A stretch of DNA of 64,000 nucleotides from Dehalococcoidia bacterium (lineage in GTDB: Bacteria > Chloroflexota > Dehalococcoidia > GIF9 > UBA5629), in assembly GCA_034429855.1 (NCBI GenBank), contig DAOUFT010000073.1:4961-68960 (forward strand). The letters are read 5' to 3'. Both the position numbers and the translations under genes were made by a program. Below, one piece after another: positions 1 through 64,000 of the stretch. How positions within the stretch are numbered: position 1 is the first letter of the stretch; each line of letters starts with the position of its first letter. The notes under the pieces are model-generated. The model did not search any database. It saw only the letters and a program-made list of their open reading frames with translations, and was not told where the DNA came from.

Positions 1-164
1 TCTGCGCTCTCAAAAAGCTGTCTATATTGACTCTCGGAACATCTCAGCTCTTGCTCTATTACTTTGAATTCACTCTCCAGCTTTTTAAGTTTGCGTACCT
101 GCTCACGCAGTTGCGCCAGCTCTTCAGTCAACTGTTTTTTGGTTTTGGCCTCTTCTCCCGGCAT
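1..164 (-). CDS. 5' fragment of a minus-strand gene; ATG at 164-162 preceded by AGGGAGG. Translation MPGEEAKTKKQLTEELAQLREQVRKLKKLESEF... is coiled-coil-like and runs off the window edge.
   Basis: Read by hand from the reverse complement, which has an SD-like AGGGAGG 7 nt upstream of the ATG. The plus-strand track ORF 27..212 is its antisense shadow. Confidence 0.35.
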   Translation of the reverse strand, partial: MPGEEAKTKKQLTEELAQLREQVRKLKKLESEFKVIEQELRCSESQYRQLFESA

Positions 165-262
165 GTATGCCTCCCTGATTTCTTATACGCTAATCTATTG
201 CGATGTATATAAGATACTTTACTAAACCGCTTGCAATTTCAATTTAGTATTTATTAGGTTCT

Positions 263-283
263 TTGTCAATTTTGCTGTATAAT
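263..283 (+). promoter_or_regulatory. Candidate sigma70-like elements (TTGTCA ... TATAAT) upstream of the helicase gene
   Basis: TTGTCA at 263-268 and TATAAT at 278-283 in an AT-rich leader. Spacing is non-canonical at 9 nt, so the call is weak. Confidence 0.15.
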
Positions 284-395
284 GAGGCCATAGTTCAAGT
301 TCAGGTTATTACAAGCTTATTATAACCATTCCGAATTATCACAAGCACTGGATGGCCCGAACCCCGCTAAGTAAACTTATATATGAGGTCATTCA

Positions 396-1613
396 TTGAA
401 TTTCGAAGATTTCAACCTTCATCCGGATATCTTGCGTGGTATTGAGGCACAGGGATATGCGGAACCTACCCCTATCCAGATTCAGGCTATCCCGCCAATC
501 ATGCGAGGCCGTGATATCATCGGCTTGGCTCAGACCGGCACGGGTAAAACTGCAGCCTTCCTGTTACCGGTAATGGACCGCCTGCTGAAACTGCCGCGCG
601 GTCGCATCGCTGCTGCTGTCATATCCCCTACCCGTGAATTGGCTGAACAGACCTGTGAGGCGTTCGATATGCTGGGGCAATACACCCCATTGAAAAGCAT
701 ATCTATTTACGGCGGCGTAGGTATGGAACAGCAGATCCGCAGGCTGCGTAGCGGCGTGGATATCATCGTGGCCTGCCCGGGACGCCTGCTGGATCATATC
801 TGGAAGAGCACTATTGACCTGTCCTTTGTTGAGATGCTGGTCATCGATGAGGCCGATCGTATGTTCGATATGGGATTCCTGCCCGATATCAGGAGCATAC
901 TCAGGTGCCTTATCAGGCCACGGCAGACCATGCTTTTCTCTGCCACCATGCCGCCCGATATTAGAAAGCTTGTGCAGGAAGCGCTGCGCATACCGGTTAC
1001 GGTTCAAATCGGTCATACAGCGCCGGCCGATACGGTGTCGCACAGTATCTATCCTGTGAAACAGCATCTCAAGTCTAAGCTGTTGACGGCAGTGCTGCGT
1101 AGCTTCGATACCGACTCGGTGTTGGTCTTCACCCGTACCAAACACCGCGCCGATCGTGTGGCTCAACAGCTCAAGAGGATGGGTTTTAAAGCTACTGCTC
1201 TGCATGGGGACCTGGCGCAAAACAGACGTCAGGCGGCATTGGATGATTTCCGTGACGGTTCGGTCAAGATACTTGTGGCCACCGATATCGCAGCCCGGGG
1301 AATTGATGTTCTGAGCATCTCACATGTTATCAATTTCGACATGCCTGAGAGCGTAGATGCATATACACATCGCATCGGGCGCACGGGACGTATCGATCAG
1401 AAGGGCGATGCGCTGACATTTGCGACCGACGCTGATGCCGCCCTGGTTAAAGAGATAGAAAGAGCGCTGAAAGCACCGCTGGAACGACGCAGGCTGCAGG
1501 GTTTTGATTATAATGCGCAGGCTCCATCGGTTACTTCAGATGGTGAGAGGCAAATTTCGGCATTAAGGAGAAGAAGACGACCACAACGTACCACGGGCGT
1601 GTCGAGGAAATAG
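396..1613 (+). CDS. DEAD-box ATP-dependent RNA helicase
   Basis: Motifs AQTGTGKT (motif I), PTRELA, VIDEADRMFDMGF (DEAD), LFSATMPP (SAT) and HRIGRTGR (motif VI), with a basic RRRRRP C-terminal tail. Confidence 0.9.
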   Translation: MNFEDFNLHPDILRGIEAQGYAEPTPIQIQAIPPIMRGRDIIGLAQTGTGKTAAFLLPVMDRLLKLPRGRIAAAVISPTRELAEQTCEAFDMLGQYTPLKSISIYGGVGMEQQIRRLRSGVDIIVACPGRLLDHIWKSTIDLSFVEMLVIDEADRMFDMGFLPDIRSILRCLIRPRQTMLFSATMPPDIRKLVQEALRIPVTVQIGHTAPADTVSHSIYPVKQHLKSKLLTAVLRSFDTDSVLVFTRTKHRADRVAQQLKRMGFKATALHGDLAQNRRQAALDDFRDGSVKILVATDIAARGIDVLSISHVINFDMPESVDAYTHRIGRTGRIDQKGDALTFATDADAALVKEIERALKAPLERRRLQGFDYNAQAPSVTSDGERQISALRRRRRPQRTTGVSRK

Positions 1614-1616
1614 TGG

Positions 1617-2210
1617 TTATTTCTTGCGCCTGCCCATGATACCGTAGAGCATTATATCCAGTACGGCCGAGTATATATGTCCCACCGACTTGCCGTGCGA
1701 TAGAACCAGGGGGCTCTCGGCAACGTATAGCGTTGCTTCTGAAAGTATCGTCTGCACAAGGTTCCAGTCTGTCTCAGAAGGAGTGATCAGCCCGTCCCGC
1801 TTGGCTGCGTTAAATACACGTCTGTATATCCCACGGATCGAGGCAAGACGGGCCAGCTGGTATTCCGCAAATATATCCGGGTATAGCTGTTTGAGCTCGA
1901 GGATGCGTGCGGAAATATCCCCCTTGGGCATTGAAGACACCGCCTCTTTAATTAAAGTGGCGGATTTCTCTGTATCGTAGTATCTGTGTTTGTCCATGCT
2001 GGCCAGCGCCTCGTTAAGCACATTTACCATGTGCAGAATGCTGGCTCTTATCAGGTGCCGCTTGTCTTTAAAATAGCGGTATACAGTAGCTCGTGTCAGC
2101 CCGCAGCGTTCTGCAACGTCCTCGATAGTAGTTTTTTTTATGCCGTGAGCAAGGATAACGTACAGGGCGGCCTCGACGATCTTCTCTTCAGTCTGGTTGT
2201 ACTCAGACAT
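1617..2210 (-). CDS. TetR/AcrR family transcriptional regulator
   Basis: N-terminal HTH TTIEDVAERCGLTRATVYRYFKDKRHL. Length is 197 aa. Confidence 0.8.
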   Translation of the reverse strand: MSEYNQTEEKIVEAALYVILAHGIKKTTIEDVAERCGLTRATVYRYFKDKRHLIRASILHMVNVLNEALASMDKHRYYDTEKSATLIKEAVSSMPKGDISARILELKQLYPDIFAEYQLARLASIRGIYRRVFNAAKRDGLITPSETDWNLVQTILSEATLYVAESPLVLSHGKSVGHIYSAVLDIMLYGIMGRRKK

Positions 2211-2269
2211 GATATGATATTAACATACCTTGTTATATTTGACTACTGATTATATTGGAGGTAACTGTT

Positions 2270-2647
2270 TTGCAAAAAAAGTGTATAGATAATGATTTCC
2301 TGCTAAAGGCCGGACCTTATTCGCATATGGTTGAAGCCGGTGGGTTCCTTTTTTTAACCGGTATCGATCCAATAGACCTGGAGAAGGGACTGATAATCAC
2401 GGATGATATAGCTAAAGCCACCGAAGTCGTGATGGAGAACATGAAACGGTCTCTTGAGTCGGTAGGAAGCAGTATGGCGAAGGTGGTTAAAGTGAACGTT
2501 TTCCTGCGCGATATGGGTGATTTCGCCAGGCTAAATGAGGTCTATGCCAGGTATTTTCCCGAGCAGCCGCCGGCCCGCACTTGCGTAGCCGTGAAAGAAG
2601 TGCCCGGTAATTTTCAGCTAAAGGTAGAGGCTATCGCTATCAAATAG
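2270..2647 (+). CDS. ridA: RidA/YjgF/TdcF family reactive-intermediate deaminase
   Basis: AGPYSHMVEAGGFLFLTGIDP ... VKVNVFLRDMGDFARLNEVYARYF ... ARTCVAVKEVP. The likely start is TTG at 2270, preceded by GGAGGT 7 nt upstream. The track ORF begins at the in-frame TTG 2255. Confidence 0.75.
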   Translation: MQKKCIDNDFLLKAGPYSHMVEAGGFLFLTGIDPIDLEKGLIITDDIAKATEVVMENMKRSLESVGSSMAKVVKVNVFLRDMGDFARLNEVYARYFPEQPPARTCVAVKEVPGNFQLKVEAIAIK

Positions 2648-3941
2648 CCGATTTCTGCATTTGATTAAAGACCTTGCGCGCCGCCTTTACCGTAGCGACG
2701 ATGTCAGACCGTCTGTGGGCCAGCGAGATGAACGACGCCTCGAACTGGGAGGGCGGCCAGTAGATACCTTGTTCCAGCATGCCTCTGAAAAAGCGGGCGA
2801 AGACGGCTGTGTCACAGCTCAGTGCAGAGGCATAATCGTTAATGACCTGCTGGCTGAAGAATACCGTGAGCAGAGACCCCTGTCGTGCTATCGACAAAGG
2901 CAGGCAGCAGTCGCAGGCTGCGGCAGCCAGTCCTTCCTGCAGAAACTCTCCCCTTTCCTCCAGCTGCTCGTAAACGAATCGGTCATTCAGTATCTCGAGC
3001 GTAGAGATACCTGCGGTCATGGCCAGCGGGTTACCGGAAAGCGTGCCTGCCTGGTACACTTTACCTGATGGCGCTACCATTCGCATGATGTCCCGGCGTC
3101 CCCCGTAGGCGCCCACCGGCAGGCCTCCACCTATTACCTTTCCCAGACAGGTGAGATCCGGCTTTATCCCGTAAAGCTCCTGGGCACCGCCGTAGGCCAC
3201 CCTGAACCCTGTAATAACCTCATCGAAGATGAGCAATGCGCCGTGTTCCCTGGTCAAATGATGCAGGCCACTTAGAAATCCCCTGGCCGGATGTACCACT
3301 CCCATATTGGCGGCGATCGGCTCAACAATAACTGCTGCGATGCCGGCAGGATATCTGGCGAACAGCCGTCGCACCGAGTTGAGATCATTATAAGCGGCCA
3401 CCAGCGTATCCCGGGCTGTGGATGACGTCACGCCGGGGCAATCCGGTATTCCCAGTGTGGCCATGCCCGAACCACCGCTGACCAGCAGGCTATCGCAGTG
3501 CCCCGGGTAGCAGCCGGAGAACTTGATGATCCTGTCCCTGCCGGTGAATGCCCGTGCCAGCCGAATGGCGCTCATAGCCGCTTCTGTTCCGGAGCTGACG
3601 AAACGAATCATCTCCATGGAAGGCATAGCATCACATATCATCGCGGCCAGCCTGGTCTCCAGCTCCGTGACGGTGCCGAAGCTGGTGCCCCTGTCTGCCG
3701 CGTTTTTCAGCGCGTTTACCACGCGCCGGTCGGCATGTCCCAGAATGAGGGGACCCCAGGAGCAGACGTAATCAATGTAGGTATTGCCGTCTGCATCCTT
3801 GATTTTCGATCCGTTGCCCTCAACTATGAAGCGCGGTGTGCCTCCCACCGCCCCGAAGGCCCTGACCGGGCTGTCTACTCCCCCCGGCAGATAACGCCGG
3901 GCATCTTGGAACAGGCGCTGGGAAGTTGTCGTTGTTTGCAT
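2640..3941 (-). CDS. hemL: Glutamate-1-semialdehyde 2,1-aminomutase
   Basis: MQTTTTSQRLFQDARRYLPGGVDSPVRAF ... FDEVITGFRVAYGGAQELYGIKPDLTCLGKVIGGG. The ATG was confirmed at 3941 (cat 3939-3941). The 501-aa track ORF is an upstream in-frame extension. Confidence 0.9.
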   Translation of the reverse strand: MQTTTTSQRLFQDARRYLPGGVDSPVRAFGAVGGTPRFIVEGNGSKIKDADGNTYIDYVCSWGPLILGHADRRVVNALKNAADRGTSFGTVTELETRLAAMICDAMPSMEMIRFVSSGTEAAMSAIRLARAFTGRDRIIKFSGCYPGHCDSLLVSGGSGMATLGIPDCPGVTSSTARDTLVAAYNDLNSVRRLFARYPAGIAAVIVEPIAANMGVVHPARGFLSGLHHLTREHGALLIFDEVITGFRVAYGGAQELYGIKPDLTCLGKVIGGGLPVGAYGGRRDIMRMVAPSGKVYQAGTLSGNPLAMTAGISTLEILNDRFVYEQLEERGEFLQEGLAAAACDCCLPLSIARQGSLLTVFFSQQVINDYASALSCDTAVFARFFRGMLEQGIYWPPSQFEASFISLAHRRSDIVATVKAARKVFNQMQKSAI

Positions 3942-3942
3942 C

Positions 3943-4929
3943 TTACCGCACCTGCCCGCCAAGCCAGGCGGCTGCCTCTTTGGCGTGATAACTGATGATA
4001 ATGTCAGCCCCCGCCCTTTTAATGGCGCCCAGTATCTCCAGCGTGACCTTTTGCCCATCGATCCAGCCGCGTGCTGCAGCCGCCTTGACCATAGCATACT
4101 CTCCACTGACGTTATAGGCTGCCAGCGGATAATTGAAGCTGTCACGTGCCCGCCGTATCACGTCTAGGTATGCCAGAGCCGGCTTGACCATAACTATATC
4201 GGCGCCCTCACTGATATCCTCTTCTATCTCTCTCAGAGCCTCGCGCGTGTTGGGTGGATCCATCTGGTACGACTTACGGTCGCCGAACTGGGGAGCAGAG
4301 CCTGCCGCCTCTCTGAAAGGCCCGTAGAAGGCGGAAGCGTACTTGGCCGCGTATGATAGAATGGGTATGTGGCTGAAGCCGTTGTTATCCAGCATCTTTC
4401 TGATCGCCATCACCCTCCCGTCCATCATGTCCGACGGTGCAACCATATCCGCGCCTGATGAGGCGTGCGAAAGGGCAATAGCGCTTAGCAGAGGAAGCGT
4501 GCTGTCGTTATCGACCTCTCCGTCGACTATCAGACCGCAGTGCCCGTGATCGGTGTATTCACATAGACAGATATCGGTGATAACTATCAGCTGCGGGGCT
4601 GTCTTCTTAATGGCCCGCACTGCTCGCTGGATGACGCCCTCAGGGTCAAGGGCAGCCGATCCTCTCTCATCCTTTCGGTTCACAACGCCGAAGAGCAGTA
4701 CCGCGGGCAATTTGAGCTCGACCAGCTCATCTATCTCCGCAGCAAGCTTATCTACCGAGAAATGATAAATGCCGGGCATGGCATCTATCTCCCTCTTGAT
4801 TCCTCTACCTTCGATAACGAAAAGGGGAAAGACCAGATCGCCGGGATCCAGATGGCTTTCCCTTACTAGCGATCTCAACGCAGCGCTCTTTCTCAGCCGT
4901 CGCATACGTAATTCCGGATATATGGACAT
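3943..4929 (-). CDS. hemB: Porphobilinogen synthase (delta-aminolevulinate dehydratase)
   Basis: MSIYPELRMRRLRKSAALRSLVRE ... active-site region ... SYHAKEAA typical of ALAD. Position is between hemD and hemL. Confidence 0.9.
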   Translation of the reverse strand: MSIYPELRMRRLRKSAALRSLVRESHLDPGDLVFPLFVIEGRGIKREIDAMPGIYHFSVDKLAAEIDELVELKLPAVLLFGVVNRKDERGSAALDPEGVIQRAVRAIKKTAPQLIVITDICLCEYTDHGHCGLIVDGEVDNDSTLPLLSAIALSHASSGADMVAPSDMMDGRVMAIRKMLDNNGFSHIPILSYAAKYASAFYGPFREAAGSAPQFGDRKSYQMDPPNTREALREIEEDISEGADIVMVKPALAYLDVIRRARDSFNYPLAAYNVSGEYAMVKAAAARGWIDGQKVTLEILGAIKRAGADIIISYHAKEAAAWLGGQVR

Positions 4930-6456
4930 TCAGGCCTCCTTGCGGAAGTATCCTTCCATAGCTTCGATCAATCCCATCATCGTCTGCTCCCTGGCGATTA
5001 TGTGCACCCGCAGCCCCGCTCTTTGGGCTGTCTCAGCGGTCTTGGGACCGATACAGGCTATTTTTGTTGTTATTTGCCTGATCTCTTTGTTGCTCAGACC
5101 TGCCAGCAGGTTGGTCACTGTCGATGAACTCGTGAAAGTGATTACATCAAGATTGCCCGGTTGCAGCAGGTCTTTCAGCCTTGCCATATTGCGGCGGGGT
5201 CTTACCGTATGATAAACGGCGACCTCGTCCACACGGATACCCAGCTTCATTAATCCCTTTGTGATCTCATCGTCCGCTATATCGGCGCGGGGCAGCAGGA
5301 AGCGTTTTCCCTTTATCGCCATCTTTTTCAGGTCTTTGAGAAATCCTTCACCAGTGTGTACTGCGGGAACATAGTCCGCCGTGAGACCGTATGCATTGAG
5401 AGCCCTCGCCGTCATGGGACCGATGGCGCCTATAGTCAGTCCGGCCAGCGAACGGGAATCCATCTGCATCTCATGCATGCGCTGGAAGAAAGCCTGAACA
5501 CCGTTGGCGCTGGTAAAGGCCAGCCAGTCATACTCGTTCAAATGGTTGATACACCCGTCCAATTTTTGTGTTGATCTGATGGGTTGTATTTCGATGGAGG
5601 AGAAACGCACGGGCTGTGCGCCGCGCTGTATGAGCAGTTTTTCCAGCCCGCCGGCCTGGCTGCCTGCACGTGTGACCAGCACACGTTTGCCGAAAAGGGG
5701 GAAGGTCTCGAACCAGATCAGTCGTCGCCGCATCTCCACTACACGGCCGATGACTATAACGGCCGGCGCGGTCATATCGGCCTCGGCTGCTTTCTGCGCG
5801 ATATTCTTTAAAGTGCCGGTAACTGTGAATTGTGTCGGCAATGTGCCGTCTCTGATTATAGCCACACAGGTGCGAGGGCTCATACCGTGCTTTAAGAGAA
5901 GTGTCGTTATGGCTTGCAGATTTTGCATGCCCATCAGTATTACTATCGTGCCGCCCAATTTGGCCAGAATATCCCAGCGGATGTGGGAACCTCGCTTGGT
6001 CAGATCCTCATGACCGGTTAGTATTATCAGTGAGGATGCCAGTCCCCGCTGGGTAACGGGGATCCCAGCATAGGCAGGCACCGCCGTCGCCGAAGTTACG
6101 CCGGGCACGACTTCGTAGGGTATATCGGCGTCCCTGAGTGCTACGGCCTCTTCTCCTCCTCTGCCCAGAATGTAGGGGTCGCCGCCTTTGAGGCGTACTA
6201 CCGTCTTTCCGCAGCGGGCCAGGCTGACCAGTAGCTGGTTGATTTCATGCTGCTCGACATGGTGGCTTCCACCACTTTTGCCTACGTAAATTTTATCAGC
6301 CGAGGCAGGCGCATGGTTGAGAATGATATCGCTGATCAGGTGATCATAAACGACTACGTCGGCAGCGGCCATGCATTCACTACCCTTGAGTGTGAACAGC
6401 CCCGGATCTCCCGGGCCGGCGCCGACCAGGAAGACATTCCCTTTTTTTAGCGGCAT
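4930..6456 (-). CDS. Bifunctional uroporphyrinogen-III C-methyltransferase / uroporphyrinogen-III synthase (CobA-HemD fusion)
   Basis: The N-terminal half is SUMT (VFLVGAGPGDPGLFTLKG ... VVRLKGGDPYILGRGGEE). The C-terminal half (about 250 aa) is HemD-like. Length is 508 aa. Confidence 0.85.
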   Translation of the reverse strand: MPLKKGNVFLVGAGPGDPGLFTLKGSECMAAADVVVYDHLISDIILNHAPASADKIYVGKSGGSHHVEQHEINQLLVSLARCGKTVVRLKGGDPYILGRGGEEAVALRDADIPYEVVPGVTSATAVPAYAGIPVTQRGLASSLIILTGHEDLTKRGSHIRWDILAKLGGTIVILMGMQNLQAITTLLLKHGMSPRTCVAIIRDGTLPTQFTVTGTLKNIAQKAAEADMTAPAVIVIGRVVEMRRRLIWFETFPLFGKRVLVTRAGSQAGGLEKLLIQRGAQPVRFSSIEIQPIRSTQKLDGCINHLNEYDWLAFTSANGVQAFFQRMHEMQMDSRSLAGLTIGAIGPMTARALNAYGLTADYVPAVHTGEGFLKDLKKMAIKGKRFLLPRADIADDEITKGLMKLGIRVDEVAVYHTVRPRRNMARLKDLLQPGNLDVITFTSSSTVTNLLAGLSNKEIRQITTKIACIGPKTAETAQRAGLRVHIIAREQTMMGLIEAMEGYFRKEA

Positions 6457-7367
6457 CTCGCATCCTTGATCAGGCCGGCGGCGCCCGCCTTTAACATGCG
6501 TCGCGCAAGTTCTGCCCCGACTTCCTGCGGCTGATTTGCCGGACCTTTATAAGAGTCTCTCAATATAACATCCCCTTCCCTGTTAGACACCATGGCATTA
6601 ATGTTCAAATTATTGTTGCAAACCGTGGCCAACGCCGCTACAGGCGCCCGGCAGCCACCTTCCAGCATGTGCAGAAATTGGCGTTCGGCGGTTATGGCCT
6701 GCCATGTGGGTAAATGGTTGATCTGTTTGACGATCTCCTTAACCGCACTGTCACCCTCTCTGGCCTCAATAGCCAGTGCGCCCTGACCGATGGCTGGCAG
6801 GCATAATTCAGGGGAAAGATAATTGGTGATTCTGTCACTCCAGCCAAGCCGCAGCAGCGCTGCTGCGGCTACGATCACGCCTTCCAGTTGTCCGGAACTG
6901 ACACGCCGCAGGCGGCTGTCCACATTCCCCCGGATATTGCAGATCTCCAGATCAGGCCGGATGTGTTTGAGCTGCACTGCGCGGCGCAGGCTGCCTGTGC
7001 CTATTCTGGCGCCGGCCGCCAAGTCATTAAGCGGCGAACAGGCAACGAGCGCATCGCGGGGATCCAGCCGTTTTGTCACGGCAGCCAGACACAGCTGCAA
7101 CGGCAGTGCGATTGGCAGATCCTTGAGGCTGTGTACGGCTATATCTATGCTGCAGTTTATAAGCTGTTCCTCCAGCGCTTTGACAAAGATACCCGTATCG
7201 CCGGCCATATCGATGCTGATGTTTCTGTTGCGGTCGCCCTCCGTCACGATCTTTCGTATCTCGATATCAATTTGGGGGTGCAAGTGTCTGATCTCACAGG
7301 CCACCGATTCCGTCTGTATCATGGCCAGTCTGCTGCCGCGTGAGCCGACCACAAGCTTGTTTTTCAC
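6447..7367 (-). CDS. hemC: Hydroxymethylbilane synthase (porphobilinogen deaminase)
   Basis: KLVVGSRGSRLAMIQT ... dipyrromethane cofactor region. The start is GTG, overlapping the hemA stop as GTGA. Confidence 0.9.
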   Translation of the reverse strand: MKNKLVVGSRGSRLAMIQTESVACEIRHLHPQIDIEIRKIVTEGDRNRNISIDMAGDTGIFVKALEEQLINCSIDIAVHSLKDLPIALPLQLCLAAVTKRLDPRDALVACSPLNDLAAGARIGTGSLRRAVQLKHIRPDLEICNIRGNVDSRLRRVSSGQLEGVIVAAAALLRLGWSDRITNYLSPELCLPAIGQGALAIEAREGDSAVKEIVKQINHLPTWQAITAERQFLHMLEGGCRAPVAALATVCNNNLNINAMVSNREGDVILRDSYKGPANQPQEVGAELARRMLKAGAAGLIKDARCR

Positions 7368-8620
7368 AGGTCCTTACCGTCTCTCAATCCGAATAAATGT
7401 TTGATCATTTCTATTCGTTCATCTCCACCGCCTGCTTTAAGGTAAAGTATTGGATCTCTCAGTATCTTGTTCACAATCGACTTCGTCAGCAGGTCGACCT
7501 GGATTTTATCATTTTCGGAAAGGGAGGCCATTTTTTTTAGGGAGTTTTGATACTGCGCAGAGCGTATCTTCTCTGCCCTGGCCATCAACGATTTTATGAC
7601 CGGGCGTGTGTTATATGACATCCACCATTTAATCAGTATATTTGTCTCTTCTTCTATGATCCTTTTAACGGACGTCACCTCAGATTCCCTCTCCTGACGG
7701 TGGTTCTCTGCCAGCTCACTAAGATCGTCGATATTGTAGAGATGTACGTTGTCGACGGTGCCGACCTCGGGCTCGACATTGCGCGGCAACGCGATATCTA
7801 TAATGACCAGTGGTGCTCGCGGCCTTGACCGCATCGCCTCGATGACCTGTACTGTGCGCAGCACAGGGTGGGGTGATGAAGCGCATGTGATAATTATGTC
7901 TGCGCTGCGCAGCTCTTCGGCCACTTTATCCGGGCTGATGGGACGTCCTCCGCAACTGCCCGTTATACCTATAGCGCGTTCCAGCGTTCTACTGACAACT
8001 GCTATATCGGTTGCGCCCCTGCTTAAGGCCACCCTCAGCGCAAGTCTGCCCGCCTCACCCGCTCCTATAATAACGATCTTGCATCGGCCGATGTTATTCA
8101 CGATATCCAGGGCTTTGTTAACTGCGATGGAACTGATGGATAACGGATTTCTGCTGATGCCGGTTTCATTGCGGGCCCTTCTGCCGGTGATGATAGCGCT
8201 TTCGAAGATGTGCCTCAAGGGAAGATTAAGTGTGCCGCATTTTTCTGCCGCTGCCAGTGCCTGACCTACCTGGCCCAGCACCTCGTACTCACCAATCACC
8301 ATGGAATCGAGGCCGCAGGAAACTTCGAAAAGATGTTCGATAGCGACCCTGTCGCTCATCACATATAGATATGAGGCGGCCCCGTCGGTTATTCCCATGG
8401 TTTTGCTCAGGAAATCGACACATGCTTGCTCCAGCTCAGCGGCCTGGCTGCCTAAGGTATATACCTCCGTACGATTGCATGTAGAAAGCAGGACACCGTG
8501 CTGCAAATCACGTCGTAAGAGATGCAGATATGCAGTCAGACCATCCGCAGTGAGGGCGGCTTTTTCACGAACCTCCAGCGGCGCCGTGCGGTGATTGACA
8601 CCGGCGAGGCTAACATGCAC
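7364..8620 (-). CDS. hemA: Glutamyl-tRNA reductase
   Basis: VNHRTAPLEVREK ... LSTCNRTEVY ... NAD-binding IIGAGEAG. The start is GTG at 8620, with GAAGGA about 9 nt upstream. Confidence 0.85.
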   Translation of the reverse strand: MHVSLAGVNHRTAPLEVREKAALTADGLTAYLHLLRRDLQHGVLLSTCNRTEVYTLGSQAAELEQACVDFLSKTMGITDGAASYLYVMSDRVAIEHLFEVSCGLDSMVIGEYEVLGQVGQALAAAEKCGTLNLPLRHIFESAIITGRRARNETGISRNPLSISSIAVNKALDIVNNIGRCKIVIIGAGEAGRLALRVALSRGATDIAVVSRTLERAIGITGSCGGRPISPDKVAEELRSADIIITCASSPHPVLRTVQVIEAMRSRPRAPLVIIDIALPRNVEPEVGTVDNVHLYNIDDLSELAENHRQERESEVTSVKRIIEEETNILIKWWMSYNTRPVIKSLMARAEKIRSAQYQNSLKKMASLSENDKIQVDLLTKSIVNKILRDPILYLKAGGGDERIEMIKHLFGLRDGKDL

Positions 8621-8641
8621 CGGTATATTCCTTCTGTGTGG

Positions 8642-9274
8642 TCATTTTGCACATTTCCTGAGTTTTTTAACTATTATTTCCCCGGCTTCTTCTCCTCGCC
8701 CTTTCCTGATAAGCGAAATCAGTCGATCTATATCAATGGTTCTTTGCCAGTCGCGGCTGCTGACCTTGAGCCCCTCTTTTCTAATGCGGTGGCGTACGTC
8801 CTCGATAATCGTGACCAGCGACGCATATTCCTTGCCGAATTCTTCTTCCAGCCTGTTGCGTATCTTGCGCGCCAGCGCGGGGCTTTTAGCGGAGGTTGAC
8901 ACCGCGATGGAAAGATCGCCTCTGCGCAGTATTGAAGGTACGATGAAATCGGATAGCGCAGGGTCGTCTACTACATTAACAGGCACCTTGCGTTTTCTGG
9001 CCTCCTCTGCTGCACTGAGGTTGATCTTATGATTACTCGTAGCGATGACTGCAACAGATATGCCCCTCATATCGCCGCCGCGATAAGGCCTGTTGATGGT
9101 TTTTATCCGTCCCTCCTCCGCAAGCCGGCGCAGGCCGGCACAAAGCCTGGGGCTGACAACGGTCACCTTGGCGCCGTGTTCCAGCAGCGAGGCAGCCTTA
9201 CGTAATGCGACCTGGCCGCCACCTGCGATAAGGCATTTCTTGTCCTGCATATTCAGGTATACCGGATAATACAT
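8642..9274 (-). CDS. sirC: Precorrin-2 dehydrogenase (possibly also sirohydrochlorin ferrochelatase; SirC/Met8/CysG N-domain type)
   Basis: Rossmann motif KKCLIAGGGQVALRKAASLLEHGAKVTVVSP. Length is 210 aa. Position is between hemA and the ahb genes. Confidence 0.75.
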   Translation of the reverse strand: MYYPVYLNMQDKKCLIAGGGQVALRKAASLLEHGAKVTVVSPRLCAGLRRLAEEGRIKTINRPYRGGDMRGISVAVIATSNHKINLSAAEEARKRKVPVNVVDDPALSDFIVPSILRRGDLSIAVSTSAKSPALARKIRNRLEEEFGKEYASLVTIIEDVRHRIRKEGLKVSSRDWQRTIDIDRLISLIRKGRGEEAGEIIVKKLRKCAK

Positions 9275-9278
9275 CGTT

Positions 9279-10271
9279 TTAAACCCTGTAATTTATTCTT
9301 GTTTTTTTAAATTCCCTTATACTGAATAGTATGATGTAATCTTTAAGCTCCGTATCGGCTGCCATTTTTTTAATTATTTCGTGACAGGTTTCCTCATCTG
9401 TGCTGTGCACCATGGCAAACAGGTTGTAGTTCCAGGCATTGCTGGTCGCTCTTTCATAACAATGACTTACACGCCTGTTGGAAGCCAGAACACGGCCAGC
9501 TTTATCAACCTTGCCGGCGGGAACATTCCAGCATGTCATGGCGTTAGCCCTGTATCCCGCATTTCGATGGTTGATGGAAGCGCCGTAGCGTCTGATGATG
9601 CCGCGACGAAGCAGCGACCGGCTGCGCAATAGCAACTGGTCCACGTCCATTCCAAGGCTGTGGGCCATCGATGCAAAGGGGTCGGCGCTCAGCGGCAGGT
9701 CCCTCTGCAGGCTGTTGATTACATGCCGGTCCGTCTGTGATAACCTCACCCTGCCGGGCAATCCGTTTCCTCTCAAAACATCATCTTCTTCAATGGTGTC
9801 ATCCATATGGCTGAAATTGGTTCTGAGCTTAAATACCTTTATTGCCGGAAGGGTTATAACAGCTTCGGCTTGAGAACCGGCGCAGACGTTAACTACCTCA
9901 GAGTGTAAATCCGTGCGAGGCGGTACCGACAGCGTCACCCAGATATTATATTCATGCTCTCTCTGATAGCCGTGGCTGATGCCCGGATGCGAAATCAGGT
10001 ACTCCTCTGCTTTTTTTATCCTAGGCCCCTTAACCTTCAGTGCAATCAACGTGCTCTGGAATCCGAGTTTTCTGGCGTCCAGAACCGGGCTGATCTGGCG
10101 TACAATGCCCCTCTTTTTCAAACCGGCTATCTTCCTGATTACATCCTTGCCGCTGATGCCGAGTCTTGTGCCGATATCTTCATAGGGTTCTCTGGACAGA
10201 GGGAACGATGACTGGAGCATGCCCAGCAGCCTGTTTTCAATGGAAATACGAGTACTGTCATGCATTGACAT
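9279..10271 (-). CDS. Siroheme decarboxylase, fused AhbA/AhbB (NirD/NirL/NirG/NirH-like tandem Lrp/AsnC-type domains)
   Basis: Two repeated halves, each with an HTH plus an AsnC-like C-domain. The first is LSREPYEDIGTRLGISGKDVIRKIAGLKKRGIVRQI ... and the second is LPLSADPFASMAHSLGMDVDQLLLRSRSLLRRGIIRRYGA. The start was trimmed to ATG 10271 to remove the long overlap with the upstream gene. Confidence 0.7.
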   Translation of the reverse strand: MSMHDSTRISIENRLLGMLQSSFPLSREPYEDIGTRLGISGKDVIRKIAGLKKRGIVRQISPVLDARKLGFQSTLIALKVKGPRIKKAEEYLISHPGISHGYQREHEYNIWVTLSVPPRTDLHSEVVNVCAGSQAEAVITLPAIKVFKLRTNFSHMDDTIEEDDVLRGNGLPGRVRLSQTDRHVINSLQRDLPLSADPFASMAHSLGMDVDQLLLRSRSLLRRGIIRRYGASINHRNAGYRANAMTCWNVPAGKVDKAGRVLASNRRVSHCYERATSNAWNYNLFAMVHSTDEETCHEIIKKMAADTELKDYIILFSIREFKKTRINYRV

Positions 10272-11379
10272 ATTCTTCTGTTGCACCGTGCGGTTGATAG
10301 ATACAATAGGGTTCGGCCGCAAGGTAATCTCCTGTACTCTCAAGCGCGCGCGCCCGGCAGCCGCCGCAGACTCGCTTGTATTCACAGACACCGCATTTTC
10401 CCTTGAGGGCACTCAGGTCGCGCAGTTGCTGGAACAAAGGCGAATCGCGCCATATCTCGCCGAAAGACTGGTGCTGGATATTGCCTGCGGCAACATCCAG
10501 GTAACCGCACCCCTGCACCCTGCCTGTATGCGATATGAAGCAGAAACCGCTGCCGGCCATGCAGCCCCGGCTGATAGAATCGGCCCCCCCACGGCGTCCG
10601 TGCGGTGCGCGGGTGGGCGGAGCTTTCAATTCCTGATTTCCATTACGCTGCCTCAGTATGCGCATATAGTGCGGGGCATCGGTGGGTTTAAAGAAGATCT
10701 TGTCTCCCAGATCTAGTTGTTTATCGTAGATCCAGTTTAAAGCTTTTTCGTATTCCTCTGCACTGAGCTCAACATCGCTTAAGCCCCTGCCCCTGCCTGT
10801 GGGCACCAGGAAAAAGGGATGGAAGGCTACCGCCCCCTCGTTCAGAGCCAGGGAAAGCAAATCGTTCAGGTAGGCGATGTTCAGTCTGGTGAGTGTGCAA
10901 TTGACCTGAACCTCCATGCCTGACTGGCGTATGCAGCGGATACCGGAAAGGGCTGCCTCAAATGCGCCCTGCTGCCCGCGGAATCTATCCTGTGTCTGCG
11001 CCGAGGGAAAATCCAGGCTGACCGAGATTCGCGATAATCCTGCGTCTTTGAGCCGGGCTGCGACTCTGGGTGTAACCAGAGTGCCATTGGTTCCCATGAC
11101 CACACGCAGGCCGCTGACCGTTGCATATTCGGCTATGGAATACACGTCGGAGCGTACTAGCGGCTCACCTCCGGTCAGAATGATGATAGGATTGCCGACT
11201 TCCCTGATCTGGTCGATTAAGGTAAATGCCTTCTGTGTGGACAGTTCGCCCTTGTAACTGCCCGTTGTGGAGGACGCTCGACAGTGCGCGCAATGCAGGT
11301 TACACGAGCGAGTAATCTCCCATGCCACCAGCTGAAGCTCGGGTTTTATTAGATTCAAACTTGAGATATCGGCGCTCAT
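10258..11379 (-). CDS. NirJ-like radical SAM/SPASM protein (AhbC Fe-coproporphyrin synthase or AhbD heme synthase)
   Basis: The radical SAM motif is CNLHCAHC within AWEITRSCNLHCAHCRASS. The C-terminus is SPASM-like (CGVCEYKRVCGGCRARA). The start at ATG 11379 overlaps the upstream stop as ATGA. Confidence 0.7.
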   Translation of the reverse strand: MSADISSLNLIKPELQLVAWEITRSCNLHCAHCRASSTTGSYKGELSTQKAFTLIDQIREVGNPIIILTGGEPLVRSDVYSIAEYATVSGLRVVMGTNGTLVTPRVAARLKDAGLSRISVSLDFPSAQTQDRFRGQQGAFEAALSGIRCIRQSGMEVQVNCTLTRLNIAYLNDLLSLALNEGAVAFHPFFLVPTGRGRGLSDVELSAEEYEKALNWIYDKQLDLGDKIFFKPTDAPHYMRILRQRNGNQELKAPPTRAPHGRRGGADSISRGCMAGSGFCFISHTGRVQGCGYLDVAAGNIQHQSFGEIWRDSPLFQQLRDLSALKGKCGVCEYKRVCGGCRARALESTGDYLAAEPYCIYQPHGATEEYVNA

Positions 11380-12542
11380 TCTATTAAACCTATCTCTTTG
11401 TCGCTCAGATAACAGGCAGGGTCCTCTGCCCATATATCCCCGTGTACAGCCTCGGCACGAACGCGCAGGTTACCGTTGCACAGATCCAGATGGGCGCAGC
11501 GGGCGCAGCGGCCTTTGAGCAGGTGCTTGCGGTTTTTCAGCCCTTTCAGCACCGGCTGTGACATGTCCGTCCAGATTTCGCCGAACTTTCTCTGTAAAAC
11601 ATTTCCCGGCGAGTAGCTCTGCCAGAACTGGTCAGGGTGGACGGCCCCTCTATCGTCTACCGCTCCAATCCTTATCCCAGAGTTATTGCCACCATTAAGT
11701 TTGAGCAACTTTCGTATTCGTTCAGCTTTCTCACTCCCCTGTTCCCTCATCTTCAGATACAGGTATACGCCGTCAGCATGGTTACCCACCGTGAGCACTT
11801 CTATGGGATATCCTCGCCTGTGCATTTCCAGTGTCCGGTCACAGATCATGTCCACAACTCTTCGCTTTTCGGAGTGAGGGAGGTCATGTTGTCTAAGTTT
11901 ATCGCCCCGTCCGGAATAGGCCAGGTGGTAAAAACACACACGGTTGATATTTTCCCGTTCTATCAGCGAGAAGATATCGGGAATATCTGTGTGGTTGTAT
12001 CTTGTTATAGTGAGCCTGAGAGATACCCTGATGTCCCTTGCCACGCAGGCACGGATACCATCCAGGGCCTCTTGATAGGCACCATCTTTACCGCGAAAGC
12101 GATCGTTGGTTATGCTTGTGCCATCCAGGCTGATACCGACCTCGGCAAAACCAGTCTCACCGATCTTGTCTGCTGTTTTATCATCTATTAATGTGCCGTT
12201 GGTTGATAGAGCAATGCGTAGATTACGGCTGACGGCATGTTGCGCCAGATCGAAGATGTCGCTTCTCATCAGGGGTTCACCACCCGAAAATAGAATTACC
12301 GGCACATTGAAATCAGCTAGGTCGTCGATGAATCGCATACCTTGTTCGGTGTTCATCGAGGGCGCATCTGCACGGCTGCTGGAGCCCGCATAGCAATGTA
12401 TGCATTGAAGGTTGCACCGGCGGGTGCAATTCCATACCACCACCGGTCCCGGCTCCCTTTTAGCCTGGACTGCCGGGTCGCGGTAACGCAGAACGTCGCC
12501 TGGGCTTACGGTGCCGCAAAGCAAACGGGATATCGATATCAT
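11376..12542 (-). CDS. NirJ-like radical SAM/SPASM protein (AhbC/AhbD, paralog of the previous gene)
   Basis: VVWNCTRRCNLQCIHCYAGSS ... C-terminal CARCAHLDLCNGN. It overlaps the MerR-like gene by 4 nt. Confidence 0.7.
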   Translation of the reverse strand: MISISRLLCGTVSPGDVLRYRDPAVQAKREPGPVVVWNCTRRCNLQCIHCYAGSSSRADAPSMNTEQGMRFIDDLADFNVPVILFSGGEPLMRSDIFDLAQHAVSRNLRIALSTNGTLIDDKTADKIGETGFAEVGISLDGTSITNDRFRGKDGAYQEALDGIRACVARDIRVSLRLTITRYNHTDIPDIFSLIERENINRVCFYHLAYSGRGDKLRQHDLPHSEKRRVVDMICDRTLEMHRRGYPIEVLTVGNHADGVYLYLKMREQGSEKAERIRKLLKLNGGNNSGIRIGAVDDRGAVHPDQFWQSYSPGNVLQRKFGEIWTDMSQPVLKGLKNRKHLLKGRCARCAHLDLCNGNLRVRAEAVHGDIWAEDPACYLSDKEIGLIE

Positions 12543-13192
12543 TGATGCGCCGCTCTGCTGCCAGCATTCTTTTGATGTTCGTCAATCATGGAAATAAGTG
12601 TCATATCTATCAAGTGGTTGGCAAGTGGTATGGCCTCTGCAATGCGGCCCCCACGTGCCTCCCGTTTTCCTGCCAGGCCGGCTGCCGACTGCATGATCAG
12701 CTCCCGGTGCATGAGAAAGGCTTCCGTAGCTTCGGTCAAAGGCATTCCCATCTCGGCCAGCAGAATGCCGAAACATCTGCCCGTGTCGCGGGCAGCGGAG
12801 AGCGATTCCTCCCTTCTGGCTGGCTCGCTGATGTATCTGGCCGTCAGGTGAAGCAAGCGGCGTCCCAGCTCTGCCAACCGTAGCTGGTGCTCTTTACATG
12901 GCTTGACCGCTTGTGGAGACCTGTCGAAAAAGCCGCGCGCTATCTCCCGGTGTCGGGGTGTGGTATCTTCCAGCTCGCTGACCAGGTCTTTGATGCCCAG
13001 CACCTTCTGCCCGGAACGTGTGAGCTTCTTCAGGTCGGATTTAAAATAACGCCTGTGTCCTCCCGGGGTTACGAATGCGCTGAGCTTGCCCTCGTCCGGC
13101 CACTGTCGCAGTGTTGCTTCGTTGACCCCCAGTATCTGGCTGGCTTCTCTTATGCTGATTACGTCTGTTCTTTTCACCGCAAAGCCCCTCAT
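12539..13192 (-). CDS. MerR/excisionase-type HTH transcriptional regulator with a C-terminal domain of unknown function; first gene of the ahb/hem operon
   Basis: N-terminal VISIREASQILGVNEATLRQWPDEGKLSAFVTPGGHRRYF is a MerR-family HTH. The C-terminal ~140 aa has no recognised motif. Confidence 0.55.
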   Translation of the reverse strand: MRGFAVKRTDVISIREASQILGVNEATLRQWPDEGKLSAFVTPGGHRRYFKSDLKKLTRSGQKVLGIKDLVSELEDTTPRHREIARGFFDRSPQAVKPCKEHQLRLAELGRRLLHLTARYISEPARREESLSAARDTGRCFGILLAEMGMPLTEATEAFLMHRELIMQSAAGLAGKREARGGRIAEAIPLANHLIDMTLISMIDEHQKNAGSRAAHQ

Positions 13193-13234
13193 ATTTGAAA
13201 TAAGTTCATCCGCTCAAGATTTAATGGTAAAGAA

Positions 13235-13264
13235 TTCTATAGAAATATGCAATTTTCTATAGAA
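13235..13264. promoter_or_regulatory. Two copies of the perfect 10-bp palindrome TTCTATAGAA, 20 bp centre-to-centre, in the promoter of the MerR-ahb-hem operon
   Basis: TTCTATAGAA is at 13235-13244 and again at 13255-13264. The minus-strand reading has a TTGCAT / 17 nt / TACCAT promoter-like arrangement that brackets one copy. Confidence 0.4.
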
Positions 13265-13292
13265 TCACATGGATAAGGCTGGGATGGAAGTA

Positions 13293-14588
13293 TCAGGATT
13301 CCATTTGCAGCTCTATTTTTTCGACCTTGGCATAGTCTTTTTTATAAAAGAAGGAGCCTGCGAAAAATAGAGCCGCAGCGACGATAAGGTAAATGGGAAG
13401 AAAGCTCATGGCCGTCTTTATGCCATAGGCGTCGGAGAAAGCGCCTGTCACTATCGGGCCCAGTGACGACCCCAGCAGGTGCTGGATAATCACAGCCAGG
13501 GCGACGGAAGTGGCGCGCAGACCGGCGTGCACCACATCCTGGCAGACTGCCAGAGCGGCGGGTATGAAGCTGGTGATGGCGATACCTACCAGAAGCAACA
13601 TTAAATACTGTACCATGCCTTCCAGCAACGAAAATGATAAGTAGACCAGCGCGGCGGTGATTATGATCGAGATGGCGCAAAACAGCAGCCGCGCGCGCAG
13701 GTCTTTTTTATACCACAGGTCGGCCAGGAATCCGCCTAGCGGTGCCCCTATGATCGCAAGTGCCATGATTGCGCTGGCGCGCAGTCCGGCCTGATCCTCT
13801 GCTATACCTCCGACGCGGAAGAAATAGGTCGGCAGCCAGGTGATGAGAGAGGTGGTAACGAATACTACAGCGGCGAAACCCAGATAGGTGAACCACAGAC
13901 TGGGAGTCTTGAGGAACTCCCTGCTGATATCACCAAAGGTCATTTTTTTCTTGCCTGTTCCTTTATCTGAATCTACCGTCTTGACCAGTTCAACGGTTTT
14001 ATAGTCCTTTACGAAGAAAAATAGGATGGCCACGATCAGACCAGGGATGGCTACCAGTCCAAAGGCATGCTGCCATCCCAGTGATTTGGCGATTATCCCG
14101 CCCAGGGCAATACCTACCGCACTGCCCAGCGGTATGGAGGCGTTCCAGATGCCGAACATTCGGGCACGCTGCTCCTCGGGATATATTCCGGCTATCATGG
14201 CGGATCCGCCGGGAGCGTAACCGGCTTCGCCGATGCCGATGGCCGTCCTGGCGCCGAAAAGCGCTTTAAAGTTGGGCATAAAGGCGCAAGCCGCAGTGGC
14301 CAGGCTCCAGAAAACGGCCATCAGTCCGATAGTTTTCTTTCGGCTCCAGCGATCGACAAGTATGGATACCGGAAAGGTAAAGATCAGGATGGCCCAGTAA
14401 ACCGCTGAAACCAGCATGCCGCATTCGGCATCCGATATTCCCCAGTCCCTTTGAATAAAGGGAAAAAGCGAGGTGACTACCGTGCGATCCACATAGTCGA
14501 AAAAATAAAGCAGGAAGAGCAGGACGAATATATACAGCCGTGAGGCTGACGACAGCTGGTACCGTTGAGCGTCAGGCTGATTATACAT
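13293..14588 (-). CDS. MFS transporter
   Basis: 431 aa with about 12 predicted TM segments. MFS signature-like GRxxDRxGRK-type loop (VDRWSRKKT). Confidence 0.75.
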   Translation of the reverse strand: MYNQPDAQRYQLSSASRLYIFVLLFLLYFFDYVDRTVVTSLFPFIQRDWGISDAECGMLVSAVYWAILIFTFPVSILVDRWSRKKTIGLMAVFWSLATAACAFMPNFKALFGARTAIGIGEAGYAPGGSAMIAGIYPEEQRARMFGIWNASIPLGSAVGIALGGIIAKSLGWQHAFGLVAIPGLIVAILFFFVKDYKTVELVKTVDSDKGTGKKKMTFGDISREFLKTPSLWFTYLGFAAVVFVTTSLITWLPTYFFRVGGIAEDQAGLRASAIMALAIIGAPLGGFLADLWYKKDLRARLLFCAISIIITAALVYLSFSLLEGMVQYLMLLLVGIAITSFIPAALAVCQDVVHAGLRATSVALAVIIQHLLGSSLGPIVTGAFSDAYGIKTAMSFLPIYLIVAAALFFAGSFFYKKDYAKVEKIELQMES

Positions 14589-14623
14589 CCTGCTCCTCCT
14601 TTTTCGTCTTTCCAGAACAGAAG

Positions 14624-15547
14624 CTATTTCTTCTTCAGGTGCAGTAGTTCCCTGGCTTCTTCAACCGTGGCAATCTCGAAATCCAGCTCCCTTGCTATCC
14701 TGACAGCCTTTTCAACCAGTTCGGCGTTGGATTTGGCCAGCACACCATGTGAGATATAAATGTTGTCCTCAAGTCCGACACGTACACTGTCAGCGCCCAG
14801 CAGCATGGCAAGGGTTATCATGGGGAACTCATCTTTACCGATACCCAGCGCCTGCCACTTGGAATTGGGGAACATTCTCTTGCCTTCTTCGGCTATATAC
14901 ATTAGCTGCCTCGGTGTGGCGGGCTGGCCACCGGCTACACCCAGCGGGTAGTCGATGTGAAATACCATGTTTTTATCAAACAGACCTTCCTCGCACAATG
15001 CCATTGTATTGTAGAGATGGCTGACATCCCAGATCTCTAACTCCATGCCCCAGCCTTTTTCCAGGATGCCCTTGATCACTTTTCTCTGGAAGGGCGGAGT
15101 GTTGCTGAATGTAGAAAAACCATATTTACCGATGGACATGTCGAAGGTACCCATGTTGACCGTAAGCATGTCCGGTTCAGGCTTGATGTCAAGCAGCGCC
15201 AGCTTTTGTTCTTCGGAAGCCGGGATGATCTGCCAGGTCTTGGTATCGACCCAGGCACCGATACCGCCACCCGCTTCGATAATGATCGGACACTTTTCCC
15301 GAATGCGTTCCACTACCTGCCCCCATACCTTGATATCGGGGGTTGCCAGCATGCTTACAGGGTCTCTGGCGTGGATGTGGCAGAGAGTGGCGCCGGCGTT
15401 ATACGAACGGTATGCCTCCTCCGCGACTTCTTCTGGTGTTATTGGCAGATAAGGCGTTCTTTTGCCGAGATTGGGTAAATTTGGCGTTTTTTCATGCAGT
15501 GTATTGGAGCCGAATGGTGCCACCTGGATGATAAGTTTCTTGGCCAT
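14624..15547 (-). CDS. BKACE-family beta-keto acid cleavage enzyme (3-keto-5-aminohexanoate cleavage enzyme-like, DUF849)
   Basis: KLIIQVAPFGSNTLHEKTPNLP ... ITPEEVAEEAYRSYNAGATLCHIHARDP ... IIEAGGG. Length is 307 aa. Confidence 0.8.
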   Translation of the reverse strand: MAKKLIIQVAPFGSNTLHEKTPNLPNLGKRTPYLPITPEEVAEEAYRSYNAGATLCHIHARDPVSMLATPDIKVWGQVVERIREKCPIIIEAGGGIGAWVDTKTWQIIPASEEQKLALLDIKPEPDMLTVNMGTFDMSIGKYGFSTFSNTPPFQRKVIKGILEKGWGMELEIWDVSHLYNTMALCEEGLFDKNMVFHIDYPLGVAGGQPATPRQLMYIAEEGKRMFPNSKWQALGIGKDEFPMITLAMLLGADSVRVGLEDNIYISHGVLAKSNAELVEKAVRIARELDFEIATVEEARELLHLKKK

Positions 15548-15578
15548 GTGATTATGAACCTCCTTTGTGTGAAAATTG

Positions 15579-16613
15579 TTATTTTAAATACGCAATGATG
15601 CTGTCGAATTCTATTAAGTTGGCCGGTTCAGGCTTTCTCTTGCCATCCTCTATCTCCTTGACAACTCTGGTTACCATCTCGTTGGCCGGTGTTTTCAGTC
15701 CGACCTCTTTCCCCTTCCTGACCACATAACCGTTGACGAAATCAACCTCGGTCTTGCGGCCCTTCTCAATGTCCTGCCACATGGACGGCTTGGTGGCCTT
15801 GTGATTTGCAAAGCCTATCTCCATCAGCTTGGATGCCTTCTCGAAGTCCTCCTTATTGCGCACCAGTACCACGGAGGGAGAGACGCCCATCAGGTCGGCG
15901 AATTTAACGCCAGCCTCGATACCGACGTCGTAAGTCTCAGTTATCACGGGCAGCGCCACCTTGCGGGCTGTCTCGTTCTCGATAACGCCTCCGTATGTCA
16001 GTCCTGCCGTTGTGCCTACGCCGGTCAGCGAAACGGTGATCAGCAGCTTGGTCCAGCGGTCACCGATGATGTTGTCCGATACCTCGGTATTGAAGGCCTT
16101 GGAAAGTAGAGCGGCCGTATCATCCACTATTTTGCTCTTGCCCGTGGGCCATTGTCCGATGATGAATCCGCCGTCTGTGGTCTGCATCAGCTGGCCCGGA
16201 CCCTTATTGGTGCTGCCCCAGGTGATGCTGCAGGCGATTGTGCGCTCGATGCCGACGATTTTGGAGATTGTCTCCTCGTTGATGCCGTTCTGCAGTGAGA
16301 CGACGGGAGCAGTCTTTGATATCGCCGGTAAAACGGATTTCAGCGCATTTTCAGTGTGCAATCCTTTGACTGCCAGAAGGACGATATCAGCCCAACCGGC
16401 GTTTTTCTTGTCCACGAAATCGCCGGGTAGCATGGCCTTTACAGGCACGGTCAGCTCTCTGAAGCCGCTGATCTCCAGGCCGTTGTTCATACGTTTGACA
16501 TGCTCTTTATCGGCATCCAGCACTACCACGTCCAATCCCTGTTTGCTTAGCAGTGCTGCTGTGATGCCGCCGATAGCGCCTCCGCCCACCACTAAAATCT
16601 TATTGAATCCCAT
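15579..16613 (-). CDS. Ketopantoate reductase (PanE/ApbA) family NAD(P)-dependent oxidoreductase
   Basis: KILVVGGGAIGGITAALLSKQGLDVVVLD Rossmann fold. Length is 344 aa. It overlaps the upstream dehydrogenase gene by 14 nt. Confidence 0.7.
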   Translation of the reverse strand: MGFNKILVVGGGAIGGITAALLSKQGLDVVVLDADKEHVKRMNNGLEISGFRELTVPVKAMLPGDFVDKKNAGWADIVLLAVKGLHTENALKSVLPAISKTAPVVSLQNGINEETISKIVGIERTIACSITWGSTNKGPGQLMQTTDGGFIIGQWPTGKSKIVDDTAALLSKAFNTEVSDNIIGDRWTKLLITVSLTGVGTTAGLTYGGVIENETARKVALPVITETYDVGIEAGVKFADLMGVSPSVVLVRNKEDFEKASKLMEIGFANHKATKPSMWQDIEKGRKTEVDFVNGYVVRKGKEVGLKTPANEMVTRVVKEIEDGKRKPEPANLIEFDSIIAYLK

Positions 16614-17571
16614 GGGTCAGAGTACCTCCTTTCGTCCCCGAGGGACGGTTTGTCACTATCTCCAGCAGTTGACGGTCGATCTCCTGCATGGTTTCGTCAC
16701 GGCTGCGTCCGCCATAATCATAGAAGCCCCTGCCTGTCTTCATGCCGAAGTGGCCTGCCTGAACCAGCTCGCGCAGATGGGCGGCGCGCGGGTCGCTGTG
16801 CGCGTTGGGATCTAAGTTCAGTATCGCCTGCCAGATCAGGTCCAGGCCGATCAGGTCCATGGTCTTGAAAGGCCCCATGACCGATAGGCGCGGGCCCAGT
16901 CCCTGTGTAAAGGCAAAGTCTATCTCCTCCAGGGTGGCTACCCCACGTCCCAGGAAATCCAGCGCCGCGGCCATTATCGCCATGTTGAATGAGTTGACCA
17001 GATAGCCGGGCACAACCCTGTCGCAGATAATCGGCCTCTTGCCGATTTGTTCTATCAGGTCAGTAGTGTCTTTAAATGTTTTATCGGAAGTAGAGCTGCC
17101 CCGAGCCACCTCAACTATCGGCATAACTTCCGGTGGATTGATAAAATGCGCCAGGATCGTCCTGTCTTTGCCAGAGACCTTTTCGGCTATTACGTCTATG
17201 GAGATGGTGGAGGAATTGCTGGCCAGAATTGCCCGACGCGGGCAGGCTTTTTCCAGGTCGGCGAAAACACGGCTTTTGATCTGTATATCCTCTTTAATGG
17301 CCTCAAGAATAAAGTCAGCTTCGGCCGCTGCCTCCGATAAGGATGCTGTAAGGTTTATTCTGCCCGCGATGTCCTTTCCACCGCGATTACTCGAATTCGA
17401 GGTATTCTCGAATAGACGGGCAATGGAAGTGATGCTGCTTGCAGCACGCTCGAGCGCAGCGGAGTCTATATCGGCCAGTACAACGGGGAAACCGTGCCGG
17501 GCGAACGATACGGCGATACCCGGGCCCATTACGCCCGCCCCGATGACGGCAATACGCTCAATTCCGGGCAT
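16600..17571 (-). CDS. 3-hydroxyacyl-CoA (3-hydroxybutyryl-CoA) dehydrogenase family protein
   Basis: IAVIGAGVMGPGIAVSFARHGFPVVLADIDSAALERA ... C-terminal dimerisation domain. Length is 323 aa. Confidence 0.8.
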   Translation of the reverse strand: MPGIERIAVIGAGVMGPGIAVSFARHGFPVVLADIDSAALERAASSITSIARLFENTSNSSNRGGKDIAGRINLTASLSEAAAEADFILEAIKEDIQIKSRVFADLEKACPRRAILASNSSTISIDVIAEKVSGKDRTILAHFINPPEVMPIVEVARGSSTSDKTFKDTTDLIEQIGKRPIICDRVVPGYLVNSFNMAIMAAALDFLGRGVATLEEIDFAFTQGLGPRLSVMGPFKTMDLIGLDLIWQAILNLDPNAHSDPRAAHLRELVQAGHFGMKTGRGFYDYGGRSRDETMQEIDRQLLEIVTNRPSGTKGGTLTHGIQ

Positions 17572-17601
17572 GACTTGTCGGCTTCTCCTGATCAGGCCGG
17601 G

Positions 17602-19044
17602 CTACAGCAGGCTGGCAGGCCTGATCTTTTTTCTCGCTTTCTGGATGTAGTAAAGTGCCAGTCCCACGATGATGGCCAGAACAAACAGTATGATAGGCCA
17701 GTAGACCTTCTGCATCAGCATGAACACTATGAGCAGCAGCATGAATATTACATTCAGCACGGCGGCGGTTATGGCTGTGAAGGATACCACGCCCGGCTTG
17801 AATTTATATTGCGACAATTTAACCTCGTTGGGGTGGGTCTTGTGCAGTCTTGATACCGCTATCAACACCAGCGTCACCATCCACAGCATACCGAAGTTGA
17901 GCATGGCTCCGTAGATGGCCAGGCTCTCGCCTGCCAGCAGCAGTGTGATCACGGTCAGCGCCCAGGGCAGAGTGAGCCCCCAGTGTGGCGTGCCCCAGCG
18001 CTTGTTTATATCGGCCAGAAACTTGGGGAAAAAGCCGTCTTGGGCATAGACCATGACATAACGGCCGGAGACGGTCATCAGCGCGTGCAGAGTGGAAATG
18101 CAGGCCATTACCGCGCCGCCGATGATGAAGAAGAAGAACCAGAAGGAATTGGCGCCGAATATCTGCCTGCTGACAGCGCCCAGGTCCTTAGATGCCGCAA
18201 GCTGGTCCCAGGGCATGACACCTACCGCCACAAGCTCTACAAAGAACGTGAGCAGAAACACTCCCACCATCGCCAGGAACAGTCCGCGGGGTATGGTGAC
18301 CTTGGCATTCTTCACCTCCTCGCCCAGCTCGATGCCGAAGCGTCCGCCGGCAATCAGCGTGTAGCAGATAGCCGCTGCCGCGATCAATCCCACCGTCACG
18401 CCCAGTGTGGGAGGCATGCCGGGAAACTTCAGATTGCCTGTGAACATGGTCGAGAAGTTGGACCACTCGATCTGCGGAAAACCGCCGAAAATGAAAGCTA
18501 ACAGTGCGACAATCAACAGAAATACCATGCCGAACTGCACCCAGGCGGTGGGCTTGATACCCACAATGTTGATGATATAGAAGATGGTAATCGAGATTAT
18601 CGCGATCAGCACCACCCATGAGATGCCCAGCCCCGGCACCATCGCAGGGGCGTCCGGGAACAGCATCATGAGGAAACGCGCATTCGTGATGGCGAAGAGG
18701 GGAAGGCCGCCCAGCGGCACGGCTACCAGCAGCACTATAACAGTCGCTACTGCCAGTGGATACGAGGCTAGCTTGCTGTACTGGTAGCTGGCTGCCGACT
18801 TGGGAGCGATGGAGGTAATCAGCATGTAAGGAATTATGGCTAAAAATACGGGCAGTGAGCAGATTAACTGCGCAATGATAATTGAGGGGCCGGTCAGACC
18901 GGCGGCGACCGTGGTCAGCGTGAACAGCGAGCCGCCGATATTCAGGCCTATCATGAGGAAAACCAGCAGTAGTAAAGTTAGCTCTTTTCTGAGTATGCCC
19001 TGGCCTTGCTGTGTCTCTTCTTTCATCCCTGTCAACTCCTTCAT
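17602..19044 (-). CDS. APC-superfamily amino acid permease
   Basis: 480 aa with about 12 TM segments. APC-type architecture. Confidence 0.75.
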   Translation of the reverse strand: MKELTGMKEETQQGQGILRKELTLLLLVFLMIGLNIGGSLFTLTTVAAGLTGPSIIIAQLICSLPVFLAIIPYMLITSIAPKSAASYQYSKLASYPLAVATVIVLLVAVPLGGLPLFAITNARFLMMLFPDAPAMVPGLGISWVVLIAIISITIFYIINIVGIKPTAWVQFGMVFLLIVALLAFIFGGFPQIEWSNFSTMFTGNLKFPGMPPTLGVTVGLIAAAAICYTLIAGGRFGIELGEEVKNAKVTIPRGLFLAMVGVFLLTFFVELVAVGVMPWDQLAASKDLGAVSRQIFGANSFWFFFFIIGGAVMACISTLHALMTVSGRYVMVYAQDGFFPKFLADINKRWGTPHWGLTLPWALTVITLLLAGESLAIYGAMLNFGMLWMVTLVLIAVSRLHKTHPNEVKLSQYKFKPGVVSFTAITAAVLNVIFMLLLIVFMLMQKVYWPIILFVLAIIVGLALYYIQKARKKIRPASLL

Positions 19045-19138
19045 CTTATTTGTAGCTGCTGAGAAAAGGGTGGGTCAAGGCATTATACAATTTCCATTTC
19101 CCCTGTCAATATACCTGTATGAACAACATTTATATCTA

Positions 19139-20488
19139 TTACCTGTAAATGCCGAATGCTGTAACAAAAGCCTGCCGGCTATTCTGTATGTCCTTTTCGG
19201 TCATGACGCCCGACATATAGACATGTCCGGGCAGCACCACTGCGCCCGGATTGCCCAGCAGCAGCCCCAGCCTGATCATCAGGTCGAACTCGTAGACCTC
19301 CAGCACCTGGCTCATGTCGAACTTTCCGTTCAGGCCGAAGTGCACGATGCTGTAGATGGCGTGGGCCGAGACGTCCATCTTCAGCTCGGCTGCCACCTCG
19401 TTGATCAGTTTGGCCAGGTCTGCGGCCCGCTCGACGGAGTTCTGAATGTAGTTGCCTTTCTCAAGCTCCTCAATGAAGGCGATGCCGGCCGCCATGGCCA
19501 GCGGGTGTGCGCAGAACGAGCCCATGGGGAAGAGCGGTCCGAAATGCTCGGCCCTGGGATCCAGCGCGCCGACCACCGACATCACGTCCTCGCGTCCTCC
19601 CACCGCTCCGATGGGTATGCCCCCGCCGACCGGTTTGCCCAGGCAGGTAAGGTCCGGCTTTATGCCCAGCAATTGCTGTACCCCGCCGATGGCCACCCTG
19701 AAACCGGTGGCCACCTCATCGAATACCAGCAGGACGTTATATTTGGTCGTCAGTTCGCGCAGCTGCTGCTGGAAGCCCTCGGCAAGCGGTGTGCCACCGG
19801 ACGAAGCGCCCAACGGCTCCAGCACGATGGCTGCTACCTGCTCCTTGTTGTCCTTAAGTGCCTTCTCCACGATGCCTATATCGTTGGGAGGCAGGTTGAT
19901 CAGGTTGTCCCAGTGGTTGTTGGGTATGCCCGCCGTGAAGAGTGTGCCTGAGCCGGCCGCCAAAGCATCGTAAGACAATACACCGTTCCAGCCGTGATGA
20001 TGGCCGGCGAACTTTATGATCTTGTTTTTACCCGTGAAGGCCCTGGCGATCTGACAGACAAGCTCGGTGGCCTCATTGCCTGAATTAACGATTTTTATTT
20101 TCTGGATGGACGGGTAATGCTGCATCACCTTCTGCGCCCACCTGGTGGCCAGCTCCTCGCACATCTCCAGGTGGAAACCGTATTTGTCCAGCGTCTTATC
20201 GATGGCCTTGCGAATGGCGGGCGCCTTGTGCCCTATATAGGAGATGCCTTGGTCGATGAACATATCTATATACTCGTTTCCGTCCACGTCGTAAAGGCGG
20301 GAACCTTTGGCGCTGTCTATGAAGAGAGGATACGGCCTGTGCCAGATCATGTAGGCGGGTGCGCCCATGGGCACTATGAACCTGCGGGATTCCTCGTTGA
20401 GTTTCTTGGATTTAGGGGTTTTCTTCTCGTATCTGGCTATGACTGCCTTGTATTTCTCATCACTCAGTTTCGGTATGCTCATTTTCAC
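19139..20488 (-). CDS. Class-III PLP aminotransferase / aminomutase, HemL (GSA aminomutase)-like paralog
   Basis: SGNEATELVCQIARAFTGKNKIIKF ... FDEVATGFRVAIGGVQQLLGIKPDLTCLGKPVGGGIPIGAVGGREDVM. This is closely parallel to the hemL product in this window. Confidence 0.8.
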   Translation of the reverse strand: MKMSIPKLSDEKYKAVIARYEKKTPKSKKLNEESRRFIVPMGAPAYMIWHRPYPLFIDSAKGSRLYDVDGNEYIDMFIDQGISYIGHKAPAIRKAIDKTLDKYGFHLEMCEELATRWAQKVMQHYPSIQKIKIVNSGNEATELVCQIARAFTGKNKIIKFAGHHHGWNGVLSYDALAAGSGTLFTAGIPNNHWDNLINLPPNDIGIVEKALKDNKEQVAAIVLEPLGASSGGTPLAEGFQQQLRELTTKYNVLLVFDEVATGFRVAIGGVQQLLGIKPDLTCLGKPVGGGIPIGAVGGREDVMSVVGALDPRAEHFGPLFPMGSFCAHPLAMAAGIAFIEELEKGNYIQNSVERAADLAKLINEVAAELKMDVSAHAIYSIVHFGLNGKFDMSQVLEVYEFDLMIRLGLLLGNPGAVVLPGHVYMSGVMTEKDIQNSRQAFVTAFGIYR

Positions 20489-20666
20489 CCCCCTTTGTCC
20501 GTCCGGCCCAAGATGGCCCTGCAGGTGGCGGACTCCGTCATTTTAATCCACGGTGTTACAAAAAACAACTTTTTTGTATAAATTGTTTAGCTCCAGCTAC
20601 GGCGTCAGTATTGTGCTGCTCCTTCGGCTGAGTTATACTTACCATAACGCGCGATGTGAGAAGTTG

Positions 20667-21452
20667 ATGGAAATAGGAGATCAAAAGAAGAAGTCCACCG
20701 GGCACAAGTTCAGCCATCGCTGGTTGATGAATCTGTTAAAACAGGTCAGGTCGGGTGATCTATCTCTACAGGATGCCGTCGGGCAGCTCAGCGTCCTGCC
20801 TTACGAAGATATGATGCATGCCAAGCTCGATCACCACCGCAGTTTGCGCACTGGCTTTCCCGAGGTAGTCTACGGGCCGGGCAAGACGCGCAGACAGGTG
20901 GTGGATATAACAGAGAGATTGGCGGCACGTTCGGACAGGGTGCTCATCACACGAGTAGAGGACGATGTGTTCAGGGCTGTTAAAAGAAAATTGCCGGATG
21001 CCGTATATAACACGCAAGCCCGGGCCATAATCGTAGACCGCACGGAGAAAAAGACGGGTAAACCGGGTATTACCATCGTAACAGGAGGAACAGCGGATAT
21101 ACCGGTAGCCGAGGAAGCTGCTGTAACAGCGGAAATGATGGGCAACAAAGTTGAGCGTATCTTTGATGTAGGAGTGGCCGGCATCCATCGTCTTTTCGAT
21201 CATTTGGAGCAGATCAGAAGCGCCAGGGTGATCGTGGCGGTGGCTGGTATGGATGGAGTGCTACCGGCAGTGCTGGGCGGGCTGGTGACCTGTCCCGTCA
21301 TCGCGGTGCCCACCAGCGTCGGCTACGGGGCCAATTTTGAAGGCATCGCACCCCTACTGACCATGCTCAACAGCTGCGCGCCGGGTGTTGCAGTGGTGAA
21401 TATCGACGGGGGGTTCAACGCCGGCTATCTTGCCGGACTGATTAACAGATGA
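20667..21452 (+). CDS. larB: LarB, nickel-pincer nucleotide biosynthesis carboxylase/hydrolase (PurE-like)
   Basis: PurE-like GITIVTGGTADIPVAEEA ... VIVAVAGMDGVLPAVLGGLVTCPVIAVPTSVGYG. The ATG was confirmed at 20667. The track ORF is extended upstream. Confidence 0.8.
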   Translation: MEIGDQKKKSTGHKFSHRWLMNLLKQVRSGDLSLQDAVGQLSVLPYEDMMHAKLDHHRSLRTGFPEVVYGPGKTRRQVVDITERLAARSDRVLITRVEDDVFRAVKRKLPDAVYNTQARAIIVDRTEKKTGKPGITIVTGGTADIPVAEEAAVTAEMMGNKVERIFDVGVAGIHRLFDHLEQIRSARVIVAVAGMDGVLPAVLGGLVTCPVIAVPTSVGYGANFEGIAPLLTMLNSCAPGVAVVNIDGGFNAGYLAGLINR

Positions 21453-22282
21453 AGTCACGGAAATTGAGTGTTGAAAGCAAAACACCGGATAAAGTCGCTC
21501 ACCTGGAAAGCATTATAGATAGAATGGGCTCCGCTATGGTAGCGTATTCAGGAGGGGTGGACAGCACGTTTTTATCCGTCACTGCTTTCGAAATTCTTAA
21601 GGACAAGGTGCATATCGTTCTGGCAAAATCCCCACTGATGGAGCTGGAAGAATTCAACGCGGCAAAAAATCTGGCAACTTCGCTCAAATTGAATCTAACT
21701 GTGATAGAGTTCAACCAGCTCGATATTCCGGACTTCGCGGTCAACAACAAGGACAGCTGCTATCACTGCAAGTTGAATATGCTTGGTATATTGAATGAGA
21801 CTGCCCGGGCAAAGCATATAAGATACGTGTGCGATGGGACCAACTACGATGATCTCAGCGATTTTCGACCGGGCCTGGTTGCCATAGCTGAGCTCGGTGT
21901 ACGCAGCCCGCTGGCGGAATCTTTTCTGACCAAGCGGGAGATAAGGTCTCTTGCCAGAAAAAAAGGACTTTCGAACTGGCAGAAACCGGCTAATCCCTGC
22001 CTGGCCACCAGGATACCTCATCGCACACCTATCACGCATGATATCCTCCGTCAGGTGTCGGCAGGCGAGTCTTTTATCAGAGGACTTGGGATCGAGCATG
22101 TCAGGCTGAGGCATCACAGTAACATGGCCAGGATCGAGGTGGACCAGAAAGGATTGGCCAGGCTTATAAAAAAGGACAACCGTCAGGCTGTCGTCGACAC
22201 GCTCAGGAAACTCGGCTATAAGCATGTAACGCTCGACCTGGCGGGCTATCAGATGGGAAGCATGAACCGGCAGACCTCATGA
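21449..22282 (+). CDS. larE: LarE, ATP-dependent sacrificial sulfur transferase (PP-loop ATP pyrophosphatase)
   Basis: PP-loop VAYSGGVDSTFL. ATGA overlap with larB. Confidence 0.8.
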   Translation: MKSRKLSVESKTPDKVAHLESIIDRMGSAMVAYSGGVDSTFLSVTAFEILKDKVHIVLAKSPLMELEEFNAAKNLATSLKLNLTVIEFNQLDIPDFAVNNKDSCYHCKLNMLGILNETARAKHIRYVCDGTNYDDLSDFRPGLVAIAELGVRSPLAESFLTKREIRSLARKKGLSNWQKPANPCLATRIPHRTPITHDILRQVSAGESFIRGLGIEHVRLRHHSNMARIEVDQKGLARLIKKDNRQAVVDTLRKLGYKHVTLDLAGYQMGSMNRQTS

Positions 22283-23493
22283 TTAAATCAGGTAATTATA
22301 TGGGTAGACCAGCCTACTTCGACCTTTACGCCGGATGCAGTGGCGATATGATACTGGGTGCATTGCTGGACGCCGGCCTGTCCAATGTAGAACTGGAGAA
22401 AGAACTCAGTAAGCTTTCTCTGGACGGTTACAGGATTAAGTCCGAGAAGGTCAAGAGAGGTGCGCTTCGTGCAACCCGGGCACGGGTGATACTGGACGAT
22501 AGTGTAAAACAACCCGAACGATGTTATAGCGATATAGTGGATTTAATCGTGGGCAGCAGGCTTGGTGATGGGCTAAAAAAGAAGGCGCTGGCCATTTTTC
22601 GCAACCTGGGCGAGGTGGAGGCCAAAATGCACGGAGTCAAGCTGGATAAGGTGCATTTCCATGAGATCGGAGCGGTTGATTCTATAATTGACATTGTGGG
22701 CGTTGTCATCGGTTTGAACCTGCTGGGTATAGAGCGTTGCTATGCATCACCTTTTCCACTAACGGAGGGAAACGTCGAGTGCCGTCACGGCGCCCTGCCG
22801 TTGCCAGCGCCGGCTACCGTAGAGCTCATTGCTCGTGTTAGGGCGCCCGTAGTTAAACCGCGCCATGCTGCTATGCAGGGAAAGGAGCTGGTCACACCGA
22901 CCGGTGCTGCAATTCTAACTACGCTGGCTGAATTCAGCCGGCCTTTTTTAAACTTGGAGAAGGTGGGCTACGGAGCTGGCAGCAAAAATGCCGCTGAATA
23001 TCCCAACGTCATGTGTCTGTGGATAGGTTCATCATTCGGCCATGATGTCAGTGAGGACATGGTGCTACTGGAGACGAACATAGATGATATGAACCCGCAG
23101 ATTTACGACTATGTTATGGAGAGGCTGTTCGCACAGGGTGCGCTGGACGTATGGTTCACGCACATACAGATGAAGAAGAACCGTCCTGCCGTGATGCTGA
23201 GCGTGCTCTCTCCTGCTTATGCGGAGACGGAGATGGCGGAGACCGTAATGCGGGAGACCTCCACGCTGGGTATAAGGGTCCGGCCGGTATACAGACATAT
23301 CGCAGGCCGTGATATAGTCGAATTCAAATCAAGTTACGGCATGGTCAGGGTAAAGGTAAAGCGATTCGCGGAAGAGATAGTCAGTATTGCCCCGGAATAT
23401 GACGAATGCAGGAAGATCGCAGCTGAGCACGGTGTTCCCTTGAGGGAAGTTTACCGGACTGTTGAGGCTGAGGCGCGCAAGCTGATTAAATAG
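22279..23493 (+). CDS. larC: LarC, nickel insertase for the NPN cofactor (DUF111)
   Basis: YFDLYAGCSGDMILGALLDAG ... VHFHEIGAVDSIIDIVG. ATGA overlap with larE. Confidence 0.8.
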   Translation: MIKSGNYMGRPAYFDLYAGCSGDMILGALLDAGLSNVELEKELSKLSLDGYRIKSEKVKRGALRATRARVILDDSVKQPERCYSDIVDLIVGSRLGDGLKKKALAIFRNLGEVEAKMHGVKLDKVHFHEIGAVDSIIDIVGVVIGLNLLGIERCYASPFPLTEGNVECRHGALPLPAPATVELIARVRAPVVKPRHAAMQGKELVTPTGAAILTTLAEFSRPFLNLEKVGYGAGSKNAAEYPNVMCLWIGSSFGHDVSEDMVLLETNIDDMNPQIYDYVMERLFAQGALDVWFTHIQMKKNRPAVMLSVLSPAYAETEMAETVMRETSTLGIRVRPVYRHIAGRDIVEFKSSYGMVRVKVKRFAEEIVSIAPEYDECRKIAAEHGVPLREVYRTVEAEARKLIK

Positions 23494-23497
23494 CAGC

Positions 23498-26400
23498 TTA
23501 CCATGGATCGATAAACGTGCGTCCGGATGCCTGCGGAATTTTTTTCTGAACCGAGTCAAGGCTGCGCATGATCCAGCGGCGTGTCTCGGCCGGATCGATC
23601 ACGGCATCGATTTCCATGTAGGATGCCATATTCAAGCCCTTGCCCATGGCGTAGGCCTGCTCGACGAAAAATTTGTAGGTCGCCTCTCGCTCAGCAGGGT
23701 CCTTTATTGCTTCGAGCTCTTTTTTAAAGCCGTGTTTGACTGCTCCTTCCAGACCCATGCCCCCGAACTCTCCGGTCGGCCACGCAATTGTAAAAAATGA
23801 ATCATGAAAGCTGCCCGCCGCCATTGCCATGGCGCCCAAACCGTATCCCTTGCGGAGAACGATGGTGAAGTATGGGACTGTCATATGAGATCCGACTACG
23901 AACATGCGACAGACATGTCGCACCTGCGCTCGTTCCTCAATCTCAGGCCCGACCATGAATCCCGGTGTATCGCATAGTGATAGTACGGGAAGGCGATGCA
24001 CATCGCACAGCTGAAGAAAGCGTGCTGCCTTATCGGCGTCGTCTGCCTCTATGGCTCCTCCCATATGTCTGGGATCATTGGCGATCAGGCCGAACGGCCT
24101 GCCCTCGATACGCACCAGTGCTGTAATCATACCGGTTCCGAAACGCGGCCTCATCTCCAGCACGGACCCTGTATCCGCCAAACCTTCTATCACCTTCCTG
24201 ACATCATATACCCTCAGCCTGTTCTCAGGTATCAGCCAGCGCAGTTTGCGCTGGTCGGCGGATTTCCAGGAGGCGATCGGTCCCTGGAAATATGACAGGT
24301 ATTTTCTGGCAACCGATACTGCCTCAGCCTCATTGGCGACCTCTATGTCCACCACGCCGTTACGAGTTTGAACATCGATGGGGCCGATATCGTCGACTTT
24401 AACAACCCCCAGCCCTCCTCCTTCGATCATGGCAGGGCCTCCCATGCCGATATTGGATCCTCGGGTGGCGATAATAACATCACAGCAGCCCAGCAGGGAT
24501 GCATTGCCGGCGAAGCAGGCGCCCTCCACTATACCGATGAGGGGCACCTTCCCGCTCAAAGCCGCAAAACGGCTGAAGGTTGTGAGATCAAGCCCGGCCA
24601 CCACGTTGGCATCGGTGTCGCCCGGACGGCCGCCACCCCCCTCGGCAAATAAAACGATTGGGAGATGCCATCGATCGGCTATGTGCAGCATCCGATCCAT
24701 CTTCTTGTGGTTGAAAAGACCCTGTGTGCCGGCCAGTACGGTGAAATCGTAGGCCAGTACCATGCAGCGTGACCTGGCTTCGTCGAATAGATTGCGGTTT
24801 ACGGTGCCGATTCCCGTGATAAGACCGTCGGCGGGCGTTTTCCTGATAAGCTCGTCCAGCGGACGCCGGCCGCGCTGGGCAGCCACGATCAGAGCACCGT
24901 ACTCGATGAAGCTGCCGGGATCGCACAGGTCATTCACATTCTCGCGCGCCGTGCGCTGGTTCTTCCTGCGCCTCTTGGCAACAGCTTCGGGACGGCGCTC
25001 ATCCAGTGTGAAAGAATGCCTTTCTATCACCTCGGCAAGATCGGGACGGATAACGTCAAGGTCGGGTTCGCTTTCAGTGGTCTTGATATCGGCGTTGACC
25101 TCGGCTTCCTCCAGGAAAAGCAGGGGCGATCCGGCCTTCACGCTTTCATTCAGTGAAACGCTGATCGCGCGCACATATCCGCTGCAAACCGCCGTAATGA
25201 CATGTTCCATCTTCATGGATTCCAGTACGACTAATTTCTGGCCGGCTGTTACAGCATCTCCCTCGATGACCTCGATATCCACTACGCACCCTTGCATGGG
25301 CGCTTTCAGTGGTATGGTTCCTGGAGGCGCCGGGTGCTGCTCAAGCTCGGCTTGAGCTGACCGTACAGACCGGTCGCTGGAGAAAAAACGCTCTTGCCAT
25401 TTATCCTGCATCAGTGCCAGAGCATTGGCATTGTCTTCAATGAAACGCGTATGGATATCGTTATTTTTCACTTCTTGCCTGGATAACAGGTTTATCAGGA
25501 ATGGTATATTCGTTTCTACGCCCTCTATGCGGAACTCCTGCAGTGTTCGCTGCATTCGTACAACCGCATCCTGATATTTATCTGAACGAGAGGTGATAAT
25601 CAATTTAGCCAGAAGTGAATCGAAGGCAGGATTGATGGTATAGCCGCTGTAGCCGCAGCCATCCACCCTTATGCCCGGCCCGGATGGTGCCTCATAGACG
25701 CCGATCCGCCCTGCCGAAGGTATCACATTGCCGGCATGATCTATGCGTTCCAGATTGATGCGCGCCTGCAGAGCGTAAATACGAGGATGAGGCCAGTCAT
25801 GCACAAGGCCAAGTTCCGGCAGTGTCTTACCTGCGGCTATCTCTATCTGTGCCCTGACAAGGTCGATGCCGGTAACTTCTTCCGTTACGGTGTGTTCAAC
25901 CTGCAATCTGGGATTGGTTTCCAGAAAGGCAAATAAAGGTTTGCTGCCGGATGAGCGGTCGACCAGGAATTCGAAGGTGCCGAGGCTGATGTAATTTACG
26001 TGCCTTGCCATCCTCAGAGCTGCCCCTGTTAACTCAGCACGCAGTTTGGTGGAAACCGAAGGGCTCGGTGAGACTTCGATCAGCTTCTGGCCGCGTCTTT
26101 GCAGAGTGCATTCGCGTTCTCCCAGATGAATTACCTGTCTACCGTCGCCGATTACTTGTACCTCGATATGCCTGGCCTGCGGCATATACTGCTCAATATA
26201 TACGTCCCCGCACCCGAAAGCCTTAGCAGCCTCCGACCGGCAAAGGTTATAGGCTTCTTCCAGGTCATCCAGCCTGTAGACGGGACGAATTCCGCGGCCT
26301 CCTCCCCCCTTTACCGCCTTCACGACAACTGCTGCATCGTGACCCAGTGACACAAAAAAATCCAATGCTTCTTTAAGTGTGATCGGTCCCCCGCTGCCGG

Positions 26401-26794
26401 GCATCACTGGAACGCCGCATTCTCCTGCTAAATTGCGCGTGCGTGCCTTGTCCCCGAACAGTTTTAACGTTTTTGCAGACGGCCCGATGAATGCAAGATT
26501 TGCCTGCGCGCAAAGTTGCGCAAAATCGGCGCTCTCGCTTAGAAAACCGTAGCCTGGATGCACGGCATCGCATTCGGCATCAAGTGCCAGGGAAATAATC
26601 TGCTGCTTGTCCAAATAGGCGCCCGCCCCGCTCCCCATTAAAGCATAAGATTTGTCGCCGGCCAGCACGTGCAGTGATTCTGCATCGTCCTGGGAATAAA
26701 TGGTGATTGCCTGGATGCCCAGATCGGATGCCGCCCGTGCTACCCGTATTGCTATCTCACCCCGATTGGCGATAAGTATTCTGTGAAATTTCAT
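23498..26794 (-). CDS. Single-chain multidomain acyl-CoA carboxylase (biotin carboxylase + BCCP + carboxyltransferase in one polypeptide)
   Basis: The N-terminal BC domain has HRILIANRGEIAIRVARAA, the ATP-grasp fold and GYGFLSE. The BCCP domain has VVLESMKMEHVITA, the biotinyl-lysine motif. The C-terminal ~500 aa is an acyl-CoA carboxyltransferase beta-like domain (VLFAEGGGGRPGD ... FAGNASLLGCCD). Length is 1098 aa. Confidence 0.85.
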   Translation of the reverse strand: MKFHRILIANRGEIAIRVARAASDLGIQAITIYSQDDAESLHVLAGDKSYALMGSGAGAYLDKQQIISLALDAECDAVHPGYGFLSESADFAQLCAQANLAFIGPSAKTLKLFGDKARTRNLAGECGVPVMPGSGGPITLKEALDFFVSLGHDAAVVVKAVKGGGGRGIRPVYRLDDLEEAYNLCRSEAAKAFGCGDVYIEQYMPQARHIEVQVIGDGRQVIHLGERECTLQRRGQKLIEVSPSPSVSTKLRAELTGAALRMARHVNYISLGTFEFLVDRSSGSKPLFAFLETNPRLQVEHTVTEEVTGIDLVRAQIEIAAGKTLPELGLVHDWPHPRIYALQARINLERIDHAGNVIPSAGRIGVYEAPSGPGIRVDGCGYSGYTINPAFDSLLAKLIITSRSDKYQDAVVRMQRTLQEFRIEGVETNIPFLINLLSRQEVKNNDIHTRFIEDNANALALMQDKWQERFFSSDRSVRSAQAELEQHPAPPGTIPLKAPMQGCVVDIEVIEGDAVTAGQKLVVLESMKMEHVITAVCSGYVRAISVSLNESVKAGSPLLFLEEAEVNADIKTTESEPDLDVIRPDLAEVIERHSFTLDERRPEAVAKRRRKNQRTARENVNDLCDPGSFIEYGALIVAAQRGRRPLDELIRKTPADGLITGIGTVNRNLFDEARSRCMVLAYDFTVLAGTQGLFNHKKMDRMLHIADRWHLPIVLFAEGGGGRPGDTDANVVAGLDLTTFSRFAALSGKVPLIGIVEGACFAGNASLLGCCDVIIATRGSNIGMGGPAMIEGGGLGVVKVDDIGPIDVQTRNGVVDIEVANEAEAVSVARKYLSYFQGPIASWKSADQRKLRWLIPENRLRVYDVRKVIEGLADTGSVLEMRPRFGTGMITALVRIEGRPFGLIANDPRHMGGAIEADDADKAARFLQLCDVHRLPVLSLCDTPGFMVGPEIEERAQVRHVCRMFVVGSHMTVPYFTIVLRKGYGLGAMAMAAGSFHDSFFTIAWPTGEFGGMGLEGAVKHGFKKELEAIKDPAEREATYKFFVEQAYAMGKGLNMASYMEIDAVIDPAETRRWIMRSLDSVQKKIPQASGRTFIDPW

Positions 26795-26969
26795 TGAAGG
26801 TCCAGTCAGGTATTTCCAACCTCCACTCAGATATAAAAGTATAGCAGAGCTGTCAATGAAAAAGCCGGTAGACTATTTGGTGATGGAGTCGACCTCAATC
26901 GCGGTTATAGGCGTTAGCACCTTCTACCAAGCGACTCTCGCTAAGATTTACCGACACTCGCTGGCCTGT

Positions 26970-28217
26970 CTACAAACTAATGATATCCGACGGATTGTCC
27001 ACGGCAAGAAATAGGAGCAAGTATTCTTTGACATGCCTGGTTATCAGAAAGTTCTGTTTGACGTGCTCATGGCCGTTTCTACCCAGCCAGGCCGCGTATT
27101 CTGGGTTGCTCAGCAGCTGTTTGAGGGCATAGGCTGCTCCATCGACGCTGTGGCAGAGAAGTCCCGTAACCTTGTTCCTCACTTGCTGAGGTATGCCGCC
27201 CACAGCGGTGGCAACCACCGGCTTGCCTTTCCATAAAGCCTCGCTGATGGTCAGGCCGAAGCCCTCCTTGAGCGATTTCTGAAAAACCACCGTGGCGGCC
27301 CTCTGCAAAGCGTTAATCTCTAGGTCACTGCCCGGGGGAATGGCGAGTATTTTTATGTCTTCATCATTGCCGGCACATTCCCTCACATCTTCCAGCACAC
27401 GGGTCGACTCCGGATCATCCGTGGCGGTTCCACCTGCCAGCACCAGCTGGCAATCGATGCCTTTCCTGACCATTCTGAATGCCTGAATGACTCCCACGGG
27501 ATCTTTTAAGTAATCGAACCGTGAGATTTGAACCACCATCGGCTTGCCGTTGTCCAACCCGTATTTATTTAGCACTGACTGTATCTCCGATTGCGACATC
27601 TCACGGTTTTTATTGCTCAGTGGATCTATGGAAGGGGAGATCAGATATTGTTTGACCGGAAGTTGCTGGGAGAATTCGGGGGCGGAGAATACTGTGGCAT
27701 CGTATTCCACAATGTATTTCCTGAGGAAATTCCATACCTCTTTGTCCGGATGCGAAACGTCGACATGGCAGCGCCAGATCCAATCACCGCCGGATGATTT
27801 TTTTCTCTCAATCAGCATAATCGGTTGCGGATCATGAATGTAGAATATGTCGGCATCCAGCGCCATTTTTTCATTGTTCCTGCGGCTTGTCTCGACAAAG
27901 ATGTTCAGGTCATCTTTGGTGAATGTTTCTTCCTGGCCGTGAAGGGCATTGTGAAATTTTTTCGTGACATTGAAAAATTCCTCATCACCCTCAATTACAT
28001 CCCAGGATGCATCGACTCCCAGCTGTTTCAACAGCGGAACCATGCGCGCGAGAATCTCCGCCACCCCGCCGCCCGAGAAGGTGGAATTTACATTTTGCAC
28101 CTTTCTGCCGGCTAAATGAGAACCCAGGATCTTCAGTTCATCGATTATGTTCTTGCCTACAATCGGCTGGTAATCCTCCAGCCTGTTTTTATACCGGTTG
28201 ATTATCGCATTATCCAT
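26970..28217 (-). CDS. GT4 glycosyltransferase, trehalose glycosyltransferring synthase (TreT)-like
   Basis: NVNSTFSGGGVAEILARMVPLL ... FFNVTKKFHNALHG ... IHDPQP ... WIWRCHVD ... SIDPLS ... QISRFD ... EGFGLTISEALWKGKPVV. The context is otsA, otsB and mscS. Confidence 0.6.
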   Translation of the reverse strand: MDNAIINRYKNRLEDYQPIVGKNIIDELKILGSHLAGRKVQNVNSTFSGGGVAEILARMVPLLKQLGVDASWDVIEGDEEFFNVTKKFHNALHGQEETFTKDDLNIFVETSRRNNEKMALDADIFYIHDPQPIMLIERKKSSGGDWIWRCHVDVSHPDKEVWNFLRKYIVEYDATVFSAPEFSQQLPVKQYLISPSIDPLSNKNREMSQSEIQSVLNKYGLDNGKPMVVQISRFDYLKDPVGVIQAFRMVRKGIDCQLVLAGGTATDDPESTRVLEDVRECAGNDEDIKILAIPPGSDLEINALQRAATVVFQKSLKEGFGLTISEALWKGKPVVATAVGGIPQQVRNKVTGLLCHSVDGAAYALKQLLSNPEYAAWLGRNGHEHVKQNFLITRHVKEYLLLFLAVDNPSDIISL

Positions 28218-28225
28218 ATTATTCT

Positions 28226-29599
28226 CTATTTAATTCGTTTCTCGATGAGTTGAATAATTTCTGAACGCAACCCCTCGAGAGTAGTGGTATAAGGCACGAG
28301 GTTGTCGATCTTCTCGGCGAGGTCGGACTCATCAAATGAGTCCTTGATCCATACAGAGAAATCGTTGGAACGCCTTTGCAGCCGCAACCTCGATTCGAAT
28401 ACATGGTAGTAAAGGGAATTTAGGGTGATCTTGCGCAGGACTTCGACGAACTCGCGCAGATCCCATGCATAATAGTTGGTAGGAGCGATGATATTTACCA
28501 CCTTAACGAAATGGAATTCACGTTCAGCCTGGGAAAATCTGATACCCGGATTCTCAATCATATACTGTTCCATAACCGAGATCAGGGCGTTTTTTAAAGA
28601 CGCAAGGCTGGTGAACTCAAAAGTGTCTATATTGGCCAGTTTCTCCGACAGTATGGGATTGTCAAGGGCATCTCCCACCCATAATGCGAAATCGTTTGCA
28701 GGCTCGGGATTGAGATATTGATACTCCTCCAGAAAGTGGTGTGTATGGTAGTACACTATTGAGTCTGGCGCCGCTTTGAGTATGTTCACCAGTGCAATCA
28801 AATTTGTCGCTTTCAGACCGGTGAGTTCCTTCAGATGCAAACGGGTGTAGAAATGAAATGGTTCTGCGGCTTTCTTAAGCGGGCGACCATAATTCACAAT
28901 GGTTTCTCTGACCAGTTTGCTGTTGGGTATAACCATGATAATCTGGTCAGGTGTTCTGACGACAACGTTCCTCCATCCTATGTCGGTAACATAGCCTGCA
29001 TCACCGGAGCCGATTTTTATAAAGTCGCCCTCTTTCACCATGCGGCTGGCAGTGATCTCAAATCCGGAGAATATATTCAGTATCGCATCACGTGAGGCCA
29101 GGATAATCACGAGCATGATAAAGGCAACCAGAAGTATTAAAGGGGTCAGTGGCCAACCCCAATAGTCGAGCAATATCAGTAATCCAACAACAATCAGTGT
29201 CGATCGCAAAGCGATCATAATATATCTGGCCGGCCGCTTGACGTTTTTAAACTCGCTCAGGTAAATGCTTAGCAGTCTTTCACTGAGGATGATGAGCAGC
29301 CAGATAATGGAGATAATGAAAACGCTGGCGATTATTTTGATAATCAGGGTCTTGGTATCTTCCGGTATACTGGAAAATGCGATAGCAACATACAAACCAA
29401 GCAGAATAAACCAGAAGAAGAAAGGCCCGCGTGTAGTCTGAATCAGCACCTCGCGTCCTCCCCATCCTGATTTAGTCAAAGACCTGTTTAGATTGTTATA
29501 AAGCACACGCCTGGCCCAGAGACCTATGATGCAGAATGCCATAAAGATGGCCAGTGGCACCACCACCAGCAACCAATTATGTTGAAACCACTCGATCAT
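28226..29599 (-). CDS. Mechanosensitive ion channel (MscS family) with a large C-terminal cytoplasmic domain
   Basis: N-terminal TM helices, then an MscS-like beta-domain region (GDFIKIGSGDAGYVTDIGWRNVVVRTPDQIIMVIPNSKL). Confidence 0.65.
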   Translation of the reverse strand: MIEWFQHNWLLVVVPLAIFMAFCIIGLWARRVLYNNLNRSLTKSGWGGREVLIQTTRGPFFFWFILLGLYVAIAFSSIPEDTKTLIIKIIASVFIISIIWLLIILSERLLSIYLSEFKNVKRPARYIMIALRSTLIVVGLLILLDYWGWPLTPLILLVAFIMLVIILASRDAILNIFSGFEITASRMVKEGDFIKIGSGDAGYVTDIGWRNVVVRTPDQIIMVIPNSKLVRETIVNYGRPLKKAAEPFHFYTRLHLKELTGLKATNLIALVNILKAAPDSIVYYHTHHFLEEYQYLNPEPANDFALWVGDALDNPILSEKLANIDTFEFTSLASLKNALISVMEQYMIENPGIRFSQAEREFHFVKVVNIIAPTNYYAWDLREFVEVLRKITLNSLYYHVFESRLRLQRRSNDFSVWIKDSFDESDLAEKIDNLVPYTTTLEGLRSEIIQLIEKRIK

Positions 29600-29608
29600 G
29601 TTTTTATC

Positions 29609-30409
29609 CTACGCAATCTTTAGCACTTCAGCAAGTACGCTTCTAACCTCAGCCGTGTCGTTTAAATAGTAGGCGGCGTTTGTTTGCTGACCGGCATTTC
29701 CGATTAGTACCGATACTCCGCCCGCATTATTGATAGTCCGGAACGCATCTTCATCTGTAAGGTCATCTCCAAAATATATGGACAGCGAGGATGCGCGCAC
29801 ATTTTTCGGCAGGAATTTGTCCAGTATCAGCTGTACCGCCTTACCTTTATCCCAAGGAACTGCCGGCCTTACCTCATGCACTTTTTTCCCTGATGAAGTT
29901 TTGATTTTCCCCCTTTTTTTGCCCAGATCAACGGTATTGTCAAAGATCGCTTTAACCTGAGGCAGTTGCTCTGAATCAACTTGTCGATAATGTACGCTCA
30001 GGCTCAGGCCTTTATCCTCCACAACTACTCCTCCTATGCTGGTCAGAGCCCTGGACAAAACACGGCTGACTACGAGCATGAAGGATCGAATTTCATCAGT
30101 TAGAGGATATATATACCGTATTCCCGGCCCCTCGATTTCCAGGCCGTGGTTTCCGGCTAAAATGACGTTGTCTATATCGACCATATTACGTAAATCCGCG
30201 ATTGCGCGGCCGCTGATAATGCCCACCGTCACGCCCTGCTTGCGAGCAAGCTTCTCCAGTAAGTTTTTAGTTTCGTGCGGCAATAGTGCCATCTCGGGCC
30301 GATCCACTATGGGTGTCAGTGTGCCGTCGTAATCGGACAATAACACCTTGCGTTTCGCGGCCTTCAAATTCTTCCAGATACCATTCCAATCGTTAAAAAG
30401 ATATTGCAT
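29609..30409 (-). CDS. otsB: Trehalose-6-phosphate phosphatase (HAD-IIB)
   Basis: LLSDYDGTLTPIV ... HAD motifs ... YFGDDLTDEDAF. Confidence 0.8.
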   Translation of the reverse strand: MQYLFNDWNGIWKNLKAAKRKVLLSDYDGTLTPIVDRPEMALLPHETKNLLEKLARKQGVTVGIISGRAIADLRNMVDIDNVILAGNHGLEIEGPGIRYIYPLTDEIRSFMLVVSRVLSRALTSIGGVVVEDKGLSLSVHYRQVDSEQLPQVKAIFDNTVDLGKKRGKIKTSSGKKVHEVRPAVPWDKGKAVQLILDKFLPKNVRASSLSIYFGDDLTDEDAFRTINNAGGVSVLIGNAGQQTNAAYYLNDTAEVRSVLAEVLKIA

Positions 30410-30424
30410 TTATCCTGATGCTAT

Positions 30425-31915
30425 TCACTTGATCTCTACCATGGCTGCGATGATATCGGCCGCCCATCTATAGACGTTGTATTCACGCACCCTCTCGCGC
30501 AATTTAGTCATCTTCTCACGGCGCTGTTGTGGTTGCATCTCAATCGCGGCTCGAATAGTCTCGGCGATATCCTGTACCGAATAAGGGTTGACCAGCAGCG
30601 CCTCCTCGAGCTCCCTGGCGGCGCCCGTGAACCTGCTCAGTATGAGTACGCCGTCATTGTCCACTCTGCTGGATATATATTCCTTGGCGACCAGGTTCAT
30701 ACCATCGTGCAGGGAACTGACAAGGCAGAAGTGCGCAAGTCGGTTGAAAGCCAGCAGAGTAGCAGGTGATTTGTGCTCTTTTATATATATTATAGGCCTC
30801 CATCCGTCGGTCTCATGCCTGTTGTTGATTTCTTGAACCAGACTGTCGATTTCGGTATTCAGATCCTGATACTTCTTGATCTTGGTACGGCTTGGCTCTC
30901 CAAGCTGGAAAAATACCAGCCTTTTTCTGAATTTGTATTTGGGATATTTTATCAGCAGCTGGTCGATGGCCATCAGCCTTTCAGGTATACCTTTAGTGTA
31001 GTCGATTCTGTCCAGGCCGATACCGATGATCTCGTCGGTTATCCCGTACCTTTGCTTGATGGCCGCCATCTCATTTTCAACTTCAATTGTCCGGCTCCTC
31101 TCGCCGATGGACTCAAAGTCCACGCTGATGGGAAACGGTCTTACATAGGTAGTGTGATTGCCGTGCGAAACGGAAAATTTCTCGTTATCTATCCTGCATT
31201 CCAGCGCACGGTCAACGGTTTCAAGAAAATTGTGCCGGTGATAAGCAATATGGAAACCGAGCAGGTCGTTGCCGAGCAGCCCGTATAGGATCTCGTTTTG
31301 CCAGGGACATACTCTGAACGCCTCACGGTTCGGCCAGGGAATATGCCAGAACTGAGCGCTGATGGTTCTTGGATTCTTTGCTTTGATCAGCCTTGATACA
31401 AGCGTCAGATGATAATCCTGAATGAAAACAAAGGCTTTGCGATGGCCGATCACCTCCAGAACGGCATCGGCAAACTGCCTGTTGACATTTTTATAAGTGT
31501 ACCAGTCCTCTTCGTCGAATTTAGGGCGCTGGAATACTATGTGACAGAGCGGCCACATGGCCTCGTTGGAAAAACCCATATAATATCTATCGAACTCGTC
31601 TTCTGTCAGCCATACGCGTTTAAGTTCGTAGCTGCCGGATCCGGGAGGTACGGATACCATGTTCTTGATGTCAACCACATCCCTATCGGCGCTGCCGCTA
31701 CCATGGGCAACCCAGATTCCTCCGCAGGCCTGCATGACGGGATCGAGCGCAGTGGTGAGACCGCTGGCAGGTACCATGCATTCGATTCTGTCGCCAACGC
31801 GGGTATGAATATAGGGTTCTCTGTTTGAAACAACAACAAATAGGTAATCGGCCAGTTTTTGCTTCACCATGTTTTGTAAATCGATCTGATTGAACATATT
31901 CAATCTCCTCGCCAA
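30425..31915 (-). CDS. otsA: Alpha,alpha-trehalose-phosphate synthase (GT20)
   Basis: LVVVSNREP ... WVAHGSG ... FWHIPWP ... GT20 core. Length is 496 aa. Confidence 0.85.
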   Translation of the reverse strand: MARRLNMFNQIDLQNMVKQKLADYLFVVVSNREPYIHTRVGDRIECMVPASGLTTALDPVMQACGGIWVAHGSGSADRDVVDIKNMVSVPPGSGSYELKRVWLTEDEFDRYYMGFSNEAMWPLCHIVFQRPKFDEEDWYTYKNVNRQFADAVLEVIGHRKAFVFIQDYHLTLVSRLIKAKNPRTISAQFWHIPWPNREAFRVCPWQNEILYGLLGNDLLGFHIAYHRHNFLETVDRALECRIDNEKFSVSHGNHTTYVRPFPISVDFESIGERSRTIEVENEMAAIKQRYGITDEIIGIGLDRIDYTKGIPERLMAIDQLLIKYPKYKFRKRLVFFQLGEPSRTKIKKYQDLNTEIDSLVQEINNRHETDGWRPIIYIKEHKSPATLLAFNRLAHFCLVSSLHDGMNLVAKEYISSRVDNDGVLILSRFTGAARELEEALLVNPYSVQDIAETIRAAIEMQPQQRREKMTKLRERVREYNVYRWAADIIAAMVEIK

Positions 31916-31933
31916 GAAATCTGCGTACGATTA

Positions 31934-32545
31934 CTATCGGCTCTGCTGCGCTATCCCGCATTTGAACCAGATATGATTAAACCGGTTCTCCAGGTTGAAA
32001 GAATAGCCACTCAGAATCCAGGTATTGACCAGAAATTGGAGCAGGGAATAGAAAATGCAAGCTGAAGAAAACGGATCACAGTCGCGTTTAAAATAGCAGG
32101 AGGAGTAGCAGGCCCTGATAAGTTGACCAATATGAGCAACATAATGATTTATAGCCCTGAATGCTTCTTTGTTGAGTTGTTCATCCCCCATGCTGATCAC
32201 CTCAGTGAAGATCTGAAAGAATATACCGCGCCTCCTGACTACGTTGGACAGGTGCCGTTTTACCAATATGTCGACATCGGCCGTCACGGACGCGTCGCGG
32301 CCTTTTTCAGATGACAAATCTGCCAGTAGTACCTTTTCTGCGTAGCCTATCATGTAGCTGTAGATCGCCCTCTTGTTGGTAAAATGCCTGTATATGGCGG
32401 CTTCTGAAAGCCCGATTTCCGATGAGATATTTTTTATGGTTACGTGCTCACCGCCCAGCTTTACTATAAGTTTCGCAGCCGCAACCGCAATCTGCTCCCG
32501 GCGAACTGCCGACCCCCTCCTTTTAACGACCCCCTTCTCAAACAT
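31934..32545 (-). CDS. TetR/AcrR family transcriptional regulator
   Basis: REQIAVAAAKLIVKLGGEHVTIKNISSEIGLSEAAIYRHFTNKRAI. ATG at 32545; the track ORF starts at an upstream GTG. Confidence 0.75.
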   Translation of the reverse strand: MFEKGVVKRRGSAVRREQIAVAAAKLIVKLGGEHVTIKNISSEIGLSEAAIYRHFTNKRAIYSYMIGYAEKVLLADLSSEKGRDASVTADVDILVKRHLSNVVRRRGIFFQIFTEVISMGDEQLNKEAFRAINHYVAHIGQLIRACYSSCYFKRDCDPFSSACIFYSLLQFLVNTWILSGYSFNLENRFNHIWFKCGIAQQSR

Positions 32546-32573
32546 GGTCAGCACACGGCAAATCTTAATTAAT

Positions 32574-32597
32574 ATGTGAGTGAATATTCACTCACAT
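32574..32597. promoter_or_regulatory. 24-bp perfect palindrome ATGTGAGTGAATATTCACTCACAT immediately upstream of the TetR gene; candidate TetR operator
   Basis: Perfect inverted repeat at 32574-32597, about 30-50 bp upstream of the TetR start. Confidence 0.5.
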
Positions 32598-32670
32598 TGT
32601 AGCCGGTTTATATATTTTGGTCAAGGGCAGTCTAAAATGAGGGAGCTGGGAGTTGGATGTGAAGGGGTTG

Positions 32671-33939
32671 TCAGGATGGTTCGGTATTTTTCGGTTGTTC
32701 ACCGAGATTGCGGAAAAACCATATATAGAATTTTTTAAACCTGGTTTTATCGATTAAGAATACAAGTAATGAGGTGAGAATAATGCTAATCAATATTATG
32801 GCATAAGCGGTGTTCTGGATTATTTCGCCGCCTTCCATGCCTTGTTGAAAAGGGATGGACGCCAGAACCGCCGCCGCCAGCCCCCGGGGGATAACTACCG
32901 CCAGCATCGTTGCATCCATAATTGGAGTGGATTTGACAACGGTGAACTTTACTACCGGTGGACGTATTATAAAGATGAGGATGGTCAGAATGAGGCCAAC
33001 TACTATCAGCCACCAGTTCGCCAGCTGCAGAGAAATACCGATGTATACGAAGAAAAGAGTTTTAAGAATGAATACCAGCTCAGAAAAAAAAGCCTTCTCA
33101 GAGACGTTCAGACCACTGAGTCCCGAATTCAATCCGTTATACAGTTTGGGCAGCTTGAGTGAACTTATATTGCCCAGCGTAATGCCGAAGGCCAGTGAGG
33201 CTATGGCTCCGCTGTAGCCCAGCCATTCGGCAATACCGAAAATCACGAAAACAACAGCCGCGGTTGTGAACATAGAGTTTTGCAGTCCGCGCACTTTATT
33301 GAATATATAGGACCAGCCGAAAGCGCCGACGGTGCCCATCATTGCCGCCAGTAAAAACGATGCTATCATCTTGCCCATGGTAAGCCCGATATCAAATTGC
33401 GTTATATCCGTGAGGCCGGCAATATCGATAAAACTGAGAGCGGAAATTACGCAAAATACATCGGTGATCGATGACTCCAATAGCAGTACGGTCTTTCCGT
33501 CCTCCTGCATATTAAGCTGGCCCAGCATGGGCGCTATAATAGCGGAGGATATCCCTCCTACCACCGATGCCAGAATAAATGATCTGATAAGACCCAGTCC
33601 TGTCAGATAATAAGCGGCAATCCCAACTATGATCACATTCAGTATAAATGTGATGGTAGTCAATATTAGAGTTTCTTTATAGGTTTTGCGCAAAGATGAA
33701 ATGCTCAAGCCTGTGCCGGCCTCGAACAGAATTAAAACAAATGTGACAACAGTGAAAATCGGCCCGACTGCACCGAAACTGGTGGGCGTAGCTATACCGA
33801 GCAGCGGACCCAGCAGGAGACCGATAATTACCAGAGGCAGTATATCCGGTATCCTGGTATGCCTGAATAGCGCCTCGAATAGATGGGCGGCAAAGATCAG
33901 TACACCCACCAGTCCTACGACCAGTGCTGCATCATGCAT
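32671..33939 (-). CDS. Cation:proton antiporter (NhaP/CPA1-type Na+/H+ exchanger)
   Basis: MHDAALVVGLVGVLIFAAHLFEALFRHTRIPDILPLVIIGLLLGP. Length is 422 aa with 11-12 TM segments. Confidence 0.75.
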   Translation of the reverse strand: MHDAALVVGLVGVLIFAAHLFEALFRHTRIPDILPLVIIGLLLGPLLGIATPTSFGAVGPIFTVVTFVLILFEAGTGLSISSLRKTYKETLILTTITFILNVIIVGIAAYYLTGLGLIRSFILASVVGGISSAIIAPMLGQLNMQEDGKTVLLLESSITDVFCVISALSFIDIAGLTDITQFDIGLTMGKMIASFLLAAMMGTVGAFGWSYIFNKVRGLQNSMFTTAAVVFVIFGIAEWLGYSGAIASLAFGITLGNISSLKLPKLYNGLNSGLSGLNVSEKAFFSELVFILKTLFFVYIGISLQLANWWLIVVGLILTILIFIIRPPVVKFTVVKSTPIMDATMLAVVIPRGLAAAVLASIPFQQGMEGGEIIQNTAYAIILISIILTSLLVFLIDKTRFKKFYIWFFRNLGEQPKNTEPS

Positions 33940-33989
33940 TGTATGCTGCCTGCTTTGTCGTGATAAAAGGTTTTTCCGGCATAAGTGGT

Positions 33990-34574
33990 TTAAACCAACC
34001 CTTTTTTCAGCGTGCTCAGGACTGCATTAAATCGTGCCTTGGGATCGAAGCTGTAATTACTCAGAGTCCATACATTGGATATACCCTGCATTATACTGAA
34101 CGTTAGAAAAGCTGTTGCATCTATATCTATATCTTTGCGCAGATTGCCCTGATTGACCTCTTGCTGAAGTACAGCTTTTAGATGCTCCACATATTTTTGT
34201 ATGGTGTCATATATTCGCCTGTTTAATTTTCGGTCACCCAGGCTGATGATTTCCGCGATTACCTGGAAGGATATGCCGCGCCGCATCTCGATGGATGATA
34301 GATGGCGCTGCAGGATAGTTTCAAGCACATCGCCATCCTGGCCGCCCGTAACGGTTAAATCGGCGATCAAGCTTTTCTCAATGTTCTCAACAAGTAAATG
34401 CAATATGTCCTTTTTGCTCTTAAAATGCCTGTAGATAGCTGCCTCGGTGAATCCGACTTCCTCAGCAATCCGCCTGACCGTCACATTCTCGCTGCCTACC
34501 TCGATAACCAGCTTGCGCGCTGCATTGACTATTTGCTCTTTTCTGGGGATCTTATTGGTAGCGATGCTGTTCAT
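33990..34574 (-). CDS. TetR/AcrR family transcriptional regulator
   Basis: KEQIVNAARKLVIEVGSENVTVRRIAEEVGFTEAAIYRHFKSKKDIL. It is a paralog of the 31934 TetR (shared IISLGD, LSS and VWTLS motifs). Confidence 0.75.
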   Translation of the reverse strand: MNSIATNKIPRKEQIVNAARKLVIEVGSENVTVRRIAEEVGFTEAAIYRHFKSKKDILHLLVENIEKSLIADLTVTGGQDGDVLETILQRHLSSIEMRRGISFQVIAEIISLGDRKLNRRIYDTIQKYVEHLKAVLQQEVNQGNLRKDIDIDATAFLTFSIMQGISNVWTLSNYSFDPKARFNAVLSTLKKGLV

Positions 34575-34872
34575 TTATACTTATCCCCGTATTAGATTCC
34601 GAACCGTTATGAATGTTGATTACGGCTATTATATATTTTTTTTAGGTTAGTTAACAGCGGTTGCAGTGTGTAATAACAAGAGAATGGAGACAAGCATGCC
34701 GCCTGTAGCCATCCGCAAGGTCGTAGCTTTAGAATCGAGGCCGTAGAATCGGTCATGACAAGCGGCTCCAGATACGCCGGGGCGCAGCAAACAATGTCTT
34801 TACGGATAATGGTATACAAATTAGTGGATAGGTTTCCGATTACAAGGTCGTGGATTTGGACTCTACCTGACG

Positions 34873-35148
34873 CTAAGCCCTTATCTTCAACTTGTATCTG
34901 GGAGTACCCTTCTCAATGTAGAAAAGAAATTTTACCTTTTCGCCTGCCTCAAGATGTCTTTCAGACTCCTCACGAAGTTGTTTGAAATCCATTTCCTTCA
35001 ATAATAAGGTTAGCAGTTCCAGCTTTCGTTTAAGTCTCTCGTTTTCGGACTCACCCGACAATAGCCGACCAAGCGTATCCGCATATTCTTTCTTGGTGAC
35101 CGTGTGGATACAATGAGAGAGACTCGGCTCCAGCTCTATCTTTAACAT
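34873..35148 (-). CDS. Small hypothetical protein (91 aa), paralogous to the C-terminus of the 37177-37548 product
   Basis: C-terminal block LELLTLLLKEMDFKQLREESERHLEAGEKVKFLFYIEKGTPRYKLKI aligns with LLSLLESPDLERLRGEAERLLSEGKQVKVRIDYGEGDPRFELI. Confidence 0.4.
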   Translation of the reverse strand: MLKIELEPSLSHCIHTVTKKEYADTLGRLLSGESENERLKRKLELLTLLLKEMDFKQLREESERHLEAGEKVKFLFYIEKGTPRYKLKIRA

Positions 35149-35174
35149 AACAGCGACGGATTCATGTTACTATA

Positions 35175-36005
35175 TTACTTTAATGTAATCCTGGAACCGG
35201 CGTTATTCAAGAAAAATATGCCTGGAAATTCCTGCGCCAGCCGTGCCGAGGCAGCGAAACCTGTGCAGTGGGATACACCCAGTTTCTTGATCCCCATTTC
35301 GTTAAGTTCTGCTATAGTCCTTTCAATCCGTTCCTCGTTGGCAAAGATAAGATGGGTGCCTCCGATTACAGCGTATACATTGTCTTTGCCGGTTATTCTC
35401 TGTGCCTGGCGTAGCGTATTGATCATTCCACGATGGGCACAGCCGAGTATCACTACCAATCCGAAGTCAGCATTGACAACCAATGAAAGGTCATCGGCAA
35501 GAGCGTCGGGCGACATGCCGTCAGGATCCTTAACGAAAAGGTTCCCGTCGATATTTTCATAATCGGTGACCATCTGGATTTCTCCGGTTGTGGTTATATG
35601 CTCGCTGATGGATACGGGTTCGCGGCTGATTTTAAAACGCGCGCCGCACTTCTCCAGCTCTTCTCTGGAAAAGGGTGCAGCGATGGAGATATAGTTCTCC
35701 GGACCGAAGCCGACGTGTTTGGCAGACCAGAGGTCGGGATGGCAGATAACTTCGGCACCCCCGCATTTGGTTAAAACCTCGTGCAGTCCACCTGTATGAT
35801 CCGCATGCCCGTGACTTAATACGATGGTATCGATAGTTGTCATATCGATGCCCAGCCGTTGGGCGTTATATGCAGTGGATAGACCTCCTCCCGCATCCAT
35901 AAGCACCTTTCTCCCATCAGCCTCTACCAGTATGCTCAGCCCCCATTCACCGAGAAAACCAAAACCGGCGGTATTCTCGCTCAGGGTGGTAATCTGGACT
36001 TCCAT
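35175..36005 (-). CDS. MBL-fold metallo-hydrolase family protein
   Basis: VLMDAGGG ... IDTIVLSHGHADHTGGL ... a further His and Asp. Length is 276 aa. Confidence 0.7.
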   Translation of the reverse strand: MEVQITTLSENTAGFGFLGEWGLSILVEADGRKVLMDAGGGLSTAYNAQRLGIDMTTIDTIVLSHGHADHTGGLHEVLTKCGGAEVICHPDLWSAKHVGFGPENYISIAAPFSREELEKCGARFKISREPVSISEHITTTGEIQMVTDYENIDGNLFVKDPDGMSPDALADDLSLVVNADFGLVVILGCAHRGMINTLRQAQRITGKDNVYAVIGGTHLIFANEERIERTIAELNEMGIKKLGVSHCTGFAASARLAQEFPGIFFLNNAGSRITLK

Positions 36006-36048
36006 TGTTACCTCCTCACTGCGTTGTTAATGCATTAATCTCAGGTTA

Positions 36049-37056
36049 TCACTGTTGCCTGCGTTCTAAGGGTGGAGAGACAAGATAATCGCCTATTTGA
36101 TCGATAAGGCTGGACTGGTATTGTTCTATGTGCCCGGCATCGCATAAGGCAGCCAGATCGGGGTCAACCGGTATTTTCCCAAGGAGCGGCGCTTTTGCCT
36201 CTGCCGCCATTTCTTCTCCCCTGCTTTTACCGAAAAGCTCAATATCCTTGTCTATCTGCTTGACGTGTAGATAGCTCATATTTTCGACCACACCGAGTAT
36301 TTTCTTATTCATCTGCCCGGCCATTTTCACGGCCTTCCTAACGATCATGGCTGTCAAATCCTGCGGTGTGAAGACAATTATCACACCCGTAATCGGCAGG
36401 GACTGCATAACGGTAAGAGGTGCATCTGCAGTGCCGGGCGGCAGGTCAACAATCAAATAGTCCAGATTGCCCCATACGACTTCCTCCCAGAATTGAGTTA
36501 TGGCCTTGCCTATCAGGGGACCTCGCCATATGACGGCATCATCCTCATTCGGCAATAGCAGATTGATCGACATGATTTCTATGCCGGACTTTGAAGTTAC
36601 CGGTAATATGCCGCTCTCGCTTCCGCCGGGACGGTCGGTTATGCCGAACATCTTCGGTATGCTGGCGCCGGTAATATCGGCATCGAGTATACCGACTTCA
36701 AAACCCTTTCTTCTCAGTGCTACAGCTGTTATACCGCTGACCAGTGACTTGCCCACTCCGCCTTTACCGCTCATGACGGCTATGATATTGCCGATTTTAT
36801 TGAGATCAGTGGGTTTGGATTCTATATAATCTACGCTGATTTTCTTGACGTCGTACAAATCACTTAATGAATCCTTTATTTTATCCCTCGTCCAGGTTTG
36901 AGAGTATTCATCCAGCGCCGTCGAAGCCAGCGTGATTTTTACCGAGTTGTCAGTAACTATAATATCGCGCAGCAAATTCATTAATGTCAGGCTGCGAACA
37001 ACGTGAGGTATGAGGATTTCCTCAAGCCTGGATTTAACCTGTTCGGGTGAAGACAT
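36049..37056 (-). CDS. Mrp/NBP35 (ApbC) family iron-sulfur cluster carrier ATPase with an N-terminal DUF59/MIP18-like domain
   Basis: Deviant Walker A IAVMSGKGGVGKS; a CxxC-type cluster-ligand region. Length is 335 aa. Confidence 0.85.
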   Translation of the reverse strand: MSSPEQVKSRLEEILIPHVVRSLTLMNLLRDIIVTDNSVKITLASTALDEYSQTWTRDKIKDSLSDLYDVKKISVDYIESKPTDLNKIGNIIAVMSGKGGVGKSLVSGITAVALRRKGFEVGILDADITGASIPKMFGITDRPGGSESGILPVTSKSGIEIMSINLLLPNEDDAVIWRGPLIGKAITQFWEEVVWGNLDYLIVDLPPGTADAPLTVMQSLPITGVIIVFTPQDLTAMIVRKAVKMAGQMNKKILGVVENMSYLHVKQIDKDIELFGKSRGEEMAAEAKAPLLGKIPVDPDLAALCDAGHIEQYQSSLIDQIGDYLVSPPLERRQQ

Positions 37057-37176
37057 ATTGGGTACTCCTTCTTTAAAATCCTATAAAAGGTCGTATTAAT
37101 AAGGTTAATTCGATTCTAAAAACACTTTTTCAATTCAACCTTTCCATCAGGTTTACCCTGCGCTTTCTACATAATG

Positions 37177-37548
37177 TTACTCAGAAATCAATTCAAAGCG
37201 GGGGTCGCCCTCGCCATAGTCAATCCTGACCTTGACCTGTTTGCCTTCGGACAATAGCCGTTCCGCTTCGCCTCGCAACCTTTCGAGGTCGGGAGATTCC
37301 AGCAGCGACAGCAGCGCTTCATAACGCCTCTGCAGTTCTTCATCGCTTGATTGCTCGCTGAGCAAGGAGAAAAGGCAGTTGTCCAACTCTTTCTCCGCAA
37401 GGCATTTCAGGCATCTGCCCGGAACCTCGTTACATGTATAATCGGGCTGAAGGTTAATCCGTTCCATTGTAGTCATCGCCACCTGCTTAGTTTTACCGGT
37501 ATAGGCATTCTGAATTGTCGGCACCGGTATTATCGAATTGTACATCAT
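37177..37548 (-). CDS. Small hypothetical protein with an N-terminal 4-Cys motif (CNEVPGRCLKCLAEKELDNC) and a C-terminal domain paralogous to 34873-35148
   Basis: See the paralog alignment above. The true start may be an internal Met (MTTMERIN...). Confidence 0.4.
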   Translation of the reverse strand: MMYNSIIPVPTIQNAYTGKTKQVAMTTMERINLQPDYTCNEVPGRCLKCLAEKELDNCLFSLLSEQSSDEELQRRYEALLSLLESPDLERLRGEAERLLSEGKQVKVRIDYGEGDPRFELISE

Positions 37549-37613
37549 GCCTGGAAAGCAAACAAAAGGGCGGGGCCTTGATGCGAATCTTATTGCGATT
37601 GAATGCCTGATTA

Positions 37614-38393
37614 CTACCGGACATTTTTTTTGGCCTCCGGTCTGCGACGCTCTGTTTGCTGCTGATTGAGCGGTATGGTAGTCGGTTTAGAAGCATCGTA
37701 AACGGTTATGACGTGTTTGAACCCGGAGAAGCTCCTGCTTATTTGAGACAGCTCAAATGAATTTAATGGTTTGACCGGGCAAGATCTAAGCGGTGTGTTG
37801 ATCTGGATCTCATCCGGGAAAAAGGTCTTTGCCATTTCGGCCAGCCCAGGCCCTTTCTCTTGATTTATCTGCATGAACATTAACTGGATAGCCAGCTTTC
37901 CGTCGAATATGCTACGAAATGATCTGATTCCTTCAGCTAACCGTTTAACAGAAAGGTCGAATACTGGCCTGTTTATACCTGCTAAAAGGTCGTCGTCGGG
38001 CGCATCCAGCTTGGCAACAACCATGTCCGCGCCTGCCAGCGCCTCGCGTACGGACTGTTGATATAGTAGAGATGAATTCGTCAATACGGCGATAGGGATA
38101 TGCAATGAACGTCGGACCATAGCGATGGCCTGGTCGATATTGCTGGCAAGTGAAGGCTCGCCGACACCGGAGAACGTTGCATAATCGGCCTCTATCGGCG
38201 GCAGCGCATCAAGCTCATGCTCCAGGCTATCAAGCGAAACAAACTCCTGTCTGTCTGCTTGCCTATTCACCGTGCTTCCTAACTGGCAGTAGATGCAATC
38301 GAACGAGCAGGTTTTAGAGCGGGTCGAAACCATGTCTATACCGAGGGATCTCCCCAGACGCCAGGATGGAACAGGGCCGTATATAATAGACAT
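37614..38393 (-). CDS. Radical SAM protein of unknown function
   Basis: MSIIYGPVPSWRLGRSLGIDMVSTRSKTCSFDCIYCQLG (CxxxCxxC) ... FSGVGEPSL. ATG at 38393; the track ORF is extended 15 codons upstream. Confidence 0.7.
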   Translation of the reverse strand: MSIIYGPVPSWRLGRSLGIDMVSTRSKTCSFDCIYCQLGSTVNRQADRQEFVSLDSLEHELDALPPIEADYATFSGVGEPSLASNIDQAIAMVRRSLHIPIAVLTNSSLLYQQSVREALAGADMVVAKLDAPDDDLLAGINRPVFDLSVKRLAEGIRSFRSIFDGKLAIQLMFMQINQEKGPGLAEMAKTFFPDEIQINTPLRSCPVKPLNSFELSQISRSFSGFKHVITVYDASKPTTIPLNQQQTERRRPEAKKNVR

Positions 38394-38400
38394 GTTAACA

Positions 38401-38853
38401 TTACCACTGTTTCTTGTAACTTCGTTTCCACTTGTCAAGCTTGTATTCGTAATAGTCCCTGATTGCTTCCTTGAGCGTGTTGGATGCCAGCAGGGCGCAA
38501 TGCTCGCTTTCCTCAGGCAGCCCGTCTAACGCTTTTAGTACATCCTGCTGGCTTATCTGCATGGCTGCTTCTACCGGCTTGCCTTTGGCCATCTCAGTGA
38601 TCATGCTCCCCGCAGCTATGGTGGTTGTACAACCATCGGTCATAAAGGAGGCTTGTTCTATGATCTCGTTATCGATGCTTAACCAGATCTCCATTGTGTC
38701 TCCGCAGGGACCTGTGATGCGGGCGTAGCCGCTGGCTATATCTATGCTTGCCATGTTCCTTGGCCTTAAAGCATGTTCCACCGTCTTTTCGCTGCAAGTT
38801 TTGCGCAGCTCCGATTCCAGCATCTGCTGATACTCTTTTCTGGTAACGCGCAT
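38401..38853 (-). CDS. IscU/NifU N-terminal-domain-like Fe-S cluster scaffold protein
   Basis: The three conserved scaffold cysteines are present in GPCGDTMEIWL, DGCTTTIAAGS and EHCALLASNTLKEAI. Confidence 0.75.
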   Translation of the reverse strand: MRVTRKEYQQMLESELRKTCSEKTVEHALRPRNMASIDIASGYARITGPCGDTMEIWLSIDNEIIEQASFMTDGCTTTIAAGSMITEMAKGKPVEAAMQISQQDVLKALDGLPEESEHCALLASNTLKEAIRDYYEYKLDKWKRSYKKQW

Positions 38854-38894
38854 GGCATGATCTCCGATCAGAGTTTATTACCGTCTTAGTAACC

Positions 38895-39233
38895 CTAGTG
38901 GTCGCAGCGGTTGTCACCGGTTACGAGGTTTCCGTTCAAATAATTGATAACCACCAGCTCAGGATCGTCTGCCGGCGCTCCCAGCACGACATCGATGTCA
39001 TTTTGTCTGAACAATGAAATTGCGTTGGCGCCCATCCCGCCGGCGATTACGACCTGCACGCCCTGCTTGGCCAACCATGGTGGTAACAAGCCCGGCTGGT
39101 GGGGAGGGGCGGCAACCATCTCTTTTTTGTGTATTTTTTTATTGTTTTCGTCGGCATCAATAAGGGCAAACTGCTCACAATGACCGAAATGCGCTGATAG
39201 TTTTCCCTGGCTTACTGGTATTGCATATTTCAT
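38895..39233 (-). CDS. NifX/NafY/NifB-C-terminal-like dinitrogenase FeMo-cofactor-binding family protein
   Basis: MKYAIPVSQGKLSAHFGHCEQFALIDAD ... GVQVVIAGGMGANAISLFRQNDIDVV. Length is 112 aa. Confidence 0.8.
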   Translation of the reverse strand: MKYAIPVSQGKLSAHFGHCEQFALIDADENNKKIHKKEMVAAPPHQPGLLPPWLAKQGVQVVIAGGMGANAISLFRQNDIDVVLGAPADDPELVVINYLNGNLVTGDNRCDH

Positions 39234-39271
39234 GATAAGCTCCTTGATTTAGTAATTTGATCATCCGGTTG

Positions 39272-39511
39272 TTATCTGTGACACTGTCCTTCTGAGGAAC
39301 AGGGAGGTTGATCACAGCGTTCTGCTCGTCCGCAGCATGTTTGCCCTCCCTGTCGTCTGTTCGTGTTTTTGATGAGTCCCGGCACAGAGATTAATTTACT
39401 GACTGAACTGCTGCCGCAACTCGGGCATTTCACCATCGCATGGCCTGCCATTTCGTGATTATGTTCGAAGCGGTGCCCGCAATCGGTGCAGGCGTAATCG
39501 TAGATAGGCAT
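39272..39511 (-). CDS. FmdB-family zinc-ribbon protein
   Basis: MPIYDYACTDCGHRFE ... VKCPSCGSS, then a Cys-rich tail. ATG at 39511 with AGGAG 7 nt upstream. Confidence 0.7.
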   Translation of the reverse strand: MPIYDYACTDCGHRFEHNHEMAGHAMVKCPSCGSSSVSKLISVPGLIKNTNRRQGGQTCCGRAERCDQPPCSSEGQCHR

Positions 39512-39527
39512 AACGTTCTCCTGATAA

Positions 39528-40391
39528 TTAGTTAAGCGATATTTTGTCTTCAATATTCTTCCACAGGTTTATGATTTCACCGGCTGCCGGTCCGTCGTTA
39601 TATTCCACCAGGGGGACTCCATTTGCCACCGCCCGGTTCACAGACGTGTCGAAGGGGATTTTCCCCGCCACATAGACACCGATATTCGAGCAGAATTCTT
39701 CTATTTGTAAAGACTTTTTCCTGTTGATGTCGAATTTATTGATACATACTGCGGCGGGCACCTTGAAATGGCGGCAGACCTGGATCACTCGCTCCAAATC
39801 GTGCGCGCCCGATACCGTCGGCTCGGTGACCAGCAGCGCAAGATCGGCGCCGGAAAGCGATGAGATTACCGGGCAACCTATGCCGGGGGGCCCGTCCGTA
39901 ATGATGGTGGTAAATCCCTTATCCGCGGCTATTTTCCTGGCCTGCTGCCTTACCAGCGCAACCAGTTTGCCGGAGTTCTCCTGTGCAATGCCCAGACGGG
40001 CGCGGACCAGGAAACCGTATTTTGTATCGGAGATGTACCAGTGTCCGGCCATATTATCAGTCATGGTAATGGCATCAACCGGGCAGATACGCGAGCAAAA
40101 CCCGCATCCTTCGCAGGCAAAACGGCTGACCTTGAAATTGTGAATGGCATCGAAACGGCATAGATCCTGACACAGGCCGCATTCGGTGCAAGCATTTTCA
40201 TCAATGCGGGCAATCTGGCCGCTCCAGAACTTCTCAATATGTTTGGCGGTGGGGTGCAGAAGCAGGTGTAGAGCGGCGGCGTCCACGTCACAATCCGCCA
40301 TCACTTTATTGCGCGCCAGGGCAGCAAAACAGCCGGCGATAGATGTTTTACCGGTACCTCCTTTGCCGCTAAGCACAACGAGTTCTTTCAT
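39528..40391 (-). CDS. MinD/ParA-superfamily P-loop ATPase with an inserted 2x[4Fe-4S] ferredoxin domain
   Basis: Walker A VLSGKGGTGKTS. Ferredoxin motifs CTECGLCQDLC ... CEGCGFCSRICP. ATG at 40391 with AGAGGA upstream. Confidence 0.8.
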   Translation of the reverse strand: MKELVVLSGKGGTGKTSIAGCFAALARNKVMADCDVDAAALHLLLHPTAKHIEKFWSGQIARIDENACTECGLCQDLCRFDAIHNFKVSRFACEGCGFCSRICPVDAITMTDNMAGHWYISDTKYGFLVRARLGIAQENSGKLVALVRQQARKIAADKGFTTIITDGPPGIGCPVISSLSGADLALLVTEPTVSGAHDLERVIQVCRHFKVPAAVCINKFDINRKKSLQIEEFCSNIGVYVAGKIPFDTSVNRAVANGVPLVEYNDGPAAGEIINLWKNIEDKISLN

Positions 40392-41229
40392 GCGATATCC
40401 TCTTGATTTCATCGTAAACACTGACGAATGCGCCCTGCCACTGCGGCTTGCCTTCAGCCAGCGTGATTCCTTCGGAGTATATGCTGGCGATACTCATGTC
40501 CAGCGGTATTTTCAGCAATACCGGAATGCCCTCTTTTATGCAGTATTCATCTATAGACATTTCACCTTCAACGGCGCGGTTAATAATCACTCCACAGGGG
40601 ACATCCAGCTGCCTCACTGTTTCTACCGCCAGTTTAAGGTCATGCAGACCGAAGGGAGTTGGCTCCGTGACCAGCACGCAGTAGTCGCTTTTATCTATAG
40701 CCTCGACCACTGGACAGGATGTGCCGGGCGATACATCAAGTATGGCAAGCACGTCGCGTTTGATCTTGGTTTTCACCCGGCGGATAACAGGAACAGCCAT
40801 TGCCTCACCGACTGTTAGACGTCCCTGCACAAAATCGATGTCATCCGCGTTTCCCGACTCTACCACACCCATCTGTCTGTCCTCCTCCAAGATCGCTCCT
40901 TCGGGACATAGATAAGCGCAGGCGCCGCAACCGTGACATAACTGATCGAAGACGAGCACACCCCGTGGTACCACGGCAATTGCCCTGTAGGCGCACACCT
41001 CGGCACACAGGCCGCAATATGTGCACCTGGCGAAGTCCACCTTCGGCACAGGTATGCAAACCGGTTCACTGGCTGTGATGGTCGGTTTAAGGAACAAGTG
41101 ATCATTGGGCTCCTCGACATCGCAGTCAAGCACCTGAACCTTTTCCCTGCCCCTCAGAGATACGGCCAGGCTGGTGGCCACCAGTGTTTTTCCGGTCCCA
41201 CCTTTGCCGCTGGCTATAGAAATGATCAT
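40369..41229 (-). CDS. MinD/ParA-superfamily P-loop ATPase with an inserted 2x[4Fe-4S] ferredoxin domain (paralog)
   Basis: Walker A IASGKGGTGKTL. CTYCGLCAEVC ... CHGCGACAYLCP. Confidence 0.8.
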   Translation of the reverse strand: MIISIASGKGGTGKTLVATSLAVSLRGREKVQVLDCDVEEPNDHLFLKPTITASEPVCIPVPKVDFARCTYCGLCAEVCAYRAIAVVPRGVLVFDQLCHGCGACAYLCPEGAILEEDRQMGVVESGNADDIDFVQGRLTVGEAMAVPVIRRVKTKIKRDVLAILDVSPGTSCPVVEAIDKSDYCVLVTEPTPFGLHDLKLAVETVRQLDVPCGVIINRAVEGEMSIDEYCIKEGIPVLLKIPLDMSIASIYSEGITLAEGKPQWQGAFVSVYDEIKRISHERTRCA

Positions 41230-41445
41230 TCAGGCTCTTACCATCTTTGTAGAGCATTTCGGGCAGCTGATGCTGTAGCAGGGTTTACCAACCTGGTGTG
41301 GAACCCTGGCGCCGCAATTAGGGCAAACGCACTCGCCGCCGGGTCCTGCACCGGGACGGTTTCCCCCCATCCTGCCGCCTCTGCCACCACCCATTCCTCT
41401 ACCGGCTCCACCCTGTGGCGGTCCGGTCATATCTCCTCTTGGCAT
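41230..41445 (-). CDS. Small Gly-rich protein with a DUF5320-like N-terminus (MPRGDMTGP...) and a C-terminal 4-Cys zinc ribbon
   Basis: MPRGDMTGPPQGGAGRGMGGGRGG ... CVCPNCG ... CPKC. It abuts the ATPase gene. Confidence 0.5.
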   Translation of the reverse strand: MPRGDMTGPPQGGAGRGMGGGRGGRMGGNRPGAGPGGECVCPNCGARVPHQVGKPCYSISCPKCSTKMVRA

Positions 41446-41501
41446 TTGGATTACCTCCTTATTTCATAGATATTTTTGTTTGTATTCTGGTATTGCCGCT
41501 A

Positions 41502-41864
41502 TCAACCCGATTGGCCGTGATGAGGCTGTACACTGGGCTTACTGATGGTCTTGTATTTACCGGCTTTGAAGGTATTTATCACGTCTTTGACTTTCCCTGA
41601 AACGCCTGTGTAGACCTCTATGCCGGCGGCCGCAAGTACCTGAAAGGCATTAGGCCCGCAATCGCCCGTCAATACAACTTTGGCGCCGTGCTTGACTACC
41701 GTTTGGCCGGCAGCTATGCCGGCCCCGCCTGCGGATGCATTGTTGGCAACCGCTACGAAATTCATGGTATCCGGGTCGACAAAAATGAAATAATTGCATC
41801 TGCCGAAGCGCGGATCGACATCGGCATCTAGATCTGGTCCGGCGGCGGTAATCGCCAGTTTCAT
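41502..41864 (-). CDS. NifX/NafY-like dinitrogenase FeMo-cofactor-binding family protein (second copy)
   Basis: MKLAITAAGPDLDADVDPRFGRCNYFIFVD ... GAKVVLTGDCGPNAFQVLAAAGIEVY. Confidence 0.8.
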   Translation of the reverse strand: MKLAITAAGPDLDADVDPRFGRCNYFIFVDPDTMNFVAVANNASAGGAGIAAGQTVVKHGAKVVLTGDCGPNAFQVLAAAGIEVYTGVSGKVKDVINTFKAGKYKTISKPSVQPHHGQSG

Positions 41865-41921
41865 ACTTATCCTCCTTTCACTATTTATATTGCCTATATT
41901 GCCTGTCCGGCTACACGCGAA

Positions 41922-42182
41922 TTAGCGTTTCTCCATTTGACTGATTCTTGCCTCCAGATTCTCAAGCTCATTCAATAACTGGTTAATATCGTTTCTGAGC
42001 TGTAAGATGTCCTGCTGGTCGTAGGGAGCCTGGTAAATCGGCCCATAAGCCGATCCGTAGCTGCGATAGCCAAACCTGCGACCGTAAGCGCCGATATTGC
42101 CTGACGGCGCTACGCAAAAGCCTCTTGCTCCACCTGTCATAGGACCAAGACCCCGTGGCCCGGTTCCATCAAACCCTGGCAT
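41922..42182 (-). CDS. DUF5320-type Gly-rich protein with a C-terminal coiled coil
   Basis: MPGFDGTGPRGLGPMTGGARGFC ... LRNDINQLLNELENLEARISQMEKR. Confidence 0.55.
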   Translation of the reverse strand: MPGFDGTGPRGLGPMTGGARGFCVAPSGNIGAYGRRFGYRSYGSAYGPIYQAPYDQQDILQLRNDINQLLNELENLEARISQMEKR

Positions 42183-42244
42183 TTTAATACCTCCGTTTGT
42201 TCATTTATTCAAGTGATCGAGATAAGCGATAAAAATTCCGCCGT

Positions 42245-42511
42245 TTAAGACCTTTCCCGCTCCATCTCGCTGACCGCTGCCTGCATTCGTGACAACCTGT
42301 CTTTCAACACGTCTATTGTTTTTTTCAGGTCGCTCAGATCATAAGCTGCGGCAGCGGGAGCTGTACCCTCATAACCCGGCATGTAATATGACGGGTTATC
42401 GAAGTAATACCCGCACCTGGGGAGACCTCCGCGGCCGCGACCTATATACGGCCACGCAGCATATGCTCCCCTGAACCCGCCACCCATCCTGTAGCCTCTT
42501 CCATATGGCAT
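42245..42511 (-). CDS. DUF5320-type Gly/Arg/Tyr-rich protein with a C-terminal coiled coil (paralog)
   Basis: MPYGRGYRMGGGFRG ... LSDLKKTIDVLKDRLSRMQAAVSEMERER. Confidence 0.5.
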   Translation of the reverse strand: MPYGRGYRMGGGFRGAYAAWPYIGRGRGGLPRCGYYFDNPSYYMPGYEGTAPAAAAYDLSDLKKTIDVLKDRLSRMQAAVSEMERERS

Positions 42512-42553
42512 TGTTCACCTCCTTTTGTATTGGAGTTTACGTTGATCGACCTA

Positions 42554-43057
42554 TCAACGGTTGCGTCCTCCTCGATGGCACCTGCCGCCCCTGCCGCGGC
42601 TCCAGCTCATATCAATTGCCGGCACGGGTGGTGGTGTAGCAGTATTACATACGGGGCAGTATTGCAGAGGACTTTTAGTGGACTGTTCAAGCGGAACCTC
42701 CCACTGGTGTCCGTGTGCACAGATATAACGCTGCGGCAGCACTTCGAAATCCCCGCCCTCGATTCTGATCGCTTTGCCGTTCAGCAATGCATCGGCGATC
42801 TTTGTGCGCGCGGATTCCAGCACACGTTGAAATGTCGAGCGGGAAACGTTCATTCGTTCCGCCGATTGCTCCTGATCGAGGTCCTCCATATCTTTGAGGC
42901 GCACGGACTCCAGCTCCTCGAAGGATAGACATACTTCATCTAAAAAGCGCAGCGGCACGCCGGCCGGTTTGTAATAATTCACACCTGGCATGAATGCAAC
43001 CCTGCGGCATTTCCTCGGTCTCGGCATAAATGTCTCACGCAGTTTTATTATGGGCAT
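42554..43057 (-). CDS. DUF134 (UPF0251) predicted DNA-binding protein with a C-terminal Cys/His zinc-ribbon extension
   Basis: MPRPRKCRRV ... GVNYYKP ... FEELESVRLKDMEDLDQEQSAERMNVSRSTFQRVLESARTKIADALLNGKAIRIEGG, then HGHQWEVP ... CPVCN. The start may be the ATG at 43027. Confidence 0.7.
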   Translation of the reverse strand: MPIIKLRETFMPRPRKCRRVAFMPGVNYYKPAGVPLRFLDEVCLSFEELESVRLKDMEDLDQEQSAERMNVSRSTFQRVLESARTKIADALLNGKAIRIEGGDFEVLPQRYICAHGHQWEVPLEQSTKSPLQYCPVCNTATPPPVPAIDMSWSRGRGGRCHRGGRNR

Positions 43058-43067
43058 ATGCCCATAA
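43048..43067. promoter_or_regulatory. 20-bp perfect palindrome TTATGGGCATATGCCCATAA at the DUF134 gene start; candidate operator for the whole downstream cluster
   Basis: Perfect inverted repeat that overlaps or immediately precedes the first gene of the minus-strand cluster. Confidence 0.45.
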
Positions 43068-43188
43068 ATAGTATAAGGTGCATTGGATATCCGGTCAAGT
43101 GAGATATTAGAGCCGGTCTATGCGGCACCGGTTCACGATTGACCATGACCGATAAAGGGCTTAAAATTTAAATCGGGAGGCCGAGAAT

Positions 43189-43395
43189 ATGAAGAGAAAT
43201 GAAGGTACATTGGATCGTATAATAAGGGTAATAGTCGGAATTAATTTGATCGGTCTGGCGATGTATTTTTTGGGATCTTGGGCTTTGTGGTTGGTCATTG
43301 TGGTCGGCATACTGGGGCTGATCGCTTTGATCACGGGCATAACCGGCTATTGCGGTTTATACACCCTGTTTAAATTCTCTACTATCAAAAAATAG
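43189..43395 (+). CDS. DUF2892 (YgaP-like) small inner-membrane protein
   Basis: Two TM helices and the conserved TGYCGLY motif. RBS GGGAGG upstream. Confidence 0.6.
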   Translation: MKRNEGTLDRIIRVIVGINLIGLAMYFLGSWALWLVIVVGILGLIALITGITGYCGLYTLFKFSTIKK

Positions 43396-43463
43396 CTGTT
43401 CGGGCCGGGGCTGTTTGCTACATGAGATAATTCTCTATCCTGATGATAACGCAGTATTAATGA

Positions 43464-44636
43464 TTATCTGACCGCCGATTCGTAGATTATCGCAGTGATA
43501 TCCACTACTTGTAGTTCGTCTTCCATGTTTTCTGCCTTTATAGCATCGGAGAACATTACCATGCAACCGGGACAAGCCACTGCCAGCTTGGAAGCTCCGG
43601 TCTGTCTGGCTTCACGCAACCTGGCCCGCGCAGGGCTGTCCTTTCCGCCTGCCAGGTAGTCGGTCACAAAATTACCACTGCCGCCGCCGCAGCAAAAGGC
43701 ATCCGCTCGGTTTCTGTCCATCTCAATGAGATCCATGCCGTCGATGCCCTGCAGTGCTTTGCGTGGTGCGTCATATACCTGATTGTGACGACCCAGATAG
43801 CAGGGGTCGTGGTAGGTGATTTTCGCTTTAGTACCCTTCAGCTTGATCCGATTGTCTCTCAGCAGGCTGTCAAGTACATGCGTGTAATGGTAAACTTCGA
43901 ATGGATAGCCCAGTCCCTGGTACTGGTTTTTCATGATATTGTATCCATGCGGGCAGAGTGTAATGACTTTTTTTATATCCAGTTCCTTAAATTTATCGAC
44001 ATTCTTTTTCGCCAGTATATTGAACAGATCGGTTTCTCCCAGGGAATATACCTCGTTTCCACAGCATTCTTCATCCTTTCCCAGTATGCCGAACGATAGG
44101 CCTGCCATTTGCAGCAGGGTCGCCAGGTTCCGGGCCGTTTTCTGTCCATTTTCATCATAGGAGCCCAGACAGCCGACATACAGGAGGAAATCATCTCCTC
44201 TTGCATAGGTTTTAATTCTATTGGCCCAGGCGCCCCTGTCTTCACGCAGGTTTTTTAACGGATTTCCATAGGTATATACTGATTCAAGAAAGCGCTTGAC
44301 CCGGGTGGGAATTTTACCCTGATCTACCATATCGCTCCTGGCGCCGATGATCCATTCAACGATGTCCGGGGCAAACTTCATGGGGCACTGTTGACTGCAG
44401 TTCATGCAGGTGGTACACGTATAGAGAATCTCTGCCAGGTGCTCCGACCAGGGCAGTTCCCCTTTAAGCCATGCGTTAGTCAGCCATAATCTGCCGCCAG
44501 TTGAATAGGTATCGAATTTAAATCTGTTGTAGGATGGGCAATTAATGGCTGAATAGTCCGTGGGAAATTTGCAGTAACCGCACCTGAAGCATCTGTGTAT
44601 CTGAGACTGGTATTTCTTCATCGGGCCACCTCCCAA
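43464..44636 (-). CDS. GlcF/HdrD-like (Fe-S)-binding subunit with CCG domains
   Basis: CFRCGYCKF ... CPSY and CTTCMNCSQQCP, two CCG-type Cys-rich domains (CCGNE ... CCGGGSG). It overlaps the upstream GlcD-like gene by 19 nt. Confidence 0.75.
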   Translation of the reverse strand: MGGGPMKKYQSQIHRCFRCGYCKFPTDYSAINCPSYNRFKFDTYSTGGRLWLTNAWLKGELPWSEHLAEILYTCTTCMNCSQQCPMKFAPDIVEWIIGARSDMVDQGKIPTRVKRFLESVYTYGNPLKNLREDRGAWANRIKTYARGDDFLLYVGCLGSYDENGQKTARNLATLLQMAGLSFGILGKDEECCGNEVYSLGETDLFNILAKKNVDKFKELDIKKVITLCPHGYNIMKNQYQGLGYPFEVYHYTHVLDSLLRDNRIKLKGTKAKITYHDPCYLGRHNQVYDAPRKALQGIDGMDLIEMDRNRADAFCCGGGSGNFVTDYLAGGKDSPARARLREARQTGASKLAVACPGCMVMFSDAIKAENMEDELQVVDITAIIYESAVR

Positions 44637-46003
44637 TTGCCGGGATTCATGATTCCGTTGGGATCGAGCAGTTTCTTGATCCGCATCATCAGATTGAGTG
44701 TCTCCGGGTCCATTCTGGCCATAATTAGCTGCTGTTCATCGATGTTGGGTTTCCACATCACTCCGCCATTTTCAAGTGCAAAGTCGGCCGCTTCATCCAG
44801 CGCCTGCTTGGCCCTTTTCATCGTATCCGGATCGGCCCGGTTGAATGTATAGGAGAAGGAGAACATCATGCTATGCCCTCCGTCGATCATACGGGCGGCC
44901 GATGAGTAAAAGAGGTCGTATTTATTTGCAAGTTCGGCCAGTTTTTTAACGTATGCCGGGTACTTTTCCAGTGGTGCTATGGGACCGCTGTACTCAAATC
45001 CACCACCTTTGCTCACATCGGCAAACCTGGTCGTGTCTTTGGAAGGCATGGCCAGCATGGGCGCCTTCATGTCGGGGGGCAGGCTGACGAACCCGCCTTC
45101 TCTCCTTTCGAAGTAATCCCATAGCGCACGCCAGGCCATTTTCTTTTTAAATTCAACTTCCTCTTCAGTGTCGCCTGTTATATAGAAAAGAATGTAATAG
45201 TTGCCTCTGAACCTGAGCGGCAGCGGCTGTGCTGTCACGACCAGGTCTTCGATCATTTCTGTTCGACCGAGCTTGCGCATGATCTCCGGCACCAGCTCGG
45301 CCTCATCGGTCAGGAAAAGCATGGCATCGCGAATCTTCTTGCAGGGATAGAGTCTCAGCGCTAACTTGGTGATGATACCGGTGGTGCCAAACCAACCGAA
45401 AAACAGGCTGCTCAGGTCGGGCAGAGGCGGCCCCTTGGAGAACCAGTATGGCGAAACAGCGCATGAGCCGATTTTGCATTTCTCTCCCGTGGGCAGCACT
45501 ACCTCAAGCCCGCAGACCATGTCGGAGTTGAACCCGTGTTGCTGTGTAAGTCGCCCCTGTCCGTGTATTACCGCATTGGCTGTTATAGTTGCTATGGGTG
45601 GAGAGTCGGGAATGCTGTGGCGGAGATGCGGGTAATTCTTTAACAGGTAGCTTTTCAATGCGCCGTGAGTGGTACCTCCTTCCACTATCACATATCCTGC
45701 AGACTCGTTTACCTCCAGTATTTGTCCCATGCGCTTCATATCCAGCAGGATGCCTCCTTTCTGCGGGATGACCAGGCCTGTTAGCGAGAGGCCTCCGCCT
45801 TTGGGAATAACAGGTATCTTCGCTCTGTTAGCCAGCCTGACTATAGCCTGCACCTCATCCACCGTCGAAGGCATGACGACAAAATCCGGCTCATGCGGGG
45901 GCATCAGGCCTGGATCTCGCCCGTATATGTACAGCTCCTCTCTGTTGTTGGATACGTAATCCTTATCGGTTATTTGGCTCAGCTCTTGATATACATCTAT
46001 CAT
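44618..46003 (-). CDS. FAD-binding oxidoreductase (GlcD / D-lactate dehydrogenase family)
   Basis: FAD-binding PCMH domain VVMPSTVDEVQAIVRLANRAKIPVIPKGGGLSLTG. Length is 461 aa. Confidence 0.8.
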   Translation of the reverse strand: MIDVYQELSQITDKDYVSNNREELYIYGRDPGLMPPHEPDFVVMPSTVDEVQAIVRLANRAKIPVIPKGGGLSLTGLVIPQKGGILLDMKRMGQILEVNESAGYVIVEGGTTHGALKSYLLKNYPHLRHSIPDSPPIATITANAVIHGQGRLTQQHGFNSDMVCGLEVVLPTGEKCKIGSCAVSPYWFSKGPPLPDLSSLFFGWFGTTGIITKLALRLYPCKKIRDAMLFLTDEAELVPEIMRKLGRTEMIEDLVVTAQPLPLRFRGNYYILFYITGDTEEEVEFKKKMAWRALWDYFERREGGFVSLPPDMKAPMLAMPSKDTTRFADVSKGGGFEYSGPIAPLEKYPAYVKKLAELANKYDLFYSSAARMIDGGHSMMFSFSYTFNRADPDTMKRAKQALDEAADFALENGGVMWKPNIDEQQLIMARMDPETLNLMMRIKKLLDPNGIMNPGNWEVAR

Positions 46004-46008
46004 CTTGC

Positions 46009-47058
46009 CTACACCTCAGCTTCTATTTTCGTCAGACAAAGGCTCTGCGATTCACCGATCGCAAGCCGGCAAAGATCGATAATATGAATGGGCTTCAATC
46101 CAAGTGCGGCCACCTTATGCGCCAGCGAATCCCAGCAGGCCGGGCAGTTGAATACCACGTATTCGGCGCCTGATTTCTGCATATCGTCCAGGTTCCTTTT
46201 CTGAACATCGTCAGCCAGTTCCGGTCCCATCCCCATCCTGAAAATCTCCGCACAGCACAGCGCTTTCTGCCTGTCGTACTCCCTGCTAACCCTTTCTACA
46301 CCTATCATGCCGAAGATGTCATCTATTAAAGGATCAACCTGGGGTATTAACCTTGTGGAGCAATTGCGCTGATATGCAGCTTTCACATTCAATGGCTTCA
46401 ACTCGGATCGAAGTTTATTTAAACGTTCCAACAAGTATTCAAAGTAATGCACCGGCTTAAAAGGCACTTCAATACCGTAGGCAGGCGCAATCGAAGAATA
46501 AGTTGCAAAACATTCATCATGTAGGCACACCAGTTCCTTGATGCCCAGCTTCCTAACATTTTCCAAGACAACAGGCAGCCTTTCTTTGATCAGCGACATC
46601 TTTGCGTAATGCAGGAAAACCGCATTGCAGAAAAATTCCTGGCCGAAAATCACTGAATATTCGATGTCCTCAAATAGCTTGCCGTGAGCGAGAGTGTTGA
46701 ATTGAGGCAGGAGACAGTACGACAGCGCCTTTTCCTGCAGCATACCTACCATGTATTTGCCTACAGGCTGGCACTGATTGACCCACATGGTAATTATCGG
46801 CCTGGGGGCGGGAAGGATGCCTTTTTCTTCCTGCCGTTCCACCAGCATGTAAAATGGATGGTTGCCGGAAGGGCAGTACTCTTCACAGGCATAGCATGTC
46901 GTGCAGGCTTCCAGCACCAATGAATTCTCTCCGTTGATTATTTTCGACCATTGCTGTTTAGCCTCTTTTACATCAAGCTTGATGTACTGGCATTTGGTGA
47001 GGCAAGGGACCGATTTGCACTTCGCGCATTTATCTTTGTCGAATTGAAGCTGAAGCAT
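46009..47058 (-). CDS. HdrD-like (Fe-S)-binding protein with a CCG domain
   Basis: CAKCKSVPCLTKCQ ... CTTCYACEEYCP, then CCAE and CPAC. Confidence 0.7.
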   Translation of the reverse strand: MLQLQFDKDKCAKCKSVPCLTKCQYIKLDVKEAKQQWSKIINGENSLVLEACTTCYACEEYCPSGNHPFYMLVERQEEKGILPAPRPIITMWVNQCQPVGKYMVGMLQEKALSYCLLPQFNTLAHGKLFEDIEYSVIFGQEFFCNAVFLHYAKMSLIKERLPVVLENVRKLGIKELVCLHDECFATYSSIAPAYGIEVPFKPVHYFEYLLERLNKLRSELKPLNVKAAYQRNCSTRLIPQVDPLIDDIFGMIGVERVSREYDRQKALCCAEIFRMGMGPELADDVQKRNLDDMQKSGAEYVVFNCPACWDSLAHKVAALGLKPIHIIDLCRLAIGESQSLCLTKIEAEV

Positions 47059-47128
47059 GGCTCTGCTAACCTCCTGTGCCCTAATTATGTAATTATTTTC
47101 TATCCCGATTATACGCTTTGTTGCCGTG

Positions 47129-48328
47129 CTATATAGTGGGCCTGAAACGTGAGGGAGATAATAGTCTGGGTGTCTGGTGGATCAGCGTACCGCTGAACAT
47201 GGTGAGGGCTCTCTGCCTGATTCGGCGCTGAGGTCTCTCGCCGGTTGCCATCTGCACAAGTTCGAGCAGGTGATAAATCTGCTGGGCTCCCGGGTACAAC
47301 AGTGAACCGGAGCCGAGCATTTGCAGGCATCCGGCGCAATAGACGCAGAGTATATCCGCATTCGTCCGTTTGGCCTCGCCCAATCTTTTCAGCGTGGAAC
47401 GTGTAAGTTCGATGGTGTTATAGCAGCTTTCTATACTGAAGCCGGCTCCGATGCCGCAACATACCATTCTTTCCCGGCTGCGCGGCATTTCGATCACATC
47501 AACCCCTATATGATTGAGTATCCGGCGCGGCAGCTCTAGATAATCAGGCTCCAGAAACTTGGAATAACAGGAATCCTGCACTGTTGCTGTCAAGTTGAGT
47601 TTTCGCTCTACCTTGATCCTGCCGCTCTGCAACTCCTCCCAGAGGTAGCGCACAAGGGGTTTGAATTTAGCATCGAATTTAATGCCCAGGCGCTCGGGCA
47701 TAACCCTGGTGAAGAGGAAGGTGCCTGCTGTGCACATCATAAGGATATTTTTGGCGCCCATATCTTTAAAGCGTGTCTGCATGCGCTTGCCCTGAGCTTC
47801 CGCCAGGTCGAAACAGCCGGTGCGGAAGTAGGTTTCAGCGCAACACCAGGAGAGTCCGCCTCGAATTGGTATGCTGGGCAGCAAGGATGTCTGCGTGAGG
47901 TAGGGGACGGTGCAGACATTGCAGCCGGGATAGATGAATTCCTCGCAGCGTGACGTATCGTCCCAGCTGGCCAATCTGGCCTTCTCGTCTGCAGGCAGGC
48001 GCTGTGTAACATAGCTGCGGAAATTCAGCGGCTCCAACGGCTGAAAATAACGCGCCCGTTCCGGAAGGCCGCGGCTGCGGTAGACCTCCCACCAGTGATG
48101 CACGATGGTCTCGCATGGATTGGCCTGATTCGGACAGTAGAAATCACAGTTGAAACAGCCCGTGCAGGCTTTGGACACATAAGAACTGATCTCGCCCCGG
48201 TTTATTTTTAGCTTTTCCTGTTTGGCAATTTCCAGCGGCAGGTTGAGCTCCGGACAGCGCGACAGGCATTCCCCGCAGAGCATGCAGTTCTCTATATCAT
48301 GAAACTGATATTCGCCCTTAGCTGCCAT
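47129..48328 (-). CDS. HdrD-like (Fe-S)-binding protein with a CCG domain (paralog)
   Basis: CMLCGECLSRCP ... CTGCFNCDFYCP ... CCGIGAG ... CAGC. Confidence 0.7.
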   Translation of the reverse strand: MAAKGEYQFHDIENCMLCGECLSRCPELNLPLEIAKQEKLKINRGEISSYVSKACTGCFNCDFYCPNQANPCETIVHHWWEVYRSRGLPERARYFQPLEPLNFRSYVTQRLPADEKARLASWDDTSRCEEFIYPGCNVCTVPYLTQTSLLPSIPIRGGLSWCCAETYFRTGCFDLAEAQGKRMQTRFKDMGAKNILMMCTAGTFLFTRVMPERLGIKFDAKFKPLVRYLWEELQSGRIKVERKLNLTATVQDSCYSKFLEPDYLELPRRILNHIGVDVIEMPRSRERMVCCGIGAGFSIESCYNTIELTRSTLKRLGEAKRTNADILCVYCAGCLQMLGSGSLLYPGAQQIYHLLELVQMATGERPQRRIRQRALTMFSGTLIHQTPRLLSPSRFRPTI

Positions 48329-49691
48329 TCTTCACGCTCCTTCTTAAATATATGATCGACCTGACGGCAAAATGCAGCATGCCAAGAACCAGCCTGTTAT
48401 TGAAGGCCGCACTTTTATAGAGTCTGTTGAAAAACCTCGTCAGCCGTGTTGATCCCGAGCCGATATCTTCAGGTAATAGCTCGCGGTCAAACAGGTTTAA
48501 ATCTATATGGAATCGGCGGCGGGCAGCGCTGCTGAAGGCCATGCGCAGGATATTGGCTGTTATAATAGCGATGATCTGAAAGGCTCGCTGACGTGTGCGG
48601 TGCAGAGGTTTATTTCCTCTTGCCAGATCAACCAGCTCAAGCAGGTGGTAAAGCTCCAGCTTGCTGCCGTATAGCTCCCTCACAACCGAGAATATGAAAT
48701 AGCAGGCGGAGCAATATGTCACCAGACAATCTGCGCCCGTCTGCTCGGCTTCTTTAAGACGTTTGGATCCATGCTCGATCAGGTCCAGCAGTCTGAATCT
48801 GCCGGCTGCAGCTCCGAACCCGCAGCAAAGCGCGTCCCCACAATTATGCGGCATCTCTACCACGTCGGCTCCGCAGGCTGATGCTATTTCCCGCGCTGCC
48901 TGCCATAAGCTGTCCCCCTCGCTCTTGGAGAAGCAGTTGTCATGTATGGCGACGCGTCGTCGGAAGGGTGTGGTAAGCGTTAGATTGCCTGAATGTAATT
49001 GCTGCAGAAGCCATTGCTCCAGTGTAATGATCTCGGTGTCGAAACCTATAGCGAATTTTTCAGGCAGAATGCGGGTCAGCATGGCGTGTTCTGCCGCCAT
49101 CATGGTCACAACTCGTCGGGGCTTCAATTCACCTAACACTTTTTTAACCCGCAGTCCGGCTTGCTCAACGACATCCAGCAACCCTAGTTGATAGATATGC
49201 CCTCCGCTGCACCAGAGGCGTTCATCCCCGTAGATCGTTAAATCTTTCAGGATAGTGTTTGCAGCCAGATAGGGTGAAAAAGAGCTGAAACAGCCGGTCA
49301 GTAAAATCTCTTTTCCCTGCTTCCCTGCCGTCCTCCGCCAGGTTCCGATCTGTTCTTGCTCATCAGGGGGAAGCAGGGGGTACAACTGGTTCCAGATGGA
49401 AGATGGATCATCCGGTATCACCATGCGTGCGATAGCCGGCAGGCCCAGCCTTGAATAGCGCTCATGCCAGCGCAGCAGTATCAATTCGTAAGGATGGCAG
49501 TCGTTAGGGCAGTAAGAATTACATGAAAAGCAGGTGGTGCAACGGTCGAGTACAACGCTTTCAAGACCGCGGTTGAGCCGATCCTTGGCTGCGCGCGCCG
49601 TCTCCAGTTTGAGATTCAGGACGGGACAAGTGGAAAGGCAGGTGCCGCATAGCTGGCAACAACCTGCATCGATAAAATTTTGATTGACCAC
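48318..49691 (-). CDS. HdrD-like (Fe-S)-binding protein with a CCG domain (paralog with an extra ~60-aa C-terminal tail)
   Basis: CQLCGTCLSTCP ... CTTCFSCNSYCP ... CCGFGAA ... CSAC. The tail overlaps the next gene start by 11 nt. Confidence 0.65.
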   Translation of the reverse strand: MVNQNFIDAGCCQLCGTCLSTCPVLNLKLETARAAKDRLNRGLESVVLDRCTTCFSCNSYCPNDCHPYELILLRWHERYSRLGLPAIARMVIPDDPSSIWNQLYPLLPPDEQEQIGTWRRTAGKQGKEILLTGCFSSFSPYLAANTILKDLTIYGDERLWCSGGHIYQLGLLDVVEQAGLRVKKVLGELKPRRVVTMMAAEHAMLTRILPEKFAIGFDTEIITLEQWLLQQLHSGNLTLTTPFRRRVAIHDNCFSKSEGDSLWQAAREIASACGADVVEMPHNCGDALCCGFGAAAGRFRLLDLIEHGSKRLKEAEQTGADCLVTYCSACYFIFSVVRELYGSKLELYHLLELVDLARGNKPLHRTRQRAFQIIAIITANILRMAFSSAARRRFHIDLNLFDRELLPEDIGSGSTRLTRFFNRLYKSAAFNNRLVLGMLHFAVRSIIYLRRSVKNGS

Positions 49692-49877
49692 CGCGACCTC
49701 AACGAAAATTCTTGTTTGGAGATAATGCCGGTATATTAAATTAATGCATAAATCCTCGTTTCATTTTATCAGTTTAGGGAAAAGACCGTACTGCCGTATG
49801 AATGGGATTAAATAATCGTGTCGTTAAAAAGCCGGCTTTCCAGCGTCAAATACCGTATAATTTATGAGTTGTAGATG

Positions 49878-51482
49878 TTATGCTTCCCAGCGGATGAACT
49901 GCCCTTTTATATCCAACATGGCATTGACTATTAATTCAACCATGCCGCCGTAATGTATGCCATGCTTTTCAGTGAGTTTATAACGTGACAATAGATCGCG
50001 TATCATCCCCTTACAATTGGAACAGGGAGCGCATACGTACTTGTGAACTTCGGGACTCATCACATCGCTGAACGTTGTTAGAATCTGCTTGAGTTTCATA
50101 CGGCCGGCCACCGATGATCTCCAATCGGAGAAGTTATTCGAGTCCATGATGGCGAAACCGCTTCCACCGCCGCAGCAATAGTTATCCACTCCGTGGGGTT
50201 CCATTTCGCGGAAATCAGGGCATATTTTTCTGAGGATGCGGCGTTGCGGCTCGACGATCCCACTCAGACGTACCAGATTGCAGGGATCATGTAACGTTAC
50301 AGGGAAGTTATTTTTAGACCTGTCCAGGTTAATTCTACCCTTTAATACGATATCCTCCAGCAGGGGTATTGCGCTCTCGCGTGGTATATTCAAATCGCCG
50401 GTTAATACGCGGTCCGATACCACCAGCATCGCCTTGTGGGCATGCCCGCATTCTCCGACCATCATGCGCTTAACCTTGAGGTCCCGGGCTGCCTCAGCGT
50501 GGCGAACTGCTATGCGAGCCAGCTGAACGTCATCGTACCAGACACCATAATTGACAGCATCATAGGCTACCAGTTTGCTTGAAAGAGTCCAATCGATGCC
50601 GGCGGCTTCAAATATGATAGCGAAGGCCTCAACATTTTCCGGCCAGGAGATAAACTCGCCGGCATTATGCAGTAATAATATGTCGGCACCCTCTTTATCA
50701 ACTGGTATGCGGATGGGTTTGCCGGTTATCTCCTCAAGCTCTCCCTCCATGAAGTTGATGAAGCTGGCCAGGGCTTTGGGTGATGTGCCCGTGCTCGACC
50801 CGACTTTAAGTTGCTGGACGGTGCCCAGCTGGTGCAGCTCCTTGGGCGCTATGCCCATCTCCTGACTGAAAAGTTTGCGCAGCTCGTGTGTGATCAGGCC
50901 GTTGTCTACACCGATGGGGCACGACTGTGCGCATCGGCGACATAGGGTGCAGCGGTAGGCCAGCTCTGCCAGCCTGGCTACAGTCTGATAATTGAGCTCA
51001 ATATCGCCTCCTGTGAATTTGGAGAGAAGTTTGCCCTCTTTCTTGACGTATTTACGTATGATGCGCCGAAGAATCTCAGATCGGTAAGTGGGACGGTATA
51101 TCTCCTGCCTGCCGCTCTCGGTGTATATGGGGCATGCTTCCGAGCAGTTCTGGCATTTAGCGCAGTTTTCCAGTGAGAGCATCAACGGTTGGAGAAAGGT
51201 CCAGTTGTCCTGCTTCGACAGAAGTTTTCTCAGGCCGGTGATGAATTTTTCGACGAATTCCTCTTCTCCCTGCTTGGTCTGCGGTTTGATCAGCCCGATG
51301 GCTGATACACCATCCAGAGAAGTATCGAATCTGGCCCCCTGCTCGCCGGTCAACTGTTTTATACCCGGTTCATCCACAGGATCATCGAGCGGGGGAGGAA
51401 GATTGCTGAGGTCGGCCTTGTCGATATCAACCATCCGACCTTCAACCTTACTGATGTCTTTGAGGCGAATATTCCTCTTCAT
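49878..51482 (-). CDS. dsrK: DsrK-like (HdrD-type) cytoplasmic catalytic subunit of a membrane-bound heterodisulfide-reductase-like complex
   Basis: CAKCQNCSEACP ... CTLCRRCAQSCP, then a CCG domain (CCGGGSG ... CAPCSNC). It overlaps the dsrM-like gene by 4 nt and is adjacent to dsrC. Confidence 0.7.
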   Translation of the reverse strand: MKRNIRLKDISKVEGRMVDIDKADLSNLPPPLDDPVDEPGIKQLTGEQGARFDTSLDGVSAIGLIKPQTKQGEEEFVEKFITGLRKLLSKQDNWTFLQPLMLSLENCAKCQNCSEACPIYTESGRQEIYRPTYRSEILRRIIRKYVKKEGKLLSKFTGGDIELNYQTVARLAELAYRCTLCRRCAQSCPIGVDNGLITHELRKLFSQEMGIAPKELHQLGTVQQLKVGSSTGTSPKALASFINFMEGELEEITGKPIRIPVDKEGADILLLHNAGEFISWPENVEAFAIIFEAAGIDWTLSSKLVAYDAVNYGVWYDDVQLARIAVRHAEAARDLKVKRMMVGECGHAHKAMLVVSDRVLTGDLNIPRESAIPLLEDIVLKGRINLDRSKNNFPVTLHDPCNLVRLSGIVEPQRRILRKICPDFREMEPHGVDNYCCGGGSGFAIMDSNNFSDWRSSVAGRMKLKQILTTFSDVMSPEVHKYVCAPCSNCKGMIRDLLSRYKLTEKHGIHYGGMVELIVNAMLDIKGQFIRWEA

Positions 51483-52405
51483 TTCTCTGTATTACCGGTG
51501 GCGCCGCTGCTTTTCACCTGCTCGGACCAGCTTTGTCCTGTCTGTATATGCGGTGCAGACCAGCCGGCTGACTGATCAAGCTGTGCCTGCAATTTACGCT
51601 CGAGACCGGTGCCTGGTTTGTTTGGTTCATCGTCCCAGCGTACCTTGTGATAGGTGAAATATTTGGCTACATAGTGCATCATGCGAGTAAACGGCATATA
51701 CGCCAAGAAAAGGCATGAGAGCACTATATTAATTGTCATTATAAGGCCTATTTGTGGAGAGTCGAAAGTGAGCAGGCTTTTAATAAAGCCGCGCGCTATG
51801 TTAAAGGAGGGATCTTCGATAATCCAGAAAAGAAGACCGGTCAGGAAAATGAATAATATGCCTGTGAGATTGAAATAGTCAATGGGCGCAGTGTAATTTC
51901 TCAGGTCTTCATCGTGAGTGCGTTTTATTAGCAGACCAATGGTTCCGAGGACGCCAAGCATAAAGGCGGCAACGCCGGATATGAGAGTAATGTAGTATAT
52001 CAGCTGGCTCCACACATCAGGCGACACCGCGTTAATTGTCAAACCGTTCAATGTAATGATTGAACCCAACAGTAGCATTACTGCCCATACCACCATCAGG
52101 AACAATCCGAGATGGAAGGGATAGACAAAGCTCCAGAATCGGCGGTTGCTGAAGAAATACTCGCGAAAAAACATTATCTCTCGCAGGAACACGGTTGATT
52201 CGCTTATCAAGTTTATTTTACGTGGCCGGTGCCACCAATCTTCCTCTTCCAAGTACGATCCGCCATAGGGCTTGCCCACTTCGTGCGCGACGGGATAAAG
52301 CTCCCAGCGCAGGTGGACGGGCAGCGAGGCGTATTTGTATGCCCTCCAGATGATACCGGTGACGAAAATTATCAGACAGATATATGTGAACAGTAATAGC
52401 CACAT
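51479..52405 (-). CDS. dsrM: DsrM-like NarI-family membrane di-haem cytochrome b subunit
   Basis: N-terminal YKYASLPVHLRWELYPVAHE is NarI/HdrE/DsrM-type, with about 5 TM helices and conserved His residues. Length is 308 aa. Confidence 0.7.
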   Translation of the reverse strand: MWLLLFTYICLIIFVTGIIWRAYKYASLPVHLRWELYPVAHEVGKPYGGSYLEEEDWWHRPRKINLISESTVFLREIMFFREYFFSNRRFWSFVYPFHLGLFLMVVWAVMLLLGSIITLNGLTINAVSPDVWSQLIYYITLISGVAAFMLGVLGTIGLLIKRTHDEDLRNYTAPIDYFNLTGILFIFLTGLLFWIIEDPSFNIARGFIKSLLTFDSPQIGLIMTINIVLSCLFLAYMPFTRMMHYVAKYFTYHKVRWDDEPNKPGTGLERKLQAQLDQSAGWSAPHIQTGQSWSEQVKSSGATGNTEK

Positions 52406-52417
52406 AAAAGATCAGAT

Positions 52418-52735
52418 TTATACGCAGCCGGTTGGTTTAGGCAGGCCGGCTACTTTGCATCCACCCTTGGCCGGTCCTCCGGGGAAAAGCTTGTAAATGG
52501 TCTTCAGATCGAAACCGGTCTGTTTGGTTACCATGCGGATAGGCGGCGCGATGCCGAATTCCAGAAAATAGTTGCGCAGGTAATTCACGATCTTCCAATG
52601 GTCGTCATTCATGGGATAGGCGTCTTCGGTTTTGGCCAGGTCTTCTGCAACTTCTTTATTCCATTTCTCCGGCTCCTGGATGAAACCGTCCTCGTCAACT
52701 TCAATTTGCTGTCCACCGAGTGTTACAATTGGCAT
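52418..52735 (-). CDS. dsrC: DsrC (TusE/DsrC family), dissimilatory sulfite reductase co-substrate protein
   Basis: Length is 105 aa. The C-terminal arm CKVAGLPKPTGCV carries both conserved cysteines, including the penultimate Cys. Confidence 0.9.
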   Translation of the reverse strand: MPIVTLGGQQIEVDEDGFIQEPEKWNKEVAEDLAKTEDAYPMNDDHWKIVNYLRNYFLEFGIAPPIRMVTKQTGFDLKTIYKLFPGGPAKGGCKVAGLPKPTGCV

Positions 52736-52748
52736 TAATCTCCTCCAA

Positions 52749-52901
52749 GCTATTTTTTATCAGTGTATTGTTGCGGGGCTTCGTCGAACTGCTTCTTGCA
52801 GGCCTTGCAGCAAAAGTAGTACGTTTTACCGTCCAGCTCGCTGGTGCCCCGGGCTTTATTGTCTTCAATCTCCATTTTGCATACCGGGCAGATTGTCATC
52901 A
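52749..52901 (-). CDS. YHS/TRASH-type small metal-binding protein (50 aa), not in the ORF track
   Basis: Hand translation gives MMTICPVCKMEIEDNKARGTSELDGKTYYFCCKACKKQFDEAPQQYTDKK. The ATG was confirmed. Confidence 0.5.
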
Positions 52902-52917
52902 TGGCCTATCCTCCATG

Positions 52918-54336
52918 TCATATTAGTGCTTTGATTGCATTCATTTTATGCGATAAAGAGAGGTTGACAAAATCGCCGGCCCAACCGGGTGCAGCCAGCG
53001 CATGTAAATGCATATAGGTGGCCAGTGTATTGTTGATTGCCAGTCCGTCAGTGCGGCCGTCAATGCCGTGACCGCGTCTGACATCGAATTTGGCATTCGC
53101 CGCTGTGTGACCGGTCAGCCTGGAGTAATGGAATTCGTGCCCTTTTAGTATGGCGCCCGGACGGAAAAAGGGATTGCCCTTTCTGGCTTCCACCACCATG
53201 TAGCCGTGCCCCTGGGGTCTGTCGATTATTTCTACTTCCTCATTAAAGACACCTGCCATGTGGTAGCGTCTATTGCCCTTGACAATGTTTCGGCACAGGT
53301 ACATTAAACCCGCGCACTCGGCATAAATCGGTAGGCTCCGCTGCGCGGCCCGGGCTATATCTCTTCTCAATCGGGCGTTGGCCTCAAGCTCGGCCGCATA
53401 AAGCTCGGGGAAGCCTCCTCCGATATAAAGGCCGTCTACATCCGGGAGACAGTCAGTGAATGAATTTATGAATACAAGATGGGCGCCGTTGTTCCGCAAC
53501 GCTTCCAGATTGTCAGGGTAGTAAAAAGAAAATGCTTTATCGTAAAGGACGCCTATGGTCACATTCGGGCCGATGGACTGTTTAGATACTCCACTGCCCG
53601 CACAGAAATCTAAAGGTTCGTACCCTCTAACCCCACATGTTGCCGCGGTTTTAGCTATGTCATATACGCGTTGGATGTCGATGTTGTTTTCTACTACGAC
53701 GCAGGCCCTCTGGATTATATCTGCTGAATCATCCTGTTCGACGAAAGGCACTATGCCGATATGTCGTTCCTGAAGAGAGAGACGCTTGTCCGAGGGAATG
53801 CAGCCCAGTACTGGTACGCTGCAGTATTTTTCAATGGCTGTGACCAGTTTGCTAATGTGACGCAGTCCTGCCGTGTTATTGAGTATTACACCTTTAATTC
53901 CAGTGCCCGGTTCGAAGTTCATATAACCTGAAACCATAGCGGCTGCGCTGCGTGTCATGCGGGCCGCGTTGATTACTAGTATCACCGGGGTTTTAAGCAG
54001 CCTGGCCAACCAGGCAGAACTTCCGACACCGTCCTCGCTGGGGCTGTCGTATAACCCCATGCTGGCCTCAATGAGCGCAATATCCATGTTATCGCAGCCC
54101 CGCGAGAATGCTTGATTCAGGGCTATTTCACCGAACATAAAAGGGTCAAGGTTGCTGCAGATATTTCCCGCGGCCGCAGCCAGCCATGATGGATCAATAT
54201 AGTCAGGCCCTTTTTTAAAGGGCTTGACCTTTAATCCTCTTTGACGGAGGGCCGCACAAAGCCCCATAGTGACTGTGGTCTTGCCTGAGCGCCCCTGTGG
54301 GGCTGCTATCATTAAAGATGCTACAGCTCTGGACAT
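52918..54336 (-). CDS. dsrN: Cobyrinic acid a,c-diamide synthase homolog; in this context a DsrN-type sirohaem amidase
   Basis: N-terminal P-loop domain AAPQGRSGKTTVTMGL plus a C-terminal glutamine amidotransferase domain. Length is 472 aa. It lies downstream of dsrABD. Confidence 0.75.
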   Translation of the reverse strand: MSRAVASLMIAAPQGRSGKTTVTMGLCAALRQRGLKVKPFKKGPDYIDPSWLAAAAGNICSNLDPFMFGEIALNQAFSRGCDNMDIALIEASMGLYDSPSEDGVGSSAWLARLLKTPVILVINAARMTRSAAAMVSGYMNFEPGTGIKGVILNNTAGLRHISKLVTAIEKYCSVPVLGCIPSDKRLSLQERHIGIVPFVEQDDSADIIQRACVVVENNIDIQRVYDIAKTAATCGVRGYEPLDFCAGSGVSKQSIGPNVTIGVLYDKAFSFYYPDNLEALRNNGAHLVFINSFTDCLPDVDGLYIGGGFPELYAAELEANARLRRDIARAAQRSLPIYAECAGLMYLCRNIVKGNRRYHMAGVFNEEVEIIDRPQGHGYMVVEARKGNPFFRPGAILKGHEFHYSRLTGHTAANAKFDVRRGHGIDGRTDGLAINNTLATYMHLHALAAPGWAGDFVNLSLSHKMNAIKALI

Positions 54337-54345
54337 TCAGTTTGC

Positions 54346-54546
54346 TCAAGCTTTTAATTTGACGTAGGAGGTTTCAAGATACAAGTATTCTATCTTTCCT
54401 TCCTTTGCCAATTCACCGATGGCCTTGTCCACAATAGGCTTGTCCACCTCGATAGCTCTGGCGACATCGCGGTTTTTAGCCTTGCTGGTGGTCGATAAGT
54501 ACTTGAGGATCTTTTCTTTAATCTCTTCGGTCACTCCTTCTGTCAT
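54346..54546 (-). CDS. dsrD: DsrD, small winged-helix protein of dissimilatory sulfite reductase operons
   Basis: Length is 66 aa, Lys-rich and directly downstream of dsrB. EIKEKILKYL ... KIEYLYLETSYVKL fits the winged-helix DsrD pattern. Confidence 0.65.
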   Translation of the reverse strand: MTEGVTEEIKEKILKYLSTTSKAKNRDVARAIEVDKPIVDKAIGELAKEGKIEYLYLETSYVKLKA

Positions 54547-54558
54547 GGCTCAGCCTCC

Positions 54559-55623
54559 TTACCAGCGAAATTGCGTCGTGGTGCGGTAGGTATCTACTGC
54601 GTGAGTGAAATCATCGATATGATGCTCGGTGAATTCTATTCCGGTCAATTTAAAAAAGCTTTCCCAGCCGATACGCTCGATCCATTCACCCAAGCGTTCT
54701 TCCTGCCGGGCATTCTTGGCGTAGACTTCAACGATATTCTTAATGGCATTCACAGCCTCAGGCCAGCGAGGCGGGTTGTTGGGAAGATAGGGGATGGCCA
54801 GGCGTGAGAACATGGGTGCGCTGCGGGCATTGGAAACCTTGCCGCCCACGTATATTGCCACGCCGTCTCCTGTGCTGTCGGCCAGCGGCATGGCCGGGCA
54901 GACTGTGAAGCAGTTGCCGCAGTACATGCATTTTTCATCATTGACCACCAGACCTTTTATATTAGGGTCGGGGCTCTTGCGGATGGCTCCCGTGGGGCAG
55001 GCCGCCATGGTAGTCGGTATCTCGCACATTGCACTCAGCTTGGAGTTGTCCACCTTGGGGGGTTTCGTATGTATGCCCACTATGGCTATGTCCGAACAAT
55101 GAACCGCACCGCACATATTGATGCAGCAGGCCAAAGCCACGCGTACCCTGGCCGGCAGGTTCATACTGGTGAAATAGGGATATAGCTCATCCATGATGGC
55201 TTTAACCAGGCCTGAGGAATCGGTGGCTGCACTGTGGCAGTGAGCCCATCCCTGTGTGTGTACTATATTCGAAATAGATTTACCCGTGCCGCCCACCGGC
55301 AGTCCGAGCTTCTTGACCGCTTCGATTATGGGCTCCACATTCTCTTGCTTGGGAGTCATCAGTTCTATGTTGTACCTGCTTGTGAAGCGTAGATGACCAT
55401 CGCAATATTTATCTGCTACATCGCATATGTCGCGGATAAAATCAACGCTTACCAGCCTTGGAGAACCCGCTCTCACCGTCCACACTTCGTCGCCTGTTTC
55501 GGAAACGTGTTTGAGCACACCTGGCTTCACTATTTCGTGGTACTTCCATTTTCCGTAGTTCTTCTTGATAACCGGGGGGAGCATTTTCCTGAAATCCGGA
55601 GGACCTATATCACTTTTACCCAT
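54559..55623 (-). CDS. dsrB: Dissimilatory sulfite reductase beta subunit
   Basis: SiR ferredoxin-like and sirohaem/[4Fe-4S] binding regions; inserted ferredoxin [21 protein letters not shown]. Length is 354 aa. Confidence 0.9.
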
Positions 55624-55643
55624 CGCTGCGCTCCTTAAAAAAT

Positions 55644-56813
55644 TTAATCGAAGAATACATAGGGATTGGATCGGGGTTTGTATACCATCTGCGGAGTGGG
55701 TTTAATACCGATTGCCCGCAGAAAAGCTCGCATTCCCAGACGTTCAATTAGTTCCGCTACCCTTTCACGTGTTCGACCGTTCTCATCCCACCATTCCCAT
55801 ATTTTACGTAATAACTCCTTGGTCTCGTCGTAAGGGGGTTCCATCTTCATGAAGGGAACCAATACCCACGACAGGTAAGCACCCTTGATTATAGGGGCCT
55901 TGCCGCCTATCAGAATGGTGGCTCCCCTATCCAGTCCCGGCCTCAGCGCTTTGGGCATTTTGTTGATGCAGTGCATACAGCGCACACAATCTTCAGCCCT
56001 AAGATTGAGCTTCTTCTTTTTCTCGTCCCAGTCCAGCGCTCTGGTCGGACACTTATCTATGACGATGGTTCTAATATCGAATCCGCTCTTTACGTAATTA
56101 CGCACCTCGTCCTGGTCGATTCGCAGCGAGTCACGCCATGTGCCGATGATAGTGAAATCAGCTCTGGCTATAGCAGCAACACCGTCATTGGGACAGCCCG
56201 ATACCTTGATTTTAAATTTATAAGGCCATCTGGGGCGGTGTAATTCATCCTGAAATTCCTGTGTCAGGTTATTGCATATATCCAGTGTATCGATGCAAGA
56301 CCATTCGCACCTGGCCGGTCCAACACAGGCGCTGGGGGTACGCAACGCTGAACCGGAGCCGCCTAGGTCGAACCCGGCCTCCGTCAATTCATCAAAACAC
56401 GGCTGCAGGTTCTGGGTATTGGTTCCCAGAAGAATGATATCCCCCGTGGAACCGTGGAAGTTGGTCAGTCCACTGCCGTGCTTCTCCCAAATATCGCATA
56501 CTTTGCGTAAAGCCTCTGTGGTATAAAACCAGCCGGAGGGCATGTTGATGCGCATGGTATGGAACGCCTCTACATTGGGGAACTGCTCCGGCACATCGGT
56601 ATAGCGCCCGATCACCCCCCCACCGTAGCCCGTTACTCCCACTATGCCACCATGCTTCCAATGAGTTATACGGTCTTTAAACGATAGTTCCAGCACACCC
56701 AGCAGATCACCGGCTGCAGCGTTGTTCTTGGCAGCCCGTTTGATCTCCTTTATATAGCTGGGCCATGGGCCATACTCCAGATTGTTGATTAAGGGTGTGT
56801 CTCTGTCCGCCAT
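55644..56813 (-). CDS. dsrA: Dissimilatory sulfite reductase alpha subunit
   Basis: N-terminal [19 protein letters not shown] ... [20 protein letters not shown]; ferredoxin insert CPTRALDWD ... [21 protein letters not shown]. Confidence 0.9.
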
Positions 56814-57030
56814 TTACTGCACCTCCTGATAATATAATCCACCCGACTCCGATATTAGAATGATAACACTTCCAGGCACAGATGCGCCCGCGCCCACTTT
56901 ATTTGTCGACAGTTAAATTATACATTATTTGTATAATTTGTAAACTGGTATAATTAAGTGCGGGATTTCAGATTATCGGGCCACCCCAATATAATTTTAT
57001 CAGCGGACTGAGAAAGGGGGAAATCGGTCA

Positions 57031-59700
57031 ATGCACGAAACTGTATATTCGGCAACCGAATCGAAGAACTCGCTGCAAACCCTGCCGCGGCTAAAAAAAT
57101 TGAGAGAAGATATTCTCAACTCTCCTTATCACGTCTGTACACAGAAGGCGTCGCTGCTTACCTGCTATTACTCAAGCCATATGCGGCGCGATGTATTGGA
57201 TAAGCTGCTTTCCTCCGTTCAATACCGCTTTTACCGTCGCAGCCTTGAAAAGTCAGCCAAATCTATTCCCCAGAAAAGCTGGCAGGTGGCTGCCAACAAC
57301 CGTATCAACTCCTTTCTGCTCAAGCGGCGCCGAGTTACACAGGGCGACCCGATCATGCGGTGTGCCGAAGCTTTCAGATATATTCTGGAGAATATGGAGC
57401 TAAAGGTGTACGACAGTGAATTGATCGTGGGAAATCCTTCGGCCTGGCGCGTGGGTGCTCCCATACATCCCGATCTGGGCGGATTGCTGATGCTGCCGGA
57501 GATAAAAGGCATATCCTCACGTATGAATAATCCCATGAAAATCGAGCCTGCTCAACTGAAAGAACTTGAGGAGGATATTTTCCCATTCTGGTTTAACCGG
57601 TCTGTGCTTGCATTGACGCCTCTGATGAGCAGCGATCCAGACCTGTTTAATACCATGCTGGAAGGCAGGTACTTCATACTGACGCAGTTCTCGGGAATTT
57701 CGCATGTAACTCCCGATTATCCAACCGTGCTAAAAAAAGGATTCAACGGTATAGCACGGGAGGTCAGGGCAAGACTGGATGAAATAAGGGCAGCTCTGGA
57801 AGAATTGGTTTCGGACGGGTCTAAGGACCCATCACTATATGTTGGTGCGGATCTTCAGATCCACCCTGTAGTTAATAAAACACGGGAGTCGTATCTGCAT
57901 CTCAACCAGAAGTTATCCTTTTATAAAGCAGCCCTGGTGTGCGCCGAGGCTGCAGCCGATTACGGTAAACGCTGGAGTAAATTTCTTGAACGGGAAGCTG
58001 CAGCAACAGTGGATGAAGTGCGCAGACAGGAGTTGCTCCGATTGGCGCAGGTATTTAACCGCGTGCCTGCCGAGCCGGCCGAAACCTTGTATGAGGCGCT
58101 GCAATGCGTCTTTATCACACATGTCATGTTGCACTACGAAAGCTTCCAGCACGGCATCTCTTTCGGACGTATGGACCAGTATCTTTACCCTTACTATAAG
58201 CGTGATATCGAATCCGGCCGGCTCACCCGCTCCGAAGCGGGCGAATTACTGGGGTGTTTCATAGCCAAGGCGGGCGAGCTGCTGCCGCTCTTCTTCGACC
58301 GTGCCACGGAGTACTTCAGCGGCTTATCCTCGGCCTCGGGTATCACCCTTGGGGGACGTACCGCCGAAGGCAAAGACGGTGTAAATGATCTGTCCTTCCT
58401 GTTTCTGCAGGCTTATGACCAGGTCAGGCTGAGGCAGCCGAATTTTCATGTCAGGATCAACCAGGATACTCCAGTCGAATTCACTGACCTCTGCTGGGAG
58501 TTGCTTAAGAAAGGTGGGGGATTGCCAGCCTTCTTCAACGATGACGAGATACCGCTGGCGCTGCAGAGATTCGGCATCGCTGAGAAGGATGCGCAGGATT
58601 ACTCAATCGTCGGCTGTGTCGAATGGGGTGTGCCGGGTAAAAGCTTCCCGGCGGCGGGGGCGATCTTTATCAATATTCCCATGGCCCTTCACCTGGCTCT
58701 GCATAACGGCATGTATAACGGCCATCGGTTTGGACCGCAAACCGGTGATATCCAGGCTATGAAAGATATGGAAACACTTATAAATGCCTTCAGGATACAG
58801 CTTGAGAATATGGTTAAGCGAGCGACGGAGGGCAATACCGCTATTGAGCGTGCACATGCCATATTCCGTCCCACGCCATTTTTATCGACGGTTGTCGATG
58901 GTTGTATAGAGAAGGGTTTGGAGATAAATGCAGGCGGCGCCAGGTACAATTCCACCGGCTGCCAGGGTGTGGGCCTCGCCGATACCGTAGATGCGCTGAC
59001 TGCCATCGAGCAGGTCGTGTTTAATGAAGGCAGGCTTTCTCTGCAGGAAATGATACAGGCTGTGGATGCCGATTTCCTGGGATATCCGGAACTTAATGCT
59101 CTGATCCTGAACCGTGTACATAAATACGGCGAAAATGAGGAAAGACCCAATTACTACGCCGGACTGGTTTCCGGTATATATACAGGCCTGGTAGCTCAAT
59201 GCAGCAATCCCCGAGGAGGCCAATACTATCCCGGATTCTGGTCCATGACCACGCATCAGGGCTTCGGTGCGCGCATGGGCGCATTGCCTGGAGGGCGCCG
59301 GGCCGGGCAGCCGCTGGCCAACGGCATATCGCCCTGCAACGGCCGCGATAGAAATGGTCCCACTGCCTCGCTGTCTTCAGCCGCCTGCGTTGATAACAGT
59401 CTTGTATCCAACGGATATGCGCTCAATGAAAAGCTCGACCTGGCGCTGGTTAAAGATCCCTCGCGAAACCGCCTGGTAGAATCGTTGATCTTTGGTTTCT
59501 TTGCCAGCGGGGGTATGCAGGTGCAGTTCAACGTCATTGATCCTGCCGTTCTGATCGATGCCAAAGAACACCCCGATCAGTACCGCGGCCTGGTTGTTCG
59601 GGTATCCGGATATTCGGCCTATTTCAACGATCTGACGGAATCGATGAAGGATGAGCTGATACAGCGCACGGCGCACGATATCAACTCTTGTCTGTGTTAG
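57031..59700 (+). CDS. Glycyl radical enzyme (PFL2 / glycerol-dehydratase-like family); substrate not assignable from sequence
   Basis: Length is 889 aa. Glycyl radical motif RVSGYSAYF near the C-terminus; Cys loop VGCVEWG. RBS AGGGGG. Confidence 0.85.
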   Translation: MHETVYSATESKNSLQTLPRLKKLREDILNSPYHVCTQKASLLTCYYSSHMRRDVLDKLLSSVQYRFYRRSLEKSAKSIPQKSWQVAANNRINSFLLKRRRVTQGDPIMRCAEAFRYILENMELKVYDSELIVGNPSAWRVGAPIHPDLGGLLMLPEIKGISSRMNNPMKIEPAQLKELEEDIFPFWFNRSVLALTPLMSSDPDLFNTMLEGRYFILTQFSGISHVTPDYPTVLKKGFNGIAREVRARLDEIRAALEELVSDGSKDPSLYVGADLQIHPVVNKTRESYLHLNQKLSFYKAALVCAEAAADYGKRWSKFLEREAAATVDEVRRQELLRLAQVFNRVPAEPAETLYEALQCVFITHVMLHYESFQHGISFGRMDQYLYPYYKRDIESGRLTRSEAGELLGCFIAKAGELLPLFFDRATEYFSGLSSASGITLGGRTAEGKDGVNDLSFLFLQAYDQVRLRQPNFHVRINQDTPVEFTDLCWELLKKGGGLPAFFNDDEIPLALQRFGIAEKDAQDYSIVGCVEWGVPGKSFPAAGAIFINIPMALHLALHNGMYNGHRFGPQTGDIQAMKDMETLINAFRIQLENMVKRATEGNTAIERAHAIFRPTPFLSTVVDGCIEKGLEINAGGARYNSTGCQGVGLADTVDALTAIEQVVFNEGRLSLQEMIQAVDADFLGYPELNALILNRVHKYGENEERPNYYAGLVSGIYTGLVAQCSNPRGGQYYPGFWSMTTHQGFGARMGALPGGRRAGQPLANGISPCNGRDRNGPTASLSSAACVDNSLVSNGYALNEKLDLALVKDPSRNRLVESLIFGFFASGGMQVQFNVIDPAVLIDAKEHPDQYRGLVVRVSGYSAYFNDLTESMKDELIQRTAHDINSCLC

Positions 59701-59703
59701 GTC

Positions 59704-60342
59704 TTATTCGGACAGTGGAAAATAGTTGTCCAGATCGCGCCGTCGGACCTGCCTAACCGCCTCTTCCATCCTGGCCACGAACTCCTTCGCCTCTGGATTC
59801 TTACCGGCAAGCTGTAGAGCCGCCCGGTTGACCTCTTTTTCGGCTGCGCTCAATCGGCTTAGAAACGATTCGAATGAGGCTCGGTCCGCATATGCGGCCC
59901 TGACCATCTCAGGATAGGTTTTACCCTCGGATGTGATTAATTTTTGATAGTGATCGATCAACAGGCGCACTTCCAGTATCTGTTTCAAACGCACCTTCTC
60001 CGAATAAACGCCTTTCCTGTCGGCGCTGAGGATCGAAGACGTTCTTTGCTCCACCTCCGCCACACTCGCTTCTTTAGTAAGCCCGGATCGCAGCATGTTG
60101 CCGGCTGCCTCCAGCGCAAGCTTCTTGGTGAAAACGAAATTGAGTGTAAAGGCTTCTTTGGAACGCTGATGTTTGAGCAGGTTTATGATAAAGAGCGGCG
60201 GAAGCAGGAAATCCCAGACCCCTACTGCCATTGTACCGATTACATCGTTGGCCACTGCCCTGGCTGTCTCCCGTTCTTCGCCCTGGATATTTTTTATCTT
60301 GGTATCCAGCACAGTGGGGAGGATCTCTCTCAACACGCTCAT
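59704..60342 (-). CDS. Hypothetical protein (212 aa), convergent with the GRE gene
   Basis: Clean ORF with no recognisable motifs. Confidence 0.35.
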   Translation of the reverse strand: MSVLREILPTVLDTKIKNIQGEERETARAVANDVIGTMAVGVWDFLLPPLFIINLLKHQRSKEAFTLNFVFTKKLALEAAGNMLRSGLTKEASVAEVEQRTSSILSADRKGVYSEKVRLKQILEVRLLIDHYQKLITSEGKTYPEMVRAAYADRASFESFLSRLSAAEKEVNRAALQLAGKNPEAKEFVARMEEAVRQVRRRDLDNYFPLSE

Positions 60343-60446
60343 GGGTCGAAATATATCACACGTATTCCGAGCCGGTCAAAGGCCGGGCGGATTATTTGGA
60401 TATTGTGTTAGAATTCGTTTAGAGGATTGCTTGGAGGTTAAGACTG

Positions 60447-61541
60447 TTGCGGCCTCGTATTATCCAGGTTGAAGTATCCACCAGGTGCCAGCTTCGCTGC
60501 ACCTTTTGCCCGCATACGCTGTTTCATGACCGGTGGATCGCAAAGGATATCAGCTGTGAAATCTTTTCTAATATCCTTCCGTATGTGGGTAAAGGATTGC
60601 TGGTGCACCTGCAGGGATGGGGTGAGCCATTGCTTCACCCGCAGATATGGGATATGGCGGCGGCGGTCAAAGAGAAGGGAGGCAGAGTGAGTATGACCAC
60701 AAATGGCCTGCTGCTGGATAATGACGCCGTCCGGAATATATGCGAGATTGGCTTCGATTTCATTGCGATTTCCTTGGCGGGCGCCAGATCAGCTGTACAT
60801 GATTCCCTGCGTATTGGATCGAGCCTTGCGTATATCTGTGAAAACATCGCTCGGCTGAGCGCAGCCAGGTTTCACCCGCACATACATTTGGTCATGCAGA
60901 TGATGAAACCGAATATCGCCGAGCTGCCTGCGCTGGTGGATCTGGCGGCAGAATTGAAAGTCGACAGGGTAATTGCACCCAACCTTGATTACATAACGGA
61001 TGCGAAAACGGAGCAGTTGAAAGCCTTTAGTGCTATATCTGATCCCAAACTGAAACACATTGTCAGGGAAGCGCAGCTGCGGGCGCAAAAAATAGGGATC
61101 CCATTACATGTATTTCCATTGCAGCCAAGTGAAAATTTTCCTGTTTGCAGTGATGATCCTCTGCACAACATCGTGGTAAGTGTGAATGGCGAGATCTCTC
61201 CCTGTGTATACCTCTGTCTACCAATAGAAGGCAGTATTCCCAGATGGGTTCAGGGTGAAACACATTTCGTCGATCGCTTCATCTATGGGAAAGTCGATGA
61301 CGGACTGCATGAGGTGCTGGGAAACAGAAGCGCAGAGCAGTTCATGGCTGCATTTGAGCAGCGGATTCAATCCTCCAAATTCAATGCGGCCGAATCAATG
61401 GCGATTTTAACTCTGCCCGGTTTACGCAGCGCACGTAAAGCATTGCAGCATGCAAATAGTCGAAACCAGCCGGAGCACCCGATCAAGATTCCGGATGCGC
61501 CACCTCAGTGCAGTACATGCTACAAGCTGCTGGGAATATAA
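60447..61541 (+). CDS. Radical SAM protein (not a canonical GRE-activase architecture)
   Basis: VSTRCQLRCTFCPH (CxxxCxxC) ... LQGWGEPLL ... TTNGLLL. It lacks the clustered ferredoxin-type Cys motifs of GRE activating enzymes. Confidence 0.65.
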   Translation: MRPRIIQVEVSTRCQLRCTFCPHTLFHDRWIAKDISCEIFSNILPYVGKGLLVHLQGWGEPLLHPQIWDMAAAVKEKGGRVSMTTNGLLLDNDAVRNICEIGFDFIAISLAGARSAVHDSLRIGSSLAYICENIARLSAARFHPHIHLVMQMMKPNIAELPALVDLAAELKVDRVIAPNLDYITDAKTEQLKAFSAISDPKLKHIVREAQLRAQKIGIPLHVFPLQPSENFPVCSDDPLHNIVVSVNGEISPCVYLCLPIEGSIPRWVQGETHFVDRFIYGKVDDGLHEVLGNRSAEQFMAAFEQRIQSSKFNAAESMAILTLPGLRSARKALQHANSRNQPEHPIKIPDAPPQCSTCYKLLGI

Positions 61542-61599
61542 AAGAAAAAAATGGTTATTCAGGAGGGGCTCATGAGCCCCTCCTGAATTGTCCTGTCGG

Positions 61600-62901
61600 T
61601 TAATCGGGGAGTATGGGGGGCACAAAGAATACTCCGGACCATAGTATCCAGACGATGAGCAGCGTCCACACTACGTTGAATCCCTGCCCTATCCAGTATA
61701 CGGCTGCCGGTTTTCCGCCGCCCACTGATAGCAATTCCTTGAAATTAGTCTCCAGTCCGATGCAGACAAAGCAAAGGGCAAAGAACCAGGTACGGTAGGT
61801 TGTCAGCAGGCCGGTGATGGTTGCCGCTGATTTGGCTCCCATGACGGGCTCGATATAGAAGGAGGCTATTAAGGAGGCGATGATAAAGCCTACGATGAAT
61901 TTGGGGAAACGGTACCATATCTCCATAAAGGAGGGTCGTTCGCTGGCTGACTTTTTATCCAGCTTTAAAGTCGCCCATACCGCTAGGAAAAAGGCAGCGA
62001 ACCCGATCAATATATTCTGAGCCATCTTAACCAGTGCGGCTGTATCGAGCGAGGCCTTGCTTTTCATGACTTCGCCGGCTGCCACCACCGCACCGGTATT
62101 GTCGATCGTTCCGCCCAGCCAGGCGCCAGCCATATTGGTAGGCATATTAACTGCCTTGGCTATGGGAGGCATGACTATGATCATGATAACTGCGCCCACC
62201 AGCAGCCAGGCAATGATATAGCTGGTTTCTTTGGGATCACCCTGTACAGCGCCGCCCGCTGCAATCGATGCCGACACGCCGCAAATGGACACGCCCGTAG
62301 CCATCGTGCTGGAGAATCGTTCGGCCATTCCGAACCTTCTGCCCAGCCAGTAAGTGAAAAACCAGACGGCGGCCACTACCAATAGAGCCTGCAGCATGCC
62401 TACTCCGCCCGCCTTTATGATAACTGAGAAAAGTATGGTTGCGCCCATGCACACAAGGCCGATCTTGATATAATACTCCGTCAGAACGGCCGGTTTCAGC
62501 CAACCGGGTAGTCCTACAGTGTTGCTGATCAGCAGACCGAAGATCAATGCCCAGATAACATACTCCAAACCCCAGGCGTTGATAACGGATTGCTTGCCTA
62601 CGAAAATCGCCAGCCAGGCGAGGATAAAAATAACGATAAATGCGGGGACAAAACGCTTAAGGTCCTTTTTCATAAAGATTAGGCCGATTAAACATAGTAC
62701 GGCCAGCAGAACGAATATGATCAGAGTGTCCCAGATAGTAGCGATACCCGACGGGAAGGCTTTATCGATGGTTGGCCATGTGCCGAACTTGGGACCTGCG
62801 GGCAGTATTCCGATCATGGCTAGGATCAGTATGATAAAGCCGAGCCAACATGCCCACCAGTCCTCTTTTGTCCATAATGAAGACCAGTCGATTTTCTGCA
62901 A
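61600..62901 (-). CDS. Polytopic membrane protein, YeiH/UPF0324-like putative transporter
   Basis: Length is 433 aa with about 11-12 TM segments. VSICGVSASIAAGGA resembles the YeiH-family SICGxSA motif. Confidence 0.45.
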   Translation of the reverse strand: MQKIDWSSLWTKEDWWACWLGFIILILAMIGILPAGPKFGTWPTIDKAFPSGIATIWDTLIIFVLLAVLCLIGLIFMKKDLKRFVPAFIVIFILAWLAIFVGKQSVINAWGLEYVIWALIFGLLISNTVGLPGWLKPAVLTEYYIKIGLVCMGATILFSVIIKAGGVGMLQALLVVAAVWFFTYWLGRRFGMAERFSSTMATGVSICGVSASIAAGGAVQGDPKETSYIIAWLLVGAVIMIIVMPPIAKAVNMPTNMAGAWLGGTIDNTGAVVAAGEVMKSKASLDTAALVKMAQNILIGFAAFFLAVWATLKLDKKSASERPSFMEIWYRFPKFIVGFIIASLIASFYIEPVMGAKSAATITGLLTTYRTWFFALCFVCIGLETNFKELLSVGGGKPAAVYWIGQGFNVVWTLLIVWILWSGVFFVPPILPD

Positions 62902-63089
62902 CCTCTCACCTCCTATTATTATGAATATAAATGCCTTCTAGATTAAATGAATGAATTCGGAATTATTCAAAAGTGAAACAATTGTTAAGTCTATCACCTC
63001 CTAACCTGACATTGCCTGGCCGTGAACTACTTTATACAATATCAGGATGTTGCTGTCAATAAAAGCAGGCAGCATAGATTAATTATGTT

Positions 63090-63917
63090 ATGAGCCGAAT
63101 TGAGGTCGTCGCATTTGTTACCGCGCTGGTGGCGCTTCAGCTTGCTCTGGTTTTTTACGTTTGGGGATTTATCTCAATTCATACCGGGAAAAGCCCTCCG
63201 GACAAGGCTGTCTCGCGTTGTTCCCTGCCTGTTCTCTTGATTGCCTGGCTGGCGCTCACCCTTTCTCTTGTCCTGCATGCCGTTCAGGCCGGTCATATCC
63301 CCGCCACCGACATGTACGAATTCTCAGTCTCCTTCGCATGGGGCGTGCTGACAGCTGTAATGGTTTTCAGGTTGAAGCAAAAGAACGACATGGTTAGTGC
63401 CGCGGGTGCGCTGACTTCTCTCGCATTGCTGATCTACGCGTTCACACTGCCTGTTCAGCATCAGCCGCTATCACCGATTTTGAACCAGACCTGGCTGCTG
63501 CCCCTCCATGTTTCCTTCGCCATCATCGCTTACGGCTTGTTTGCGCTGGGATTTGTCAGCGCTGTGCTCTACCTGGCAGGGCAGAGATATGCGGCTTCCT
63601 TTATGCCCTCGACGACCACGCTTGACCGGTTGGGATACCGCTCGTCTTTGGTTGGATTCTGTTTCATGACACTGGTAATTATCATCGGCTCAGTATGGGC
63701 TAGAATAGCCTGGGGCAGCTACTGGTCATGGGATCCCAAGGAGACCGCTGCACTTGTTACCTGGCTGATCTATGCGTTCTATCTGCTCACAAGGTGGACA
63801 CTCGCCTGGAAGGATTCACGCAACGCCTGGTTCCTGGTAGCCGGCTTCCTGGCGGTGCTGCTAACATTTTTCGGTAACCTGTTCTTCGGCGGGCTGCACA
63901 GCTATGCAGGAGGGTGA
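63090..63917 (+). CDS. ccsA: CcsA/ResC-type cytochrome c biogenesis (haem-handling) membrane protein
   Basis: Trp-rich WWD motif WGSYWSWDPKETAALVTWL with flanking conserved His residues. Length is 275 aa. Confidence 0.75.
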   Translation: MSRIEVVAFVTALVALQLALVFYVWGFISIHTGKSPPDKAVSRCSLPVLLIAWLALTLSLVLHAVQAGHIPATDMYEFSVSFAWGVLTAVMVFRLKQKNDMVSAAGALTSLALLIYAFTLPVQHQPLSPILNQTWLLPLHVSFAIIAYGLFALGFVSAVLYLAGQRYAASFMPSTTTLDRLGYRSSLVGFCFMTLVIIIGSVWARIAWGSYWSWDPKETAALVTWLIYAFYLLTRWTLAWKDSRNAWFLVAGFLAVLLTFFGNLFFGGLHSYAGG

Positions 63918-64000
63918 TACTGGCGTATAACCGACGAGCAAGCTTCTCTATGGTAATCAGGGCATATCAGTCTAACGGCCAGCCAGGGATAATATCATCT

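Follow-up and report, generated by a model that had tools for sequence, protein, structure and literature searches.

A predicted single-chain acyl-CoA carboxylase of the LCC/YCC family in a Dehalococcoidia-like anaerobe

The window, by which we mean the whole 64-kb stretch of DNA analysed here, contains one long open reading frame at 23498-26794 in which complete biotin carboxylase (BC), biotinyl (BCCP) and acyl-CoA carboxyltransferase (CT) domains had been predicted. The locus raises the question of whether all three parts of an acyl-CoA carboxylase are genuinely carried on one chain and, if so, to which family the enzyme belongs and what it may do in its host.

Integrity of the open reading frame and its domains

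The open reading frame is on the minus strand, and plus-strand translation of the same interval is full of stops. The following features were located.

23498..26794, minus strand: gene for the predicted single-chain BC-BCCP-CT acyl-CoA carboxylase; complete open reading frame of 1098 codons plus stop with an ATG start (open reading frame list and translation)
25424..26794, minus strand: BC domain with an ATP-grasp fold, residues 1-457 (Biotin_carb_N, CPSase_L_D2 and Biotin_carb_C)
25313..25423, minus strand: BC-BCCP linker, residues 458-494, variable in sequence and constant in length among relatives (alignment)
25109..25312, minus strand: biotinyl (BCCP) domain, residues 495-562 (Pfam Biotin_lipoyl)
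25211..25213, minus strand: codon of Lys528 in LESMKMEH, the predicted site of biotinylation, with MKM at residues 527-529
23501..25075, minus strand: CT domain with N and C crotonase-like halves, residues 574-1098

Pfam analysis of the protein revealed five domains, all of them complete.

Residues 3-110: Biotin_carb_N
Residues 115-327: CPSase_L_D2 (ATP-grasp)
Residues 343-453: Biotin_carb_C
Residues 496-559: Biotin_lipoyl, E = 4e-14
Residues 609-1084: Carboxyl_trans (PF01039), covering profile positions 3-480 of 493

Together with the length of 1098 aa and colinearity with the single chain of PDB entry 4RCN, named long-chain acyl-CoA carboxylase (residues 6-1077 against 5-1071, E = 0, 1065 bits), this result bears out the original prediction of one open reading frame with complete BC, biotinyl and CT domains. 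The ESMKME biotinyl motif that had been noted is likewise present, and the LESMKMEH segment containing Lys528 aligns with LEAMKMQH of 4RCN. The BC domain was compared with that of the E. coli enzyme, whose numbering had been checked against known residues. All 16 positions compared were conserved (equivalents of E. coli BC K116, K159, G163-166, E201, H209, K238, E276, E288, N290, R292, Q294, E296 and R338). The CT motifs AEGGGGRPGD and DTPGFMVGP are the same in the carboxylase, 4RCN and 5FIF. As judged by the BC ATP-grasp residues and the biotinyl lysine of the MKM motif, the catalytic apparatus is intact.

The possibility that a frameshift or assembly artefact had joined separate BC-BCCP and CT genes was considered. 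Nothing was found in its favour; the only ground for it is that such enzymes are, as a rule, multi-subunit in bacteria, and its probability is negligible. An identical protein (P0001) is found in separate NCBI and JGI records. More than 100 homologues have a length of 1090-1104 aa, and alignment of nine of them, from independent assemblies and with 63-86% identity, revealed 0-6 indel columns over the full length, both domain junctions included. Because homologues from independent assemblies share both length and colinear domain junctions, and since the protein also follows a crystallised single chain from end to end, an artefact is excluded. Thus, 23498-26794 is a genuine intact fusion of all three acyl-CoA carboxylase parts.

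The end of Biotin_carb_C (residue 453) and the start of Biotin_lipoyl (residue 496) are separated by about 42 residues, and the corresponding spacer of 4RCN is equally short or shorter. On this spacing, the BC-BCCP linker is too short for a BT domain, and BT is absent from the predicted protein. Lack of a BT domain is reportedly a defining trait of the LCC/YCC family (Tran et al. 2015).

Assignment to a known single-chain family

In its architecture, roughly 1100 aa in a single chain arranged as BC, BCCP and CT, the protein matches the LCC/YCC family, and the CT domain gives the same answer. It is 60.5% identical to the CT of 4RCN and 59.7% identical to 5FIF (528 residues), scoring 675-695 bits against these two structures. 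The next-best CT in the PDB, PCC beta subunit 1VRG, scores 238 bits, about one third of that value; no beta subunit exceeds it, the multi-subunit beta subunits in the PDB fall between 190 and 240 bits, and PccB structures score about 190 bits. These scores put the CT domain in the LCC clade and not in the beta clades of PCC, ACC, MCC or GCC. Sequence identity of 50-60% to solved structures settles the predicted fold. The gene product is very probably a functional, biotin-dependent acyl-CoA carboxylase from the single-chain LCC/YCC family (4RCN; 5FIF/5H80). It is an ordinary new member of an already structurally known single-chain bacterial family and not a new kind of enzyme; the enzyme type would not surprise a specialist.

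The carboxylase and 4RCN are of nearly the same length (1098 and 1093 aa) and share the order of BC, short linker, BCCP and CT, the MKM biotinylation motif and a methionine at the position of PccB residue 422. Identity is 42% in the BC plus BCCP part, compared to the 60.5% found for CT. Unlike the carboxylase and a paralogue described below, 4RCN lies outside a 62-member clade that contains both of them, and its host is an aerobic actinobacterium, whereas the host of the carboxylase is a Dehalococcoidia-like, dsrAB-bearing anaerobe. The 4RCN structure was reportedly presented by Tran et al. 2015, Nature 518:120.

The match to 5FIF reaches the very C terminus (...DPW), and the BC domain matches 5H80 with E = 4e-127, while 5FIF differs in having Gln where the carboxylase has Met989. 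Both entries are labelled only "Carboxylase" in the database and presumably represent Deinococcus radiodurans YCC. This enzyme is said to be the subject of Hagmann et al. 2016, Structure, its substrate reportedly having been left unidentified.

Multi-subunit PCC and ACC enzymes (Streptomyces PccB 1XNY, Thermotoga 1VRG, mycobacterial AccA3/AccD4/AccD5) share the three catalytic modules, the chemistry and the CT fold with the carboxylase, which differs from them in holding all modules on one chain without a BT domain; their mechanism is summarised in PMC13012033. The mycobacterial "LCC complex" (AccA3/AccD4/AccD5) has only its name in common with single-chain LCC. Another bacterial carboxylase on a single chain is the eukaryote-like multidomain ACC of Saccharopolyspora erythraea, SACE_4237 (PMC6491548). 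Enzymes of that type are homodimers with a large non-catalytic central region and use short-chain substrates only (PMC6491548), whereas the carboxylase has no such region and belongs with the smaller LCC type (S. erythraea SACE_3154, group III).

Database names point elsewhere, since records of some relatives read "pyruvate carboxylase" or "carbamoyl-phosphate synthase large subunit", and the top NCBIfam match of the carboxylase itself is pyruvate carboxylase model NF009554 (590 bits). This match is limited to the BC part (residues 2-464) and stays well below the cut-off of 965 bits, and the C-terminal half is crotonase-type PF01039 rather than a pyruvate carboxylase CT, so that either identity has practically no chance of being correct. 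Pyruvate carboxylase (NF009554 / TIGR01235) and carbamoyl-phosphate synthase were rejected on domain content and the sub-threshold score. On the carboxylase, every curated NCBIfam model stays short of its whole-protein cut-off. The main value of the assignment is the correction of annotation for relatives that carry these names.

The original prediction held single-chain bacterial versions to be rare. We found at least 120 full-length protein clusters (90% identity) that are 59-100% identical to the carboxylase and full-length matches in at least 80 species-representative genomes, so this view does not stand. Among the matches listed are members of Chloroflexota, Desulfobacterota, Alpha-, Beta- and Gammaproteobacteria, Binatia, Myxococcota, Acidobacteriota, Verrucomicrobiota and Actinomycetota. 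The family had also been called poorly characterised, which holds for its physiological role but not for structure and kinetics, with a holoenzyme crystal structure and kinetic data (4RCN; PMC6491548, PMC4347857) and the domain structures 5FIF and 5H80 at hand. According to PMC4347857 and PMC6491548, 4RCN is a homo-hexameric, domain-swapped holoenzyme; they describe a family member as a homo-hexamer that is active on C2 to C16 substrates, has a Km for palmitoyl-CoA 350-fold below that for acetyl-CoA and has been proposed to serve in the use of carbon and nitrogen sources.

Genomic context and transcription unit

The carboxylase is immediately preceded by trehalose synthesis genes and followed by nickel-pincer cofactor genes, both of which are silent on acyl-CoA metabolism. 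Farther downstream lies a second group of genes.

20553-23493, strand opposite to the carboxylase: larB-larE-larC, nickel-pincer cofactor genes, between the cassette and the carboxylase
13293-20488: BKACE / 3-hydroxyacyl-CoA dehydrogenase cassette (aminotransferase, permease, 3-hydroxyacyl-CoA dehydrogenase-like, ApbA-like reductase, BKACE, MFS)

The carboxylase had been placed next to this cassette. The cassette is indeed in the vicinity, but it is 3 kb off, beyond the three convergent larB-larE-larC genes. It is quite unlikely that the two work together, with the carboxylase acting on an acyl-CoA from the beta-keto-acid cleavage enzyme or on a downstream product. The order carboxylase, larC-larE-larB, aminotransferase, ApbA-like, BKACE, MFS does recur at two loci with 79% identical carboxylases (P0011, P0015), each with a different gene on the upstream side of the carboxylase, and a larC remnant adjoins P0006. 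On the other hand, the cassette is 3 kb off with three other-strand genes in between and is transcribed separately; the common order is found only among close relatives, maybe by simple inheritance, and is absent from relatives with 72% and 69% identity. In distant loci, homologues of the 3-hydroxyacyl-CoA dehydrogenase-like and BKACE genes were found about 7.5-8.4 kb downstream of the carboxylase in 1 of 80 (L053).

The convergent genes lie 4 bp downstream of the carboxylase. On its upstream side a conserved block was noticed.

26826..26856, minus strand: promoter/operator-like block TTGACAGCTCTGCTATACTTTTATATCTGAG, 32-62 nt upstream of the ATG, including TTGACA and an imperfect palindrome

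All four of the loci L083/L084 and L085/L086 have an identical block, from which the copy in the window deviates at 2 of 31 positions. At these loci the upstream gene is different, the carboxylase is only 79-82% identical, and the spacer outside the block is not alignable. An imperfect palindrome, in relatives CTCTGCTATA-N4-TATAGCTGAG, was spotted by eye in the alignment. A simple sigma-70 scan did not call the block, and a consensus promoter and terminator scan of the 175-bp upstream gap gave nothing useful. The leader had no Rfam match, no riboswitch or known RNA being found at E up to 0.1, and an inverted-repeat search of the leader returned none. A Shine-Dalgarno-like GGAGG is more than 20 nt from the ATG. 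With the conserved block upstream and convergent genes downstream, the carboxylase appears to form its own transcription unit. An operon with the upstream trehalose genes is unlikely, since the upstream gene varies in relatives while the promoter-like block directly before the carboxylase is kept.

A single-chain paralogue, 66% identical to the carboxylase, is located 4.7 kb before the window, which brings the genome to two copies. It adjoins a TetR gene and two family-III CoA-transferases.

Possible substrates and physiological role

By analogy with the family, biotin on Lys528 of BCCP would be carboxylated by the N-terminal BC domain with MgATP and bicarbonate. The BCCP domain would then swing on flexible linkers to the C-terminal CT domain, which would pass the carboxyl group on to an acyl-CoA at its alpha-carbon; the product would be malonyl-CoA or an alkylmalonyl-CoA. 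As judged from its homologues, the enzyme is probably a homo-hexamer around a CT core and would accept a range of acyl chain lengths.

The CT position equivalent to Streptomyces PccB residue 422, a known specificity determinant, was mapped through an alignment to 1VRG and PccB coordinates.

23828..23830, minus strand: codon of Met989, equivalent of PccB residue 422 (query 49-287 against PccB 280-516)

The role of PccB Asp422 was reportedly described by Diacovich et al. 2004. The comparison with PCC revealed methionine at this position in the carboxylase, as in 4RCN and the paralogue, while 5FIF has Q; among 199 family sequences, 100 have M here, 85 have Q, 9 have I and 5 have L. Met989, common to the carboxylase and 4RCN, is the sole sequence hint on chain-length preference. 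As both characterised enzymes lie outside the 62-member clade, their chain-length preference would not be confidently transferable. The view that substrate specificity cannot be read from the sequence is upheld.

It is very improbable that the enzyme is a carboxylase dedicated to propionyl-CoA in the methylmalonyl-CoA pathway. Among multi-subunit CTs in the PDB, PCC beta subunits and the 12S transcarboxylase come closest, and according to PMC6491548 family enzymes accept short-chain acyl-CoAs. However, Met989 replaces Asp422 of PccB, the CT is clearly within the LCC/YCC clade and not in that of PCC beta subunits, and no methylmalonyl-CoA mutase or epimerase gene was found near the carboxylase or near the relatives examined.

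Across the 80 loci listed, no neighbour family occurs in more than 15. In 12 of these loci an AMP-binding acyl-CoA ligase is encoded no more than 250 bp from the carboxylase gene, and among the matches listed an enoyl-CoA hydratase is near the carboxylase in the two closest species genomes. One locus, from a Dehalococcoidia MAG, combines TetR, acyl-CoA ligase, carboxylase, enoyl-CoA hydratase and SCP2; in Desulfosporosinus acidiphilus the carboxylase is accompanied by a sigma-54 activator, thiolase, acyl-CoA dehydrogenase and CoA-transferase A/B. The gene context of the family offers only a hint of general acyl-CoA metabolism. As relatives adjoin acyl-CoA synthetases, enoyl-CoA hydratases, acyl-CoA dehydrogenases, thiolases, CoA-transferases and TetR regulators, we tentatively propose, as the most likely function, that the enzyme carboxylates acyl-CoA intermediates during the catabolism or assimilation of organic acids or fatty acids.

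Clearly less likely, the enzyme may be a housekeeping acetyl-CoA carboxylase that provides malonyl-CoA for fatty-acid synthesis, replacing or supplementing AccABCD. The window contains no accA, accB, accC or accD, although 64 kb is a small fraction of a genome, so their absence from it means little. The two single-chain copies and the monocistronic gene with its conserved promoter-like block are compatible with such a function, but no fab genes are nearby, and relatives sit in catabolic acyl-CoA gene sets with TetR, GntR or sigma-54 regulators. Kinetics bear on it in both directions: according to PMC6491548, a family enzyme turns over acetyl-CoA in addition to longer substrates, with a Km far higher for acetyl-CoA than for palmitoyl-CoA.

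Besides the proposed catabolic or assimilatory role, there is a small chance of one of two more specific functions. Two single-chain carboxylases may replace multi-subunit acetyl-/propionyl-CoA carboxylases in sulfite-reducing Dehalococcoidia-like anaerobes, or the carboxylase may be tied to the linked BKACE cassette for amino- or hydroxy-acid degradation, with an unusual CoA ester and the palindromic candidate operator. Either, if true, would be the first defined physiological role for the LCC/YCC family in an anaerobe.

The presence of dsrAB, dsrC and dsrMK in the same window, together with a gene for a glycyl radical enzyme, supports the original prediction that the host is an anaerobe. With two copies of this ATP-consuming type of carboxylase in an energy-limited anaerobe, the enzyme is a reasonable choice for biochemical study. 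The window's DsrB clusters with Dehalococcoidia MAGs.

Domain organization and family of the carboxylase

A single long ORF of 1098 codons, running from ATG to stop, was found at positions 23498-26794, as originally predicted; the prediction had left out its strand, which is minus, and plus-strand translation of the same interval contains stops throughout. Pfam analysis revealed a complete set of biotin carboxylase (BC), biotinyl (BCCP) and acyl-CoA carboxyltransferase (CT) domains in that order, with the biotinyl lysine, residue 528, lying within the expected ESMKME motif.

Pfam domains of the carboxylase (residues)
3-110, Biotin_carb_N
115-327, ATP-grasp domain
343-453, Biotin_carb_C
496-559, Biotin_lipoyl
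609-1084, Carboxyl_trans (profile positions 3-480 of 493)

Comparison with E. coli biotin carboxylase showed conservation of every BC catalytic position checked (numbering of the E. coli sequence matched known residues). Between BC and BCCP, a spacer of about 42 residues leaves too little room for the BT domain that PCC/MCC alpha subunits carry.

A frameshift joining two separate genes had been named as the condition under which the single-chain reading would fail. This was ruled out by three lines of evidence. Residues 6-1077 align in one stretch with residues 5-1071 of 4RCN (E = 0, 1065 bits), named "long-chain acyl-CoA carboxylase" and crystallised as a single chain, with which the protein is thus colinear. 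The identical protein is present in separate NCBI and JGI records. Finally, alignment with nine homologues (63-86% identity, independent assemblies) contains 0-6 indel columns over the full length, and the BC-BCCP linker (about residues 462-490) keeps its length while varying in sequence. All of the 120 best homologues are 1017-1156 aa long with coverage of about 100%.

In the CT half, identity reaches 59.7% with 5FIF and 60.5% with the 4RCN CT; the BC and BCCP part shares 42% identity with 4RCN. When CT was compared with PDB entries, single-chain CTs scored 675-695 bits, and the next best match, a PCC beta subunit, 238 bits. Since its CT is far closer to single-chain CTs than to PCC beta, the carboxylase belongs to the single-chain LCC/YCC clade (the family of 4RCN and of the domain structures 5FIF, CT, and 5H80, BC) and is not a new fusion of ordinary subunits. 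5FIF and 5H80 are Deinococcus radiodurans YCC, an enzyme not known to have an assigned substrate.

In the NCBIfam scan no curated model matched the carboxylase at whole-protein cut-off; the top match, pyruvate carboxylase, covered the BC part only (590 bits versus a cut-off of 965). This accounts for the mixed names of the relatives, which include "pyruvate carboxylase", "carbamoyl-phosphate synthase large subunit" and "carboxyl transferase domain-containing protein". The mycobacterial AccA3/AccD4/AccD5 "LCC complex" has the name alone in common with single-chain LCC.

The genome scan detected matches that cover virtually the entire query, with identities of 53-72%, in at least 80 species-representative genomes; those listed belong to Chloroflexota, Desulfobacterota, Alpha-, Beta- and Gammaproteobacteria, Binatia, Myxococcota, Acidobacteriota, Verrucomicrobiota and Actinomycetota. 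The single-chain LCC/YCC family is therefore not rare in genomes, contrary to the original prediction. The enzyme is of the kind predicted, a single-chain acyl-CoA carboxylase, but its poor characterisation was overstated: the family is already known, structurally solved and widely distributed, and the gene adds one member to it.

Substrate clues and a second carboxylase

According to PMC6491548, single-chain LCC accepts acyl-CoAs from C2 to C16 at comparable kcat, its Km for palmitoyl-CoA being 350-fold below that for acetyl-CoA, and both there and in PMC4347857 it is described as assembling into a homo-hexamer. The 1VRG alignment together with PccB coordinates placed Met989 of the carboxylase at the equivalent of Streptomyces PccB position 422. 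Asp422 of PccB is a known specificity determinant, reportedly from work of Diacovich et al. in 2004. Of 199 family CT domains, 100 have Met at this position, 85 Gln, 9 Ile and 5 Leu; 4RCN has Met and 5FIF Gln. A hydrophobic residue here counts against the reading as a dedicated, PccB-like propionyl-CoA carboxylase; Met989 does not settle chain length. When CT domains were placed in a neighbour-joining tree, the carboxylase fell in a 62-member clade that holds neither characterised enzyme. The comparison of specificity residues, as originally suggested, and the tree bear out the original view that the substrate is not readable from sequence.

The same metagenomic contig encodes a paralogue, P0061, a second single-chain BC-BCCP-CT carboxylase (1099 aa, 66% identical) that belongs to the same clade and also has Met at the PccB-422 position. 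Next to its gene lie a divergently oriented TetR gene and the genes of two family-III CoA-transferases.

Position of the paralogue gene
Locus L002, 10001-13300; JGI contig Ga0255811_11626465, 68114-71413; spans about 4.7-8 kb before the window start, ending about 4.7 kb before it

Upstream block and gene neighbourhoods

Features flanking the carboxylase gene
12539-13192, MerR regulator gene, just beyond the BKACE cassette
13293-20488 (-), BKACE (beta-keto-acid cleavage enzyme) cassette: class-III aminotransferase, amino-acid permease, 3-hydroxyacyl-CoA dehydrogenase-like, ApbA-like reductase, BKACE, MFS transporter
20553-23493 (+), larB, larE, larC, nickel-pincer nucleotide cofactor synthesis; convergent with the carboxylase gene, 4-bp gap
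26826-26856 (-), 31-nt block TTGACA(A/G)CTCTGCTATACTTTTATA(G/T)CTGAG, from spacer alignment with relatives
26970-32554 (-), compatible-solute operon upstream: TetR at the head, otsA, otsB, MscS-DUF5752, treT

The 175-bp spacer upstream of the carboxylase gene gave no consensus promoter or terminator call, Rfam match or exact inverted repeat. The 31-nt block within it is identical in four relative loci, the window copy differing at 2 of 31 positions, and includes an imperfect palindrome as well as the hexamer TTGACA, consistent with a putative promoter on which an operator for a dimeric regulator is superimposed. The block is lacking upstream of P0061. Because this promoter/operator-like block is conserved among loci whose upstream genes and remaining spacer sequence differ, the carboxylase gene is probably transcribed on its own and not as the final gene of the trehalose operon. 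That operon carries two trehalose routes (otsA-otsB and treT) and a mechanosensitive-channel protein fused to DUF5752.

The BKACE cassette had been placed next to the carboxylase gene; it is near but not adjacent, since larB, larE and larC stand between. In combining the dehydrogenase with BKACE it is reminiscent of routes for cleaving carnitine or beta-keto acids. The annotated genes of the window include no larA-type racemase. Two relatives whose carboxylases are 79% identical repeat the order carboxylase, larCEB, aminotransferase, ApbA-like, BKACE, MFS, each with a different gene upstream of the carboxylase; a larC remnant adjoins the carboxylase of the 82% relative, and the order is missing in the relatives at 72% and 69%. 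It could reflect functional linkage or mere inheritance among close relatives.

Among the 80 relatives' loci listed, the commonest neighbour family occurs in at most 15, and in 12 of the loci the carboxylase gene has an AMP-binding acyl-CoA ligase no more than 250 bp away; other recurrent neighbours are acyl-CoA dehydrogenase, SDR and Dpp-type transporters. Enoyl-CoA hydratase adjoins the carboxylase in the two closest species-genome relatives among the matches listed. One Dehalococcoidia MAG locus contains TetR, acyl-CoA ligase, carboxylase, enoyl-CoA hydratase and SCP2; that of Desulfosporosinus acidiphilus, a sigma-54 activator, thiolase, acyl-CoA dehydrogenase, CoA-transferase A/B, carboxylase and PFOR. 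The recurrent neighbours were all classed as acyl-CoA enzymes, which weakly favours a part in the catabolism or assimilation of organic acids or fatty acids over a housekeeping supply of malonyl-CoA.

Anaerobic gene content of the host

Dissimilatory sulfite reductase (dsr) cluster
49878-56813 (-), whole cluster, including a small DsrD-like ORF (-) and a YHS peptide (-)
55644-56813 (-), dsrA
54559-55623 (-), dsrB
52918-54336 (-), CbiA-like amidase
52418-52735 (-), dsrC
51479-52405 (-), dsrM
49878-51482 (-), dsrK

The proposed anaerobic host is supported by these genes together with HdrD-like proteins, a glycyl radical enzyme and alternative haem/sirohaem genes in the window. DsrB belongs to a 90%-identity cluster whose name derives from MAGs of Dehalococcoidia and Chloroflexota, the closest carboxylases among the species-genome matches listed (72%) are from uncultured Chloroflexia and Dehalococcoidia, and Dehalococcoidia with dsrAB are documented (PMC4959651), which lends further support. 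The haem cluster at 2640-12542 (-), for sirohaem synthesis and the alternative haem pathway, fits such a host; it comprises hemL, hemB, cobA-hemD, hemC, hemA, precorrin-2 dehydrogenase-like, NirDL-like and two radical-SAM/SPASM genes. The glycyl radical enzyme is PFL-like (889 aa, 57031-59700, +), with a radical-SAM activase at 60447-61541 (+). Directly downstream of dsrK, a run of genes at 43464-49691 (-) encodes four iron-sulfur proteins with CCG domains (HdrD-like) and an FAD-binding oxidase (44618-46003); this run may serve to feed electrons into sulfite reduction.

Follow-up and report, generated by a model that had tools for sequence, protein, structure and literature searches.

The orange protein system and its relatives

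At its core, the locus analyzed here matches the orange protein (ORP) system, which is specific to anaerobes. In Desulfovibrio vulgaris the genes of this system are arranged as orp3-4-5, orpR and orp7-8-9, and its biochemistry has been published (PMC6345978, PMC8359166). A Mo-Cu-S cluster is carried by ORP itself; both [4Fe-4S] and [3Fe-4S] clusters are bound by MrpORP, which passes cluster on to Orp3-Orp4-Orp8; and OrpR is an Fe-S redox sensor (PMC6345978, PMC8359166). Orp3 co-purifies with Orp4 and Orp8 and is the in vitro recipient of cluster from MrpORP; the published phenotype is morphological, has been read as one of cell division, and is accompanied by a polar location of MrpORP. In A. 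fulgidus, homology to the orp cluster of Desulfovibrio has been noted for AF2378-AF2383, and AF2379, the namesake of a family considered below, is flanked by AF2378 and AF2380, both of which are tied to that cluster (PMC3949148).

An extended, split-gene ORP locus

The locus lies within a 64,000-nt stretch of DNA from a Dehalococcoidia bacterium (GCA_034429855.1 DAOUFT010000073.1:4961-68960; hereafter the window), where fifteen co-directional ORFs fill positions 34873-43057 (−) with gaps of 0-62 nt, the exceptions being gaps of 143 and 120 nt that flank one small gene. This ORF map agrees with a preliminary description of fifteen co-directional, tightly packed genes, and the 15-gene locus is a single operon. 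The protein families named in that description were mostly recovered by Pfam and NCBIfam profile searches, and these assignments support its view of the locus as a metallocluster-type parts list. Probable true starts give shorter genes for the DUF134 protein (43027), MinDF2 (40391), FmdB (39511), the radical SAM enzyme (38393) and AF_2379a (37476).

Judged by family membership and gene order, the locus appears to be an extended, split-gene form of the ORP system. Its core consists of an Orp3/Orp4-type ATPase pair, an ORP-type NifX and both halves of MrpORP as separate genes; around this core are small Cys-rich and Gly/Arg-rich proteins, and added to it are an IscU-type scaffold, a radical SAM enzyme, an MBL-fold protein and two AF_2379 proteins. 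The locus had been proposed as a genuinely undescribed system, which does not hold for a core that is the ORP system of D. vulgaris. Likewise, the statement that no function had been assigned overlooks the published biochemistry and is fair only for the physiological role, since the ORP authors themselves call that role ‘still unclear’. Our favored reading, to which we give better than even credence, is that this extended ORP operon stores, buffers and delivers metal-sulfide clusters by the mechanism proposed below.

The curated NCBIfam MrpORP model matches two genes here, which indicates that MrpORP is split in two. Model positions 1-233 match (308 bits) an Mrp/NBP35-type P-loop ATPase with a DUF59-like N-terminus (36049..37056, −; Pfam ParA/NUBPL 294 bits), and positions 265-365 match (129 bits) a second NifX-like protein (38895..39233, −; Pfam Nitro_FeMo-Co 73.6 bits), a stand-alone equivalent of the MrpORP Di-Nase domain with the published motifs of that domain, HFGHCE, PPHxPG and CDH at the C-terminus (PMC6345978). 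The Mrp family assignment (ParA 294 bits) stands, but the earlier call of an Mrp/NBP35 cluster carrier is weakened because the family CxxC motif is missing: ENMSYLHVKQIDK occupies the place of the ENMSGxxCPHCGK found in relatives. This loss is common to all Mrp homologues of 56-67% identity, and a canonical bridging cluster should not be bindable by the Mrp protein encoded here.

ORP-type NifX and the DUF5320 proteins

Both NifX-like calls were upheld by Pfam Nitro_FeMo-Co matches (79.8 and 73.6 bits), the higher score belonging to NifX1 (41502..41864, −), an ORP-type protein equivalent to Orp8 but lacking a tail. Its top PDB match is D. gigas ORP (2WFB, E=3e-20), followed by MTH1175 (E=6e-17), and it is found in 66 of 80 related loci. 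Cys23 is conserved in 79% of NifX1 homologues, whereas D. gigas ORP has Ala at this position.

Three DUF5320 proteins had been listed, and two can be retained: DUF5320b (41922..42182, −; Pfam DUF5320 50.7 bits), whose Cys23 is invariant in 30 homologues, and DUF5320-like a (42245..42511, −), which scores below threshold (18.3 bits) and has a Gly/Arg/aromatic-rich N-terminal half (Gly 24%, aromatic 22%, pI 9.5) followed by a C-terminal coiled coil homologous to DUF5320b (hhalign 98.8%). The third, a 71-aa protein (41230..41445, −), has only its N-terminal MPrGDGTGP/Gly-Arg segment in common with DUF5320 (hhalign probability 92%). After this segment comes a CxCxxC...H...C....CxxC module whose 6 Cys and 1 His are invariant in 24 homologues; some of its 479 database homologues carry a DUF5320 label in public annotation. 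The protein occurs in 44 of the 80 loci, always directly upstream of MinDF1, and is a possible equivalent of Orp5/Dde_3197.

Of the 66 loci with NifX1, 44 also encode a DUF5320 module, which in 22 related loci is fused to the ORP-type NifX domain (Pfam confirmed the fusion in 8 of 8 tested). Gly/Arg-rich regions are also able to bind nucleic acids.

Accessory genes and an unlikely role in molybdenum or tungsten handling

The earlier IscU-like call was confirmed by a Pfam NifU_N match (98.6 bits) and by Cys50, Cys75, His118 and Cys119, which are invariant in 34 homologues; this Fe-S scaffold paralogue (38401..38853, −) scores 120 bits against TIGR03419, below its 188-bit cut-off, and occurs in 32 of 80 loci. 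The FmdB-family zinc ribbon (39272..39511, −; Pfam Zn_ribbon_8 60.9 bits, TIGR02605), present in 36 of 80, bears an additional Cys-rich tail (TCCGR..C..PPC..C), and each of its nine Cys is 84-100% conserved in 31 homologues. On JGI contigs the FmdB gene is uncalled.

The genes for the radical SAM enzyme (18/80 loci), the MBL-fold protein (24/80) and AF_2379 proteins (7/80) are accessory rather than core. The first (37614..38393, −; Pfam Radical_SAM) encodes a small single-cluster enzyme of an uncharacterized COG0731-like family with a CX3CX2C motif invariant among homologues; an experimentally based name is attached to none of its 5944 homologues, its AF2 model (pLDDT 93) is equally alike to many radical SAM families (TM ~0.6), and a homologue picked independently lies in a locus of similar make-up. 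The MBL-fold protein (35175..36005, −; Pfam Lactamase_B) has HxHxDH, GCAH and HCTG motifs that are conserved in 25 homologues, and the deposited names of its top PDB matches (2P4Z, 3H3E, 7DCK) state no function. Two genes left nameless in the preliminary description are assigned by precomputed Pfam PF27306 matches to the AF_2379 family, and are paralogues (hhalign 99.1%): AF_2379a (37177..37476, −) has a CxxC...C motif and an AF2 model (pLDDT 86.5) with a beta-alpha3-beta2 fold for which comparison with the PDB gave no match, and AF_2379b (34873..35148, −) is without the CxxC.

An alternative reading is that the locus handles thiomolybdate or thiotungstate (and copper), so that sulfidic cells would sequester or process Mo/W-S species, either as detoxification or to feed Mo/W cofactor synthesis, with the radical SAM enzyme and the COG1237-type MBL protein acting on a pterin or nucleotide. 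The only natively characterized ORP, that of D. gigas to which NifX1 is most similar, holds [S2MoS2CuS2MoS2]3−; the A. fulgidus cluster is thiosulfate-induced and adjoins a putative thiosulfate reductase operon. It may also, as has been suggested (PMC3949148), help to produce the molybdopterin oxidoreductases of that genome. The weak best NCBIfam matches of the radical SAM enzyme are a tungsten-cofactor oxidoreductase maturase and MoaA, at E=7e-10 to 6e-8 and far below the cut-offs. We nevertheless consider this reading unlikely: Mo/W transporters and moa/moe/mog genes are neither recurrent in the 80 loci nor next to this one, there is no Moco riboswitch, and most NifX1 homologues differ from D. 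gigas ORP at Cys23. In addition, IscU, Mrp and the ferredoxin inserts point to Fe-S chemistry, as do the clusters that have been reported in Orp5-like and Di-Nase proteins, [2Fe-2S] and [3Fe-4S].

A pair of ATPases with ferredoxin inserts

The two MinD-type deviant-Walker-A ATPases of Orp3/4 type, MinDF1 (40369..41229, −; Pfam CbiA, ParA, Fer4) and MinDF2 (39528..40391, −; Pfam matches and a 2x[4Fe-4S] insert), each contain GKGGTGKT plus two CxxCxxCxxxC motifs that form a 2x[4Fe-4S] ferredoxin insert, in agreement with the published description of Orp3 and Orp4. The start of MinDF2 overlaps the end of MinDF1; their genes lie side by side in 78 of 80 loci, and 33 of the best 150 representatives have the two ATPases fused into one protein of ~600 aa. 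The MinDF1 family comprises 819 clusters at E<=1e-30, and across 81 sequences its eight ferredoxin Cys, Cys36 and switch-II Cys172 (PGTSCPV) are invariant. Profile-to-single-sequence alignment placed switch-II Cys183 of MinDF2 opposite NifH Cys132 (95.5%); the corresponding alignment of MinDF1 failed (2.9%), so that a good alignment exists for MinDF2 only.

The ATPase core, whose closest solved structure is archaeal MinD (1G3Q) and whose NCBIfam match is minD_arch, also invites the hypothesis of the original ORP papers, in which the ATPases of a MinD/ParA-type positioning or cell-division system would determine the site of the septum or of a polar structure, with the metalloproteins serving only to make these ATPases redox-sensitive. 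ParA-type ATPases position large cargo, which could include storage particles. The morphological defects that follow orpR inactivation, the polar MrpORP and the MinD-like C-terminal amphipathic helices reported for Orp3/4 are all in keeping with such a role. Yet min, fts and other division genes are not recurrent in the 80 loci; the sole neighbor with an FtsX domain looks like an ABC permease, because it also has a MacB-like periplasmic core domain. What invariably accompanies the ATPases are genes for NifX-like proteins, Cys-rich proteins and Fe-S scaffolds, together with metal or redox regulators. Their ferredoxin inserts and switch-II Cys are invariant, and the ORP authors themselves leave the physiological role as ‘still unclear’. 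We consider a positioning function very doubtful.

Distribution and neighboring genes

Gene order is conserved in 80 loci of other genomes, and since the same order is found again so often the arrangement is far beyond chance. These loci come from bacteria (Chloroflexota, Ignavibacteria, Omnitrophota, Planctomycetes, Desulfobacterota) and from Bathyarchaeia, Methanocellaceae and Altiarchaeota, in line with the earlier statement that neighborhoods of this composition recur in anaerobes. Their recurrent neighbors are metal-related (DUF364, ArsP_2, CooT, a CsoR-like regulator and CGGC).

The locus had been placed between a sirohaem/Ahb operon and dsr genes, which is true only loosely: the haem/Ahb genes occupy 2.6-12.5 kb of the window and dsrAB occupies 54.5-56.8 kb, separated from the locus by unrelated genes. 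Toward dsr these encode CCG/FAD oxidoreductases and, in divergent orientation, a small membrane protein. A functional link to the dsr or sirohaem genes is not borne out: the surroundings of the 80 related loci contain no conserved client enzyme. Independence from nitrogenase is supported, in that profile searches found no nif structural genes among the ORFs scanned in the window, in agreement with the stated absence of nifHDK, nifB and nifEN.

CooT is a nickel chaperone for CODH, and one related locus contains CooT with an additional CbiA/ParA-type ATPase. This locus, the dsrAB genes 11.5 kb upstream in the window, the nif-like parts (NifX-like carriers, NifU_N scaffold, radical SAM enzyme and NifH-class ATPases) and the Cys at the NifH Cys132 position would suit a pathway, along the lines of the preliminary description, that serves solely to mature a single complex metalloenzyme whose gene lies elsewhere in the genome (for example DsrAB, a hydrogenase, CODH or a nitrogenase-like enzyme), comparable to NifH/NifB/NifX/NifU in FeMo-co assembly. 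We regard this as quite improbable: the 80 loci, from organisms with very different enzyme sets, lack a conserved candidate client, unrelated genes separate the present locus from dsr, and the genes for radical SAM, MBL and AF_2379 proteins are accessory to the core.

Control at the head of the operon

The first gene encodes a 157-aa DUF134 (UPF0251) HTH regulator (42554..43027, −; Pfam DUF134 86.5 bits), whose start is the same as that called on JGI contigs. Besides the Pfam match, it has weak matches to sigma-70 region-4-like HTH domains, a C-terminal Cys/His motif in which Cys113, Cys134 and Cys137 are 95% conserved (21 locus-linked homologues), and an RG-rich tail, SRGRGGRCHRGGRNR, with a pI of 12. 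Upstream is a putative sigma-70-like promoter, TTGACC-17-TATACT (43070..43098, −), called by its consensus match (10/12 positions), which is the top promoter-like match on the minus strand of 34300-43500; this region has no sigma-54 −24/−12 element.

The −10 box and the start codon flank a 20-bp perfect palindrome, TTATGGGCATATGCCCATAA (43048..43067), the predicted DUF134 operator, which is present as a single copy in the window with <=3 mismatches allowed (chance expectation 0). A conserved palindrome, TATGAGCATATGCTCATA, precedes DUF134 genes, and the related motif TATGRRCATATGYYCATA has 35 copies in 1.19 Mb of related loci versus ~3 in shuffles, 17 of the 35 falling in front of DUF134 genes from several phyla, at a distance of 9-73 nt. 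The regulator at the head position varies with lineage: a Fur-family protein is the alternative in 17 loci, and a PAS sigma-54 activator of OrpR type heads 9 related deltaproteobacterial loci.

Proposed mechanism of the extended ORP operon

If the operon stores, buffers and delivers metal-sulfide clusters, its NifX-like domains and cationic Gly/Arg (DUF5320) segments, the latter in trans here and in cis (fused) elsewhere, would hold anionic inorganic metal-sulfide species non-covalently. Consistent with metal-sulfide handling are the NifX-DUF5320 fusions, the IssA-like composition of the DUF5320 N-terminal halves, the Fur-family proteins or OrpR as alternative head regulators, and the metal-related neighbors. 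The two ATPases are predicted to form a heterodimer whose ferredoxin inserts and switch-II cysteines would lie at the NifH cluster site; we propose that this heterodimer links the binding and hydrolysis of ATP to electron transfer, or else to the loading and release of clusters. The IscU-like scaffold and the Mrp-like ATPase, which lacks CxxC and probably has the separate Di-Nase protein as its partner, may pass Fe-S units in or out. DUF134 would bind the promoter palindrome and keep the operon repressed until its Cys motif and RG tail sense a redox or metal-sulfide signal. The net role would thus be cluster storage, buffering and delivery under reducing, sulfidic conditions, and not maturation of one neighboring enzyme.

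Comparison with known systems

Several features add to what has been described for the ORP system: the DUF5320-NifX fusion, the lineage-dependent head regulator, the palindrome before DUF134 genes, an Mrp without CxxC, AF_2379 membership, the fused ATPases and the correspondence of a switch-II Cys with NifH Cys132. DUF134 here occupies the slot held by OrpR in deltaproteobacteria and by Fur in other phyla. The proposed mode of holding clusters would resemble that of ORP with its Mo-Cu-S cluster, which in D. gigas is not an Fe-S cluster, and that of IssA with thioferrate. The fused NifX-DUF5320 proteins have a cationic, IssA-like Gly/Arg tail, and this window supplies DUF5320 in trans. The likeness is compositional only, the DUF5320 N-terminal halves having Gly 24-25%, aromatic residues 16-22% and a pI of ~9.5, next to Gly 21%, aromatic residues 20% and a pI of 10.7 in the published IssA tail.

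Gene content and surroundings of the locus

The interval 34873-43057 of the window is filled by 15 minus-strand ORFs in an operon-like organisation, with intergenic gaps of 0-62 nt except for the 143 and 120 nt that flank one small gene. The closest named homologues of several of the encoded proteins are from Dehalococcoidia MAGs (79-82% identity), so that the window probably derives from a member of that class with dsr genes. Functional statements about the locus are computational throughout. Pfam and NCBIfam searches bore out the families assigned in a preliminary description of this DNA: a DUF134 protein, two Nitro_FeMo-Co (NifX-like) proteins, two CbiA/ParA ATPases that each carry a deviant Walker A and two CxxCxxCxxxC motifs, an FmdB zinc ribbon, a NifU_N scaffold, a radical SAM protein, an Mrp/NUBPL-type ATPase and an MBL-fold protein. 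Two further genes, left without a name there, encode paralogues (hhalign, 99.1%) that belong to a recent Pfam family, PF27306 or 'AF_2379'. Three DUF5320 proteins had also been proposed; two proteins of this type are present, of which DUF5320b (50.7 bits) lies above and DUF5320a (18.3 bits) under the PF17253 gathering score of 27 bits, but the third is a 71-aa protein (41230-41445) that shares with DUF5320 only its N-terminal MPrGDGTGP/Gly-Arg segment by hhalign and continues as an invariant 6-Cys/1-His module. The gene for this 71-aa protein has no match in a local Pfam copy, and some of its homologues bear a precomputed PF17253 label.

The locus had been placed between an Ahb operon and the dsr genes, and both groups are in the window (haem/Ahb genes at 2.6-12.5 kb; dsrAB, dsrN-like and dsrMK-like genes at 49.9-56.8 kb), but neither adjoins the locus. 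The second group (49878-56813, minus strand) consists of dsrA, dsrB and genes for a DsrN-like amidase and DsrM-like and DsrK-like proteins, and a scan of the ORFs after the DsrK-like gene for dsrJOP found none. Elsewhere in the window, genes for LarB-like (AIR carboxylase domain) and LarC-like (nickel insertion protein, 443 bits) proteins, with one gene between them (20553-23493, plus strand), look like a nickel-pincer cofactor biosynthesis set, and a 1098-aa polypeptide with biotin carboxylase, biotin carrier and carboxyltransferase domains (23498-26794, minus strand) is of the fused acyl-CoA/pyruvate carboxylase type. Trehalose genes at 26970-31915 (minus strand), encoding an OtsA-like GT20 protein, a trehalose phosphatase, a TreT-like synthase and an MscS-channel/DUF5752 fusion, suggest an osmoprotection module adjoining a Na+/H+ exchanger and two TetR regulators. 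The interval 57031-61541 encodes a glycyl radical enzyme of PFL-like type (889 aa) and, near it, a radical SAM protein (60447-61541) that is probably its activase. A gathering-threshold Rfam scan of the entire window returned no riboswitch or other RNA, and a search for intrinsic terminators gave no convincing one within or after the operon.

The core of the locus is related to the ORP system

Several matches relate this locus to the ORP system. The NCBIfam MrpORP model NF041136 matches, under its cut-off in both cases, the Mrp gene (positions 1-233, 308 bits) and the gene for the second NifX-like protein, NifX2 (38895-39233; positions 265-365, 129 bits), in which the three motifs known from the Di-Nase domain (HFGHCE, PPHxPG and, C-terminally, CDH) are present. 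The best PDB match of the first NifX-like protein, NifX1 (41502-41864), is the Desulfovibrio gigas ORP (2WFB; E=3e-20, residues 2-105). In the published complex, Orp3 and Orp4 are paralogues with two [4Fe-4S] ferredoxin motifs each, Orp5 is related to a small [2Fe-2S] protein, Orp8 is ORP, which holds a non-covalent Mo-Cu-S cluster, and Orp9 is MrpORP, in which a P-loop domain is fused to a NifX-like 'Di-Nase' domain (PMC6345978, PMC8359166). Orp4 and Orp8 co-purify with Orp3, MrpORP gives clusters to Orp3 in vitro, and the orp genes form two divergent σ54 operons under OrpR, a redox-sensing Fe-S activator (PMC6345978, PMC8359166). The model and structure matches, the Di-Nase motifs and the published description of the complex together identify the core of the locus as an ORP system, and there is little doubt that this is an ORP-type locus. 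It follows that the claim of an undescribed system does not hold for this core; biochemistry of the Desulfovibrio ORP system has been published (PMC6345978, PMC8359166). The 71-aa protein, with six invariant Cys and one His and encoded directly upstream of the ATPases, is a candidate equivalent of Orp5/Dde_3197; its homologues are mostly Chloroflexota and metagenome proteins, with no Desulfovibrio homologue among those retrieved.

Conservation across bacteria and archaea

A scan at one genome per species gave at least 592 relatives of ATPase1, the first MinD-type ATPase with a ferredoxin insert, and the 15 window proteins were mapped onto all stop-to-stop ORFs of the 80 best loci by blastp best hits. 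These loci come from Dehalococcoidia and other Chloroflexota (60-67% identity), Acidobacteriota, Ignavibacteria, Zixibacteria, Omnitrophota, Planctomycetes, Desulfobacterota, Bacillota, Methanocellaceae, Bathyarchaeia, Altiarchaeota and Methanophagales; the synteny is deep and crosses domains, in a sample that consists mostly of MAG contigs and is biased to close relatives of the query. Co-occurrence of the gene set across genomes, a point raised in the preliminary description, was confirmed in that the gene order is kept in the 80 best loci: regulator, DUF5320, NifX1, 71-aa protein, ATPase1, ATPase2 and FmdB, then (AF_2379), NifX2, Mrp, IscU, (radical SAM), (MBL) and (AF_2379), with accessory genes in brackets. 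Because many contigs are incomplete, gene frequencies among these 80 loci are lower bounds: at least 78 for ATPase2, 66 for NifX1, 51 for NifX2, 47 for Mrp, 44 for the 71-aa protein, 36 for FmdB, 35 for DUF5320, 32 for IscU, 24 each for DUF134 and MBL, 18 for radical SAM, and for AF_2379 at least 7 (123-aa type) and 3 (91-aa type). Near-complete copies of all 15 genes occur in Chloroflexota (loci L010, L012, L007, L011, L016 and L018). The FmdB gene (39272-39511), which encodes a Cys-rich tail and is kept in 36 of the 80 best loci, goes uncalled on JGI contigs from the same organism (L085, gap at 2121-2416).

The neighbourhoods of the 80 best loci share no recurrent candidate for a client enzyme. 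What does recur in them are Fur-family regulators, SAM methyltransferases, DUF364/DUF4213 and ARMT1-like proteins, pyridine-nucleotide disulfide oxidoreductases, ArsP_2 exporters, CGGC-domain proteins and an ABC transporter. A radical SAM homologue picked independently (57% identity) also comes from a locus of this type, which additionally encodes CooT, a further ParA-type ATPase, a methyltransferase and a ferredoxin. On one JGI contig (3300028162, locus L089, 6152-7161), a Chloroflexota-type ORP locus includes an extra 263-aa CbiA/ParA ATPase, after which come CooT, a methyltransferase and a CsoR-like regulator. CooT belongs to the CODH nickel chaperone family, and this gene content hints at nickel handling in some variants of ORP-type loci.

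A probable obligate ATPase pair with a putative NifH-like cysteine

ATPase1 and ATPase2 appear to form an obligate pair. Their genes, which overlap in the window, are adjacent in 78 of the 80 best loci, and both proteins contain GKGGTGKT and two CxxCxxCxxxC motifs, invariant in 78-81 homologues. Among 819 representative clusters of the ATPase family (E<=1e-30), 33 of the best 150 are tandem fusions of ~600 aa with two Walker A motifs, mostly four ferredoxin motifs and, in most, D..PG..C in both halves; entries P0317-P0365 of the representative library are ~600-aa fusions with two Walker A motifs, four ferredoxin motifs and one switch-II Cys per half. Such ATPase1-ATPase2 fusions in other lineages, along with the conserved adjacency, indirectly support a putative complex of the Orp3-Orp4-Orp8(-Orp5-Orp9) type.

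The switch-II Cys is invariant in both proteins (Cys172 in ATPase1, Cys183 in ATPase2). In a profile alignment (probability 95.5%) with Azotobacter vinelandii NifH, for which a sequence identical to PDB chains at 289/290 positions was used, the switch-II Cys of the ATPase2 family coincides with NifH Cys132, which helps to bind the [4Fe-4S] cluster of that protein, and the ferredoxin insert falls at the NifH Cys97 loop. Global hhalign alignment of ATPase1 with NifH failed (probability 2.9%), leaving ATPase2 as the only usable alignment, so the NifH-like cysteine is a lead rather than proof. An obligate ATPase pair with such a cysteine suggests ATP-gated redox or cluster chemistry.

DUF5320 as a tail of the NifX-like domain

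The small Gly- and Arg-rich proteins of the locus can be placed by domain fusion. In 22 of the 80 best loci the NifX1 homologue runs on into a (GMGRG)n stretch and then a coiled coil, and this fused tail is DUF5320 by Pfam in all eight cases tested, six of them above threshold. DUF5320 therefore seems to be a tail that can be detached from the ORP-type NifX domain; 44 of the 66 NifX1-containing loci among the 80 best have the module, either on the same polypeptide or in its own gene. NifX1 of the window has a 20-aa tail only, with two DUF5320 genes just upstream, the products of which have N-terminal halves that are 24-25% Gly and 16-22% aromatic with a pI of about 9.5, a make-up that agrees with the one published for the C-terminal tail of Pyrococcus furiosus IssA. 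Similar RG-rich segments are also found in the 71-aa protein and the DUF134 regulator. The globular domain of NifX1 (Pfam Nitro_FeMo-Co, 79.8 bits; IPR003731, as in IssA) has as its second-best solved relative MTH1175 (E=6e-17), which belongs to the IssA clade but has no tail, and the NifX-DUF5320 fusions may represent the uncharacterised 'IssX' clade.

Cluster carriers and accessory proteins

The proposal of an Mrp/NBP35 cluster carrier is weakened by one missing motif. Like Nbp35-Cfd1, ApbC and Ind1, the Mrp protein has a deviant Walker A (SGKGGVGKS), a Walker B (DLPPGT) and an ENMS motif, and it matches Pfam ParA/NUBPL (294 bits) and ApbC (205 bits), but it lacks the CxxC that ligates the bridging [4Fe-4S] cluster in those carriers. 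At the CxxC position it has ENMSYLHVKQIDK, and one poorly conserved Cys is left in the protein. This loss is common to all 56-67% identical Mrp homologues (Chloroflexota-type), and 33 more distant homologues in ORP-type loci retain CP[HYKNE]C; this Mrp sub-type has thus lost the canonical bridging [4Fe-4S] site. The P-loop protein of the locus carries a DUF59-like N-terminal part, and its Di-Nase counterpart is encoded by a gene of its own. A CxxC-less Mrp sub-type was not found in the literature searched.

The IscU-like scaffold appears to be a divergent paralogue, since it scores under both cut-offs (TIGR03419, 120 bits against 188; IscU, 75 bits against 192) and retains a GPCGD motif and Cys50, Cys75, His118 and Cys119, which are invariant in 34 homologues. 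No cysteine desulfurase gene is among the 15 genes of the operon. The model of the radical SAM protein (pLDDT 93) has a TM score of ~0.6 to viperin, DesII, TYW1, LipA, RlmN, PFL activase and NifB about equally, and NCBIfam, PDB sequence and fold searches for its family returned generic radical SAM similarity only; the public label 'wyosine synthetase' was rejected as an automatic COG0731-type name. A fold search of the PDB with the AF_2379 model (pLDDT 86.5) gave no match, and the deposited names of the closest solved relatives of the MBL protein give no function.

Interchangeable regulators and a predicted DUF134 operator

The regulator slot of these loci is filled interchangeably by proteins of metal or redox type. 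Among the 80 best loci it contains DUF134 (24 loci and the window), a Fur-family protein (17) or an OrpR-like PAS σ54 activator (9, all deltaproteobacterial loci of Desulfobacterota), and the OrpR-like activator never shares a locus with either of the others. A σ54 -24/-12 element was sought upstream of the locus in the window without a match; DUF134 is the head gene there and has a σ70-like promoter. Between the best promoter of this kind and the DUF134 start codon lies a perfect 20-bp palindrome, TTATGGGCATATGCCCATAA, that is unique in the window. The motif TATGRRCATATGYYCATA, with two or fewer mismatches, occurs at 35 sites in 1.19 Mb of related loci, compared with a mean of ~3 in shuffles. 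Of these sites, 17 are 9-73 nt upstream of DUF134 genes in Chloroflexota, Ignavibacteria, Zixibacteria and Desulfobacterales, and others precede NifX1 or ATPase genes in Dethiobacter, Methanophagales and Altiarchaeota loci. The palindrome is thus predicted to be a conserved DUF134 operator with the consensus TATGAGCATATGCTCATA, and its overlap with both the promoter and the probable start of transcription makes autorepression the most probable mode of control.

DUF134 proteins linked to these loci share a C-terminal Cys...CPxC motif (95% conserved). In one Dehalococcoidia locus (L010), two DUF134 genes (4977-5453 and 8790-9692) are each preceded by their own copy of the palindromic motif. Divergent from the operon promoter region of the window, a gene for a small YgaP-like transmembrane (DUF2892-type) protein (43189-43395, plus strand) has its own promoter-like site at 43139-43167. 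A search for papers on the function of DUF134/UPF0251 found none, and neither a DUF134 operator nor the three-way swap of regulators was found in the literature searched; a predicted operator and autoregulatory role provide a handle on this family.

Possible functions

Set against its rivals, the storage and trafficking of metal-sulfide clusters is the role that we favour, with modest confidence, and the explanation as a whole is judged reasonably probable. The NifX-like domains and cationic tails would bind anionic metal-sulfide species non-covalently. Through its ferredoxin domains, and possibly through an interface site like that of NifH, the ATPase heterodimer would link ATP either with the transfer of electrons or with the loading and release of clusters. 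The IscU-like and Mrp-like proteins could swap Fe-S units with this metal-sulfide pool, and DUF134 would repress the operon until a redox or metal-sulfide signal is received.

Handling of thiomolybdate or tungstate with copper, which the Mo-Cu cluster of D. gigas and the weak MoaA-like and W-maturase-like matches of the radical SAM protein would suggest, is regarded as improbable in loci with no Mo or W genes and no riboswitch. More doubtful again, and to the same degree as each other, are two further proposals. The first is MinD-like positioning or a part in cell division; investigators of ORP call its physiological role 'unclear' and favour such a link, and there is a published phenotype and a polar MrpORP, but the loci contain no division genes and their metallocluster context is invariant. 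The second is a maturase dedicated to one enzyme, such as DsrAB or CODH, which has a parallel in nif assembly and one locus with CooT in its favour but no conserved client gene. A functional tie to the flanking dsr and Ahb genes was rejected because it is not conserved in other loci, chance clustering because the synteny spans 80 loci, and a nif accessory set because nifHDK, nifB and nifEN are, as the preliminary description stated, absent from the large ORFs scanned across the 64-kb window.

A bolder form of the storage and trafficking role, which is unlikely as it stands, is that ORP-type loci are a widespread, anaerobe-specific, desulfurase-free and regulator-switched machine to store and mobilise inorganic iron-sulfur. 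By analogy with IssA, metal-sulfide polymers, thioferrate-like or otherwise anionic, would nucleate on the NifX-like domains and DUF5320 Gly/Arg tails, and a NifH-like heterodimeric ATPase with built-in ferredoxins would load and unload them reductively and possibly also position them in the cell. IscU/Mrp-type carriers would then be fed without a cysteine desulfurase, the swappable metal or redox regulators DUF134, Fur and OrpR would act as the switch, and DUF134 would be a new family of metal-sulfide- or redox-sensing repressors. If true, this would add another way in which Fe-S is supplied where the habitat is sulfidic.

The NifX-like proteins and MinD-ferredoxin ATPases of non-diazotrophic anaerobes have been unexplained since the structural-genomics era, when the structures of TM1290, TM1816 and MTH1175 were solved and functions were lacking, and 15 years of study have not settled the role of the ORP complex. 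Domain fusion joins ORP-type proteins to IssA-like cationic tails, and so two separate literatures, and predicts a metal-sulfide cargo; neither this ORP-DUF5320-IssA link nor tandem-fused ATPases with a NifH-like cysteine were found in the literature searched. If correct, this reading bears on the storage and distribution of Fe-S clusters in strict anaerobes, including Chloroflexota that carry dsr genes.

Comparison with known systems

Like nitrogenase FeMo-co assembly, the locus combines NifX-like carrier domains, a NifU_N scaffold and a radical SAM enzyme, and like NifH its ATPases are of the SIMIBI class; their Walker A is deviant, and their switch-II Cys lines up with NifH Cys132. It differs in the lack of nifHDK, nifB and nifEN in the window, in a radical SAM protein that resembles NifB in the common core only (TM 0.58, 16% identity), and in ATPases that have entire ferredoxin domains instead of one bridging cluster, with a core nearer MinD.

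The Pyrococcus furiosus protein IssA, as presented in the available part of its description (PMC5524996), is an iron-sulfur storage protein that forms thioferrate nanoparticles. Shared with it are the IPR003731/NifX-like globular domain and a cationic, Gly-rich, aromatic-containing unstructured segment, where the DUF5320 match is compositional only; as in the IssA tail, which has a single Cys, DUF5320b has one invariant Cys (available part of PMC5524996). Unlike IssA, the locus places this tail in trans, on separate small proteins that also bear a coiled coil, and fusion to NifX on one polypeptide is found in related loci only, not in the window. Dedicated MinD-ferredoxin ATPases, Mrp and IscU are not described alongside IssA in the same part of that source.

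In Archaeoglobus fulgidus, AF2378-AF2383 are cited as homologous to the Desulfovibrio orp genes (PMC3949148) and, by published description, include a similar set: the NifX-like AF2378; AF2379, after which the family of the two small AF_2379 proteins of the locus is named; and the CbiA/MinD-like AF2380 and AF2383. The evidence on these genes is expression data only, according to which they are highly expressed constitutively and induced with thiosulfate.

The closest relationship is to the Desulfovibrio ORP system, with which the locus shares an adjacent pair of MinD-type ATPases with two [4Fe-4S] ferredoxin motifs each, an ORP-type NifX-like protein, an Mrp/NBP35 P-loop module, a Di-Nase module, small Cys-rich proteins and confinement to anaerobes. 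NifX1 has a Cys at the position of an Ala in D. gigas ORP. The locus misses two defining ORP features, the MrpORP fusion with its CxxC and control by OrpR and σ54. MrpORP is split here into two genes in reversed order with three genes between them, and its P-loop part lacks the CxxC and has an added DUF59-like N-terminus; in place of two divergent operons with OrpR and a σ54 promoter there is one 15-gene operon with DUF134, a σ70-like promoter and a predicted palindromic operator. To the ORP system the locus adds six or seven gene families, among them the IscU-like, radical SAM, MBL and FmdB proteins, two AF_2379 proteins and two DUF5320 proteins.

Follow-up and report, generated by a model that had tools for sequence, protein, structure and literature searches.

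Several described redox systems combine a ferredoxin-like 2x[4Fe-4S] part with CCG domains. In HdrB/HdrC and HdrD (5odc and others), two complete five-cysteine CCG sites sandwich the heterodisulfide. EtfD (Rv0338c homolog; 9ojn) has a soluble part, with two CCG regions behind two cubane [4Fe-4S] motifs, that is fused to a NarI-like haem-b membrane domain, and its clusters form a non-catalytic wire taking electrons from a flavoprotein (PMC13083937). DsrK, which has DsrM as a partner in DsrMK(JOP), carries a single complete CCG site, which corresponds in position to the HdrB proximal cluster, and its residues Cys329, His331 and Asp500 (A. fulgidus numbering) are strictly conserved (bioRxiv 10.64898/2026.08.25.746951). 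E. coli GlcDEF, the DVU3027/3028-type D-lactate dehydrogenases and LDHD combine a PCMH-type FAD subunit with a two-CCG Fe-S subunit, the genes overlapping. In LDHD the metal-binding/catalytic residues His398, His405, Glu442 and His443 are all essential for activity (PMC10589216). Electron routes to DsrC besides DsrMK(JOP) are an open question in sulfate/sulfite respiration. CCG-domain subunits of dehydrogenases are standing candidates for such routes, and a role for them as partners of DsrC has been put forward (PMC6470260).

The window, i.e. the whole stretch of 64,000 nucleotides analysed here, carries five co-directional ORFs on the minus strand at 43464-49691 (Table 1). Pfam matches and ORF coordinates bear out the sequence-only reading that these five consecutive genes encode an FAD protein and four 2x[4Fe-4S]/CCG proteins. 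All four Fe-S proteins have Fer4 dicluster motifs, an above-cut-off CCG match and the C-Xn-CC-Xm-C-X2-C five-cysteine motif of CCG-domain (PF02754) proteins; two CCG stretches were found in the GlcF-like protein only. Positions 49878-52735 hold dsrK, dsrM and dsrC, and beyond these lie dsrN, dsrD (54346-54546), dsrB and dsrA, with a YHS ORF of 50 aa among the dsr genes. In the direction of transcription, dsrABD-N-YHS-C and the divergent dsrMK pair come first. As the genes are on the minus strand, the five are transcriptionally downstream of dsrC-dsrM-dsrK, and not upstream of dsrMK-dsrC as had been stated.

Table 1. Features of the five-gene region and its immediate upstream context (window coordinates)
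Feature	Coordinates	Strand	Description
H1	48318-49691	-	457 aa; HdrD/EtfD-like Fe-S protein; first gene of the H1-H2 pair
H2	47129-48328	-	399 aa; paralog of H1, 34% identity
H3	46009-47058	-	349 aa; divergent single-CCG Fe-S protein; leads the H3-FAD-GlcF-like trio
FAD_binding_4/FAD-oxidase_C flavoprotein ('GlcD-like')	44618-46003	-	461 aa; VAO/PCMH superfamily
GlcF-like Fe-S subunit	43464-44636	-	390 aa; two CCG regions
dsrK'-H1 intergenic region	49692-49877	-	extended -10-like element and weak hairpin
dsrM'K'	49878-52405	-	divergent, Gram-positive-type DsrMK pair; upstream context of H1, outside the five genes

The adjacency of H1, H2 and H3 is the one point in favour of regarding them as fragments of a single disrupted gene, or as decaying pseudogenes. 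A check for this was run and was negative. Each candidate fragment has its own Shine-Dalgarno-like sequence and start, its own N-terminal ferredoxin motifs and its own five-cysteine CCG site. Stop-free orthologs of the same length and 60-90% identity occur in dozens of genomes, also in separate arrangements, with H1H2 and H3 found full-length apart from each other in many of them. The fragment reading is refuted by these complete domains and conserved orthologs, and we give it practically no weight.

The five genes and their motifs stood up, while the tandem triplication inferred earlier from shared C-terminal tails did not. H1 and H2 are indeed paralogs (231 bits) and both carry the YHLLELV...RQRA tail. 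H3 scores 72 bits against H1 and 62 bits against H2, and the GlcF-like protein scores 72 and 78 bits, respectively; by these pairwise scores H3 is no closer to the pair than the GlcF-like protein. The nearest paralog of H3, here called H3', is encoded on another contig of the same genome (G000:C123; 194 bits). Instead of a local triplication there are two unrelated conserved modules side by side, H1-H2 and H3-FAD-GlcF-like. Neighbouring genes overlap in both modules, by 11 nt where H1 stops and H2 starts, and by 19 nt where the GlcF-like gene starts within the FAD gene.

The distribution of the two modules was examined in 201 genomes of the order, 26 of which carry dsrA. H3 orthologs were found in about 67 genomes, and 55 of the H3-bearing genomes are without dsrA. 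All 20 loci from a set of 19 dsrA-negative genomes have H3 followed by the FAD gene and then by the GlcF-like gene, with unrelated flanks, so that the trio is a strictly syntenic module independent of dsr. H1 is present in 28 genomes (16 without dsrA), and H2 adjoins an H1-type gene in every locus examined, these being from Chloroflexota, one other bacterial contig and Asgard archaea. The pair also occurs in other phyla, including the Asgard archaea (Heimdall/Loki), and is rare, about 146 clusters being matched at E<=1e-30 out of 1.84 billion representatives. Where H1-H2 stand alone, their neighbours are ORP/lar genes, a D-Cys-desulfhydrase/CuyA-like lyase with a permease, or acyl-CoA dehydrogenases. 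Since most genomes in which either module occurs have no sulfite reductase, the adjacency of the five genes to dsr is best seen as a lineage-specific juxtaposition.

Our preferred reading, to which we assign a probability of roughly two in three, is that two independent, conserved and biochemically uncharacterised redox modules have been placed behind dsr genes in one Dehalococcoidia genus. Conserved adjacency and overlapping genes are the two features suggesting that H1-H2 would form one complex and H3-FAD-GlcF-like another. Module A would be a translationally coupled H1-H2 pair, possibly serving as a general electron-transfer or disulfide-reductase hub recruited by different loci. Module B would be a three-subunit dehydrogenase made up of H3, a flavoprotein of the VAO/PCMH superfamily and a GlcF/EtfD-like Fe-S subunit.

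H1 has a complete C-terminal CCG site (C253, C289, C290, C327 and C330) and a degenerate first CCG region with zero conserved cysteines. H2 also has a complete C-terminal site, and its first CCG region keeps four invariant cysteines of five (C136, C162, C163 and C199), which probably bind a further cluster. The five CCG cysteines are invariant in 30 H1 homologs and 41 H2 homologs. The tail of H1 is about 90 aa long, basic and amphipathic. A hydropathy scan found no transmembrane helix in H1, and no 19-residue window exceeded a Kyte-Doolittle value of 1.65 in H1, H2, H3 or the GlcF-like protein, the maxima lying in the CCG core. As HdrD/EtfD-like Fe-S proteins, H1 and H2 are soluble or peripheral, and each contains motifs for two cubane clusters beside a single complete CCG (non-cubane) site.

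None of the NCBIfam cut-offs was reached by H1. The AF2 model of H1 (pLDDT 88) has EtfD (9ojn) as its top fold match, with HdrB chains at ranks 2-5, 7 and 8 and also as best PDB sequence matches. The ferredoxin-like 2x[4Fe-4S] plus CCG fold is shared with HdrB/HdrC and HdrD. In contrast to HdrB and HdrD proper, one complete CCG site is present in H1 and in H3, where the first region is again degenerate, and one plus four cysteines in H2; none of H1, H2, H3 and the GlcF-like protein has two complete sites, and the locus holds no HdrA or HdrE partner. H1 and H3 resemble DsrK in having their single complete site at the HdrB proximal-cluster position and in being encoded beside dsrC and dsrM'K', but H1-H3 are without a DsrM-type partner.

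The GlcF-like protein matches the soluble part of M. smegmatis EtfD with an E-value of 9e-51, and has the same order of two cubane motifs followed by two CCG regions. The EtfD-type ligands VGC, CC and the full second CCG site are kept. These include the ligands of the second (non-cubane) cluster with the extra His of the C-P-H motif; the C-P-H-C motif reads C-P-H-G, its Cys and His being retained. The first CCG region has four Cys and a His, and differs from EtfD in reading CC (HdrB-like) rather than C-T and in missing the equivalent of EtfD Cys584. The fused NarI-like cytochrome-b domain of EtfD and FadF-type proteins is absent from the window proteins, and the partner in module B is a VAO/PCMH-type flavoprotein rather than ETF.

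The flavoprotein has the FAD_binding_4 (PF01565, E 4.6e-28) and FAD-oxidase_C (PF02913, E 4.1e-15) architecture of D-2-hydroxyacid dehydrogenases. This architecture, the overlap with a two-CCG Fe-S subunit gene as for GlcD/GlcF, the automatic annotation of homologs as 'glycolate oxidase' and the independence of the trio from dsr would all suit a separate operon for a D-lactate/glycolate (2-hydroxyacid) dehydrogenase of GlcDF, Dld-II or Lut type. The residues argue against it. Aligned with E. coli GlcD, the flavoprotein has R...H in place of the H-x6-H motif and K-P in place of E-H, so that only the second His of the four essential LDHD residues is retained. Invariant residues among 27 homologs are R371, H377, W417 and K418. 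The active site is thus remodelled relative to GlcD/LDHD, and lactate or glycolate is an unlikely substrate.

Family scores and subunit make-up also speak against such an operon. The equivalog models gave 110 bits for GlcD (TIGR00387, cut-off 568), 37 for GlcE (cut-off 284) and 43 for GlcF (cut-off 333), and the LutB model gave 26.5 bits on the GlcF-like protein (cut-off 445). No LutB/LutC-type domain was found in the five proteins, whose Pfam matches are to the Fer4-type, CCG, FAD_binding_4 and FAD-oxidase_C families. The operon has a single FAD gene and no second flavin subunit; module B would have one flavin and two Fe-S subunits, whereas GlcDEF has two flavin subunits and one Fe-S subunit and no counterpart of H3. 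We consider this alternative improbable: of the earlier suggestion of an independent lactate-utilisation-like operon, the independence holds for the trio, and the lactate part fails on the catalytic residues and the missing LutB/LutC.

The cap domain of the flavoprotein aligns better with p-cresol methylhydroxylase (PCMH) than with glycolate oxidase or LDHD. PCMH (1dii, 1wve) is the best PDB match of the C-terminal, substrate-side half (E 1.8e-4), and proteins of this type are also among the top PDB matches of the FAD domain. A Tyr-Arg pair binds the phenolate in the 4-phenol oxidising enzymes of the VAO/PCMH family; in the flavoprotein this pair is replaced by Trp-Lys. The position of the covalent Tyr384 of PCMH, adjoining Trp385 in the alignment, is occupied by Asp. 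The flavoprotein is further distinguished from PCMH and the VAO enzymes by its partners, which are Fe-S proteins and not a cytochrome c subunit.

Module B would work by oxidation of a substrate, probably not a 2-hydroxyacid, at the FAD. Electrons may then pass into the GlcF-like subunit at its CCG cluster(s), as from ETF to EtfD, and leave via the cubane clusters of the GlcF-like protein and H3. Candidate acceptors are quinone, ferredoxin or a thiol/disulfide carrier. Quinone biosynthesis was not clearly recognised, as a MenA-like match reached 89 bits (cut-off 102) and MqnA was not found.

The five genes had also been proposed as an expanded electron-input module for DsrC. Here the flavoprotein would oxidise some organic substrate. 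The DsrC trisulfide/disulfide would be reduced directly at CCG sites, those of H1/H2 and/or those of H3 and the GlcF-like protein, without passing through the quinone pool, so that a soluble system would replace DsrMK or add to it. The published CCG-protein hypothesis (PMC6470260) provides a general basis for this. DsrK residues were mapped by MAFFT alignment against this genome's own canonical DsrK, which is encoded with DsrMKJOP on another contig (C7), scores 707 bits with the DsrK family NF045796 (curated cut-off 400 bits) and shows the signature as E-C-G-H and C-A-I-D. At these positions H1 has M-M-A-A-E-H and C-S-A-C, without the Cys and His of C-x-H. H2 has M-C-T-A and C-A-G-C, lacking the His, although its invariant Cys aligns with DsrK Cys329, a point in favour. 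L-H-D-x-C and C-P-A-C are found in the H3 family. H1, H2 and H3 are thus all without the Cys-x-His plus Asp signature of DsrK, and have C-x-x-C in place of the Asp motif. With NF045796, H1 scored 16 bits, H2 30 bits and the GlcF-like protein 65 bits, and H3 was below reporting, all far under the cut-off. The window DsrK' scored 327 bits and has a partial signature, with C-G-H present but C-x-x-C against the canonical C-x-x-D; DsrM' scored 24 bits (DsrM cut-off 300). All relatives checked, G133 and G063 among them, have a matching DsrK-type gene. Since the canonical DsrMKJOP or DsrK-type genes are present, there is no gap in DsrC reduction to fill.

Gene order among the relatives gives evidence on both sides. 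The five genes are co-directional with dsr, and six genomes, all belonging to one subclade of the genus, have H1H2 immediately after dsrM'K' or dsrC. The tail, which varies within the genus, reads dsr-M'K'-H1H2-trio in G000, G033 and G079, dsrC-H1H2-trio in G133 and dsr-M'K'-H1H2-ORP in G127; in G143 and G147 the trio is directly behind dsrK'. Against this, G001 and G057 (dsrA-positive, 98% complete) have dsr-M'K' without the modules; at E<=1e-80 H1 was not matched in them, and the H3 query retrieved nothing but the distant paralog H3'. G063 has dsrABDNC alone, and many dsrA-positive relatives are without the modules. Both modules being found mostly in genomes without dsrA, the DsrMKJOP being present and the DsrK signature being missing, the DsrC proposal gained little, and we hold it to be unlikely. 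Two CCG modules do stand in a dsr gene string, yet the comparative data show the link to be recent, variable and dispensable, which tempers the inference of a role in DsrC reduction. What is left as targets are a rare HdrD-like pair common to Dehalococcoidia, other anaerobes and Asgard archaea, and a flavin/Fe-S dehydrogenase, very common in Dehalococcoidia of the subsurface, which automatic annotation calls 'glycolate oxidase' although its active site is not of the lactate/glycolate type.

Both modules are possibly co-transcribed with dsr. An extended -10-like element, TGATAAAAT, at 49771-49763 between dsrK' and H1 argues against a DsrC input module; it is invariant in four of five relatives, the fifth reading TGTTAAAAT. 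A hairpin at 49844-49831 in the same intergenic region is weak and non-conserved. In G133, a 98%-complete genome without dsrM'K', the element was lost together with dsrM'K', and this deletion brings dsrC to 48 nt from H1, with no promoter-like element found in the 48-nt gap. This gap and the six genomes with H1H2 behind dsr mean that a functional tie to Dsr may therefore exist in this lineage. A rather unlikely form of it is that H1-H2 were recruited in the subclade to reduce DsrC, or another protein-bound persulfide/disulfide, independently of DsrM, fed by H3-FAD-GlcF in a soluble, quinone-bypassing route. If true, this would give the long-standing idea of DsrC being fed directly by CCG dehydrogenase subunits its first genetic embodiment. 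The dsr-carrying Dehalococcoidia of this group encode both the canonical DsrMKJOP and a Gram-positive-type DsrMK.

The best-supported reading of the five genes is that of two generic redox modules, the conserved pair H1H2 and the trio H3-FAD-GlcF-like, standing beside the dsr genes of one genus. Since the minus-strand transcription order runs from dsrA to the GlcF-like gene, the five genes are downstream of dsrCMK, and not upstream of dsrMK-dsrC as the sequence-only reading had placed them. Its domain calls were confirmed with Pfam: each of the four Fe-S proteins has dicluster motifs of the ferredoxin type together with a CCG domain, and two CCG stretches occur in the GlcF-like protein only. 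None of the five proteins reached the cut-off of an NCBIfam model.

Features of the dsr region in transcription order, with the residues aligned to the DsrK signature
Feature	Position	Strand	C-x-H region	C-terminal motif	Remark
dsrA	55644-56813	minus			first in transcription order
dsrB	54559-55623	minus
dsrD	54346-54546	minus
dsrN	52918-54336	minus
YHS/TRASH-type Cys-rich mini-ORF	52750-52902	minus			50 aa; between dsrN and dsrC
dsrC	52418-52735	minus			two-Cys arm present
dsrM'	51479-52405	minus			NarI-like
dsrK'	49878-51482	minus	E-C-G-H	C-S-N-C	canonical: C-x-x-D; 186-nt gap before H1
Extended -10-like element TGATAAAAT	49771-49763	minus			~70 nt before H1 start
H1	48318-49691	minus	M-M-A-A-E-H, no Cys	C-S-A-C
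H2	47129-48328	minus	M-C-T-A	C-A-G-C	11-nt overlap with H1 stop; 70-nt gap before H3
H3	46009-47058	minus	L-H-D-x-C	C-P-A-C	motifs of the H3 family
FAD protein	44618-46003	minus			FAD_binding_4 + FAD-oxidase_C (Pfam)
GlcF-like protein	43464-44636	minus	L-C-P-H	C-P-G-C	19-nt overlap
Canonical DsrK of G000			E-C-G-H	C-A-I-D	outside the window

Frameshifted fragments of one gene, an origin considered earlier for H1, H2 and H3, were ruled out by complete motif sets and individual starts. Each gene is complete, with its own N-terminal C-x2-C-x2-C-x3-C-P motif pair, its own five-Cys CCG site near the C-terminus and, ahead of the start, a sequence resembling a ribosome-binding site. Relationships were judged from NCBIfam scores and pairwise BLAST, with E. 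coli GlcF, GlpC and YkgE as the only references. Of the three tandem paralogs proposed, H1 and H2 are closely paired (34% identity, 231 bits, a YHLLELV...RQRA tail in both), but H3 is not an equivalent copy, scoring 72 bits against H1 and 62 against H2. The GlcF-like protein scored 72 and 78 bits against the same two, and the nearest relative of H3 is H3' on contig C123 (194 bits). A tandem triplication is therefore not upheld, given these pairwise scores and the separate occurrence of H1H2 and the trio.

H3' (G000:C123:13966-14943, locus L018, in the source genome G000) is a second H3-type paralog, 37% identical, outside the window; in several relatives it adjoins the trio divergently (L040, L046, L047). 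A related metagenome contig (L012:6795-10593) carries an H2-like gene (35%), an H1-like gene (51%) and an H2 ortholog (70-75%), the last split between ORFs of 290 and 118 aa.

The distribution of the modules was surveyed in 201 genomes of the same order, with H3 orthologs taken at an identity of at least 58%. The closest loci were Dehalococcoidia MAGs; G000 is a genome of 2.5 Mb, 93% complete. H3 orthologs were present in about 67 genomes (count from the results table), H1 in 28 and dsrA in 26, and no dsrA match was found in 55 H3-bearing and 16 H1-bearing genomes. The trio kept the same order and tight spacing in all 20 H3 loci sampled from 19 dsrA-negative genomes, with unrelated flanks and neither H1H2 nor dsr genes nearby in any of them. 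The H1-H2 pair, accompanied by neither H3 nor the FAD gene nor dsr, was found in other Chloroflexota, on one 2.7-Mb bacterial contig and in Heimdall-type Asgard genomes, the last with the gene order H2-like to H1-like. The H1/H2 family is small, as a profile search of 1.84 billion representatives returned only 146 cluster representatives at E<=1e-30.

Outside dsr loci, several neighbours of H1H2 recur. In four loci a PLP enzyme of the D-cysteine-desulfhydrase/CuyA-like type lies there together with an amino-acid permease; the others are an enoyl-CoA hydratase, two acyl-CoA dehydrogenases and the ORP/chromate-transporter/larCEB region. These neighbours suggest that H1H2 has a general role in electron transfer and not one in a single pathway; a link of the pair to sulfur amino acids is conceivable. 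The PLP enzyme, a member of the D-cysteine desulfhydrase/ACC deaminase family, was seen at L080:2213-3328 and at L066, L068 and L070, all loci without dsr, and its best model was D-cysteate sulfo-lyase CuyA (198 bits against a cut-off of 450).

Within the genus the tail of the dsr string is variable. The arrangement dsrABDNC-M'K'-H1H2-trio-ORP is shared by G000, G033 and G079, and by G097 up to H2, where the contig ends. The trio is missing in G127 (dsr-M'K'-H1H2-ORP; L056/L001), where dsrK' lies in two frames, split at about residue 198. G143 and G147 have dsrC-M'K'-trio-ORP with H1H2 at another place, and in G147 (L064, G147:C10:86000-104000) dsrA and dsrB are decayed into several frames, with dsrN, C, M', K', H3 and the FAD gene all intact. 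In G001 and G057 dsr-M'K' is followed by unrelated genes. G133 has dsrABDN-YHS-C-H1H2-trio, its 50-aa mini-ORF keeping the same position (L008:9465-9617), and no dsrM'K' was found anywhere in this 98%-complete genome. G063 has dsrABDNC alone (L074, G063:C2), with H1H2 elsewhere and without dsrM'K'. The dsr loci of close relatives are thus decaying or under remodelling, and G063 and G133 have lost dsrM'K' entirely.

In the trees of both H1 and H2, the dsr-linked copies form one clade with the unlinked G063 copy as sister, and those at the ORP-lar position group in another; no genome with both types was found. Faster evolution of H1H2 after entry into the dsr operon was also considered, but the long stem in both trees is on the ORP-lar clade, so the trees do not indicate that the pair sped up once it had moved there.

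The sequence-only reading had proposed an electron-input module for DsrC, and DsrC fed by CCG proteins is a hypothesis already published (PMC6470260). Judged from gene content, DsrC reduction is covered otherwise in G000 by DsrMKJOP: contig C7 (L076:6856-11835) carries the whole canonical dsrMKJOP set, with a 181-aa ORF behind it, and the scores are DsrM 480/300, DsrK 707/400, DsrJ 151/100, DsrO 291/200 and DsrP 439/350 (bits/NCBI equivalog cut-off). A DsrK-type gene of about 550 aa matching the C7 DsrK turned up in all relatives checked, also where dsrM'K' is absent, and in G033 and G133 it is located a few kb upstream of dsrA; this weakens the idea that H1H2 replaces DsrMK in G133 and G063. 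The window dsrM'K' (49878-52405) is a second, divergent pair (DsrM' 24/300, DsrK' 327/400 bits), by its sequence of the divergent Gram-positive type, for which D. reducens is the comparison case (PMC4759654).

The hallmarks of DsrK in a 2026 cryo-EM study are a single non-cubane cluster, the strictly conserved non-ligating Cys329 and His331, and Asp500, which occupies the place of the supernumerary Cys of HdrB (bioRxiv 10.64898/2026.08.25.746951). We mapped these positions, which follow A. fulgidus numbering, by alignment to the canonical DsrK of G000. The signature motifs are missing from H1, H2 and H3 in this alignment, by which none of the three is a DsrK-type enzyme. In the first CCG region H2 retains four Cys, which probably hold a second cluster, as in HdrB and EtfD. 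Although CCG genes do adjoin dsr, the evidence argues against a dedicated DsrC role of the modules, in view of how they are distributed, of DsrMKJOP being present and of the DsrK signature being absent, and we consider it unlikely that the five-gene locus is wired directly to DsrC.

The best fold match of the AF2 model of H1 (pLDDT 88, pTM 0.90) was M. smegmatis EtfD, with HdrB chains and LutA next. The GlcF-like protein matched EtfD with E 9e-51 and keeps the non-cubane cluster ligands along with the extra His. The CCG clusters of EtfD form a shielded electron wire from flavoprotein to menaquinone and are no disulfide reductase (PMC13083937). No transmembrane helix was found in the window proteins; the H1 tail is basic and amphipathic. 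A complex prediction for H1 and H2, with alignments for both, scored 0.00 and carries no weight either way. In G000 (93% complete), a sub-threshold MenA-like gene was found (G000:C16:1482-2318, 89 bits against 102) and MqnA was not. DsrM and DsrP of G000 are quinone-dependent, and the quinone genes are perhaps in the missing 7%.

For the flavoprotein, the AF2 model (pLDDT 58, shallow alignment) was too poor for fold comparison. The FAD domain of the protein is about as good a match to D-LDH as to VAO/PCMH-type oxidoreductases, and its C-terminal half matches p-cresol methylhydroxylase (E 1.8e-4) better than glycolate oxidase (0.011) and LDHD (0.046); where PCMH has a Y-R pair, it has W-K. LDHD requires His398, His405, Glu442 and His443 (PMC10589216), and in an alignment with E. 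coli GlcD these positions are R, H, K and P. The active-site residues are invariant in 27 close homologs, and database look-up returned only generic 'FAD-binding oxidoreductase' clusters. By these residues the flavoprotein is no standard 2-hydroxyacid dehydrogenase, which speaks against the oxidation of lactate or another 2-hydroxyacid suggested earlier. Related GlcD/VAO-like flavoproteins with CCG partners have been proposed for quite different chemistry, an example being those of anaerobic benzene degraders (PMC13416013).

Among the five genomes compared, conservation of the dsrK'-H1 spacer is 78%. It holds the TGATAAAAT element, which is conserved in the five genomes (invariant in four of five relatives) and may serve H1H2 and the genes after it as an internal promoter. 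A scan for consensus promoters and terminators gave a number of matches no higher than chance, and relatives do not keep the weak hairpin that follows dsrK'. In G133 the deletion took dsrM'K' and the distal spacer; transcription is likely to read through from dsrC into H1, because the dsrC-H1 gap is 48 nt without the TGATAAAAT element. The modules are possibly co-transcribed with dsr genes in one genus.
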